Source: the human T2T-CHM13v2.0 reference genome, Homo sapiens. Taken from it: 64,000 nt of DNA. This document shows positions 1 to 64,000 of the stretch, piece after piece. Location: the NCBI GenBank assembly GCA_009914755.4, contig CP086569.2:11264001-11328000 (forward strand), given 5' to 3'. Within the stretch, counting starts at the first letter, position 1; every line of letters starts with the position of its first letter. The notes under the pieces are model-generated. The model worked only from the letters and a program-made list of their open reading frames with translations. It searched no databases and was not told the origin of the DNA. The translations under genes were made by a program, and so were the position numbers.

Positions 1-194
1 GCAAAGCTGCTTCCACCCCTTCCTGAAACTTCCTCTGAGCAGTGAACCCACGGCTTTTCACGATGAAAAATAAAGCCTACTGGTTGCTGGGACACAGACA
101 TTCGGTAAATATAAAAGGGAAAAAGGAAAGACCGAGGGATTGGTCTCTTTGGCCTTGATCTCACCATGGACTCAAATCTCCAGCACTGTCTCAG

Positions 195-490
195 TGCGGC
201 AGCTCATGCCTGTTATCCCAGCACTTTGGGAGGCCAAGGCAAGCAGATCACGACGTCAGGAGATCGAGACCATCCTAGCCAACATGGCAAAACCCCATCT
301 CTGCTAAAAATACAAAAATTTGCTGGGCATGGTGGCGCGTGTCTGTAATCCCAGCTACTCTGGATGCTGAGGCAGGAGAATCGCTTGAACCAGGGAATTA
401 CAGGTTGCATGAGCCGAGATTGCACCACTGCACTCCAGTCTGGTGACAAGGTGAGACTCCGTCTCAAAAAAAAAAAAAAAAAAAACAAAA
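195..490 (+). mobile_element. Alu (AluS-like), 5' truncated by a few bp, A-rich tail
   Basis: Matches Alu consensus (ggctcatgcctgt[a/t]atcccagcactttgggaggcc...gagactccgtctc) and ends in a poly-A tail at about 466-490. Confidence 0.9.
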
Positions 491-2159
491 CTCAAGCCCT
501 CACAGTGTCTTTTTGGTCATCAATGACCACCTGTCACCTCAGGGCCCTCTCTCACTTGCATGGCACTTCTCAAACTCCAGCAGTTTGAAAAAAACAGGTC
601 ACAGACCCCACTTATGTCTCCCTAACAGAATGTCTGATTCAGCAGGTCTGGGTGGGACCTGAGAAACTACATCTCAGACAAATCCCAAGGTGCTACTGCT
701 GCTGCCGTCCTGGAGAACACACATTCAGAACCACAGCCCACATATATTTCAATGTGACTTAATTTTGACATGGATCGTTCTTTAGCATTTCAGATTCGGT
801 GGAAACCTTGTCTTATAACCATGCTGACGAGAAAGTTTTCATACTACCCACGCTGACTATGAACACAAATCTTTAAAAACGCAGTCATCACCTCTCCCAA
901 AGGACACAGGAAAGCAAGTATGGAAAAACGATTTGATGGAAAATCAAATCAGTTGCCACAAGAGTTCATTTTTACAAAGTTAAATAGTGTCAACAGGGCC
1001 TGCAAACCAATCACAACACTTCAAACACAAAATAGCACCTCTGAGGACTGAAATAACAACAACTTGGTCATGTTCCCAGATCCCCTCTGTGAGACTCACC
1101 AGTGAGCCAGGAAAGGCAAAGGCCAGGCAAATCCACTTCTAGCCATGACTTATAATTTTTGTCGAATTAAAATTATATTCTACTGAATAGTTGTCAGCAG
1201 GGGCTCAATAATTCACTTTGTCACTGTCAAAGTGTTCAGAACAAAAGGAGGTTTGAATGAATATAAGACTCAAACCAGTTCTCTATCTGAGGTTTCTGTG
1301 GGTTTGTGCCCAGGAAAGCAAAAGGCCCCATTATCTTCCCAGGACAGCCCAAGGGTAAGTTCTTCATCGCTGGGAAAATGATCCTGAGACTGCCAACAGG
1401 AGGCCAGGTTCAGTGGGTGACCAGAGTCCTCCCTGTCAGGAAACCTGACCCTGTGTACAAAAGCTCCTCTTTCTCCCTTCCAATGTCAAAGCCTGAGCTC
1501 ACGTGTGGCTCTCAAAGCTCCTCACAGGGCTGTGAGGCTGGGTGGAGGCAGTTGTTTATTCCAGAAAGATTTCCAGACCCGCACCCTCCCCGATCCTTGG
1601 CTGAACAAGGACTCTCTGGAAACTCCTGGCACGAGAAACAAGCTGTATCAGGTGTGACCAGATGGGGCCGCTCACTACTCACCCTTCAGCCTCGGGAATC
1701 CTTCTGGGCCCCTCCAATTCAAGCTCCAACACCCACAGAGCCAATGGCTCCCTCCCTGGCACCTGCAGAGAAGCTTCAGCCAAGGGGCAATTCCTTGGAG
1801 GAGCACAGGGCTCCAAATCACCTCTCAGGGGATTCTGTGCCACTGTAGGTCATTGCAAAGATGGGTGTCCACCGTCATTTATGGACAGGGTGGGGATGCT
1901 GTGTCTGTGCAGCACGGGGGCCAACCCCACAAAGCAACAACCATCTGCTCCAGAAAATGCTAAGAGCACCACCTTGAGAATCATCTAGAAGGAGCAAGAG
2001 CCCAAAAGTCGGAAAGCCTGGGTTTGCAACCCAGTGGGGCACACCAGCCTTGATTCCTAGGCAAACTCACCCACCCAGCCGTCTTCTAATTCCCCCCATG
2101 AAAATCAGAGCCACTACTTAATTTCAGGGCTGCTGTCAGGATCAAACGGGATATAAATA

Positions 2160-2335
2160 AGATTATTTGTTATGGGCTGAACTGTGCCCCTCTAAATAAA
2201 TGTTGAAGTCCTAATGCCCATACCCTATGAATGTGATTTATTTGGGAATAGAATCTTTGTAGAGGTAATCAAGTTAAGATGATGTCATACAGGAGCAGGG
2301 TGGACCCTATTGCAATAACTGTGTCCTTAAAAAGG
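2160..2335 (+). mobile_element. LTR-type interspersed repeat (MaLR/ERV-like), 5' part of a copy split by the L1 insertion
   Basis: Contains ..atgttgaagtcctaatgcccataccctatgaatgtgatttatttgg..gtaatcaagttaagatgatgtcat.., a motif I recognise from a common LTR-like family (ccctaacccccaatgtgatggtatttggag..). Related copies lie at 35330-35740 and 42030-42330. I cannot recall the family name with confidence. Confidence 0.5.
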
Positions 2336-2349
2336 GAGTAAATCTGGAT

Positions 2350-2680
2350 ATTAGCCCTTTGTCAGATGGATAGATTGCAAAAATTTTCTCCCATTCTGTA
2401 GATTGCCTGTTCACTCTGATGGTAGTTTCTTTTGCTGTGCAGAAACTCTTTAGTTTAGTTACATCCTACTTGTCTATTTTAGCTTTTGTTGCCATTGTTT
2501 TGGTGTTTTAGTCATGAAGTCCTTGCCCATGCCTATGTCCTGAATGGTACTGCCTAGGTTTTCTTCTATTGTTTTTATGGTTTTAGGTCTAGCATTTAAG
2601 TCTTTAATCCATCTTGAATTAATTTTTGTATAAGGTGTAAGGAAGGCATCCAGTTTCTTCTACAAAGAACTTAAACAAAT
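2350..2680 (-). mobile_element. L1 segment in antisense orientation (ORF2 3' region), the inverted 5' part of an inverted/truncated L1 insertion
   Basis: agccctttgtcagatggatagattgcaaaaattttctcccattctgtag..tagtttcttttgctgtgcagaa..ctttagtttagttacatcc..ttgccattgttttggtgttttagtcatgaagtccttgcccatgcctatgtcctgaatggt is the reverse complement of L1 ORF2 3' sequence. Confidence 0.85.
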
Positions 2681-3545
2681 TTATAAGAAAAATCAAACAA
2701 TCCCATCAAAAAGTGGGCAAAGGACATGAACAGACACTTTTCAAAAGAAGACAATTATGCAGCCAACAGACACATGAAAAAATGCTCATCATCACTGGTC
2801 ATCAGAGAAATGCAAATCAAAACCACAATGAGATACCATCTCACACCAGTTAGAATGGTGATCATTAAAAAGTCAGGAAACAACAGGTGCTGGAGAGGAT
2901 GTGGAGAAATAGGAACACTCTTATGCTCTTACTAGGAGTGTACACTAGTTCAACTGTTGTGGAATACAGTGTGGCAATTCCTCAAGGATCTAGAACTAGA
3001 AATACCATTTGACCCAGTGATCCCATTACTGGGTATATACCCAAAGGATTATAAATCATACCACTATAAAGACACATGCACATGTATGTTTATTGCGGCA
3101 CTATTCACAATAGCAAAGACTTGGAACCAACCCAAATGTCCATCAATGATAGACTGGATTAAGAAAATGTAGCACATATACACCATGGAATACTAAGTAG
3201 CCATAAAAAAGGATGAGTTCATGTCCTTTCAAGTGACATGGATGAAGCTGGAAACCATCATTCTGAGCAAACTATCACAAGGACAGAAAAACAAACACCG
3301 CATGTTCTCACTCATAGGTGGGAATTGAACAATGAGAACACTTGGACACAGGGCGGGGGAACATCACACATGGGGGCCTGTCTTGGTGAGGTGGGTTGGG
3401 GGAGGGATAGAATTAGGAGAAATACCTAATGTAAATGATGAATTAACGGGTGCAGCAAACCAACAAGGTGCATGTATCCATATGTAACAAACCTGCACAT
3501 GGTGCACATGTACCCTAGAACTTAAAGTATAATTTAAAAAAAAAG
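2681..3545 (+). mobile_element. L1 3' end (L1PA-like, young), sense orientation with poly-A tail
   Basis: ..aatcccatcaaaaagtgggcaaaggacatgaacagacacttttcaaaagaagacat..agagaaatgcaaatcaaaaccacaatgagataccatctcacaccagttagaatgg..gggtgcagcaaaccaacaaggtgcatgtatccatatgtaacaaacctgcacatggtgcacatgtaccctagaacttaaagtataatttaaaaaaaaa. A flanking target-site duplication is present (gagtaaatctgga at 2336-2349, gagtgagaaaatctgga at 3546-3562). Confidence 0.9.
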
Positions 3546-3562
3546 AGTGAGAAAATCTGGAC

Positions 3563-3840
3563 ACAGCATCACGCACACAGGGAGATGACCATGTGAATGG
3601 GCAGGGAGAGACTGGTGTGTCCCACCTGCAAACCCAGCAATGCTAAGATTGCTGGTAAGCCCCCAGCAGCTGGGGTAGAGTTAGAGAATCTGGGACAGAT
3701 TCTCCCTCAAGCCTCAGAAGGAACCAACCTTGCCTACCCCTTGACCTTGGACTTCCAGCCTCCAGAATGTGAGACAATACATGTCTGAGATTTAAGTCAC
3801 CAGTCTGTGGTTGGTTACGGCAGGCATGGGAACTCATAAA
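3563..3840 (+). mobile_element. 3' part of the LTR-type repeat that was split by the L1 insertion
   Basis: ..ccttgaccttggacttccagcctccagaatgtgagacaatacatgtctgagatttaagtcaccagtctgtggttggttacggcagg.. corresponds to the 3' half of the family seen at 2160-2335. Confidence 0.5.
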
Positions 3841-4849
3841 CGTGTGAATCACCTGCCACTAATTGTGACAGCAAAAAAACAGCAGCAGCATCATCTCTGA
3901 GAGCGGAACTCAGCAGGTCGAGCATTCCCAGCTCCTAGGGAGCTCCCCTCCCTCCATATGTGATGGGAGCCGCCCGCATGTTTACACCAGCTCCGGGCAA
4001 GCCCACGACGTCAGAAGACCCTTTGGATGAATCCTACTTCAATTCTTCACTTACCCATCATTGACTCACTGTCTAATCAGGCAAACCCCAGGTCCAAGAG
4101 CAGGCCTGACACAGTACAGGTGACTGACACTAGCTGAATGATGTGGGAGCCACAAGGACAATAAATAAGAAGCAAACCAGCCTGAGGTCACCATTTGTAG
4201 TGGGGAAAGACACGTACTCAACTGTCACACAATATGGAAAAGGTAAAAATCCATGCTAACACGAGCTCCCTTGGGGACCCTGAGGAAGGAGTAAGTGACG
4301 CTGCTTGGTAAGGAGCGCGCATCATAGGCTGCTGCCCAGGAACACAGAGGGATATGTGAGTCTGGGGTAGGATTCCAAGTTGAGGGCCGAGCATAAGGAG
4401 AGGGAGGGAGGCAAAGGTAGAACAGTGATGAGTCTAGTGGTGGATGGCCCAAGACAGTTTCTGCCTTAAGTGACCCTTCCTGGTTCCACTATTACCAGTG
4501 TGAGCCTTGGCCATGTCAAGTTCTCCTTGAGGAGAACAGTATCTGATTCTGGTCTCCCCACAGCCCTGTGAGGTGGCTATTCCTTTACAATTTGTTAGAG
4601 ATATACTGAGTGAGTCAGTGATTTGTTAGATGACTCACAGATAGTACAGAAAGGATGGCAAAGACAACAGTGTGTAGGAAGTCCCAACTCTGGCCAACTC
4701 CTCTAAAGGATTACTGGAGGAAACACCTCTCTTCTCCTTGAGCTTCTATCTTCTGTGCACATGGTCTCACCAGGACAGGAGTGGGTGAGAGGACATGAAG
4801 ATGACCAAGATGTGCTCTTGTCCCTTAAAGAGTTCAGTGTCTACAAGGA

Positions 4850-5995
4850 GGGGATGATGATGATGGTGGTGATGGTGATGATGAAGTTGGTTGTAATGGT
4901 GATGATGGTGGTGGTAGTGGTGGCAGTGATGGTGGTGATAATGGTGATGATGGAGATGTTGGTAATGGTGATGATAGTGATCATGATGGTGATGGTGATG
5001 ATGGTGATGATGGTATTATGATAGTGATGATGGTGTTGGTGATGGTGATGATGATGATGATGGTGGTGATGATGATGGTGATAATGATGGTATGATGACA
5101 GTGATAATGTTGATGATGTTGGTGATGGGGATGGTAGTGGTGATGGTGATGGTGATAATGGTGATGGTGGTGATTATGAGGATGGTGGTGATGATGGTGA
5201 TGGTGACAATAATGGTGATAATGATGGTATTATGATAGTGATGATGGTGGTGATGGTGATGATAATGGTGATAATGACGGTATGATGGTAGTGATAATGG
5301 TGATGGTGATGGTGATGATGATGATGATAATGGTGATAATGATGGTATGATGGTAGTGATAATGGTGATGATGTTGGTGATGGGGATGATAGTAGTGGTG
5401 ATGATGATGGTGATGGTGGTGATGGTGATAACGGTGATGGTGATTATGAGGATGGTGGTGATGAAGGTGATGGTGACAATAACGGTGATAATGATGGAAT
5501 TATGATAGTGATGATGATGGTGATGGTGATGATGATGGTGATGATAATGGTGATAATGATGGCATGATGGTAGTGATAATGGTGATGGTGATGGGGATGG
5601 TATTGGTGATGATAGTGGTGATTATGAGGATGGTGGTGATGATGGTGATGGTGATAATGGTGATAATGATGGTGATTATGAGAATGGTGGTGATGGTGAT
5701 GATGGTATTATGATAGTGATGATGGTGATGGAGGTGATGGTGATGATGGTGGTGATGATGGTGATGATAATGGTGACAGTGATGGTATGATGATAGTGAT
5801 AATGGTGATGATGTTGGTGATGGGGATGGTGGTGGCGATGATGGCGATGATGATGATAATGATGGTGATCATAATGAGGATGATGATGGTGATGATGACA
5901 GTGGTCACTGCAATGATAACAGTAGTGGTGATGATGAAGATGATGATGATGACAGTGATAATGATAACCATGACACAGTGATGATTACTATGTAT
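4850..5995. repeat. Imperfect (TGATGG)n / (GATGGTGATGAT)n minisatellite, about 1.1 kb
   Basis: Continuous GATGGT/GATGAT hexamer and 12-mer periodicity. The ORFs 4755..5021, 5708..5971 and 5787..5981 (poly-M/V/I) are artefacts of this repeat. Confidence 0.9.
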
Positions 5996-6593
5996 TGAAT
6001 CCTAATAAGTCAGAAATTATGCTAACCATATCACCTTCACCACAACCCTAAGTGGATATTATGATTACTGTTTGTATAATATTATTACTGTTTAATAATA
6101 ATAATAATATTCTCTTTCTCTAGATAAAGAAGCTGAGCCTCAGAGACTCCAAGTAACTACCCGAAGGTCACATTTCTAGAAAGCAGTAGAAGTTTGATTG
6201 AAACCCAAGTCAAATCTCCCGATCTCCCGAGTCTTTGCTGTTCAAATGATAGATGATGTTCCCCTCTATACACACCCACTGCCAATCTTAGTGCAGGCAA
6301 AACATAAATTAGAGGCATAACCTGTTCTATTTCACTTTGCTTTGTTGAACTTCACAGAGAATTTGTTTTTGCAAATTGGAGGCTTGTGGCAACCCTGCAA
6401 CGAGAAAATCTATCAGTATGATTTCTCCAATAGCACATGCTCACTTCATATCTCTGTTACATTTGGGTAATTATGGCACTATGTCAAATTTTTCATAATT
6501 ATTATATCTGTTAGGATGATCCATGGTCAGTGATCTTTGATGTTACTATTGTTCTGGCGTGGCATGAACCACACCCATATAAGACAGGAAACA

Positions 6594-6897
<304 letters not shown>

Positions 6898-6914
<17 letters not shown>

Positions 6915-6917
6915 TAG
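6898..6917. repeat. (TA)n microsatellite following the Alu tail
   Basis: atatatatatatatatata directly after the poly-A tail. Confidence 0.9.
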
Positions 6918-7806
6918 GAAACAATAAAAGTTCTGTGTGTTCTGACTCTTCCACTGACCAGCTGTTCTCCCATCTCTCTCCCTCTCCTTGGGCCTCCCTA
7001 TGCCCTAAAACACAATAATATTGAAATTAGGAGAAGTCATAACCCTACAGTGTCCCCTACATGTCCAAGTGAAAGGAAGAGTCACACATCTCTCATTTGA
7101 AATCAAAATCTAGGAGTGATTAAGCTTAACAAGGAAGCTTAACAAGAAAGTTGAGTCAGGCCAAAAGTGAGGCCTCCTGCACCAAAGAGTAAACCATCAC
7201 GTGAATGCAAACAAAATGTTCCTGAAGGAAATTAGAAGGGCCACTCCAGTTAACATGCAAATGATAAGTGAAACAGGCTTTAGTGCTGATAGGGAGAAAG
7301 TTTTAACCGCCAAACTTTGATGATCGAGATGGTCACAACATTCATTTAATCCAAAGCCTCATCCAGAGCAAGGCCCTGACTCTCTTCAATTCTCTGAAGG
7401 CTGAGAGAGGTGAGGAAGCTGCAGGAGAAAGGCTGGAAACCAGCAGAGGTTTATTCATAAGGTTGAAGGAAAGGAGCCGTCTCCATAGCAGGAAAGTGCG
7501 AGGTGAAGCAGCAAGTGCTGCTGGAGAAGCTGCAGCAAGTTCTCCAGAAGATCTCACTCAGATCATTGATGAAGGTGGCTACACTAAACAACAGATTTTC
7601 AGTGTAGACAAGACAGTCTTCTATTGAAAGAAGATGGCATCTAGGACTTTCGTAGCTAGAGAAAAGAAGTCAACGTCTGATTTAAAAGCTTCAAAGGACA
7701 GGCTGTCTTCTTAGGGGGCTAATGTAGCTGGTGACTTTAAGTTGAAGTCTATCCTAATATATCATTCAAAAAAACTGAGGGCCCTTAAGAATGATGCTAA
7801 ATCAAT

Positions 7807-8110
<304 letters not shown>

Positions 8111-8575
8111 CTAATTTAATCTGTGCTCTATAAATGGAACAACAAAGCCTGGATGACAGCACATCTGTTTACAGCACACGTTACTGAATATTGTAAGCCC
8201 ACTGTTGAGACCTAATGCTCAGATAAAGAGATTCTTTTCCAAATATTACTGCTCCTTGACAATGCACCTGGTCACTCAAGAGCACTGATGGAGATGTATA
8301 AGAAGATAAACGTTTTCATGCTTGCATACACAATATCCATTTTGCAGTCCATGGATTAAGGATTAGTTTTGACTTTCAAGTCTTATTATTTCACCATATA
8401 TCTTGTAAGACTATAGCTGCCATAGATTCCTCAGATGGAGTTGGGCAAAGTCAACTGAAACCTTCTGGAAAGAATTTAGCATTCCAGATGCCATTAAGAA
8501 TATGCATGTTTCATAAGAGGAGGTGGAAATGTCAACATTAACTTTGGAAGAAGTTGATTCCAACCCTCATAAACG

Positions 8576-8855
8576 ACTTTTTTTTTTTTTTTTGAGATGG
8601 AGTCTCATTCTGTCACCCAGGCTGGAGTGCAGTGGAGTGATCTCGGTTCACCACAACCTCCGCCTCCCACCTCAGCCTCCTGAGTGGCTGGGACTACAGG
8701 TGCCCACCACCCCACCCTGCCAATTTTTTGTATTTTTAGTAGCGACAGGTTTTCACCATTAGCCAGGATGATCTCGATCTCCTAACCTCGTGATGTGCCC
8801 ACCTCGGCCTCCTGAAGTGCTGGGACTACAGGCTTGAGCCACCGTGCTCAGCCAA
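8576..8855 (-). mobile_element. Alu (minus strand) inserted in Tigger1
   Basis: Poly-T followed by gagatggagtctcattctgtcacccaggctggagtgcagtgg..cctcggcctcctgaagtgctgggactacaggc. Confidence 0.9.
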
Positions 8856-10476
8856 GAATATTCACGACTCATAAGAGGAGGTGAAAATATCAACATTAAG
8901 TTTGGAAGAAGTTGATTCCAACTCTCATGGATGACTTTGAGTTATTCAAGTCTTTGGTGGAGGAAGGAACTGCAGATGTGGAAATAGCAAGAGAACTGGA
9001 ATTAGAAGTGGGACTGAATTGCTGCAATCTCATGATATAACTTGAATGGATGAGGAGTTGCCTCTTTGGGAGGAGCAGAGGAAGTGGTTTCCCAAGACGG
9101 AATCTACTCCTGGTGAAGATGCTATGAACACTGTTGAAATGTCCACACAGGATCTAGAATATTCCATAAACTCAGTGGATAAAGCAGTGCAGGGTTTGAG
9201 AAGATTTCATCCAATTTTGAAATAAGTTTTACTGTGGGTAAAATGCTATCAGACAGCAGTGCATGCTACAGAGAAATCGTTCGTGAGTCAATTAATGCAG
9301 AAAACTTCTTTGCTGTTTTATTTTACGGAATTGCCACAGCCACCCCAACCTTCAGCAACCACCACTCTGCTCAGTCGGCAGCCATCAACATGAGGCAACA
9401 CACTCCACCAGGAAAAAGATTACAGGCCACTGAAGATGCAGGTGATTCTTAAGTATTTTTAACAAGGTATTTTTTAATTAAGGTATATACACTGCTTTTT
9501 TAGACATTATGCTATTACATACTTAATAGACTACATAGAGTATAAATATAACTTTAATGTGCATTGAGAAATCAAAAAATGTGTGTGCCTCATTTTATTG
9601 CAAGATTCATTTTATTGCAGTGGTCTGGAACCAGACTCACTATCTCTAAGGTATGCCTGTTATGTAAGTCATTGAGAATGCTGAAGAAGATGTTGATGGT
9701 CAGGTCATTTCTGGATCAGAAGAAATATTCCCTTTGTTCAGACCTTCCAGGCTGCATACAACCCAGCACCCCAGCCTCCGGTGGACCAGCCATCCTCTCC
9801 GCGTCTGCCGGCTCGAGCCCCACTCATCCTTCCACTGGGGCCGAGGTCTCACGATGTCATCTCCCTGGCCTCCTGCAGGCTGAGCTGACCACTGGGCACC
9901 TTGGGTGGGAACACAGGGAGCTGCTCTGACTGCCCACAGCACTCAGGCCAGCTGACTGGCCCTGCTCCCTTTCCTGTCTGGCCTGTGAGTCTTGGCCTCT
10001 TCACCTTGCATTTCCTGTCTCCCAGGAAGGTGAGAGCAGTGCTGAGTTTCATATTTTGCCTTAGGATGGTTCTCCTCACTCTCTCCTAACTGGCAGGCAG
10101 GAGTTGGTCCCTCTGTCACTCAATCTCCTGAAGGCTGTGATGTCCAGATCGTTCCGAAACCTGCTGTGGGCCTGGCCCAAGGGGCTCAGGACACATAAAA
10201 CCTGCAAATGGATGTAACGAGATCTCTGAGACCCAAACCAGGCTGTCTTCTCCCTTATCTCCAGAAAGGCAGTACACACAGCATGAGACGTGGGTGGTGA
10301 CGCAGTGGGACAGGGGCTGACATGGTCAGGAGCTGTGGAGATGGCATTTGTGGCTGACACCAGCCCTGTGATGATGTTCTCAGGACTTCTTTAGGCCAGC
10401 TTCAGTTCTCTCTAAGTTCCCTTCATACCACAAAGGCCCTCAGCCACAAAAGGGAGCTGAGTCCTAGCACAAATGA

Positions 10477-10910
<434 letters not shown>

Positions 10911-11299
10911 TAATTTGCATAACCAAACCGAAGCTATTAAACTTGGATGGCATTGAACAGCATTGGATCAACATTCCAGACAAGGAACACTCCTGGGTAG
11001 TATTATCCAACAGTCAAGAAAAGTCTGGACTTCACAGCGGGGCTGATGGGTGTTTCTGCCTACTGAGCCTTGCTTGTACTCAGTGGACTGTGCAGATCAT
11101 AAACTATAGCAATGATCCTGGTGAAGGGAGGCTACATCACTGAGGTCTGCAGAGCTGTAAGTTACAGAGCTAGGGTTGGCCATGCTGTTGAACAGAGTGA
11201 TACATCTACACCCCTCTTAGTACAGTTCATGTTCAAGCTCAAATCAAAACCAAAGAGCAGGCAAGGCAACATAGGGAAAAGGTCTCTATGAAAAATAAA

Positions 11300-11490
11300 A
11301 TTTTTAAAAAACTAGCCAGGCATAGTGGTATGTGTCTGCAGTCCCAGCTACTCTGGAGACAGAGACAGAAGTGTCCCCTGAGCTGGGAGGTTGAGGCTGC
11401 AGTGAACTACGATTGCACCACTGCATTCCAGCCTGGGTGACAGAGCAAGACCCCAACTCAAAACAAAACAAAAGAAAAAATGGAGAGAGT
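11300..11490 (+). mobile_element. Partial Alu (right-arm/FRAM-like monomer) with A-rich tail
   Basis: ctagccaggcatagtggtatgtgtctgcagtcccagctactctggag..gaggctgcagtgaactacgattgcaccactgcattccagcctgggtgacagagcaagacc then an A-rich tail. Confidence 0.6.
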
Positions 11491-11649
11491 GAGGGAAAGT
11501 CACTCACACTTGGTTCACAAGAGTTACAAGTATTCTGCAAGGTGAGAGGCTAAGAACTGAGACTACTGGACTGTGGGCAGAATGCAGGCACTGGAGACAG
11601 GTAAAGGCAGCTGTGTTTGGCCTGAGTCTGCCACTTATGCTGAGTTATG

Positions 11650-12000
11650 AGTCACTCAGGCTGCTGTGGCAAAGCACCACAGAACAGGCTGCTTAAACCA
11701 CAGACATTTATTGTCTCCCATTCTGGAAGACATATCTGAGATCAAGATGTCTGCAGCGCTGGTTCCTCCGCAGGCCTCTCTTCCTGGCTTGCAGATGGAC
11801 GCCTTCTCTCTGTGTCCTCAGGTGGTTGTCCCTCTTTGTGTGTCTGCATCCTCACCTCTTCTTCTCATAAGGACTCCAGTCCGATGGGATCAGGGCCCAC
11901 TCTAACAACTTCATTTAACTTGATTGCCTCTGTAAAGACCCAATCGCCAAATAAAGTCTCATTCTGAGGTCCTGGGTTACAACTTCAATCGATATAGAAA
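11650..12000 (+). mobile_element. Ancient mammalian interspersed repeat (LTR/MER-type), family not assigned
   Basis: ggctgcttaaaccacagacatttattgtctcccattctggaag..atctgagatcaagatgtctgcagcgctggttcctcc..cttcctggcttgcagatggacgccttctctctgtgtcctca..ataaggactccagtccgatgggatcagggcccactctaacaacttcatttaacttgattgcctctgtaaagaccc is a widespread old repeat consensus I recognise, but I am unsure of its name. Confidence 0.4.
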
Positions 12001-14939
12001 TTTTGGTGGGGGAGAGACTTAGCCCACAACACTGAATGACCATGGGGTGAGTCTCTGCAACCTACCGAGGGCCACCACCTCCATGTGGTGGGACACGTCC
12101 GCACTGATGAGTAAGATACATAAACAATGGTGGATCAGCAAACCAGTGCCAAAAAGTATCTGGCCTGCCAGGGTCACAGCAGCTTCTTGGGCAATGCTGT
12201 TTTGATTTACAGCAATGTAGCAAGAAGAGTTTCCTGTGAGAGACTAAATTGCCTTCCAAATCTGCTTTGGGCCCTGTAAAATGGCGATGATGATGGGTGA
12301 TTTTGGAAGATTGTAGTGAGGACAAGGGAGTGTCTAAACAAAGCTTGAGAAAATGGTAAATATTATACCATATAAAATAGGTCTTATTGCCATGGGTTAT
12401 CTGAAGGCTGTGGAAAGGGCCATCCACAACATGAGGCTTGGATTATACTGATGGATTCAGGGACTTCCACCTCTATGGCTTCTGCTAATTCACCTTCCTC
12501 AGGTGAGACTTACATCCACCTTCCTCTTGACTTCTACCCAAGGAGCCCAGGAAAAGCCAAGAGAACAAGGGGGAAGAAATGCCAGAGCATCTCAGGTCAT
12601 GGCCCCATGGGGACATTCCCTATTCAGGATCTGGAGCCAGAAACACAGACCTCAGGGACGATCAAGATGCCAGCTCTGCAAACGAATGTAAGCAGTGTTC
12701 AGCACGAACTTAGGAAAGCCAGAAAAACTCCAAGTTTCTGAGCACATCATTCATTACAAAGAAGCGCATTTCACATTCAGAATTTCCTCTGCAGTTATGG
12801 TTTCTGTCATCATCAATTTCTGCATGATGCATTTTTAAGGGCCCATCATAAACACAAGCTTAGCAGGGGCCACAGAAAGGTACATGCAGACATCTTCGGG
12901 CCTTTGATAGCTGTTCACATGCAATCCATGTACTTGCACGCCTCTGACAGATAACCAACATCAAGGTCATCCCAAACTACAATTGGTTTATTCCCAAATG
13001 CAATTATCCAAATGAAATAATACTTCTTACTGTGGACAGAGGCCCATTGGACTGGTGCTCATGGTGGCAAACACTAAAACCCTGGCATGCACGGGTAACA
13101 CACGAAGCTGAAATCAGACACATCAATGGAACAGGGAAATACGGGGTGACCTTGACTCAGAAGGACAGCCTAGTCGGGGGGTGCTGAGGTCCAAGAGTCA
13201 GGCTTAGTGCTTCTGCATGTTTAAATGCCAATAAAGCATAACGGAGCTGTGGATTTGGTTTTCCAGTCAGAACATTTTTCGCACAGTGAAAGCTTCATGG
13301 CAGCCGCTGGATGCTGTGGTGAAGTGGTGGGCAGACTGTATCTCTGGGAGATTAGTAAGAGGCTGCCTGTCTGTCTCTGCTATTGTCAAGGTGATGCTAA
13401 ACTGGGAGACAATGCTAGGTTCTGCCAGCGGTCCATGGACTCCTTGGGGGTGACTTAATCTTCCTCTTTTCATAGCCATGATTTCAGGCAGAGCCATTGT
13501 AAAGCAGAGATCAGATGCTGGCCAGAGAAGTCCCTTTAGGAGCAATAAATTGAAGTGAAGTAACAGGCAGCCATGGAGGGGGAGTTATAATTTAAAATCC
13601 TGACTGCAGACACAAAACACTTACTATGCACCCACAGCCTGGCTCGTAAGCGTGTTAAACACATCATCTCTTCCTTATGTTCTCCGGAAGGCAGCATTAG
13701 TACCCCCAGGACCAAAGAGGAATACTCCAAAAATGCCAGATCATTCCCAGAGCCACACAGCTGCAAGAGGAGGAATGGTGATTAAGGGAGACCCCAAGGC
13801 TGAGCTAATGAGTCCAACTCGATCCTGGCAGCACACAGATGGAGCCATGAGTCAGGAAGATTAAGCCAGCAGGAGGCCAGAAAGTGGATTACAGAGGAGG
13901 CCACAGAAGCGGGTGAGGCTGCTGCCGGGACGCAGATGCTGCTCAGAAGCTCTGGTGCAGGAGGACTTGTCCGCCCAGAAGGGAGGGCAGCAAGTGAAGG
14001 GTGGAGGCTGGTGGGGAGGCAGAGTCAGAGCCAGGCTGGAGGAATTGTCCAGGTCCAAACTCAGAGCAAAGATGTTGGAAAAATTCCTCACCCTTGGATT
14101 TAACACAGAAAAGTAAAAACTGATGATCTGTGGCCCTGGTATTGCCACCCTCTGGATAAGCCTTACCAACTTGGGATGCCAGCAAAGAAGGGATGGCTGC
14201 TCCTCACCAGCATGGCCCCAAACCACAATACTCCTCCCACAGTGTGGGATTTACAGAGCTTTGCTACAGAACTTGTAGTAATTCCAGACCAAAGTCAATT
14301 TTCCTATACATTGTTTTCTCCATGAGATTTAAATAGGTATTAACTCCAAGCTAATGAGGAAGAGCACCTCAAGTCAGACGTTTTATGTGCAGGCTATGGA
14401 GACCCCGCAAACTGGGCCAATCTCTCCCATATACAAAGCACGAACCGAATAAGTAACAGAGGAAGGGTCCACATATAATCCTTACAATATTTGCTTTAAA
14501 TGATGTGTAAGAAAATAAAGTCCTTCTCTGCCTTTATCGAGGATGCCCTGTGACATGAATAATAACCAATATGATCAAGGTTTGACTTTCCATGGCAACT
14601 TTCATTGGAGGGCCCCAGGGCCTTCCCTTTTGTTCTAAACAATTTGTAACTCACCAGTTTCTTGACTAAAATGGTCAAGTGTAAACCACTCCTCTTAAGG
14701 ACATGGAGGCTAGTTTTCACTGCTGTATTACAGAGACAATAGAGGCAGAAGGCTGAGGGGCTGGGGAGCAGCACTCTCTTTGGCCTTAGCAACCAGTTAA
14801 TGAAACCATAAAGGAAATCAGATTCCATGCCTTCTACCTCCCCAAGAGGTAATCCAAATGCATAATACAAAGGACATGGTGGGGCTACTCAAAGTGGAGA
14901 CCAAAGATCCTAATCATGTATTTCTATAATCAAGAGAAT

Positions 14940-15290
14940 GGATAGATGGGTGAATGAGTGGATGGAGGGAGGGAGGGAGAGAAGGGTGAGGTGTGTAGGA
15001 AGATGAGTGGATACATGGATGGGTGGCTGGGTAGGTGGGTGGCTGGGTGGATGCATGGATGGATGGATGGATGGATGGATGGATGGATGGATAGATGGCT
15101 TCCTGGCTGGGTAGATGGGTGGCGGATGGATGGATGGATGGATGGATGGATGGATGGATGGCAGACAGGCAGGTAGGCTGGATGGATGGATAGATGGACA
15201 GATGAGTGAGTGGAGGGGGGATGTGGATGGGGAGATGTGGATGGGTTGGCGGGTCAGGGGATGGGTGGGTAGGTGGGTGGAAGCATAGAG
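14940..15290. repeat. (GGAT)n microsatellite embedded in GGGTGG/GGCTGG-rich low-complexity sequence
   Basis: ggatggatggatggatggatggatgg runs. ORF 14958..15176 (..[11 protein letters not shown]..) is an artefact. Confidence 0.85.
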
Positions 15291-15588
15291 TGGAGGGGTG
15301 GTCTATGGGACCCCCCTGGTTATGCTGGAGTCAGTGTAGGGCCACACTTCATGGACTCAAAGTTTTTGAATAAAGACCATTATCACGTTACATCTTCTGC
15401 CCAAGTTCTTTTTGATAACTTTTCTTTTAGGGCAGAAAATGTGCTCATGTCAAGGCCACATATACCTAAACTTCTACTTAAGTCTATAATCCCAGAAGAA
15501 TTTCCTTTCATTTAGCGAACAAGCAGCTGGGAGAGAACATTCTGGAACAAAACATCTGAAACTGAAAGGGCAGCCCAAAGGAAAACTA

Positions 15589-15690
15589 TTTTTTTTTTTT
15601 TTTTTTTAGAGAAGGGGTCTCATTACGTTGCCCAGGTGATCCTCCTGCCTGAGCCTTCTCAGTAGCTGGGATTACAGTTGTGCACCACTG
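15589..15690 (-). mobile_element. Partial Alu (free left monomer-like fragment, minus strand)
   Basis: Poly-T then agagaaggggtctcattacgttgcccaggtgatcctcctgcctgagccttctcagtagctgggattacag. Confidence 0.7.
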
Positions 15691-16044
15691 CACCAGGCTA
15701 CATTCGTGGATAAAAGAGCTTTTACCTTTCTCAGTGGACTGGGTGACTTGACAGTGCAGAAAGCTCCTCCATGGCAGGAGGCCTGGAGTGGGCACTGGAC
15801 ACAGCACAGGTGGGAGGGGAGGAGCTCATCTCCAGCAGGAGAGGCAAAGAACTGAGAAAGAGCTTCCCTCTCAGTCCACGTGTGGTGCCACTCCATCACT
15901 GGCAATGGCCAGAGCAGGCATCTGGGGAGGGGAGCGGGGGAAAGGGGAAGTGACTGCCAGCAGGGGTGGGGTTTCCTCTTGGGGGGATGGAAGCTTCCTG
16001 AGATTCACAGTGGTGATGGGCTCACTCATCTGTGAATTTCCTAA

Positions 16045-16385
<341 letters not shown>

Positions 16386-17096
16386 TGAGAAACTGCAAAG
16401 ACGCAGGCCTCACATCTTAAACCCTCTCTCCAGGACTGCCGCACTAGCTTTGTCATAGGGAAGTGTCTGTGGGTCTCCAGCTTTCCCTGCACTTCCCAGG
16501 GTCCCAGCCTCCAGCACCATTTACCTGGAGCCCCCATTTCTTCTTATCCTTCTCCTCTCACCAGAGAGGCCAAGATTACCCTTTTCAAATATAAACGATG
16601 TCATATGCTCTGTACCAAACTCTGCCCATCAAATACAACCATGGCCTCCTTGTCATGACCCTACACCTGGATGCTCACCGCCCACCTCTGCTGCCTCACA
16701 CACACTGGTCTCGCAGCCCTCAGCCTTCTCTGCTGAGTCAATGCACCAAGTTTGTGCATACCTCAGGCTGGCTGTCCCTGAAGACCCTCACCCTAGAAGA
16801 TCCCAAGCAAAGACCCTCTCCCATCCTCTGAGGCTCAGTACAGCCATTGGTCCCTCACCCCACAGAGGCAATGGTTTAAATGAATTCACTCACTCCATGG
16901 CCAGATACCCAGCATTCACTCTGTTGTACCGGCTGATGGGGTACAAGGATGAGCAGAGCCTGCACTAGGTGTCCTCTTGGAGTGGAACTGCTGCCCAGAC
17001 ACACCCCAGGTGATTAGCCATGAAATCCCCCTGCAAAGAAAGAGCCAGAGGAGAAGCCATGGAGCCACGGAATCCTCAGGAAAAAAAATCCAGTGA

Positions 17097-17516
<420 letters not shown>

Positions 17517-17904
17517 TAGAGAACTTCTGACAGTCTGGTCTGAAGCTGTTCTGGTTGCCCAAGAGGAATAAGACAGGAAGGCTGGGGTGGTGATGAAGTC
17601 TGAGGGAACAACACAGGCTTGCAGGGGTCTAGAAGGTACAGTGACCAGACTTAGGGAGGGACTGCCTGTAGGAGCTGTAGAGAGGAAAGCTCAGGAGGAC
17701 GCCTACATTCTGGTTGTGACAGCTGAATCAAAGATGGTCCCCACAGCCAAAAAGTGGAAAGAATCCAGCTGACCATCAAATGGGAACGGACTCACAAGAT
17801 GTGGTCCCTCAATGCAAGATGGTGGCAATCAGAACAAGGCTCAACAGGGCTCTGCTAAATGCCACCCTGGGGATGGACCTCAAAGCTGTCATGCTTCAGC
17901 CTCA

Positions 17905-18300
17905 GTGTCCACCAAGACTGGATCAAGGAAACGTGGTGCATATGTGCAATGGAATACTACTCAGCCATAAAAAAGGAGATCATGTCTTTTGCGGCAACAG
18001 GGATGGAACTGGAGACCATTATCTTACATGAAAGGACTCGGAAACCAAAACTCAAATCTTGAATGTTCTCACTTATAAGTGGAAGCTAAATAATGTGTGT
18101 GCAGGAACGCAGAGTTTGGAATGATGGACACAGGAGACTCAGAAGTGTGATGGGGGGTGAGAAATTACTCAATAGGTACAAAATACATCATTCAGGTGAT
18201 GGTCACATGAAAAGCCCACACTTTACTTCTATGCAACATTCTCATGTAATAAAACTGCACTTGTACCCATTAAATTTATACCCAAAAAAGCCAATTATGC
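17905..18300 (+). mobile_element. L1 3' end (older L1P-type 3' UTR) with short A-rich end
   Basis: ..gtgcaatggaatactactcagccataaaaaaggagatcatgtcttttgc..ggatggaactggagaccattatcttacatgaaaggactcggaaaccaaaa..tctcacttataagtggaagctaaataatg..gggtgagaaattactcaataggtacaaaatacat.. resembles the L1 ORF2 end and 3' UTR. Confidence 0.8.
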
Positions 18301-18514
18301 TGAGTCAAAGAAACCAGGCACAGAAGGCCACATGTTGTTTGACTCCGTGTCTATGAAGTGTCTGGAATAAGAAAATCCACACAGACAGAAAGTGGCTTCC
18401 TGGTCGTCAGGGGCTGGAAGTGGGGGTGGGGATCCACTGCAACCCAGCACAAGGGATGGAAACCTCCCACACCAGGATGGTGGTGACAGGTGCACAACTC
18501 AGCAAATCCATTAG

Positions 18515-18840
<326 letters not shown>

Positions 18841-19554
18841 TGAATTGTATTCTTAAAGTAAATAAATCTTATAATTTATAAATTATAACTCAATAAAACT
18901 TTTTGAAAAAAAAGAAAGCCTTTTTTTAGTCTTTTTAAAAAGAATCTTTTCTTAAAAAATAAGTATTAAAATACGTACTTTAAAAAAGTAACTGCTATCT
19001 AAGAGAGCAAATAACTGTGGGACCAGATCTGGAGGATGTGAGAGAAGGTTAGGTCATAGCATTGGTTTTGCACAACTTGAGGTGAGGGGCATCTGGGCTT
19101 TCAACAGAGAAGTTATCAAGGGGGAAATAAGACTAGGCCCCCCAAGGGAGGCTGCAGCAGGAGAGGTGACCGTGGATGCTGTGTGAATGGAAATTCTATC
19201 ACCGCCAGGGTGCTGGGTGCAGGGAGCCGCTAACAGAAGTTCTATCAGTGCCAGGGTGCTGGCTGCAGGGAGCTGGACCTGGCCGAGGAGCCCTCCTGCC
19301 ACCCACTCCCCAGCAGGCCCAGGTGTTGAAGAGAATGCACCAGAAGGTAAATCTGACCAGAACCGGCTTTCTACCTGGAAAAATCCACCTGAGGGAGTCA
19401 AGGACAAACCTTCTTGAAGTGGAATTAAGAGGCTGCCACTCAGGATCATGACCACCCAAGCTGTCAATCTCTCAGGCACATGGACTCCATCAACTCCTAG
19501 AAGAAGACACCCAGCTCTCACCTCGCAGGGTCCAGGAGCAAGCAGTGAGACACA

Positions 19555-19740
19555 CACACAGCAAAACATCAAAACGCAGCTTCTAACAGTAATGAACCAC
19601 TCCTGCACCAGCCATCCAGAGCCCTCTCTCACAATGGGCGGGTGCACACACACAGCAAAGCACCTGAACACAGCTTCTAACGGTAACTAACCACCCCTGC
19701 ACCAGCCGTCCAGAGCCCCTCTCACAATGGCCGGGTGCCT
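19555..19740. repeat. Two-copy tandem duplication of an 85-90-bp unit
   Basis: cacacacacagcaaaacatcaaaacgcagcttctaacagtaatgaaccactcctgcaccagccatccagagccctctctcacaatgggcgggtg is followed by a near copy, cacacacacagcaaagcacctgaacacagcttctaacggtaactaaccacccctgcaccagccgtccagagcccctctcacaatggccgggtg. A second, roughly 45-bp duplicate pair lies at 19195-19285. Confidence 0.75.
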
Positions 19741-20007
19741 CATGGTCTCTGAGGATGAGGAGTCAGCCCCAGGTACAGGAGGGGAAGATAGGCTCAGATG
19801 TTGCCAGGACAGGTAGAGTCCTCCCAATATTCAAAAGTAGAGGAATCCTCAAATACAAAATGCAAATGCGGTAATTATGTGCCTGTGACCAAAAAGAGGG
19901 GATTAAATCTTGAAGGCGGAGGAGATGAAACCTCCTTACTTTTGGGGTTCTATTTTAATCCACAATAATAAGCAGACGGGCCAAGACCACTTTGGAATCA
20001 AGCATAT

Positions 20008-20290
20008 CTGGCCAGGCGCGGTGGTTCACACCTGTAATCCCAGCACTTTGAGAGCCTGAGGTGGGAGGATCACTTGAGTCCAGGAGCTCAAAACCTCTCT
20101 GGACAATATAGTGAGACTCTGTCTCTACTAAAAAGAAAAAAAAATCCCAGTGTGGTGGCGTGCACTTGGGAAGCTGAGGCAGGAAGATCCCTTGAGCCAA
20201 GGGTCCAGTGAGTCGTGATGGCACCACTGAACTCCAGCATGAGTGACAGAGCAAGACCCTATCTCAAAAAAAAAAAAAAAAAAAAAAAGA
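20008..20290 (+). mobile_element. Alu (older, AluJ/S-like) with long poly-A tail
   Basis: ggccaggcgcggtggttcacacctgtaatcccagcactttgagagcctgaggtgggaggatcacttgagtccaggagc..gagcaagaccctatctc plus a long A-run. Confidence 0.85.
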
Positions 20291-20814
20291 GAAGAAAAAG
20301 AAAAATCTGGGAGTCCATTTGGAAGCAGCAGACAGACGAGAGGACATCCCCTTCAGCAGGTGCATGCCACAGGGTGAGGCAGCACAGCAGGAATGAGAGG
20401 GCAGGGACCTCCCAGCATGGCAAATGTAGCAGGGATTTTGAGTGACTGTATGGGAGGAGAGAGAGGGAGGACAGGTGAGTGACGATGCATGGTCTTTGAG
20501 GGGGGCCAGGATGGCAGTGCAAATGCTTTTTCCTGAATGAAGTACCCCACTGGAAGATGCTTGTGCTTTATAAATGAAAGCGCTGACTCAAGCACAGAAT
20601 GGGATGCTCATTTTCCCTAAGCATCTGCTGGGAGGTGGGCCAGGTCACAAGGATCAGCCCTCAGAGTGGCAGCTTCAGCTGAGCTACTTGGTGCCAGGCC
20701 TCAGGGAGAGGCAGACGCGGGGCTGACGTACACGCCCCAGGAGGGCCCGAGAAAGGCCGCCACAGTCCCGTTCTGTTTTCTTCTCTGCTCTCCTTGCAAT
20801 ATGGCATTCACTGT

Positions 20815-20990
20815 GGATTAAAGGGTGGGGGGAGGGGGAAGGGATAGCATTGGGAGATATACCTAAAAGTAAATGAGGTAATGGGTACAGCACACCAACA
20901 TGGGACATGTATACATATGTAACAAACCTGCACATTGTGCACATATACCTTAAAACTTAAAGTATAATAATAATAAAATTTAAAAAAGAA
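20815..20990 (+). mobile_element. L1 extreme 3' end (3' UTR tail), sense
   Basis: gggtggggggagggggaagggatagcattgggagatatacctaa..gggtacagcacaccaacatgggacatgtatacatatgtaacaaacctgcacattgtgcacatataccttaaaacttaaagtataata. Confidence 0.8.
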
Positions 20991-23049
20991 AAAAAGGAAA
21001 AAAAGAAAAAGAAAAACCACTTTGGGCCATGGGGCCAGTTTTCTTCCCTCTTCCTCATTCACACTCCCCCAGAAATAACAGAGCTCACTATAGTTTGTAT
21101 TGATTTTGGCACATACCACTTGTTTTAAAGGCCACACTGAATGCCCAGCGCCAGCACTCCACCACTGTGCATTTGAGAGGTTGGAGAGATGTTGCCCCCC
21201 TGTGCCAAGAGCCCACCCCACCACTCCCTGCGTGGCCCAGGAAGCCCACACACACAAGACTATTCAAGTGAGGGCTCTGGTTGTGCCTGAAGGGTTGTGA
21301 GCACTGCTAGAGGCTCTCACTCAATGATTTAAAGCTTCAGTCCCACTGGAGGGTGAGGCTCAGAAACAGCATTCACTCAGCCAGCAGCAGTGGGCCCAGA
21401 CAGCAGGGGAGGAGGGGTGGCATTGGGGGAGAAGAGGGGCTGCCCATGTTCTTCTCCAGCACCAACTCCCAATTGACAGGCACTGGGCCTCAGTGCAGAC
21501 TCACTCAGCAGCTTCTGGCTGGCTCCTCCAGGCAGGGTTCCAGGAACTGTCTCTTGTCCCTGGCTACACAGAGGACTCAGCCCCACAAAGGATTTCTCAC
21601 ATGGGAACAATGTCTGCTTTGTTGCTGAGAGCTCACACCCAGGGAATTTCTGGTTTCAGCTTCCAGGGGCTTTGTTTGTCTTGAACAGAGTGAAGCAAAG
21701 TGGTCTTCAGAAGGTTTCAGAAACAATCAGGGTCCCACGAGTAGAGACTAAACCCTGAAGAGGCCCTGGGCTTCATGAGGAGGTGCTGTAGGTTAAATCT
21801 GGGCTGGAGCAGAGCTGTGGCTCCATCCATCACTCCAACAGGTCTCCAGTGCCTCTAGCAAAGTGGGCAGAACATCTGCTGGGGAAACAGTCCCTGCCCT
21901 GCAAGGGGAAGATTTCCCTGCCATGGAAAGCATCAAACAGGCAGGGAGGCAGGGTCCAGCCAGGTGTAGGAGGCCCCTGATCTCCCGACACCCTTGCCCC
22001 AGTGCTGATGGAGCACCTCACTGGCTGAGATGACCGGGGCCTCACTTCTACGTGGCTGATGAGAGCCACATGATGTGGAGTCCCATGGACTCCACAGCAG
22101 TGACAATGAATGAACCCAAGCTACATGCGGATCATCCCCAAAACAACACTGTACAAAAGGAAGGCAATTCGTGGAAGGATTCAAACCACATACTATCATT
22201 TCCAGATAAAGGCTGGAAAGATGCCACACAGTCCTACAGATGGTACATGGGCATTTTCACCATGCGTAATGGCACAGAAGCAGTCAACTGGAAAGGCACA
22301 TGCCCAACGCAGGAGAGCAGTTCCCTCTCGGAGGAAGACAGGGTGGACCACACTGGCCACGTTGCTTGGAGCCATAAACTTCCTGAAAGCAGTTCCAGCA
22401 ACTATGGGACACGGTCAAACTTGATACAGTTGAGGACACAGATGTTTGCCATATTATTCTCTTTGTTAGAAATCATTCACAAGGAGCAAGGAAGGAGGGC
22501 AGGAGTGCAGGGGGCAGAAGAGGCCACCCCAAAATAGGCCACCTGGGCATAAAGACAGTCCTGAGCTGAAGGCGATGGAGGAAAAGCAGGTGTGAGAACA
22601 GCTCACTGCCTTCCCCCACCGCCAGTGTGCCTCAAAGCAAGACGTAAATTCAGAAGGAGTACCCACCCCCACCACACCAGGAAGGACAGAAGTTCATCAC
22701 TGGAGACAGCTTTAGACTGTTGTCAGCCCCACCCTGGAGGAACCTACAGAGCTGACTTCACCAACAGACTAGCCTTCAGCTGCTGTTACTTTCCTAAAGA
22801 TTGGCCACCCCACAATTTGCCCTCCAGGAACTCACAGGCCTTTCCCTTTGTCTTGTCACTTCTCTGCAAATGTACTGTTCCTGCACTGAGGCGCCATCCC
22901 AGCACAAGCTGTAGCCACTTTTTCAGACACTCTTTACTGACCAGTGCTCTATGTGTTCACAAACTGTTTTTCTCTTGCGACTGTGTCTTATGTCAGCTCA
23001 ATTTCAGGGCCCCAGGTAGAGAGGAGGGTAGTAGAAAAAGAAATTTCTC

Positions 23050-25590
23050 CTCTGCAGGGGGAGGTATTAGAAGAAAGAAAGGAGGGGAGGGAGGTGAATA
23101 GATGAATGGATGGATGGATAGATGGCTGACTGTGTGGGTAGGTGAGAGGGAGGAAGGAAGGGAGGAGGGGAGGGAAGGAGGTAGATGGATGGATGGATGA
23201 ATGGATGGATGGCTAACTGTGTGGGTAGGTGAGAGGGAGGAAGAAGGGAGGGAAGGCGAAAAGTAGGGAGGCAGGGAAGGAGAAAGGGAGGGAGGGAAGG
23301 AGCAAGGGGGGGAGGGAAAGAAGGAAAGAAGGAAGGAAAAAAGGGAGGGAGGTAAGAAGGGAGGGAAGGAGGGAGAGGAGGGGAGAGAGGGAAAGGGAGA
23401 GGGAGAGGAAGGGAGAGGATGGGAGGGAGGGAGAGGAAGGGAGAGGAAGGGAGGGAGAGGAAGGGAGAGAGAGGAAAGGAGGGAAGGAGAGGAAAGGAGG
23501 GAGGGAAAGGAAGGAAGGGAGGGAGAGGAAGTGAGGGAGAGGGAGGGGGAGTGAGAGAGGGAGAGGGAGGGAGGGGAAGGGAGGGAGGGAGAGGAAGGGA
23601 GGGAGTGGGAGAAGGGAAGAAGGGAGAGGAAGGGAGGGAGGGAGAGGAAGGAAGGGAGGGAGAGGAAGAGAGGGAGAGGGAGAGAAAGGGAGGGAGGGAG
23701 AGGGAGAGGAAGGGAGGGAGGGAGAGGGAGAGGAAGGGAAGGAGGGAGAGGGAGAGGGAGAGGAAGGCAGGGAGGGAGAGGGAGAGGAAGGGAAGGAGGG
23801 GGAGGCAGAGGGAGAGGAAGGGAGGGAGAGGGAGAGGAAGGGAAGGAGGGTGAGGGAGGGAGAGGAAGGGAGGGAGAGGGAGAGGAAGGGAAGGAGGGTG
23901 AGGGAGGGAGAGGAAGGGAGGGAGAGGGAGAGGAAGGGAAGGAGGGTAAGGGAGGGAGAGGAAGGAAGGGAGGGAGAGGGAGGGAGAGGAAGGAAGGGAG
24001 GGAGAGGGAGGCAGAGGGAGAGGGAGGAACAGAGGGAGAGGGAGGAAGGGAGGGAAGGAGAGGGAAGGAGGGAGGAGGGAGAGGAAGGGAGGGAGAGGGA
24101 GGGAGAGAAAGAGAGGAAAGGAGAGAGAGGAAGGGAGGGGCAGAGAGGAAGGGAGGGGAGAGAGAAGAGGGAGAGAGAAGGTGGGGAGAGAGAAGCGGGG
24201 AAGAGAGGAAGGGAGGGGGAGAGAGGAAGGTGGGAGAGAGGAAGGGAGGGAGGGAGAGGGAGAGGAAGGGAGGGAGAGAGAGAGGGAGATGAAGAGAGAG
24301 AGGGAGGGAGGGAGGGAGAGAGAGGGAGAGGAAGGGAGGGAGGGAGGGAGAAAGGGAGGGAGATGAAGGGAGGGATAGGAAGAAAGGGACGGAGGTAGAG
24401 GAAGAAAGGGAGGGAGGGAGAGGGCGAGGAACGGAGGGAGTGAGAGGGTGAGGAACAGAGGGAAGGAGAGGGTGAGGAAGGGAGGGACGGAGAGGGTGAG
24501 GGAGGGAGAGAGAGGGTGAGGAAGGGAGGGATAGGGTGAGAAAGGGAGGGAGAGGGCAAGGAAGGGAGGGAGGGAGAAGGGGGATTGCAGGGAGAGGAAG
24601 GGAGGGAGGGAGAAGGAGGAAGAGAGGGAGAGAGAGGAAGGGAGGGAAGGAGAGGGAGAGAAAGAGAGTGGGAGGAAGGGAGGGAGAAGGAGAGGAAGGG
24701 AGAGGGAGGAAGGGAGGGAAGGAGAGGAAGGGAGGGAGATGGAGGGAAGGAGAGGAAGGGAGGGAGATGGAGGGAGAGGGAGGGAGAAGAAGGGAGAAGA
24801 AGGGAGAGGAAGGGAGGGAGGGAAGGAGGGAGAAAGAGGGAGGGACAGGGAGGGAGAGGGAGGGAGGAAGAGAGGGAGAGGGTGAGGAAGGGAGGGAGAG
24901 GGCAAGGAAGGGAGCGAGGGAGAGGGTGAGGAAGGAAGGGAGGGAAGGAGGGAGAGAAAGTAAGGGAGGGAGGGAGGGAGAGGAAGGAGGAGAGGGAGAG
25001 AAAGGAGGAGAGGGAGAGGACAGGAGGGAGCGGAAGGGAGGGAGCGAGAGGAAGGATGAGAGGAAGAGGACAGGAGGGAGCAAGAGGAAGGGAGGGAGAG
25101 GAAAGGAGGGAGAGGAAGGGAGAGAGAGGAAGGGAGAGGAAGGAAGGGAAGGAGAGGAGGGGAGGGAGGGAGAGGGAGAGGAAGGGAGGGAGGGAGAGGG
25201 AGAGAAGGGGAGGGAGAGGAAGGGAAGGAGGGAGAGGAATGGAAGGAGGGAGAGGAAGGGAGGGAGGGAGAGGAAGGAAGGGAGGGAGAGGGAGGAAAGG
25301 AGGGAGAGGGAGGAACAGAGGGAGAGGGAGGAAGGGAGGGAAGGAGAGGGAGGGAGGGAGAGGAAGGGAGGGAGGGAGAAAGATGGAGGGAGGGAGAGGG
25401 AGAGGAAGGGAGAGGGAGAGGAAGGGAGGGAGGGAGAAGAAGGAAGAGGGAGGGAGGGAGGAGGAAGAAGGAGGGAGAGAGGGAGAAGAAGGAAGAGGGA
25501 GGGACAGGGAGGGAGAGGGAGTTAGAGGAAGGGAGGGAGAGGGAGAGACAGAGGGGGAGGGAGGGAGAGGAAGAAAATGATAAGAAGGAA
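23050..25590. repeat. About 2.5-kb polypurine/polypyrimidine low-complexity tract (GGGAGG/GGAAGG/GAGAGG)n, with a (GGAT)n-like edge at 23095-23215
   Basis: The plus strand is almost exclusively A and G for about 2.5 kb. This produces the giant artefactual ORFs 22993..25083, 23067..24905 and 23213..25633 on the minus strand (poly S/P/L) and the G/R/E-rich ORFs on the plus strand. Confidence 0.95.
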
Positions 25591-27257
25591 AGCTGAGAAG
25601 ACTTCCTAATGCAGGACCTAAGTCTGCTCCCAATTATTCACATTAGAGGAATGTCAGGGTAGCAATGACATTGATAATCCCAAATCAATAGTATAGTCTT
25701 CTATTAAGTCTCTGGCTATAAACCAAAATATATTTACTGTGTACCAATTATACATGAGGGATCCCCCTAGGGTGCATGTGGCTTCATGTCCAGCGCACGT
25801 TCTTTCTTTGTAAGGAAGGCGCCATGCCATTGTCCACAGTTTTTGGAGCACCCTGTGTCCAACCACCTAACACAATCCCTGCCTAGGTCTCCTGGGGACT
25901 TTCGGCTACATGGAGTGGGTAAGGGCAGGAACTTCTCACCCTGTGTTTAGACACTTCACAAGGCAAAGACGACGGCACGAGCCAAGAAAAGGGGGCACCT
26001 GTTTCTTACTCTTGAGTCCCTAAAATGAGAGTGGGCTTTATAAGAATCCTGAAATTAGGAGTTTTCACAGAACATCTGGGTTTCAGTCATCTCTAGAAAA
26101 ATCACAGGCTACTGCCTCCTGAGCCCACTCTACCCACCTTGCAGCCATGTGGGTACCGAGCCGTGTGGCCCTCTGGACGGGGCAAGGGCAACATGATTCA
26201 CCCAGCCCCACCTCACTATGCCCTCTGCATGCTGGGAGCCACTGCCCCTCACCATCCAGGTACACTGAGGCTCACCCTGCACTCAACGCACCCACCCCAT
26301 CAGCCCTGGGCCCGGGCAGCAGAATAGTGGACCCTGTGCTAGTGTTTTATAACTGGGGGGCCCTGTGAGTGTTCAGGAACCTCCCAGGGAGGCCACGGGC
26401 AGTTCACCAGGAACCAACACTCTATGTCCAATTAGGAGAAAGCTGATACCCGCTGTTGAGTCCCAGCACTCTTCCAGCATGGGAAGAGCCTGCCGGGTAG
26501 CAGGGTGCACTGGAACCACATCCTCAGCAGGCACTCAGGCCTCGCCCCTCAGCTTTGCTGCCCAGAAACCTGACAGCAGCCACTCCTCATCAGATATCAA
26601 CCTCCACCTGTGGCTGTGATGCCACCCTATTCCACCCGTTTTTGTTCTTCATCCTCATTCTCCTGGGCCCTGCTGGGTTGGAAAGCAGCACAGGCATGAG
26701 GTTGAAGGGAAGGAGCCCTTCTTAAGTGGAGCAAAATCTACTCAGAGCTCACATCACTCATTGATGCAGAAAGAAGCCTAGTGTTGTAGCGAGGCCAGCC
26801 TCAGCGTCAACATCTGAAATACGGGAGGTGGGAGGAGCCTGCAGCTCAGAGCCCTGGCACAGAGCAGAAAAGGCCCACACTGATTCTGCCCCTGCTCAGG
26901 TCAGATAATGTCTGACTGGCAAGAGCAGGCGAGAGACCATCCAGGCTCCAAGCTGTTTCCAGGGGTGTGTGTGTAGGAAGCCCCCGTCAGTGGACAGTGG
27001 ACACCCAGTGAACACATGCTGGGTGGCCGGCCAGGGCTCCTGATCACAGACACCCACAAGAGCAGTCAGGGGGACATGAAGGGGTTGAGGCTGGCAGAAT
27101 GTGGTCCCTCAATCAGCCAGGCAGCAGCATTCCCACTCTGGCCACAGCTGGTAGGTAGGAACACAGGTCTGGTGTTGCCAGGCCTGCAGATATCTTTTAG
27201 ATATGTCAGATTTGACCAAAAAAAACATGAAATTTAGAAACATTGGAAATTCACTTT

Positions 27258-27550
27258 GTTTTTTATTGAGACAGAGTCTCACTCTGTCACCCAGGCCAGA
27301 GTGCAGGTTTTCAATCTCGGCTCACTGAAACCTCAGCCTCCCATGTTCAAGTCATTCTCCTGCCTCAGCCTCCCAATTAGCTGGGATTACAGGTCCCTGC
27401 CACCATGCCTGGAGAATTTTTTGTACTTTTAGTAGAGACGGGTTTTCACCATGTTGGCCAGGCTGGTCTCAAACTCGTGACCTCAAGTGATCCACCTGCC
27501 TCCACCTCCCAAAGTGCTAGAATTACAGGCATGAGCCACCACGCCTGGCC
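27258..27550 (-). mobile_element. Alu (minus strand)
   Basis: gagacagagtctcactctgtcacccaggccagagtgcagg..cctcccaaagtgctagaattacaggcatgagccaccacgcctggcc. Confidence 0.9.
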
Positions 27551-28825
27551 AGAAATTCACTGTTTTTAACGGATTACTTTGCAGGCCACATAGTACACAT
27601 CTACAGCTGGCCCTGAGTCCAGGAACAAAACCAACAGCCCACAGCAGGAAGGACGGCAAGGAGGGGCTCCTGAGGCCACAGCCCCTGCTTCTGCCAGTGG
27701 ACATCTTCACCCCCTAGGACTCCTGTGTCCCCTTAGTACCGGCTCTGGGGGTGACGGTGAAAACAGGCGCATCTGCCCCCAAGCCATGGTGCAGAAGGGC
27801 CCCGGTGCTTGGTCTGAAGAGGAACTGGGATTTTGTGCAGAAGCAGGTGAGCAGACAGGAGGAGAAGGCTGGGTCACACTTCCTGGGCTCTTTCCAGAAC
27901 CATCCTGGGAGCTCATGGCCAGAGATCTGACTGGGAGGGTCTTGACCTTGGTAAGGGGCTTGAGTAACATGATTAGCAGCTTCCTGGGAACAGCAGACAC
28001 CTGATCACTGCCTGGGAAAACATTTAATTATTAACTCCCGGGTGGAGAGCCACCGGGCATGGCAGACGGCACAAGTCCCATCTGCGTTTCAGACAAACAA
28101 CAAAGACACTTTACTGCATGTCCCAAATAATTGCAGGGGACATCCTTACATTAAAAAACTCTCTGCTGTTCATCTGAAATTCAGGCAGAACTGGGTGTGC
28201 TGCATTTTATCTGGCAACACCATGGGAGAGCCAGGGGGGCTGGGCTGAGTTCTCTTACCCCGTGAGGCCCAGCACGCCGGGAGGCTCCGCAGAGAGAATG
28301 AAAGCAAAGCCGAAGACGCAATCTGAAATCCTGGCTTCCCCAGGAAAAGCCAGTGCCAGGTCAGAGGAGAGGAAGGTTGCTCACCTACCCGGGCAACCGT
28401 TTTCTATGTAACTGATCTCTTGGGTGGGTGGGGGGTGGGGGGAGAGGCTATAAAATCCCAGGTCCATGAACTTCAATGACTCTTAGTGTGTGTATCTTTC
28501 CTTGGCCCTCCTAGGGTAGCTACTAATGAGGAGAAAAGAAAATCATCACAGTCAAAGCAAGTTCAACAAAAACTTAGCATTTTGCTGCTAACTTACTCCA
28601 AGAAAACCTAAAATCCTCAACTGGCTCATTCGTCCTCCAATACCTCTGATGAAAAGGTAGAGAGACTTTTCCACTAATTATTTCAGCCACTGTGAAAATA
28701 TGAAAGCTGACCTGGGAGAGAAGATACATAATAAAAACAAACAAAAAACCTCACAGCCAGGGCTGACTTTGTCAAGGTTAGAGTTGCAAAACCTTTGTAA
28801 ACACCTTTAAAAGTGCAAGAGTTCA

Positions 28826-29172
<347 letters not shown>

Positions 29173-29814
29173 TTAAGATACTTTTTCACCATAAGAAGGT
29201 TTTTATTGATATGGAATCTCTGAGAGACACCCTGTGTGTGAAACACATGGAAACCGAGATTTTGTGACTAAACATTTCATTTATTTTGCGCATTCCTGTG
29301 TAAAATGCGCCCGTCCTCAAGGCAGTGAGGACCCCGAGGCTACCCTGGTGCCATTTACAGACATTTAAACTCGGGGTCAAATGGTTGCAGGACTGACAGC
29401 ACTCCATGGGAACCCGTGGAACTGGAACAGAATATTCAAGGAATCCAGGTTCCATCGGATGTTAGAAAATTGCCGTTCTAGGAGCTGACATAAACATAGG
29501 GCTGAGGGCAATTGCGAGGGGGTGGGCTTCAGGGAAGGGTGGGCCGCCAGCCAGTCCAGAGTTGGCAGGTGTGAGGGAAGAGGAGGCCAGCCAGGTGTGA
29601 GGGAAGGGGAGGCCAGCCAGGCAGAGGAGAGAAAGGCATGCCGGCTTCCTTCTGTTCATTTAATCCACTGTTCTCCTCCCCGCACCTGCAAAACACATCA
29701 GCTGAGAAGGAGCTAGAACACAACATATGGGGGCCCTGGCCAAGGGAGTGGACTGCTCTGGAAGTTGCTGCAAAAGCAGACCTTCTGACACACTGCCACA
29801 AATACTGGAGGGCT

Positions 29815-30590
29815 GAACTTACCCCTGCCCACACTACCGGAGGGGAGGACCTACCCCTGGCCCACACTCCCAGAGGAGGGATGGACCTACCCTGCCCACA
29901 CTCCCAGAGGAATGGACCTACCCCCGCCCACGCTCCCAGAGGGATGGACCTACCCCAGCCCAGTCTCCTGGAGAGATGGACCTGTTCCGCCCACACTCCC
30001 AGAGGGGTGGACCTACCCCAGCCCACGCTCCCACAGGGGTGGACCTATCCTGCCCACGCTCCCAGAGGGGTGGACTTGCCACAGCCCATGCTCCCACAGG
30101 GGTGGACCTATCCTGCCCATGCTCCCAGAGGGGTGGGCCTACGCCCATCCAGGCTCCCAGAGGGATGGACATGCCACACCCATGCTCCCAGAGGGGCGGA
30201 TCTACTCCACCTAGGCTCCCAGAGGGGTGGATCTACCCCAGCCCACGCTCGTGGAGGAGTGGACCTATCCCCACCCATGCTCCCGGAGGAGGGGTGGACC
30301 TACACCAGCCCACACTCCCAGGGGAGGGGTGGACCTACCCCAGCCCACACTCCTGGAAGTATGAACCTACCCCAGCCCACACTCCCGGAGGAAGGGTGGA
30401 GCTACCCCAGCCCACACTCCCAGAGGGATGAACCTACTCCAGCCCATGCTCCCAGAGGAGGGGTGGACCTACCCCAGCCCATGCTCCCGGAGGAGGGGTG
30501 GACCTACCCCAGCCCACGCTCCCAGAGGGATGAACCTACCCTGTCCATGCTCCCAGAGTAGGGATGGACCTGCCCCTCCCATGCCCCCCG
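29815..30590. repeat. Minisatellite of about 21 units, 36-37 bp (consensus about CCCACGCTCCCAGAGGGGTGGACCTACCCCAG[C])
   Basis: Regular repeat ..cccacgctcccacaggggtggacctatcctgcccacgctcccagaggggtggacttgccacagcccatgctcc.. The stop-free multi-frame ORFs 29638..30561 (307 aa), 29912..30214, 29976..30431 and 30428..30721 are repeat artefacts. Confidence 0.9.
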
Positions 30591-31124
30591 CCACGCCCTC
30601 AACATGGAGAAGCCACCAGCCCCCAGTAACTGAAGCAGAACCTGGCGGGGAGGTCTGGGGATCCGACCACATCAGTGCTGGGATTCAGTCTAGCACCACC
30701 TCTTCCTGCAGTCTTGCCTAGAAGCTGTCCCCCAAACCCGCCCTGCCCCACTACTCCTCAAAGCCCCCCAGAGAGGTGGCCCATCCCATCCACCCCAAAT
30801 AGAGTGACTATGGCTGTGTCCACATGAAACCACGTGGCAACCCCACGTCAGGGCTGTGCCTTCTGCCACGTAGGCCCCAGGAATCAGCATGGCATTAGAC
30901 TCACTGTGAGCTGAACTGGGTCCCCAGCTCAAATCCGTATGTGGAAGTCTGAATCTCTGGGGCCTGGGAAATTGACAGTATTGGAGACAAGGCCTTTAAA
31001 AAGTAGTTAAGTTTCCACAAGGTCTTACAGGTGGGCCCTAATGCAAGGCTGGTGTCCTTACCAGAAGAGGAACTCTGGACACACAAGAGTCACCCAGGGG
31101 TGCAAGTGCACAGAGGGATGATCA

Positions 31125-31290
31125 TGGGAAGACACAGCAAGAAGGCAGCCACGTGCACACCAGGGAGTGAGACCTCAGGAGGACCCAGCCCTGCCACACC
31201 TTGATCTCAGACAAACAGCCTCCAGAACTGTGAGACCATCAATGTCTGTCATCTAGGCTGCCAGTTCTGTGGTGCTTTGTGATGGCAGCC
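31125..31290 (+). mobile_element. Fragment of the same LTR-type repeat family (internal/3' portion)
   Basis: ..acacagcaagaaggcagccacgtgcacaccagggagtgagacc..caccttgatctcagacaaacagcctccagaactgtgagaccatcaatgtctgtcatctaggctgccagt.. matches the 'gacacagcaagaaggcagccatctgcaagccagg..ccttgatcttggacttcccagcctccagaactgtgag' portion of the family. Confidence 0.45.
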
Positions 31291-32039
31291 CGAGCTGACT
31301 CCTCCAGTCCCCAGGACCCTCCTGATAGGTTTGTGAAACAGATGCATGGAACAAACAGATTTCTGAAAAGAACCTCCATCTATCCAGGTTTCCTGGGATT
31401 TCCCTAATCACCATCAGACAAACACTCTGTTGCCAGCCCCGCTGGCATCTCGGGATGAACTCAGGAAACGGGATCCTGCCTCTGAGTTTCTGCCCTCCAC
31501 TGGTGTCACCATCTCCTGCCCTGAGTTTCTCTCCCTGTTCAGCCAAATCCTTCCCTTTCAGACTCGTTCTACCCCAGGTCAGTACCAACTGCCTATGGTA
31601 CACAAGCTCCCCTTCCTCTCACCTCAGAGGGCCTGGAGTCAACGCCTAATTCCACATCTAATTCCTTCCTAAACTGTGCCTCCTGACTCCAGCTCTGACA
31701 ACTAATTCCATTACACATACACCCTCAAACCCTCCTCTGGACATATACATTTGTGAAATGTAACTGGATAGAACAAAAACACACAGGTCATTTTGCTGCT
31801 GAATTTTTAAGAGGGCTTTATATAGCAGTGTCTCAGAGAGAGGGGTAAATGCAGCATTTCCCAAGTGCCCCTGCCCCAGACATTCTTTTCCCCTGGGGCT
31901 CATAAACAATCTCCCACAACAGGAAGAGAAGCTATGGTCTGAGTTGCCCATGGGCCTTTCCTTGCTAGACTCAAGATCTTAGAAGCAAAAGCCAATCACA
32001 AACCTACAATGCATGGCCCATTGAGGCCAGCACCCTGCC

Positions 32040-32200
32040 AAGTATTATCGCCTGAAAGAGGGATAGCATTAGGAGATACATCTAATGTAAATGACAAGTA
32101 AATGGGTGCAGCACACCAACATGACACATGTATACATAAGTAACAAACCTGCACATTTTGCACATGTACCCTAGAACTTAAAGTTTAATAAATATATATA
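32040..32200 (+). mobile_element. L1 extreme 3' end fragment, sense
   Basis: gagggatagcattaggagatacatctaatgtaaatgacaagtaaatgggtgcagcacaccaacatgacacatgtatacataagtaacaaacctgcacattttgcacatgtaccctagaacttaaagtttaataaa. Confidence 0.8.
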
Positions 32201-33119
32201 TGGAAAGACACTGACAGCAGGAACTCTGCAATGGTTCTCTATCTAAAAGAAGTGGGCTGTTGGGATATAACGGCTACTTCACACCTTCCTCTTAATACTA
32301 AAACCAATATCCCCAAATCAGAAAACAAACTACTAATAAATCAGATGCCTGAATTAAAATGATACGTCACTTAAGAGCACTCCCTTAGATGAATTGCAAT
32401 GCCTCACTGGTGCGTTCTATTAAGATATTGGGGTGTCCAGGTCTTGCAAAAGACTGGTGAGATGGTACATTCATTAGGTAAGTCTATTTCTCTGCCATGC
32501 CTCAGCATTCACGTGGGAGTGTGCCGTTTTCTCGGTGGCACCAGTGACCACACCACTAATGTGGTCTGCACTATCTTTCTTTGGCCAGACTCAACACAGC
32601 CTCCAACAGTCTCTCAGCTTCTGCTAGAAAAGCCAGAGAGAAGAGTCTGTCTGGCTTTCTAATTGGGCCTCAGTGGGTTTCTGTCCGGCTGCTGTAAAGA
32701 GCACGTGATTTATAAAGAAGGCTTCATTTTGTGACAGGGTTCCATTTCAATTCTCTTACAGCAGAATTCAAGGGGTTCTGGCCAGCTAGCATGAACCCTC
32801 TCTTAGCCTATTTGTGATATGCTGGCCTACCCATCTCACAGTTCTGCAGAAACCATTCACCATGACCAGAAAGGGAGTGACATGCCCAAGGTAAAAGGCT
32901 TCCTGGGAGACAACCTACAGAGAAGGAAACCAATCAAGACAACAGGTCAACAAACTCCTTCTGGGACACTGCCCCTGTGTGCAGCTCTTAAGTGTGGGTC
33001 CAACAAGGCCCTGTGTTCAGCAGGAACAAGAGGCCCAGCCACGGACAGCCTGGGGGGACACAAACCACCCCCAGTCATGACCAAAGTCTTGGAAAACTGG
33101 GAATAGAAGAGAATTTCCT

Positions 33120-34080
33120 GAACTCGAACAGAGAACCTACTCAAATCCTGTGCAAACATCAAAAATAAGTAAGCAAACAGATAACCGAATGCACTGTTTA
33201 TGGACTAAAAGCAGGGAAATCATTATTTTCAGATAATATGCTACTGTGAATAGAAAATCCAAGAAAATCTAGGGACAAATTAAATAATGTGTAACTATAA
33301 AACTAGTAGAAAAAAAGTCCAGCAAAATGCAAGATAAGAATATACAAAAGTTAACTGAATTGTTACATTAGCAATAAACAATTGAAAAACATTCAAAAAA
33401 CACTATAATACCACCAACAATAACCAAAGTCAACTAAAAAAAAAATCTAACACAATATGTGTGAGACCTTTATGGAGAAAAGTAATACTACATAGCATTA
33501 TCTTTTTGAAATAAAGAAATAAATGAAGGTAGACCCAAATAAATGAAGAGCTATACAATGATCATGGACATTAGGCTTTAATATCTTCAAGATGAAAATT
33601 CTCCACAAAATATAAACTTGATGTAACTTCTAATAAAACCCTGATAGGACTGTTTGTAGAACTTAACACTCTGATCTTAAAGCTCAAAGAAGACAGAGAG
33701 CCAGATAAAACCAAGATAACTCTGGAGAATAAGAGGACACTCATTCTACCAACTGCTGAGGCTTACCAGAAAAAGTTATAGTATAAAAACAGTATGGTTT
33801 AGACAAAGACAAATAGATGGATTTAAAAAGCACAGAACCTTAGTTTGGGCTTGTAAATATCAGACTCCCATATGAGTTGGGGGAAAGGGAAGAATTAATA
33901 AACCTATGAGGCTGACACTAGCAGGTACTCATATGGAAAAGATGAGAAATAGAGCCCCACACCACTCCAGACACGCAAATCCATTCCAGAAGCATTGACT
34001 ACTGTCACATGAAAAGCAACGCAACAAACCTCTAGAAGAAAAAGTAAGAGGCAATGCCTTCATGTAAGGTCCTGAAGACA
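33120..34080 (+). mobile_element. Old, diverged L1 (L1M-type) internal fragment, A-rich
   Basis: The A-rich sequence loosely resembles the L1 ORF1/ORF2 region (..aaaactagtagaaaaaaagtccagcaaaatgcaagataagaatatacaaaag.., ..aaattctccacaaaatataaacttgatgtaacttctaataaaaccctgataggactgtttgtagaacttaacactctgatcttaaagctcaaagaagacagagag..). The assignment is tentative. Confidence 0.5.
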
Positions 34081-34099
34081 GGATTCTGGCTGCTCAATA

Positions 34100-34620
34100 A
34101 ATACTGCTTTGTTGCTGTGTAAGAAGATAACACAGACTTAGTGGGTTAGAGCAACAGAAATGTGTGGCAATGCACTCTCATCATGCTGAGGTCAGAAGTC
34201 CTAAATGAATTCCACTGGGCTAAAGGCAAGGTGTTGTCAGAGCTGGCTCCTTCTCAAGATTCTGGGGAATAATCCACTTCCCTGCCTTTCTCGGATGTTG
34301 GTGGTGACCTGTACTCTGCCATTCATGGCCCCTTCCTCCAGTTTCAAAGTGGGTCACTCCTATCTCGGCTTCCATCTTCACATCACCGTCTGCAGCCAAA
34401 TCTCTGCAGCCAAATGTCCCTCTTAAAAATAATGACCCTTGTGATGACATTCAGGGCCCACCTGGATAACTCAAGATAATTCCTCCCATCTCAAGATCCT
34501 TAACTTCATCACATCTGCAAATCTCATTTTGCCATATGAGGTCGCACATTCAGAGGTACCAGAGACTAGGACCTGAATATCTTTGGGAGCCATTAATTAG
34601 CCAGCGACAAATATGTTCAA
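34100..34620. mobile_element. Ancient mammalian interspersed repeat (LTR/MER-type), family not assigned
   Basis: ..ccactgggctaaaggcaaggtgttgtcagagctggctccttctcaagattctggggaataatccacttccctgcctttctcg..tcaagatccttaacttcatcacatctgcaaatctcattttgccatatgaggtcgcacattcagaggtaccagagactaggacctgaatatctttgggagccatt is a well-known old repeat consensus (..atctcaagatccttaacttaatcacatctgcaaag..acattcacaggttctggggattaggacgtggacatctttgggg..). Confidence 0.45.
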
Positions 34621-34773
34621 CTGTTATTTGCTGAATAAAACAAGGAGAGAAAGAAGATGTTTCTTTCTACAAGGCATCGGGTATAAGGCATGAAGGGACA
34701 GAAAAATTGGACAATGTAAAAGTTAAGACTTCCATCAGACACAACAGTAAGAAGACACCTCAGGCCAGGCATG

Positions 34774-35043
34774 GTGGCTCATGCCTGTAATCCCAACACT
34801 TTGGGAGGCTGAGGTGGGTGGATCACTTGAGGTCAGGAGACCAGCCTGGCCAACATGGCAAAACCCTGTCTCTACTGAAAATACAAAAAAATTAGCTGGG
34901 CGTGGTGGTGCACACCTGTAGTCCTGGCTACTTGGGAGGCTGAGGCAGGAGAATCGCATGAACCCAGGAGATGAAAGTTGCAGTGAGCTTAGATCGTGCC
35001 ATTGCACTCCAGCCTGGGTGGCAGGAAAAAAAAAAAAAAAAAG
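34774..35043 (+). mobile_element. Alu (plus strand) with poly-A tail
   Basis: ggccaggcatggtggctcatgcctgtaatcccaacactttgggaggctgaggtgggtggatcacttgaggtcaggag..ccagcctgggtggcagg then an A-run. Confidence 0.9.
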
Positions 35044-35329
35044 AAGACACCTGAAAGGGACCTTTACAACATAGGACAGAGTGCTGTGGAAAATCTGGGA
35101 AGAATTCCTACAGGGCAAAAAAGAAACAATTCCAGATGCAAATGGGTACAGTCCATCACAGGGGACACCTGAAGGGCTAGTTGGCATGGGAGAACACATC
35201 CCAAAGGTACCAGGAAAACAAGCAATGCCAAGGCCCACAGTGAAAATGCAGTCTGAGGATGGGGAAGGGAATGCAAAGTGGGACTGTTCTGGAGGCTCCT
35301 GGGGACTCTGTCATCCCCCACTAAAGCAG

Positions 35330-35740
35330 CCCTCAAATTCTCACTGCTATGAACTGAACTGTCTTCCTCTAAAATTCGTATGCTAAGGCCCTAACCCCCA
35401 ATGTGATGGCATTTGGAGGTAGGACCTTTAAGAGGTAATTCAGGTTATGAGATTACAAGGGTGGGGTCCTGATCTCATAGGACTAGCATCCCTATAAAGG
35501 AAGAAACATCAGAGAGCCAGCATGTGTGTTCATGTGTGGTCACGCATTCCCATCTCCCTGCAACCAAACATGTGTGGACACAGTCAGAAGGTAACCCTCT
35601 GCAAGCCAGGAAGCAGTCCCTCACTGGGAGCTGAATCAGCCAGCTCCTTGATCTCAGAGGTCCAGCCTCCAGAAAGGTCAGAAAATAAATTTCTGCTAAG
35701 TCATCCTATCTATTCTGTTATAGCCTGAGCTGCCCAAGAT
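35330..35740 (+). mobile_element. LTR-type repeat, near full-length copy (same family as 2160-2335 plus 3563-3840)
   Basis: ctgaactgtcttcctctaaaattcgtatgctaaggccctaacccccaatgtgatggcatttggaggtaggacctttaagaggtaattcaggttatgagattacaagggtggggtcctgatctcataggact..cagagagccagcatgtgtgttcatgtgtggtcac..cctctgcaagccaggaagcagtccctcactgggagctgaatcagccagctccttgatctcagaggtccagcctccagaaaggtcagaaaataaatttctgctaagtcatcctatctattctgttatagcctgagc. Confidence 0.55.
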
Positions 35741-37850
35741 ACCCACCTTCTACAACATCATGTGTAAAACATAACAGAGTTGATGGGGAAAAAGTTGAGA
35801 AGGCCACTCTGACATATGCCATTTTGTCCCCAGAGCCCAGCAGAAACCAGGAAAATCCCTGCTGTGTTATTTCAGTTCCATCAATGACACCTTAAATGAC
35901 AGTCTATGTTGGCAGCCTTCATCCCTGGGCTGCTGAGCCTCCTGAGACATGTCTGCCTCCAAAGCAGATGGCTTCCAATAGAAACCAGTTGCTTCAAAAC
36001 TGAAAACTAAGTTTGCAGACAGCCTTCTTTAAGAAGTTTACTTTTGTTAACCACAAATAAAATTCTAAGTCCACCACCAATTGAAAGGATCCCCCAGCCG
36101 CTCTTCGCCAAGGGCATTCCAAAGTAAAACTGAAAAACTAGTTCAAGGCATGACGGGAAGTGGGGATTGAACATGCCTCATTATATGTGCCTCCCTTTGT
36201 AATTCAGGCACAACTGACCAGCGTTAACATTAAAACAAGAGATCTCAAGATGGACAAAATGGACTCTTTGTAGCAATAAGATACCAAATTCCAACGTGAC
36301 TCTAGTATAGCATCACATGATAGACAGCAGGTCCTGAAAGAAAACAACGTATTTTTTTTACCAAAATATATTTCTTTGACATATTTTGAAATGGCCCTGC
36401 AAAGCTGTCTCTTGTGGGGAAAATTTACACTCTGTAGAGAATCCCCTTACCTTTCCAGGCCTCTTCCTGATCCAGGAGAGATTAACTAAGAGGCTGGCAT
36501 CTTTTTAGGTCTGTTAAGAGACATTTACCCTCTATTCTCTGAGTCTGCTACCTGGAATCTTCTACCACATAATAAGAACCTTGGTCTCCACAACCCCTTA
36601 TCTCAAGCCAGACATTCCTTTCTATTGATTCCAGGTCTTTACATAATAACAACTCTTTCAACCAATTGCCAATCAGAAAATCTCTAAGAATCTACCTATG
36701 ACCTGGAAACCCTCCCCTGACTCCACTTTGTGTTGTCCCACCTTTTTGGACTGAACCAATGTACACCTTACATGTACTCATTGATGTCTTCCTATAACTT
36801 CTACCCCCTAAAATGTATAAAATCAAGCTGCAACCCAACTACCTTGGGCACATGTTCTCAGACCTCTGAGACTATAAAATGGGCCGTAGTCACTCATAGT
36901 TTGCTCAGAATAAACATCTTTAAATATTTCACAGAGTTGACTATTTTTCTTTGGCATTTACTTAGACACAGGAGGAAATGTCTTTGCAGTCTGTCCACAG
37001 GCAGGGCAGCATCCTCAAATCTGGTAGACAGTATGGAGGCTCCCTAAGCCATTGCAACAGCCTCTCTTTACACTGAATGAGACACCCCTGCAGCATTTTC
37101 TGCTTTTTGTTCTGGAGCATCACATGATCTCTATGGACACTTGGTGAATTAACCAATGAACTGGAAACAGCTTAAATCCACTATCTTATTCTACTTTTTC
37201 TTGCTATAACAAGATACCATAGGCTGGGTTATTTATAAAGAAAAGAAGTGTATTTCTTACAGCTCTGGATGCTGAGAAACTCAAGAGCATGATGCGGCAT
37301 CTGGTGAGGACCTTCTTGCTGCATCATGACACGGCAAAGGGCATCACATGGTGAGAGGGTGAGATCATGCATGTCAGCTCTGGTCTCTCTTCCTCTTCTG
37401 TTGAAGCCATAAGTCCCATCATGGGGACCCCATGCTGATGATCTTATTTAATCCCAGTGACCTCCCAAAGGCCCTACCTCCAATCGACAGATGAATTTGG
37501 GGATCAAGCTTCCAACACATGAAATTTGAGGAACATGTTCAAACCGTAGCAGCCACCAACAGGAAACTAAGTAAATGATTGTATAGTAATACCAGGTAAA
37601 ATTATAGAACAGTAAAGAGAAATCAAGTAACATACATTGGCATGTGACAGTGAAATGGGGAAATGTCAATTTCAAAAGAATAGATACATTTATCTAAACA
37701 CTTTCATACATGAATTAAAAATATAGATGGCAATGGCTATCTTCCCCTATCTATAGCCCAACTTCAAAACAGTGATTGCTGCTTTAAAACAGGGAAAACT
37801 GATAGAACAAGTGGCAGTTATCTCAAAATAAATAAATAAATATATATAGT

Positions 37851-38274
<424 letters not shown>

Positions 38275-40032
38275 CTACTTTTCTGTGTTTATAATGCTTT
38301 TAACTAAAAATAAAAACTTTAGAAATTAGATGACCATGGCACAGGGTCTGCCTGTAATGGTCTTTCCAGTGCAAGCCCTTGATATATCAAATCTGTTCAT
38401 TTTGGAAGCTGGACAGATGTGCTTGTGGGGGGATCTCAGTGGATGAGAACATGGCAGGCTGTGCTGCTGCAGGGAGGCAGAGCTGATGCTTCTTGAGGGC
38501 TTCCTGCAAGTCAGCCTACCAGCTAGGCCTACATTTTAGTATCTCTTGTCAGTCCCGGGAGAATGTGATAGGAGGACGTTGTGACTTCCCCTTATCTGAT
38601 AGATAAGGAGCCTTAGAAGATAAGCTCCTGGTGCATCACAGCCAGAAAGAGAGGCATCTCACCCTCAATCCAAATTCAAGATTCTCCAGACAATTTTCAA
38701 AAAATAGTCTGCTTGTGCAAAAAGGAGCTCAGTGGAAACTGCCCCAAATCTTTGCAGTGAGAGGTCTCAGAGGAGTGAAATTTGAATCAATTCACTCCCC
38801 ATCTTTCACGCAAATCACACACCCTCTTCAACAGGGAGGCTGGAGGAGGACAGAAGGCAGAATGCAAAATATCTATACATGCGTGCTTTTTATTGTGCAC
38901 TTCTAAATTAATAGGTTTTATTTTTCTAGAGCAGGTTTATGTTTATAGGAAACTGAGCTGATAGTACAAGAGAGTTCCCACTGATCCAGTTCCTAGTTTG
39001 TAGTCTGTCTGCTCTAACAAATCTGTTGCACTTAGGATCTAAAAGGAAATGTAAAATCAAAATACAACCCTTCCAGATGCCAGTGGCCTCCAAATTTTCA
39101 GGTGCCCTGTGTTTGTTCCTCAGCCTCCCGTGATTGGCTTGGGTCCATCTGGAGAGTTCTGGCTCCTGGGTTGTGAATGTAAGGGAGGGGTGTGGCAGTC
39201 GAGACTAGCCACTAAAATCATCCCCAAGTACAAGCCAAGTTCTTAAAATCCCAGTACCTGGCAGTAGAGGGCTGGGAGATTAACTGGCCTTTGAAGATTA
39301 AATATCACAGCACATTGCATCTCAGCAGTGTCTGTCTAGGCAGAGGGGCTTTGGCATTAAACAGACCCAGCAACCTAGGCTACTGCAGAGAAGACAGAAG
39401 CATGACCAGGTTCTATTCCAGCTCCAGACCTAACACCAGAGCAGCCACAGAATAACCCAGCAGGCCCCAGTGTCCCCAGTGAGGGGCTGACCGCAGGGTG
39501 ACCCACCTAAGACACCTCCAATTCACAAAAGGGCCTCATGACAGCTGCTGCACCTTCTAAACTATGGGTTACCAGAAACTAAGTTAAATTACTGTGCCTA
39601 GGAACTGGGAACATCACACAACAAAATCACACAGCTCTGAGACCTCTATGGAGCGATGAAATGTCACTGGTAAACTAAGATGTGCCTGTTACTAAACATA
39701 TTTAGTGTACAGATGTGCTTGTAAACTAAACAGATTTCAAATCAAGGGTAAGAACTCTCGACAGCTTTCTGTGCCGCACCCAATTCCATCAAAAGCCGGC
39801 CTCAGGCATCTATCTGTTGGGGGCCTAGGAGAGATGCCAAGTCCTTGAGTCTGAAGGGCACTTTCCAATCACCTGCTTGGGGACGGCCTTGACTCCACCA
39901 TGAGTGGGACTGTAGCTACTCCATCCTGCCATCATCTGTAATGACAGTATTTAAGCCGGAGGTGGGTTCCTTTAATTCCTATTATTCCAATGTTTGTGGG
40001 AACCCAGCTGTCCTTTGCAATCTTAACTTTAA

Positions 40033-40485
<453 letters not shown>

Positions 40486-41221
40486 TAGGATGCTATGCTG
40501 TGCAGCAGCCCCACAGCCTCAAGGCCCCTAAAGCATGAAGAATGAAGCCCAAACACCAGGTGGGAAGGCTGTTCTCGCTTCTCTCTGTGAATCCTGGTCA
40601 AATCCCAGAAAGGGAGATCATTCATCCCAGAAATCTTCCTCCTGGGAACTTCTCAGCCGTTGAGATTTGGATGCCAGGGGTTGCCTGGGGACCTGGGAAT
40701 CATTCACCTTGAAATACACCCAAGTGAAACAGGGGCTCAGCCAAGGTTGAGAACTGGCAACATCTTTTATGTGGCGTTGTCATGTAACCTTTTCTCAGGA
40801 GCAGAGACACTTCTCATCCTCGGGCCTACCTCCTGGAACACTTCCCGGCTGATCTCACAGTCCAGCCCTACCAACTTCTCAGGACCCAGTGCAGACCACG
40901 TCCGGGGAGCACCCTCCACGAGCACTCTGTCGGGAAGCCGTCTCCTCTGTCCTCTGCTGAGCATGAGTGGAGGACAACTCTCCAACAAAAACTTCTACAC
41001 ATTTCCAATCTTAGTATAGCAGACATCAAATATGTGGTCAAACTACATACATAGGAAGAATTGAATTATATAATTATATTCAAGCATTTTAAAATAATTC
41101 CCCTTCAGTTTGTTTTGCAGTTATTTTACATAATCAAATGTCTTCCTGATATACTTTCCAACCCAGTGGTTGTCAAGCTCTGCTTTGTTTTCTAATTGCA
41201 TCAGAATTATCCACAAGTCTT

Positions 41222-41514
<293 letters not shown>

Positions 41515-42029
41515 TAAATCAGCACAACTCAAGATTTAAGAAATAAAAATTTCCAAGAGAAGAAACCCAGGAATATGCATTGAAAATGTCTCCCTCAGGT
41601 GATTCTGATGTGATATGTGGTCTGAGTTTAAAATGCAAGGAAAATTACCTTCCCTGCCCTCCAGTTGGCCCTTATGTCCAGATGTCTCTCTTTCCTTTTC
41701 TCACTGTGCTCTCTCCTTCTGTGCCTTTGTTCTATTCTCTCTCCACTTCTCATCCATATGCCAAGCCCTCTTCCATCAATTGTCTTAAAACTCCAAATGG
41801 TCAGTCGCCTCTAAACTTTCCTCTGTCTCATGAACAAGTTATGCAGGCAAAAGTAGAATTTAAGCTTGGACCAAGCTGAATCAAGAGCTGCAATTAAAGG
41901 TTTCCCTAAGCCCAGAGGGGACCAGCGAATACTTATAGAAGATTTTGGATTTCCTCTGAATGCATAAGCCTCTCGGTAACCTGATTCTATAGACCAAATG
42001 TCATTGTCCCCCTCAAATTCAAGTGCTGA

Positions 42030-42330
42030 TATCTAATTCCCTATGTGATGACATTTGGAGGTAGGGCCTTGGGGAATGATTAGCTCATGAAGGCAGGGGC
42101 CACAGGAGTGGGATTAGCAGCCCCTATTGAAGGCACCATAGAGAGCTCCCTCATCCCTTCTGTCATGTGAGGACATGGTAGAAACATGGCTGTCTGTGAA
42201 CCACAAAGCAAGCCCACACCAGACATGGAATCTGCTAACCACTTGACCTTGAATTTTGCCATCTCCAAAACTGAAAGAAACAAATTGGTTTATAAGCTTC
42301 CTCATCTATGGCATTCTGTTTTGACCCCAG
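42030..42330 (+). mobile_element. LTR-type repeat fragment (3' two-thirds of the same family)
   Basis: aattccctatgtgatgacatttggaggtagggccttggggaatgattagctcatgaaggcagg..ctgtcatgtgaggacatggtagaaacatggctgtctgtgaaccacaaagcaagcccacaccagacatggaatctgctaaccacttgaccttgaattttgccatctccaaaactgaaagaaacaaattggtttataagc. Confidence 0.5.
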
Positions 42331-42952
42331 ATTAGCTAAATACACCAAAATATCAACTTGTACACCAAATTTTGGAAATGGATGCTAAAACTTTGATGGC
42401 AAAAGGTGACTGATCTGCCTGAGAAATGAAACTACATGATCCCTTTTTCCACAAAGCTGGAGGGAGAGTCAACAAGAGCAAAAATAGGTCAAATTCTTCT
42501 AAAAGCCATACCTGAAGGGTTTTCAATATCACTTGATCAGATCGTAATTTAATCACACAAAGAGCCATAACAAAACACACAACTATCAGAGGTTTTCAAT
42601 GTCACCTTAAAAACATTATCTACAATATTAGGGAGTGAAAGAAGTCATGGAAGTTTCAAAAAGTCAAACTTTATTTCAGTGTTATGGTAGAAATTTGAGA
42701 TTCTTAGTTAAGCTATGAATAAATCCTTGGGCAGGTGCAGGCATGGAGATTCTGGGGTGCAGATGCTGAGTTTAAATCTTCCTTTGGAGATGCCCCCTGG
42801 CCCCCTCAACCCCTGTCTGCCTGTCAAGAAGAGGCCATCCTGGGCAGAACATTAGAGGCAAATGGCCCAGATGCCTAGGTGAGGGCAAATCTCCATGCCT
42901 GGAGGAGGAGGTCACCTCTGGGAGCAGGAGGACCTGCTGGAACCCCTGCTCA

Positions 42953-43264
<312 letters not shown>

Positions 43265-43526
43265 TCAGGCAGCTTCTCACTGGGCTGGTTCTGGGCAGTC
43301 CCAGGGCAATGGCAGGAGGGCTCTGGAGCCTCCTCTAGCTCCAGCGCTGTCCCTGGAGGGGGCTTTGACCCTGGTGCTGGCACTGGCTCAACAGCTGGCA
43401 CTGGAAATAGCTGTATTTCTGCACCTGAAGCAGGAACTGAAAAAGGAGAGAGGTCACCAATATCACTCACTTTCCACTGGAATTTCCAAACCTGAAAACG
43501 ACCTCACTGAATTTAAAGGAATTTCA

Positions 43527-43790
<264 letters not shown>

Positions 43791-43947
43791 TCAGAAAAGA
43801 AAGATTCTCACTCCTGCCATTCCTGAAGCAGGAGCCTTGAGATGTGGGGATGCAGCACAAGAACATCTTGCTCTCTTGAGCATCTCCCACCAAGTGAGCT
43901 GTCTATGGGGCTAACTCTAGGATGTGGGTGCCTGGTTATCAGGATTC

Positions 43948-44512
<565 letters not shown>

Positions 44513-44679
44513 CCTGGTTACCAGAATTCTAAGTTCTGTTAGGGTCTGTTGCCAAGGAAGTGAGGTCACTTCTTTAAGGCTCTGTCCCCTTGGCCTCCTC
44601 CTTCCAGAAGACCTACTCAGGACCCCAGTGGGCTGCTGACTGCTCACCTTCCCCACAGGTCAACTCCTTACCTGTACAC

Positions 44680-47210
44680 AGTTATGTCCACCCAGGGCCT
44701 GCTTGGACACCTGCACCTGATGTTCACCAGGGGCCTAGGAATCCACTTGGGGCCTCGGAACCTACAGGGGCCTAATGTTACCCTGCAGATTGGGTAGCCA
44801 CCGGGGGACCAGGCATCAACCTGGGTACTGTGGTTGACCTGTGGGCTAATGTCCAGCTGGGGATTGGTTATTCACCTGAGGACTGATGCGTACCTGGGGC
44901 TGAATGTCCCCCTCAGGGTGAATTCCACCTCAGGCCTGTATGTCCACCTGGGGCCTGATGTCTGCCTTAGTTCTGTGTCCCACTGGGGCCTTGTGTTCAC
45001 CGGGGACTGGTATCCAGCTGTGGCCTGATGATCTACTGCATCCTGTTGCTCACCTACGGCCTGGTGTCTACCTGGGGCTTGGTGATCACCTGGGAGCTGG
45101 ATATCAACCTGGGGCCTGGGTGTCCACTTAAGGCCTGATGTGGGCCTGGGGCCTGATTGTCCACCTGGGGACTGGGTGTCCACCTTGGGTCTGATGTCTA
45201 CTTGAAGTTAGGTGTCTACCTAAGTCTTGGTGTCTACCTGTGCCCTGATGTCCACATGAGTCTGGGGTTCGGTTGGGGCCTGCTGTACATCTGGGAACTT
45301 GGTGTCTATCTGAGGCCTGATGTCTACCTGGTGACTGCCATCCTCTTGAGGCCTGCTATCCACCTGGGAATGGTTTATCCATGGAAACGGTTATGTCCGC
45401 CTGGGGCTGGATGTTGCCCAGCGGCTAGATGTCCACCTGTGGCCCCGTGTCCACCTAGGGCCTGATGTCCACCTGGGGCATGGTGTTCACCTGAGACCTG
45501 GGTGTTTACATAGGGCCTGATGTCCAGCTGGTGCCTAGGTGCCCACCGGGGGCTTTGTGTTAACCTGGGGACTGGTATCCAGCTACGTCCTAATGACCAC
45601 CTGGGTTGAATTATTCACCTAGAGTTTGGTATTCACTTAGGGCTTGAGTGTCAGCCTTAGACCTGGTGTCCACCTGGGCCTTGTGTATCAAACTAGGGGT
45701 TTGGTATCCAGTTGAGACATCATTTGCACCTGGGGTCTGAGTGTTCGCATGAGGCCAGATGACCACTGGGGACCTGAATGTCAACCTGGGTTCTGAAATT
45801 CACTGGAAGCCTAGGTATCCAGCTGGGGCCTGATGTCCACCTGGGACTAGGTGTCAACATGTGGCCTGATGTAAACCTCTAGTTCAGTGCCCATCTTGGG
45901 CCTGATGTCCACTGGGGGACTGATGTTCACCTTTGATCTGAAATCTACCTGGAAACCGTGTATTCACCCATGGCCTGATGGTCACCTGGGGTTGAATGTC
46001 CAACTGTGGCCAGATGTGCACCCGGATCCTGGGCATCCACCTGGGGCCTGATGTTCATCTGGGGCCTGGAGTTCAACTGAGGCACGATGTCCACCTGAAG
46101 CCTAATGTTCATCTGAGTGCTGAGTCTAATGTACTCCTGGGTTCTAGTGTCCTCTTGGGACCTGATGTCTACCAGGATCCTGGTATCCACTTGGGGCCTG
46201 GTATCCACCTAGGACTTGATATTCACCTGGGGCCTGGGAATCCACTTGATAACTGGTGCCCATCAGGGTCTTATGTTCACCTTGGGACTGGGTAACCACC
46301 TGAGGCCTGATGTCCACTTAGGGCATAAGTGTTTAGCTGGGGTCTAGTGTTCACATGGGGTCTGATGTCAACCTTGAGCCCAGGTATTCACCAGGAGACT
46401 AGTGTCCAGCTGGGACCAGATGTTCACTTGGGGCCTGGTGTCAACTTGAAGCATGGTTGTCAACCTAGGACCTGATGTCCAGTCCAGTGTCCACCTTGGG
46501 CCTGTTTACTACCTGGGGCCTGTGTGTCCACATAGACCCCGATGTCAATCTGGGGCCTGGGTATTTACCGGAGGCCTGGATATTCATTGGTACATTATGT
46601 CTACTGGAGTCTTTGTGTCAATCTGAGCTCTGATGTCCACTTAGAGATTGGGTATCCACCTAAGGCCTGTTGTTTACATGGGGCCTGTAACACGAGGTTC
46701 CAGATAAACTCAGATGTCCACCTGAGGCCTGATGTCCACCTGAGTTCTGAGTGTTAACATAGGGCCTGCTGTCAACCTGGGACCTAAGTATTTACCTAGG
46801 GCCTGGGTGTCCACCTGGGGCCTGACTTCCAAATAGATCTTGTGTCAACAGGTGGCCTGATGTGCACTTTGGGCCTAGGTAACTTCTTGATGACTAATGC
46901 CCACATGGCTCCTAAGGACCTTCTGAGGCCTGGTATTAATTTAGAGACTGGTATACACCTGGTGTCCAGGTATCCACTTGGGACCTGATGTTCACCTGGA
47001 GTGTATGAATTCACGTGGGGCCTGGTGTCCACCTTGAGTGTGTGTATCCAATTGAGTGTGATGTCCACCTGGAGTCCAGTGTATACCCGGGGCCTGATGT
47101 ACACATGGGGCCTGGGCATCCATCTAGGACCTGATATTCAGATAAGGGCTGGCGTTCTCCTGGCCTGGTGTCCACATGGAGCCTGGATATACACTTGGAG
47201 CCTGATGTCC
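44680..47210 (+). repeat. Left arm of the 18-bp array, unit in GGGGCCTGATGTCCACCT orientation
   Basis: Units read ..ctggggcctgatgtccacctgg.. up to ..gagcctgatgtcc at 47210. Confidence 0.9.
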
Positions 47211-50200
47211 CAGGTGGATACCTGGGCCCCAGTGGTCATCAGATCCTAGGAAACTCTCAGGCCCCAGGTGCACATAAAGCTACAGTGGCCACCTAGGCCA
47301 CAGGTTGATACACAGGGTCCAGGTGGACACTGGGTGCAAGATGAACACCAGGCCCCTGGTGAACACAAAGCCCCAGGTGTCTACCTAGTCCTCAAGTGGA
47401 CACCAGGCACTAGATTGACACACAGGTGCCAGGTGGATATCAGGCCGCAGGTGAACACCAGGCCCCAGGTGGTTGGGTTACTTATAGCATAGGTGGCCAT
47501 CAGGTCCCAGGTCTATATCCACTCCCCACCTGAAAATCAGGATCCAGGTGGATACCCATGTTCTAGGTGAACACCAGTTTCCAAATGGATATCAGGCTCC
47601 AAGTGAACACACAGGCCCCAGTTCAATACCAGCCTCAGGTAGACATCAGGACCCAGGTGGACCCCAGGCCCAATGTGCATGCCTAGTCTCTTGGAATACA
47701 TCATTTTCAAGGTGGACACCCAGATTCCTTGTAGACATCTGGTGCCAGGTGGATATCTGCCTGCAGGAGGACATCAGGCCCCAGGTGGACCCCAGGCCCA
47801 ACGTGCATGCCTAGTCTCTTGGAATACATCATTTTCAAGGTGGACACCCAGATTCCTTGTAGACATCTGGTGCCAGGTGGATATCTGGCTGCAGGAAGAC
47901 TTCAGGCCCCAGGTGGAGACTCAGTACACAAGTGTAAATCGGGCTCCAGTATTTCATCAGGCCCCAGTTAAACACTTGACTAAAGGTGTGCATCAAGACC
48001 CAGGTTGACACCCAGGCTTCAGTGCACACTAGGCCCAAAGTGTACACCTGTGCCAAGGTGGGCATCAGGCCCAAGGTGTACACCAGACTCCAAGTGGACA
48101 TCAGGTTGCAGGTTGACACCAGTCTCTAAGTAGATCCTTAAGCCCCAATTGGTCATCAGGCCCAAGGTGGATAGCTTGACCCCAGGAGGTCTCCAGGTCC
48201 CAGGCAGGCCTCAGGTGGACACTAAGCCCTAGATTAACACAAGGTCTGAGATGGTTTCAGCCCCTGTGTGGACTTTAGTCATAAGGAGCTTACTTAGGCC
48301 CTAAGTGGACATCAGGCCCCAGGTTGACACAATGAACCATGTAGAAGTCAGGCTCTAAGTAGACACCCAGGCCCTAGGTAAATACTTTGGTCCCAAGCCA
48401 ATATCAGGCCCTATGTGGGCACCCAGACTCCAGGCAGATGTCAGGCCCCAGGTGAACACTGAACTCAGGGTGGTCATCAGGCCCTAGGTTGACACATAGG
48501 CCACAGGTAGACAACAGGCGTAGGTGAACTTCAGGCTAAATATGAACGTCGGGCTCCAGGAAGAAGTCTGTGCCCCAGTTAAACACCGGGTCTTAGGTAG
48601 ACATCAGACCTCAAATGGATGCCCAGGCCCCAGGTGGATATAAGGCCTCAGGCAAACACCAGATCCCAGGTAGACATTAGACACAAGATGGACACTCAGG
48701 CCACAAGTGAACATCTGTTCCCAGATGGACATCCATCCCAAGGTGGACATCAGGCCAGAGATGTACACCCAGGCCCCAGGAGAACCCCAGGCCCCAGGAG
48801 GACACTCAAGCGCCAGAAGGACACCCAGTCCCTAGGTAACTAAAAGGCCCCAAGTGGACATGATGTTCCAGATGGATATGAGGCCCTAAGTGGATACTAG
48901 GCCCAGGTGGACCCCAGGTCTCAGGGGCACACCAGGACCCAGGGGAACACCAGGCCCTGGGTAAGCCTGCAGTCCCAGGTGGACATCAGGTGCCAGGAGG
49001 ACACCAGGACCTAGTTGGTCATCAAGCCACAGCTGAACACCAGTTCCCCATGAACACCAGTCCTCAGGTGGGCACCTAGTCCTCCCGTGTGCATCAGGTG
49101 CCAGGCTGACATAGGCACCAGCTGAACTCTGGGCCTCAGGTGAACATCAGATCCCAGGTTGTCACCCAGGCCCCAGGTGAACACCAGGTTTCAGGTGGAC
49201 ACGAGGTCCTAGGTGGATGTCTATGCTCCTAGTGAACCTCAGGCCCTAGTGGACACTCAGGCCCTTTATAGACATCTGGCTCCTTGTGCACTCCCAGCGC
49301 CCAGGTGGACATGAGACCCCAGAGGAAAACCAGTCCTTAGTCATCTAAGACTGAATTCCCCTAGGGCTGGAGACTGAGTATTCACCTTGGGCCTAGGAAT
49401 CTACCTGGGGCCAGATGTTGATCTGGGGCCTGATGTCTACTCAGGTTCAGCTGTCCACTTAGGGTGGGGTGTTTTTCTGGGACCCAGAGTCTACCTGAAA
49501 TCTTGGTATCAACCTGGGGCCCATGTGTCCACTTGGAGTCTGATGTGCACTTGAAACCTGAATTTTCACCTAGGATCTGATGAGCACTTGGGGCGCAAGT
49601 TTCCATCTGAAAATCAGGCTCTAGTTATACGTCTGGGCCCCAGGTATACCCTGGACACCGAAAGAACTCCAGCCCCTATCTTAACATGATGTCCTAGGTG
49701 GATGCCCAGGTGTCATGTCTACATTAGGACTCAGGTAGACACAACTCCAGGCGGGCATCAGGCCTGATATTGGCTCTATGTCTCCACCCAAATCTCATGT
49801 TGAATCGTAATCCCCATGGGTTGAAGAAGGGGTGTGGTGAGAGGTGATTGAATCATGGGGGCAGTCTTCCCACTTGCTGTTCTCGTGATAGACTTCTTAT
49901 GAGATCTGGTTATTTGAAAGTGTGTAGCACATCCCCCTTCTCTCTCCCTCCTCCTCCCCCATGGTAAAAAGGGCTTGCTTGCTCTTGGCTTTATATCATG
50001 ATTGTAAGTGTCCCGGGCCCACCCAGTCATGCTCCCTATTAAGCCTGAAGAACTGTGGGTCAGTTAAACCTCTTTTCATCATAAGTTGCCCAATATCAGG
50101 TAGTTTTTTATAACAGTGTGAAAATGGACTAATACAAGACCTTAGGATAACAACCATGCTTCAGGCCATAGGTGGACATCTGGCTGCAACTGGACACTAT

Positions 50201-53200
50201 TCCCCAGGTGGATACCTAGGCTCAAGGTTGACATTAGTCCCCAGCTGAATACCTATGCCCTAAGTAGACATCAGGCCTCAGGCTGACACTCAGTCTAAGC
50301 TCAACATTAGGCTCAGGTGGACACCCAGACTCCAGGTGGATACTAGACCCCAGGGGTACACCAGACTCCTGGTAAGCATAAGTCCCCAGGAGGACACTAG
50401 AATCCAGTTGTACATAAAGCCACTGGTTGACTCCAAGCCCTCAGATGAACACCAGGCCAACTAGTGGACATTAGGCACATGAGAATACTTGGGCACCAGG
50501 CAGGTATCAGGCCCCGGGTAAACATCAAACTTCAGGTGGACATCGTTCTCCATGTAAACTCTAGCCCCAGCTAAACATCAGGCTCCAGGTGGAAGCCCAG
50601 ACCCCAGGTGCACTTCTGGCCACAGTTGGACATCTGTCCCCAGGTGAATATCAGACCATAGATGGATAGCAAGTCCCCAAGTGGACATCAGGTCAAAAGA
50701 GAATATAAGTCTCTAGGAAGACATCTGGCCCCAGGTGGATACTGAACTAGAGGCTTACATCAGACCCCAGATTGACATTCAATCCCCAGGTGGTCATGAC
50801 ACCTCAATTGGACACCAAGTCCTCAGGTTGATAACCAAGTCCCAGGTGGACACCACGTCAAATATGAACACAAGACCTAAGGTTGTCATTCAAGCCCCAA
50901 GTGGACACCAGGCCCTAGGTGAATAATATGACCCAGGGGATCATTGGGACCCAGCTGCATACCAGTCCCCAGGTTTACACGAGGCCCCCAGTAGGTTCCT
51001 AAGCTCTAGTTGGACATGAAGTCTCCAGTAGACACCCAGGACTAAGGTGGACATCAAGCATCAGATGGACGTCTGGCTGCGGATGAACATCAAGCCTCAC
51101 ATGGATACCTAGTCCGCAGGTAGGCATCAGGCCCCAGTTTGACATCAGTTTCTGGGTGGATCCTTAAGCCCCAGGTGGATATCCAGTCTCCAGCTGAACA
51201 TCAGCCCCTCATGGACGCCCAGTCCCCAGGTGAATATCATCAGGTCTCAGGTGAACACAAGTCCCCAGGCAGACATCAGACACCAGGTGTACACTCAGAC
51301 CCCAAGAGGACATCTGTCCCCAGGTTGACATCACTCTCAAGGTGTACATTAGGCCACAGATGTACACCCAGGTCCAAGGCAGACATGAGTCCCCAGTAAA
51401 ACTCAAGGCCCCAGGAGGATACTCAAGCCCTAGGTGGATGCCCACACCCCAGGTAATTACAAGGCCCCAGGTGGATACCAGATTCCAGATGAACATTAGG
51501 CCCCAAGTGGATACCTAGGCACCAGGTAGACACCAGGCTCCAGGTACATCCCCTGGTCTCAGGTGCACACTAGGTCCCCAGTGAACACTGGCTCCAGGTA
51601 AGCACCCAGTCCAAGGTAGACACCATGACCCAGGTGGTCATTAGGCCACAGCTGAACACCAATCTTGAGTGAACACCATATCCCAGGTGGTACCTAGTCT
51701 CCAGGTGGATATTGGGCCCCACGTGGACACCCAGCCCCCAGGTGAACATCAACCTTCAGGTGGACATCATGCCTCAGGTGAACTCCGGGTCCCAGCCCAG
51801 CTGAACATCAGGCTGCAGGTGGATGCCTAGGTTCCAGGTGCACAACAGGTCACAGCTGGACATTCAGCCCCAGGTGAACAACAGACCATGGGTGGATAAA
51901 CAGTCCACAGGTGGACATCAGGTCAAAGGTGAACATCAGTACTCAGGTGGACATCAGGCTCCAGGTTGACATTAAGCCCAAGGTGGACACTGAACTAGAG
52001 GTTTACACCAGGCCCCAGGTTGACACCCAGGCTCAGGTGGACATTGGGCCCCAGGTGGTTACCTAGGCCCCTAGTAAACCTCAGATTCTAGGTTGTCATT
52101 CAGGCCCCCAGTAGTCATTTGGCCCCATGTGGACACTCAGGCGCCAGGTTCACATGATGTCTTAACTGGACACCAAGGGGCCAGTTTGATACCCAAGTCC
52201 TGTGTGGGTGCCAGGTCCAGGGTTACACTCAAGCCCCAAGTGGACACCAGGCCCTAGGTGAATAACACAACCCATGTGGTCATTAGGCCCCAGAATGACA
52301 CCAGTCCCCAGGTTAACAGGAAGCCCCCAGTGGGCACCTATGCCCCAGCTGGACATCAGGCCTAAAGTGGACACCCAGGATCAAGATGGACATCAGGACT
52401 CAGGTGGACATCTGGTGACAGGTGGACATCAAGCCTGATGTGTACCTTGTCCCCGGGTGGTCATCAGGCCCCAGTTCAACACCAGTCCCTGGGTGGATTC
52501 CTCGGCTCCAAGTGGACATCCGGTCTTCAGCTGAACATCAGACCCCAGGTGAACACCAGGACTTAGGTGGACATTAGGCCCCTGGTGGACATAAAGTACC
52601 AGTGGACATCCATGCTGCAGGTGGACAACAAGGGCCCAGATGGGCATCAGGCCCCATTTGGACATTGAGTCCCCAGGTGGATATCAGGCCTCAGGGTGAA
52701 CCCAAGGTCCAACATAGACATCAGGCCTTAGGTTGACACTCAAGCACCAGATGGACTGCTGCACCTAAGCAGAAAATAAACCCCTATCTGGATATCTAAG
52801 ATACATGTATACAACAAGCTCCAGACTGACATCCAGACCCCAGGTGGACACCATACCCCAGGTGAACAGCAGGCAACAGTTTGGCACCAAGTACCTAAGT
52901 GAAACAAAGCCTTAGGTGATTACCAGGCCATAGGTAGTCATTAGTCTCCAGCTGGACAATAGTCCCTAGGTGGATACCTAGGCCCCAGGTGGACACTAGA
53001 CCCCAAATTAACACAAAAACCAAGTAAAAAATCAAGCCCCAAGTGGACAACCAGTCCCTAGGAAAATACACAAATCTCAAGCTGACACCAGGCCCTATTT
53101 GGACACCCAAGCCCTAGGTGGACTTCAGGCCACAGGTGAACACTGAACTCTAGAAGGTCTTCAGGCCCTGTGTTGACTACCTGGCCCCAGGGGGACACCA

Positions 53201-53900
53201 GGCATAGATGAACTTCAGCCACCAGCTGTACATCAGGTTCCAGGCAAATGTCCAGGCCCCAGGTGGATATCAAACCTCAGATGAACACCAGGCCCCAGGT
53301 AGACATCACAAACTAAGTGGACACTCAGGCCCCTATTGAATATCCATCCCCAGGTGGACATCCATCCCAAGGTGGACATGAGGCCACAGATGTACACTTA
53401 AGCCTAAGGCAGACCCCAGGCCCCAGGAAAACTCCAGGCTCCATGAGAGCACTCAGACCTCAGGTGGATGCATTGGTCCTAGGTAAATACAAGGCCCCAG
53501 ATAGACATCAGGCCCCAGTGAACACCAGAGCCCAGGTGGGTACCTAGTCCCCAGGTGTGCAACAAGCAGAAGGTTGACCCAGTCCTCAGCTGAACTCTGG
53601 GACCCAGCTGAACATCATAACCCAGATGGTCACTCAGGCTCCAGGTGAACACACGGTCTTAGGTAGACATCAGGTCCCACATGAACACCCAAGCCCCAGG
53701 TAGATATCAGGCCTTAGGTGTACACCAGACCTCAGGTGGGCATCTGGCTCCAGATGGCCGTAGGTGGATAACTAAACCTCTCATGGATATCAGGCCCCAG
53801 GTAGACACCAGGCTCCAGGCGAACATCTAGCCCCAGGGGGACATCCAGCCCCTGGTGAACATCAGGGCTCACATGGATAAACAGTTTACAGATGGACACC
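47211..53900 (-). repeat. Right arm of the 18-bp array, unit in reverse-complement orientation (AGGTGGACATCAGGCCCC). It contains a short re-inverted patch at about 49360-49605 and an LTR insertion at 49766-50150.
   Basis: From caggtggatacctgggccccagtggtcatcag (47211) onward, units read ..caggtggacatcaggccccaggtgaacaccaggcc... At 49381-49605 the units read ..ctacctggggccagatgttgatctggggcctgatgtctac.. (forward orientation) before reverting. Confidence 0.9.
49766..50150 (+). mobile_element. THE1/MST-type MaLR solo LTR inserted inside the 18-bp array
   Basis: tgatattggctctatgtctccacccaaatctcatgttgaatcgtaatccccatgggttgaagaaggggtgtggtgagaggtgattgaatcatgggggcagtcttcccacttgctgttctcgtgatag..cccagtcatgctccctattaagcctgaagaactgtgggtcagttaaacctcttttcatcataagttgcccaatatcaggtagttttttataacagtgtgaaaatggactaatacaa matches the MaLR THE1/MST LTR consensus (tgtgtccccacccaaatctcatcttgaattgtag..gggaggtaattgaatcatgggggcag..). 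Confidence 0.75.
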
Positions 53901-56900
53901 TGCCACAGGTGCCTCACCTCTACTCCCTGAAACCTCACTTCCCCTCATGGGCCTTCTGTCCGACTTGGGGTACCCCTAGCCACCCTAGGCACACAGTGGA
54001 CTCGAACCAGGGGTGCCAGCGTCCCTGGGGCTCAGCACAAGGGTTCATGGGAATACACTTTCGTCCGTGGGGGACCCAGTCCTCACTTCTCGGCGGCGCA
54101 TTTTTTTTTTTCTCTGCCCCAGGTGCCTCACCTTCCCCTCATGGGCCTTCTGTCCACCTTGGGGTACCCCTAGCGGCCCGAGGCATACCCTGGGCTCGAA
54201 CCAGGGATGCCAGGGTCCCCGGGGCGCAGCGCAAGGGCTGATGGGGAGACACTTTCTTCCGTGGGGGACCCAGGCCCCTCTTCTCTGAGGCGCTTTTTTT
54301 TTTTTCTCTGCCCCAGGTGCCTCACCTTCACCTCATGGGCCTTCTGCCCGCTTTGGGGTACCCCTAGCGGCTCGAGGCACAAGCTGGGCTCGAATAAGGG
54401 TCGCCAGGGTCCCCGGGGCCCAGCGCAAGGGTTGATGGGACGACACTTTCACCCATGGGGGACCCAGGCCCCGCTTCTCCGCAGCGCAGTTTTTTTTTTT
54501 ATTTGCCCCAGGTGACTCACCTTCCCCTCATGGGCCTTCTGTCTGCTATGGGTTACCCCTAGCAGGCCAGAGGCGCACCCTGGATTCCAGCCAGGGATGC
54601 CAGGGTCCCCGGGGCCCAGTGCAGGGGCTGATGAGAAGGCACTTTCGTCCGTGGGGTACCCAGGCCCTGCTTCTCTGTGGCGCGGTTTTATTTTTTTCTT
54701 TTCTGCCTCAGGTGCCTTACCTCTCCTCCCTCAAACCTCAGCTTCCCCTCATAGGCTTTCTGCCCGCCATGGGGTACCCCAAGAGGCCCGAAGCGCACCC
54801 TTGTCTTGAACCAGGGGTGCCAGGGTCCCCTGGGCCCAGCTCAGGGGCTGATGGGAAGACACTTTCGTCCGTGGGGGAACCAGGCCCCGCTTCTCCGCGG
54901 CACAGTTTTTTTTTTTTTTCTGCCTCAGGTGCCTCACCTTCCCCTCATGGGCCTTCTGCCCGCTTTTGGGTAACCCTAGTGAGCCCAAGGCGCACCCTGG
55001 GCTCGAACGAGGGTCGCCAGGGTCGACGGGGCCCAGCGCAGGGGCTGATGGGAAGGCACTTTCATCCGTGGGGGACCCAGGCCCCGCTACTCCGTGGTTC
55101 GGTTTTTTTTTTTTCCTCTGCCCCAGGTGCCTCACCTTTCCTCCCTCAAACCTCACCTTCCACTCCTGGGCTTTCTGCCTGCGTTGGAGTACCCCTAGCG
55201 ACCCGAGCGCACCCTGGGCTCGAACCAGGGATGCCAGGGTCCCTGGGGCCCAGTGCAGGGGCTGATGGGAAGACACTTTCGTCTGTGGGGGACCCAGGGC
55301 CCGCTTCTCGGCGGCGCGGTTTTTTTTCTCTGCCCCAGGTGCCTTACCTTCCCCTCAGGGGCCTTCTGCCTACGTTGGGATACCCTAGCAGTCCCGAGGT
55401 GCACCCTGGGTTCAAACCAGGGACGCCAGTGTCCCCAGGGCCCAGCGCAGGGGCTCATCGGAAGGCACTTTCTTCCGTGGGGTACCCAGGCCCCGCTTCT
55501 AGGCGGAGCGGTTTTTAATTTTTTTCTGTGCTCCAGGTGTCTCACCTTCCCCTCATGGGCCTTCTGCCCGCCTTGGGGTACCCCTAGCAGGCCGAGGCGC
55601 ACCCTGGGCTCTAACCAGGGACACCAGGTTCCACAGGCCCAGCTCAGGGGCTTATGCGAAGACACTTTCGTCTGTGGGGGACCCAAGCTCTGCTCCTCTG
55701 CAGGGTTGTTTTTTTTTTTTTTTTTCTCTTCCCCAGGTGCCTCACCTTCCCTTCATGGGCTTTCTGCCCGCCTTTGGGTACCCCTAGCGGGCCCGAGGCT
55801 CACCCTGGTTTCGAGCCAGGGATGCTAGTGTCCCCGGGGCCCAGCGCAGTGCTGATGGGAAGGGACTTTTGTCCGTGGGGAACCCAGGGCCCACTTCTCC
55901 GAGGTGAGCTTTTTTTTTTTCTGCCGCAGGTGCCTCACCTCTCCTCCCTCAAACCTCACCTTCCCCTCATGAGCCCTCTGCCCGCCTAGAGGTACCGCTA
56001 GCGGCCCGAGGCACACCCTGTGGCTGAACCAGGGACGCCAGGGTCCCTGCGGCCCAGCACAGGCGCTGATGGGAAGACACTTTCGTTCGTGGAAGACCCA
56101 GGCCCCGTTTCTCAGTGGCGCGGTTTTTTTTCTCTGCCCGGGTGCCTCACCTTCCTCTAATGGGCCTTTTGCCCGCTTTGGGGTACCCCTAGCGGGCCCT
56201 ATTCGCACCCTGCGCTCGAACCAGGGTCGCACCACGAGGTCCAGCGCAAGGCCTGATGGGAAGGCACTTTCGTCAGTGGGGGACCCAGGCCCCGCTTCAC
56301 TGCGGCGCGTTTTTTTTTTTCTGCCACAGGTGCCTCACCTTCCCCTCATGGGCTTTCTGTCCACCTTGGGGTACCCCCAGAGGTCCGAGGCGCACCCTGG
56401 GCTCAAACCAGGGAAGCCAGGGTCCCTGGGGCCCAGCACAGCATCTGATGGGAAGGCACTTTCTTCCATGGGAAACCCAGGCCTCCCTTCTCCGTCGAGA
56501 GGTTTTTTTTTTTTCCTCCGCTCCAGGTGCCTCACCTTCCCTTCATGGGCTTCTGCCCACTTTGGGGTACTGCTAGCGGCCCGAGGCGCACACTGCGTTC
56601 GAACCAGGGTCACCAGGGTCCACGGGGCCAAGCGCAGGGGCTAATGGTAAGGCGCTTTTGTCTGTGGGGGTCCCAGGACCCCCCTCTCCGTGGCGCATTT
56701 TTTTTTTTTCTTTTTTCTGCCACAGGTGCCTCACCTCTCCTCCCTCAAACCTCACCTTCGCCTCATGGGCCTTCTGCCTGCCTTGGGGTACCCCTAGCGG
56801 CCCGAGGCGAACCCTGGGGTCGAACCAGGGACGCCAGGGTCCCTGGGGCCCAGTGCAAGGGCTGATGGGAAGATACTTTCTTCCATGGGAGCCCAGGCAC

Positions 56901-58977
56901 CGCTTCTCCGCGGCGCATATTCTTTTTCTTTCGGCTGCCCCAGGTACCTCACCTTCCCCTCATGGGCCATCTGCCTGCTTTGGGGTACTCCTAGTGGAGC
57001 GAGGCGCACCCTGGGCTCGAACCAGAGTCATCAGGTTCCCTGACGCCCAGCGCAAGGGCTGATGGGAAGACACTTTCGTCTGTGGCGGACCCAGGCCGCG
57101 CTTCTCAGCGGCGCGGTTTTTTTTTTTCTTGCCACAGGTACCTCACCGCTCCTCCCTCAAACCTCAACCTCCCCTCATGGGCTTTCTACCTGCCTTGGGG
57201 TACCCCTAGCGGCCCAAGGCACACCCTGGGTTTGAGCCAAGGTCGCCAGGGTCCACGGGGCTCAGCACAGGGCCTGATGGGAAGGCACTTTCGTCTGTGG
57301 GGGCCCATGCCCTGCTTCTCCGTGGCTCGGTTTTTTTTTTCCTTCCTGCCACAGGTGCCTCACCTCTCCTCCCTCAAACCTCACCTTCCCCTCATGGCCC
57401 TTCTGTCTGCCTTGGGGTACACCTAGCAGCCCGAGGTGCACTGTGGGCTCGAACCAGGGACTCCAGGGTCCCTGGGGCCTAGCGCAAGGGCTGATGGGAA
57501 GACACTTTCGTCCGTGGGGGGGGGGGGTACCCAGTCCCCGCTTCTCCGTGGCGAGGTTTTTTTTCTTTTTCTCTGCCCCAGGTGCCTCACCTTCCCCTCA
57601 TGTGCCTTCTGCACGCTTTGGGGTAACCCTAGCGGCCCAAGGCGCACCCTGGGATCGAACAATGGAAGCCAGGTTCCACGAGGCCAAGCGCAGTGGTTGA
57701 TGGGAAGACACGTTCTTCCTCGGGGACCCAGGCTCTGCTTCTCTGCGGCGTTTTTTTTTTTTCTTTTCCCCAGGTGCCTCACTTTCCCGTCATGGGCTTT
57801 CTGCCCGCCTTGAGGTACCCCTAGCGGGCCCGAGGCGCACCCTGCTTTCGAGCCAGAGATGCTAGGGTCTCCGGGGCCCAGTGCAGGGCTGATGGGTAGG
57901 GACGTTCGTCCGTGGGGGACCCAGGCCCCACTTCTGGGCGGCGCAGTATTTTATTTTTTTCTCTGCCCCAGGTGTCTCACCTTTCCCTCATGGGCCTTCT
58001 GTCTTGGGGTACCCCTAGCAGGCCGAGGCGCACGCTGGGCTCCAGCCAGGGATACCAGGGTCCCCAGGGCGCAGTGCAAGCGCTGATGGGAAGACAGCTT
58101 CTTCTGTGGGGGACCCAGGCCCCACTTATCCGCGGCGCGGTTGTTTTTTGTTTTTTTCTCTGCCCCACGTGCATCACCTTCCCCTCATGGGCCTTCTGCC
58201 CGCTTTTGGGTACACCTAGCGGCCTGAAGCACACCCTGGTCTCGAACCAGCTACGCCAGGGTCCCCTGGGCCCAGCGCAAGGGCTGATGGGAAGACACTT
58301 TCGTCCGTTGGGGACCCAGGCTCCGCTTCTCCGTGGTGCAGTTTTTTTTTTTTTTTTCCTGCCACAGGTGCATCACCTCTCCTTCCTCAAACCTCAACTG
58401 CCCCTCAGGGATTTCTGCCCGCCTTGGGGTACCCCTAGCAGGCCCGAGGCGCACCCGGGGCTCGAACAGGGTCTCCAGTGTCCACAGGGCCCAGCGAAGG
58501 GACTGATGGGAAGGCATTTTCATCCGTGGGGGACCCAGGCCCAGCTTCTCCTAGGCGCGGCTTGTTTTTTTTTTTTTTTTTTCTGCCACAGGTTCCTCAT
58601 CTCTCCTCCCTCAAACGTCAACTTCCCATCATGGGCTTTCTGCCCGACTTGGGGTACCCCTAGCAGCCAAAGGCGCTCCCTGGACTCGAACCATGGATGC
58701 CAGGGTCGCCTGGGCCCAGTGCAGGGGCTGATGGGAAGGTACCTTCATCCGTGGGTACCCAGGCCCCGCTTCTCAAAGCTGCGGTTTTTTTTCTCCACCC
58801 CAGGTGCCTCACCTTCCCCTCATTGGCCTTCTGCCTGCTTTGGGGTAACACGAGCGGGCCCGAGGCACTCCTGGGTCTCGAACCAGGGTCGCCAGGTTCT
58901 CGGGGCTAGCGCAGGAGCTGATAGGAAGGCACTTTCATCAGTGGGGACCCAGGCCCGGCTTCTCCAAGGCGCTGATA

Positions 58978-59011
<34 letters not shown>

Positions 59012-60530
59012 CTGCCACAGGTGACTCACCTCTCCTCCCTCAAATCTCACCTTCCCCTCATGGGCTTTCTGGCTTCCTTAGGGTACCCTAGCGTGCCGGA
59101 GTCTCTTCTGGTCCTTGAACTAGGGTCGCCAGGGTCCAGGAGGCCCAGCGCAGGGGCTGATGAGAAGGCACTTTCGTCTGTGGGAGACCCAGGCCCCACT
59201 TCTCCTCGGCACGTTTTTATTTTTCTGCCGCAGGTGCATCACCTCTCCTCCCTCAAACCTCACCTTCCCCTCATGGGCCTTCTGCCTGCTTTGGGGTACA
59301 CCTAGCGGGCCCGAGGTGCACCCAGGCCTAGAACCAGGGTCGCCTGGGTCCACGGGGCCCAGCGCAGGGACGGATGGGAAGGCACTTTTTTTCCATGGGA
59401 GACCCAGGCCCCGCTTCTCCGTGGCGTGGTTTCTTTTTCTTTTCTGCCACAAGTGCCTCACCTCTCCTCCCTCACAGCTCACCTTCCTCTCATGGGCTTT
59501 CCACCGCTTTGGGGTACCCCAAGTGGCCCAAGGCTCTCCCTGAGCTCAAACCAGGGACCCCAGGTTCCCCGGTGCCCAGCGCAGGGGCTGATGGGAAGAC
59601 ACTTTCATCCGTGGGGGACCCAGGCCCCAGCTCTCCACTGCGCGGGTTTTTTTTTCTTTGTCTGTGACAGGTGCCTCACCTCTCCTGCCTCAAAACTCAC
59701 CTTCCCCTCATGGGCTTTGTGCGCCCAAAGCCCCACTTGGGGTGCACTTAGCGGCTGAGGCACACCCTGAGCTCGAACCAGGGACACCAGGGTCCTCGGT
59801 CCCAGTGCAGGGACTGATGGGAAGACACTTTGTCCGTGGGGCGCCCAGGCCATGCTTCTCCGCAGCAAAGTTTTTTTTTTCTCTGCCCCAGGTGCCTCAC
59901 CATCCCCTTAGGGGCTTTCTGCCCACCTTGGGGTACCCCTACTGGCCCGAGGTGGACCCTGGGGTCAAACCAGGGATGCCAGCGTCCCCAGGGCCCAGCG
60001 AAGGGGCTGATGGGATGGCACTTTCATCCGTGGGGGACCCAGGCACTGCTTCTTGGTGGCGCATTTTTTTTTCTCTGCCTCAGGTGCCTCACCTTCCCCT
60101 CATGGACCTTTTGTTCGCTTTGTGGTACCCCAAGCGGTCCCGAGGCGCACCCTGGGCTCGAACCAGGGTCGCCAGGGTACACCAGGCCCAGCATAGGGCC
60201 TGATGGGGAGGCACTTTCATCCGTGGTGGACCCAGGCCCCACTTCTCTGAGGTGCGGTCCTCTTTTTTTTTTTTTTTTTTTTCTGCCCCTGGTGCCTCAC
60301 CTCTCCTCCCACAAACTTCAACTTCCACTCATGGGGCTTCTGTCCGAGTTGGGGTACCCCTAGTCGCCCGAGGCGCACCCTGGGCGCTAACCAGGGATGT
60401 CAGAGTCCCTGGGGCCCAGCGCAAGGGCTGATGGGAAAAAACTTTCGTCGGTGGATGACTCAGACACCGCTTCGCGGCGCATTTTTTTTTTTCTTTGCCC
60501 CAGGTGTCTCACCTTCCCCTCATGGACCTT
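53900..60530 (-). repeat. Tandem array of about 33 units of about 190-220 bp. It is GC- and CpG-rich, each unit carries a T-run (A-run on the minus strand), and the units come in long and short variants. Family not identified; it could be gamma-satellite-like or subtelomeric.
   Basis: The anchor caggtgcctcacc recurs at 53915, 54121, 54314, 54520, 54710, 54930, 55127, 55336, 55535, 55733, 55929, 56140, 56328, 56526, 56724, 56942, 57138, 57354, 57582, 57770, 57970, 58167, 58369, 58591, 58801, 59020, 59230, 59450, 59671, 59891, 60082, 60290 and 60503. The unit is roughly caggtgcctcacc[tctcctccctcaaacctcacc]ttcccctcatgggccttctgcccgc(c)ttggggtacccctagcggcccgaggcgcaccctgggctcgaaccagggacgccagggtccccggggcccagcgcaggggctgatgggaagacactttcgtccgtgggggacccaggccccgcttctccgcggcgcgg(T)n ctctgcccc. 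The 100-370-aa ORFs here (for example 57912..59024 and 54619..55518) are stop-free repeat artefacts. Confidence 0.9.
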
Positions 60531-60850
60531 CTGACTTTCTGCACCTGCTCCGGCGCTGTGGGCCCCCCTGCGCCTGCGCCGGCGCTGTGCACCTTTGCGA
60601 GGGCGGAGCTGCATTCTTCCCAGCACCCACACGGAGAGCATCGCCAGGGCGGAGCTGAGTTCTCCTCTGCACACACTTCGGAGATACAGCAAAGGCGGAG
60701 CAGTGTTCTCCTCAGCACAGACCTGGGCAGGCTGGGGTCTCCGTGAGGGCGGAGCTGCGTTCTGCTCAGCATAGACCCGGGGGACGCCGCGAAGGCAGAG
60801 TAGCGTTCTCCTCAGCACAGACCTTGGGGGCACTGACTCGCTTTGGGACA
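60530..60850 (+). promoter_or_regulatory. CpG-dense block of about five 46-50-bp tandem repeats (GCGGAGCnG.GTTCTCCTCAGCACAGACC..GGG). It resembles the subtelomeric 61/29/37-bp repeat CpG island that serves as the promoter of TERRA (telomeric repeat-containing RNA), oriented toward the (TTAGGG)n tract.
   Basis: ..gagggcggagctgcattcttcccagcacccacacggagagcatcgccagggcggagctgagttctcctctgcacacacttcggagatacagcaaaggcggagcagtgttctcctcagcacagacctggg..gagggcggagctgcgttctgctcagcatagacccgggggacgccgcgaaggcagagtagcgttctcctcagcacagacc.. has about 25 CpG in 320 bp. Its position 400-700 bp upstream of the telomeric repeats matches the known layout of TERRA promoters. The identification rests on my recollection of those repeats, not on an alignment. 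Confidence 0.55.
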
Positions 60851-61248
60851 ACTCGGGGCCGCATAGACGGTGAATAAAATCCTTCCTGTTTGCAGCCCTG
60901 AGTAATCAGGGTCGGCGACCAGTTAGAAGGGTTCAGTGTGGAAAACGGGAAACCAAAAGCCCCTCTGAATCCTGCCCACCGAGGTTCTCCCCAGCCAAGG
61001 CGAGGCAGCCGCAGTGCGAGATCCACACCGCAGCCTCAGAAGACAAATGCAGCATTCCTAATGCAGACATGACACCCAAAATATGACACCCCCATTGCTC
61101 ATGTAACAAGCACCTGTAATGCTAATGCACTGCCTCAATACAAAAATATTAATATAAGATCCGCAATCCCCTTGCTGCCATGCAGTCCTAAGACAGAGAT
61201 CATAATAATCAACATTGACATAGTCAATACAAACGTAGTAACGAACCT
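60851..61248 (+). other. Pre-telomeric (TAR1-like) unique sequence of the kind found immediately proximal to human terminal repeat tracts
   Basis: ..gcagccctgagtaatcagggtcggcgaccagttagaagggttcagtgtggaaaacgggaaaccaaaagcccctctgaatcctgcccaccgag..aaatgcagcattcctaatgcagacatgacacccaaaatatgacac.. resembles the shared subtelomere-terminal sequence family (..tgcagcattcctaatgcacacatgacacccaaaatata..) that lies directly proximal to (TTAGGG)n on many chromosome ends. Confidence 0.5.
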
Positions 61249-61556
61249 AGGGTTAAGGCTGGTGTTAGGGTTAAGGGTTAGGGGTTAAGTTTAGGGTTAG
61301 GAGTTGGAGATAGGGGTTGGGGTCAGAGTTAGGAGTTAAGAGTCAATGTTTAGAGTTAGGGGTTAAGAGAGGTTAGGGGTTAGGGATAAGGGGTTAGGGT
61401 TGGATTAGTGTGAGGGTGAGAGTTGTGGTTAGGGGTTAGGCTTAGGGGTTACAGTTAAGGGTTAAGGGTTAGGGTTAGGGGTTAGGGTTAGGGTCAGGGG
61501 TTAGGGGTCAGGGGTTAGGGGTCAGGGTCAGGGGTCAGGGTCTGGTTCAGGGGTTC
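61249..61556 (+). repeat. Degenerate telomeric repeat tract (TTAGGG / TTAGGGG / TCAGGG variants), G-strand on plus, about 310 bp; an interstitial telomeric sequence
   Basis: gggttaaggctggtgttagggttaagggttaggggttaag..gggttagggttaggggttagggttagggtcaggggttaggggtcaggggttaggggtcagggtcaggggtcagggtctggttcaggggttcc. Sequence continues into L1 after it, so it is not a chromosome terminus. Confidence 0.9.

Positions 61557-64000
<2,444 letters not shown>

What the first reader, a model, noticed from the sequence alone, without database searches (positions are those of the whole stretch)
23050..25590. 2.5-kb near-pure polypurine/polypyrimidine mirror-type tract (candidate H-DNA or triplex former)
The plus strand is about 95% A and G over 2.5 kb, made of GGGAGG/GGAAGG/GAGAGG motifs, with a (GGAT)n-like edge at 23095-23215. 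Tracts of this length can adopt intramolecular triplex (H-DNA), stall polymerases, bind GAGA-type factors and are frequently length-polymorphic. They are also hard to sequence and assemble, so the size may differ between individuals. Notably, it also generates the longest ORFs in the whole window (up to 806 aa), which would badly mislead automated gene callers.
Basis: seen in the sequence. Interest (0 to 1): 0.5.

Follow-up and report, generated by a model that had tools for sequence, protein, structure and literature searches.

The report
Long degenerate GA-rich polypurine tract
This is a real 2.3-2.5 kb stretch of non-coding primate DNA made almost only of G and A on one strand, a familiar kind of low-complexity repeat that can in principle fold into triplex or G-quadruplex structures and that produces fake long reading frames, but nothing found here shows it has a function.

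Summary
Window 23050-25590 is 95.9% purine on the + strand. The core, 23231-25577 (2347 bp), is 97.4% purine, and nothing else in the window resembles it. It is a degenerate, minisatellite-like array of GGGA, GA and GGAA tokens in 10-, 14-, 18-, 24- and 48-nt units, including two identical 48-mers. It continues out of a duplicated 87-bp (GGAT)n-containing unit at its left edge.

The host is a primate genome (about 20 Alus). The neighbourhood is rich in tandem repeats, ends in a degenerate (TTAGGG)n block, and shows no recognisable coding sequence over the 0-33 kb I scanned.

The 806/696/612-aa ORFs are compositional artefacts. All three frames of the pyrimidine strand are open, and the ORFs have no homologues and no Pfam match.

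The H-DNA reading is only partly supported. I found 45 perfect mirror repeats (arms 10-25 nt) in 22 blocks, which is about what the local k-mer content predicts, and there is no tract-wide mirror. G-quadruplex potential is at least as strong: 46 canonical motifs and 285 G3+ runs.

The closest known analogue is the 2.5-kb PKD1 intron 21 tract, but this is not that locus. Length polymorphism and folding in vivo could not be tested. This is a known kind of sequence of low to moderate interest.

The parts
23231..25577 (+). Core polypurine (+) / polypyrimidine (-) tract: 2347 bp, 97.4% purine, 60.6% G, 62 pyrimidine interruptions
   Evidence: Maximal-scoring segment and composition; sequence read directly
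23085..23251 (+). Left-edge 87-bp unit present 1.9 times. Each unit is GCTRACTGTGTGGGTAGGTGAGAGGGAGG..., a purine run, then (GATG)n. The purine part of the last copy runs straight into the core tract
   Evidence: TRF period 87, 88% matches; the repeat finder family D3; the 28-mer ACTGTGTGGGTAGGTGAGAGGGAGGAAG occurs at 23129 and 23216, with 0 expected by chance
23096..23127 (+). First short (GGAT/GATG)n block of the left edge
   Evidence: Sequence
23184..23212 (+). Second (GATG)n block, 7.2 copies
   Evidence: TRF
23804..23947 (+). Local 48-bp higher-order unit x3. Copies 2 and 3 are identical and copy 1 differs at 3 positions. The same G>T interruption recurs at 23851 and 23899, and 23947 carries it with one flanking base changed (GGGTAAGG instead of GGGTGAGG)
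   Evidence: Alignment A1; interruption list
24711..24765 (+). Longest perfect mirror repeat (25-nt arms, 5-nt spacer); best single H-DNA motif
   Evidence: Mirror scans
23607..23767 (+). Longest uninterrupted purine run (161 nt). The next are 25082-25239 (158 nt) and 25385-25504 (120 nt)
23213..25633 (-). Artefactual 806-aa ORF (Pro/Ser/Leu-rich), the longest in the window. ORFs 22993-25083 (696 aa) and 23067-24905 (612 aa) occupy the other two frames of the same strand
   Evidence: the ORF listing; all three - frames are open for 806/842/856 codons stop-to-stop; no homologue, no exact record, no Pfam match

Best explanation
The tract is a genuine, non-coding, degenerate GA-rich low-complexity array (a long purine/pyrimidine tract) in a primate genome. 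It lies in a tandem-repeat-rich domain that looks subtelomeric.

Origin (inferred). It most likely grew from the purine-rich part of an 87-bp unit by replication slippage and unequal exchange of short G-rich purine motifs, roughly [(GGGA)1-4 GA GGAA] units of 10, 14 or 18 nt, sometimes organised as 24- or 48-nt higher-order units. It has since accumulated about 2.6% purine-to-pyrimidine changes while local duplication continued.

Function. I found no evidence of a selected function. Its consequences are physical and inferred from sequence and from the PKD1 intron 21 precedent:
- extreme strand asymmetry;
- many short H-DNA (triplex) motifs;
- an even denser set of G-quadruplex motifs on the purine strand;
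- hence a propensity to impede polymerases, form R-loops if the pyrimidine strand is the template, lose long-read coverage and vary in length.

ORFs (shown). Stop codons need both a T and a purine, so they are nearly absent from both strands of such a tract. This opens all three frames of the pyrimidine strand and creates the window's longest ORFs.

Shown here: composition, boundaries, unit grammar, motif counts, ORF artefact, absence of coding signal. Inferred: growth mechanism, structures in vivo, instability.
For: Composition and uniqueness in the window.

Unit grammar. The G+A+ tokens I tabulated (GGGA x233, GA x193, GGAA x85, GGA x49) make up about 81% of the tokenised tract, and strings such as 44242N, 442N and 42N recur. 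Autocorrelation peaks fall at lags 4, 24, 14, 18, 28, 10 and 48. TRF reports periods 4, 14 and 18 at 65-70% matches.

Copying of interruptions. The context AGGGTGAGG recurs 8 times, and there are identical 48-mers at 23852-23947.

Continuity with the duplicated 87-bp left-edge unit.

Non-B potential. There are 45 perfect H-DNA-type mirror repeats in 22 blocks, against 14 in the remaining 61.6 kb, most of them overlapping calls in Alu poly-A/T runs. There are 46 canonical G4 motifs in the tract against 13 on the + strand and 6 on the - strand in the rest of the window, and mean G4Hunter is 1.50. In the DNA-parameter fold the purine strand reaches -0.9 kcal/mol without G4s and -847 with them, while a length-matched flank reaches -414 and -416.

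Not coding. All three - frames are open. The protein search found nothing at E<=1e-10, there is no exact record and no Pfam match. ORFs of 50 aa or more across 0-33 kb also gave no Pfam family.

Host and context: about 20 Alu copies; arrays and (TTAGGG)n.

Precedent: PKD1 IVS21 forms triplexes and G4s and stalls replication (PMC11667243, PMC11696556).
Against: No experimental or population data could be reached, so triplex or G4 formation, instability and length variation remain inferences.

The locus could not be placed on a chromosome or within a gene. An intronic position, transcription, or a role as a protein-binding array cannot be excluded; for example, the tract holds 102 GGGAGGG heptamers, which I recall as the MAZ-type motif.

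The size rests on a single assembly of a sequence class known to suffer HiFi coverage loss (PMC9186530).

One metagenome contig shares a 93-bp unit at 100% identity with unrelated flanks. The simple local-growth story does not explain this.
Confidence: 0.85

Rival explanations
1. The dominant non-B structure is an array of G-quadruplexes on the purine strand, with or without R-loops and with an i-motif-prone C-rich complement, rather than H-DNA. Any stalling or instability would then be G4-driven.
For: The tract is 60.6% G and holds 285 G3+ runs, most often separated by a single base (102 cases). It contains 46 non-overlapping canonical G4 motifs against 30 +/- 3 in shuffles, and G4Hunter exceeds 1.5 over 53% of it. 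Folding with G4s allowed gives -847 kcal/mol and about 66 G4 blocks. Perfect mirror arms are short (mostly 10-16 nt) and no more numerous than k-mer content predicts. PKD1 IVS21 is now interpreted largely through G4s (PMC11696556). G4-only AG-rich satellites also cause HiFi coverage drops (bioRxiv 10.64898/2026.07.13.738322).
Against: The two structures are not exclusive. Triplex formation by PKD1 IVS21 H-motifs is documented in vitro (PMC11667243). G4 folding needs strand separation. The ViennaRNA G4 term is a coarse model, and triplexes are not modelled at all, so the comparison is one-sided.
Confidence: 0.45
2. The tract, or its 2.5-kb length, is an assembly or sequencing artefact: a mis-expanded or mis-collapsed GA-rich region.
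For: GA-rich sequence causes HiFi coverage dropout and graph breaks that had to be patched with noisier ONT data (PMC9186530). AGAGGG and AGAGGGG satellites are among the worst offenders in the human T2T assembly (bioRxiv 10.64898/2026.07.13.738322). No second assembly could be consulted.
Against: The sequence is not a homogeneous repeat. It has 62 interruptions with distinct local contexts, region-specific unit variants and clean unique flanks, which is unlike a stutter or collapse artefact. The cited preprint notes that degenerate satellites lower coverage without causing major drops.
Confidence: 0.07
3. The tract encodes a real low-complexity Pro/Ser/Leu-rich protein on the - strand, or a Gly/Glu/Arg-rich one on the + strand.
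For: It yields the longest ORFs in the window: 806, 696 and 612 aa on the - strand and 329 aa on the + strand.
Against: All three - strand frames are open simultaneously for 806-856 codons, which is what composition alone predicts. The dominant periodicities are 4, 10 and 14 nt, not 3. No protein in a 5.8-billion-sequence collection scored E<=1e-10, there is no exact gene call on record and no Pfam family. The ORFs start at TTG, in the flank or the left-edge repeat just outside the core tract.
Confidence: 0.01
4. It is a known named element: the PKD1 intron 21 polypyrimidine tract (or a PKD1 pseudogene copy), or the (CCCTCT)n hexamer domain of an SVA retrotransposon in reverse orientation.
For: The size (2.5 kb), the composition and the number of mirror repeats closely resemble PKD1 IVS21 (PMC11667243). 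AGAGGG-type hexamers, the reverse complement of CCCTCT, are abundant: GGGAGA 112 and GAGAGG 111.
Against: PKD1: there are no PKD, REJ or other Pfam domains in ORFs of 50 aa or more across 0-33 kb. No ORF outside the tract exceeds 374 codons, whereas I recall PKD1 exon 15 as about 1200 codons. The flanks are 46-55% GC with Alus, not PKD1-like.

SVA: there is no Alu-like sequence between 20305 and 27261 and no adjoining VNTR or SINE-R. The period-6 reading is only 61% matched.
Confidence: 0.02
5. The tract is a functional cis-element, for example a dense array of binding sites for G3AG3/GA-box zinc-finger proteins (MAZ, VEZF1 or ZBTB7-type 'GAGA' factors) acting as an insulator, a replication-fork barrier or a recombination modulator in a subtelomere-like domain.
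For: The tract holds 102 GGGAGGG heptamers and 25 GAGAGAG, against 15 and 6 in the rest of the + strand. Clusters of purine/pyrimidine tracts are reported in the pseudoautosomal region and near recombination hot spots (PMC4538819 citing Bacolla 2006; PMC1543642; PMC12637528). The window is packed with minisatellites and ends in a (TTAGGG)n block.
Against: Motif density follows directly from the composition. The PRDM9 13-mer CCNCCNTNNCCNC is depleted: 1 observed against 26 +/- 5 in shuffles. There are no conservation, chromatin or expression data. The degenerate, still-duplicating structure looks like neutral turnover.
Confidence: 0.08

Closest known systems
PKD1 intron 21 polypurine/polypyrimidine tract (PyRE), human chr16p13.3
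   Same: About 2.5 kb; more than 95% purine on one strand; G/C-rich GGGA/GGAG-type motifs. It has 23 perfect plus 4 imperfect mirror repeats, against 45 overlapping motifs in 22 blocks here. Dozens of G4 motifs are reported (38 in IVS21 by QGRS, 46 canonical here). It is intronic, non-coding and primate-specific in extent (PMC11667243, PMC11696556).
   Different: It is a different locus. There are no PKD1 exons or PKD/REJ domains nearby, the flanks are Alu-bearing and of moderate GC, and a (TTAGGG)n block and minisatellite arrays lie within 36 kb. No disease link or experimental structure data exist for this tract.
Long purine/pyrimidine tracts catalogued genome-wide (Bacolla et al. 2006; non-B DB triplex motifs; T2T H-DNA census)
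   Same: It fits the definitions: at least 90% purine and mirror arms of at least 10 nt with spacers of 8 nt or less. Such tracts are reported to cluster in the pseudoautosomal region and in introns of some genes. The genome average is about 1 H-DNA motif per 25 kb (PMC11879447), against about 19 per kb here by my count.
   Different: As a pure tract it is modest: the longest uninterrupted run is 161 nt and the longest perfect arm 25 nt, against a 797-bp arm for the longest human H-DNA (PMC11879447). What is unusual is the 2.3-kb extent of near-purity, not any single motif.
GA-rich simple satellites that cause HiFi dropout, such as (AGAGGG)n, (AGAGGGG)n and (AAAGG)n
   Same: It has the same motif family and the same predicted triplex or G4 behaviour during sequencing (PMC9186530; bioRxiv 10.64898/2026.07.13.738322).
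   Different: Those are perfect arrays of 783 bp or less. This tract is longer but degenerate (TRF 61-70% matches), a state the preprint associates with milder coverage effects.
SVA 5' (CCCTCT)n hexamer domain
   Same: The reverse-complement hexamer AGAGGG is a major component.
   Different: There is no Alu-like, VNTR or SINE-R module next to it, and it is not a regular hexamer array.

Membership tests
H-DNA / triplex-motif purine-pyrimidine tract (non-B DB definition) | One strand at least 90% purine | tested here: met
   97.4% over 2347 bp and 95.9% over 23050-25590
H-DNA / triplex-motif purine-pyrimidine tract (non-B DB definition) | Mirror repeats with arms of at least 10 nt and spacer of 8 nt or less | tested here: met
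   45 distinct perfect motifs in 22 blocks covering 947 bp; longest arm 25 nt. The number is not above the Markov-3/5 expectation
H-DNA / triplex-motif purine-pyrimidine tract (non-B DB definition) | Supercoil-dependent S1 or permanganate sensitivity, i.e. an actual triplex | not testable with these tools
   Needs wet-lab work or published PDAL-seq/S1-seq tracks for the locus (PMC12637528)
G-quadruplex-forming array | At least four G3+ runs with loops of 1-7 nt, and G4Hunter above 1.5 | tested here: met
   46 non-overlapping motifs; 285 G3+ runs; mean G4Hunter 1.50, above 1.5 over 53% of the tract; G4-enabled MFE -847 kcal/mol
G-quadruplex-forming array | Folding demonstrated by CD, NMR, polymerase stop or BG4 ChIP | not testable with these tools
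   No experimental data accessible
PKD1 intron 21 PyRE | Lies between PKD1 exons 21 and 22 (or in a PKD1P pseudogene) | tested here: not met
   No Pfam PKD or REJ domains in flanking ORFs across 0-33 kb; no exon-15-sized ORF; flank composition differs
SVA retrotransposon hexamer domain | (CCCTCT)n followed by Alu-like, VNTR, SINE-R and poly-A modules | tested here: not met
   No Alu similarity within 20305-27261; period-6 TRF reading is only 61% matched
Tandem repeat (micro- or minisatellite) | Head-to-tail copies of a definable unit | tested here: inconclusive
   TRF finds periods 4, 14, 18 and 6 at only 61-70% matches with 12-15% indels. The token grammar and the local 48-bp x3 unit show tandem growth, but no single unit describes the tract
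Protein-coding gene | One frame kept open, homologues, domain content | tested here: not met
   Three frames open at once; no homologue; no exact record; no Pfam match

The most novel reading that the evidence does not exclude
The tract may be more than inert low-complexity DNA. It could be a structural or regulatory element of a subtelomere-like, minisatellite-rich domain, for example a fork barrier, an R-loop or G4 hotspot, or a MAZ-type insulator array. On this reading its G-rich strand shares the orientation of every other G-rich simple repeat in the window, including the (TTAGGG)n block, and its length variation modulates local replication, recombination or the expression of a host gene, as proposed for PKD1 IVS21.
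Probability: 0.07. Interest if true: 0.5.

Novelty: already known. Interest (0 to 1): 0.2.

Why it matters
Kilobase-scale purine/pyrimidine tracts are rare, and the PKD1 example shows they can stall replication and cause breaks and somatic mutation. A second tract of the same size and motif family is a reasonable natural test case for comparing triplex-driven and G4-driven instability, and for long-read coverage bias.

It also matters for annotation. The tract generates the window's longest ORFs, which naive gene finders should mask.

Beyond that it is an ordinary member of a well-catalogued sequence class. Genome-wide non-B DNA catalogues for ape telomere-to-telomere (T2T) assemblies will already list it if the window comes from one of those assemblies.

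Tried and rejected
1. PKD1 IVS21 identity. Rejected: no PKD1-like exons or domains and different flanks.

2. SVA hexamer origin. Rejected: no adjoining Alu-like module.

3. Real coding sequence. Rejected.

4. Tract-wide mirror symmetry. Rejected. The best perfect arm is 25 nt and the best imperfect arm about 65 nt, only slightly above Markov simulations.

5. PRDM9 hotspot-motif cluster. Rejected: 1 match against 26 expected.

6. Rfam and tRNA scans of the whole window found nothing.

7. TAR1 identity of the sequence next to the (TTAGGG)n block. Tested with a sequence recalled from memory; there was no match, so this is uninformative.

8. Allelic or orthologous copies.
- Exact-pattern scans of metagenome, viral and prokaryotic genome collections with flank, left-edge and 48-mer probes gave one hit only.
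- That hit, L001, shares just a 93-bp unit and has unrelated flanks.
- No primate genome collection was available, so length polymorphism and chromosomal position could not be addressed.

9. Bacolla et al. 2006 (PMC1464109) is not held in the library. Its claims are cited only through papers that cite it.

10. Pfam scanning of ORFs in 36-64 kb was not done. That region is mostly tandem arrays.
Full report
**Observation**

Reading 22800-25900 directly shows a sharp switch from ordinary sequence to an almost pure G/A sequence on the + strand, and back again.
- A maximal-scoring-segment scan at a 90% purity threshold puts the core at 23231-25577: 2347 bp, 97.4% purine, 60.6% G, with 62 isolated pyrimidines.
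- Purine fraction in 100-bp windows stays at 0.92-1.00 across the core.
- No other 200-bp stretch in the window exceeds 85% purine or pyrimidine. The longest purine run outside the tract is a 40-nt Alu poly-A tail.
- The longest uninterrupted purine runs are 161, 158, 120, 111 and 110 nt.
- Against a 52% purine background, chance is excluded by hundreds of orders of magnitude (my arithmetic from the figures).

**Anatomy**

The tract is neither a clean microsatellite nor a clean minisatellite. TRF describes it with periods 4, 6, 14 and 18 at only 61-70% matches and 12-15% indels.

Splitting it into G+A+ tokens reveals a simple grammar.
- GGGA (233), GA (193), GGAA (85) and GGA (49) account for about 81% of the tokenised tract.
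- They recur in strings such as GGGA-GGGA-GA-GGGA-GA-GGAA, GGGA-GGGA-GA-GGAA and GGGA-GA-GGAA.
- The units are therefore 10, 14, 18 and 20 nt long. This explains the autocorrelation peaks at lags 4, 10, 14, 18, 24, 28 and 48.

Locally these units form higher-order repeats. Positions 23804-23947 hold three 48-bp copies, the last two identical.

The interruptions are not random noise. The context AGGGTGAGG recurs 8 times and several others recur 2-3 times, so interruptions were copied along with their units. I infer growth by slippage or unequal exchange of short units, with turnover still going on, on an older degenerate background (about 2.6% purine-to-pyrimidine changes).

The left edge is an 87-bp unit present 1.9 times (23085-23251, 88% matches).
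- Each unit has a unique-looking head GCTRACTGTGTGGGTAGGTGAGAGGGAGG, then a purine run, then (GATG)n.
- The purine part of the last copy runs directly into the core. This suggests, by inference, that the tract is the expanded purine segment of that unit.

**Context**

The window is primate DNA. About 20 Alu copies match an AluY consensus at 70-92% identity, and L1 ORF2-like remnants appear in the translations.

By my sum of the TRF arrays, roughly a third of the window is tandem repeat:
- a 1-kb C-free (GATGGT)n-like tract at 4853-5898;
- (ATGG)n at 15015-15161;
- a 32/63-bp minisatellite at 29808-30581;
- a 9-kb 18/37-bp minisatellite domain at 44.7-53.9 kb, present in two opposite orientations that switch near 47.2 kb;
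- a 6.5-kb GC-rich array of 194-219-bp units at 53933-60473;
- about 300 bp of degenerate (TTAGGG)n at 61248-61552.

There were no Rfam families and no tRNAs. ORFs of 50 aa or more, outside Alus and arrays, from 0 to about 33 kb gave no Pfam family.

The tract is therefore intronic or intergenic in a subtelomere-like, minisatellite-rich region.

**ORFs**

The ORF listing confirms 806, 696 and 612 aa on the - strand and 329 aa on the + strand, with 806 aa the longest in the window. Stop-to-stop, all three - strand frames are open for 806, 842 and 856 codons.

This follows from composition. TAA, TAG and TGA each need a T and a purine. They cannot occur in a pure pyrimidine strand and are rare in a T-poor purine strand.

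Nothing supports coding:
- The 806-aa product has no exact gene call in the 153-billion-position index.
- No protein scored E<=1e-10 among 5.8 billion clusters.
- None of the four ORFs hits Pfam.

For this particular sequence I found no evidence that it has actually happened.

**Non-B potential**

I used the usual H-DNA motif definition: perfect mirror arms of at least 10 nt, spacer of 8 nt or less, at least 90% purine or pyrimidine.
- The tract region has 45 distinct motifs merging into 22 blocks that cover 947 bp.
- The remaining 61.6 kb has 14, and most of those are overlapping calls in Alu poly-A/T runs.
- The longest perfect arm is 25 nt (24711-24765), but 29 of the 45 arms are only 10-11 nt.
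- The best imperfect mirror has arms of about 65 nt with 7 mismatches.

Simulated sequences that keep the tract's 3-mer or 5-mer statistics give as many mirror repeats. Counted per centre and spacer, the observed figure is 77, against 69 +/- 15 and 97 +/- 24 in the simulations. Simulations that keep only base or dinucleotide statistics give 24-29. Mirror symmetry is therefore a by-product of building the tract from self-mirror words such as GGGAGGG and GAGAG. It is not an extra property, and there is no tract-wide mirror.

The tract is at least as much a G-quadruplex array.
- It has 285 G3+ runs, most often one base apart.
- It has 46 non-overlapping canonical G4 motifs, against 30 +/- 3 in shuffles and 19 on both strands of the rest of the window.
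- Mean G4Hunter is 1.50.
- Folding with DNA parameters gives the purine strand -0.9 kcal/mol without G4s (1% of bases paired) and -847 kcal/mol with them. The pyrimidine strand gives -0.2. A length-matched flank gives -414 and gains nothing from G4s.

Once unwound, G4s are the only fold this model offers the purine strand. Triplexes and i-motifs are not modelled, so this does not rank G4 against H-DNA in duplex DNA.

**Comparison with what is known**

The closest analogue is the 2.5-kb tract in PKD1 intron 21.
- It forms triplexes in vitro and stalls replication (PMC11667243).
- It carries 38 G4 motifs and shows BG4 enrichment and G4-ligand-induced breaks (PMC11696556).

This tract matches it in size, composition and motif counts but is a different locus. 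There are no PKD or REJ domains and no exon-15-sized ORF nearby, and the flanks differ. An SVA (CCCTCT)n origin is also excluded, because no Alu-like module adjoins it.

Other relevant literature:
- H-DNA motifs occur about once per 25 kb in the human T2T genome, and the longest has a 797-bp arm (PMC11879447).
- H-palindrome clusters are reported in the pseudoautosomal region (PMC4538819, citing Bacolla et al. 2006, which I could not read).
- GA-rich sequence caused HiFi dropout in CHM13 (PMC9186530).
- AGAGGG and AGAGGGG arrays are among the worst offenders, while degenerate arrays have milder effects (bioRxiv 10.64898/2026.07.13.738322).

**Other tests**
- The PRDM9 13-mer is depleted in the tract: 1 match against 26 +/- 5 in shuffles. 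A hotspot-motif cluster is not the explanation.
- GGGAGGG, which I recall as the MAZ-type motif, occurs 102 times. That is a lead only.
- Probes for related sequence found one metagenome contig, L001 (OOKJ01011732.1). It shares exactly one left-edge unit (93 bp, 100% identity) but has unrelated flanks on both sides. This could be a paralogous copy or a mis-join, and I could not resolve it.
- The viral and prokaryotic collections gave nothing.

**Verdict**

The sequence qualifies as a dense cluster of short H-DNA motifs, but mirror symmetry is incidental, G4 potential is equal or greater, and no structural, population or functional evidence could be obtained.

The tract is a real-looking, non-coding, degenerate GA-rich array of a well-known class. 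It is unusual mainly in its 2.3-kb extent, which is comparable to PKD1 IVS21. I score interest at 0.2 and rate the kind as already known.

Noticed in passing
window 44728-53863: A 9-kb domain of 18/37-bp minisatellite units (consensus GCCCCAGGTGGACACCAG) is present in two opposite orientations. TGTCCACCTGGG-type units lie at 44-47 kb (60 hits) and CCCAGGTGGACA-type units at 47-53.9 kb (133 hits). The switch is near 47.2 kb, where the AT skew also changes sign. In effect it is a very large inverted minisatellite array.
   Followed up: partly
window 53933-60473: A 6.5-kb GC-rich (about 61%) tandem array of 194-219-bp units (about 25-30 copies, 65-80% matches). It produces ORFs of 299-370 aa and is not matched by Rfam. 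Its identity is unknown.
   Followed up: no
window 61248-61552: About 300 bp of degenerate interstitial telomere-like repeats, (TTAGGG)n/(GTTAGGG)n with the G-strand on +. They are followed by AT-rich sequence with L1 remnants. The adjoining 60.4-61.2 kb did not match a TAR1 sequence recalled from memory.
   Followed up: partly
window 4853-5898: A 1-kb C-free (GATGGT/GATGAT)n-like tract (GC skew 0.89). It is another strongly strand-asymmetric low-complexity block with its G-rich strand on +.
   Followed up: no
window 15015-15161, 23096-23212, 23231-25577, 61248-61552 (with 4853-5898): Every G-rich simple repeat in the window has its G-rich strand on the + strand, the same polarity as the (TTAGGG)n block. 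These are (GATGGT)n, (ATGG)n, (GGAT)n, the purine tract and (TTAGGG)n. This could reflect a shared mutational or replication-direction bias in a subtelomere-like domain.
   Followed up: no
L001 689-781 (metagenome contig OOKJ01011732.1) vs window 23121-23213: 93 bp at 100% identity, exactly one copy of the 87-bp left-edge unit including its (GATG)n. It is embedded in flanks with no similarity to the window. It is either a paralogous copy of the unit or a chimeric contig.
   Followed up: partly
window 29808-30581: A 32/63-bp GC-rich minisatellite (about 24 copies, 77% matches). It creates a 307-aa ATG ORF (29638-30561, +), another compositional ORF artefact.
   Followed up: no
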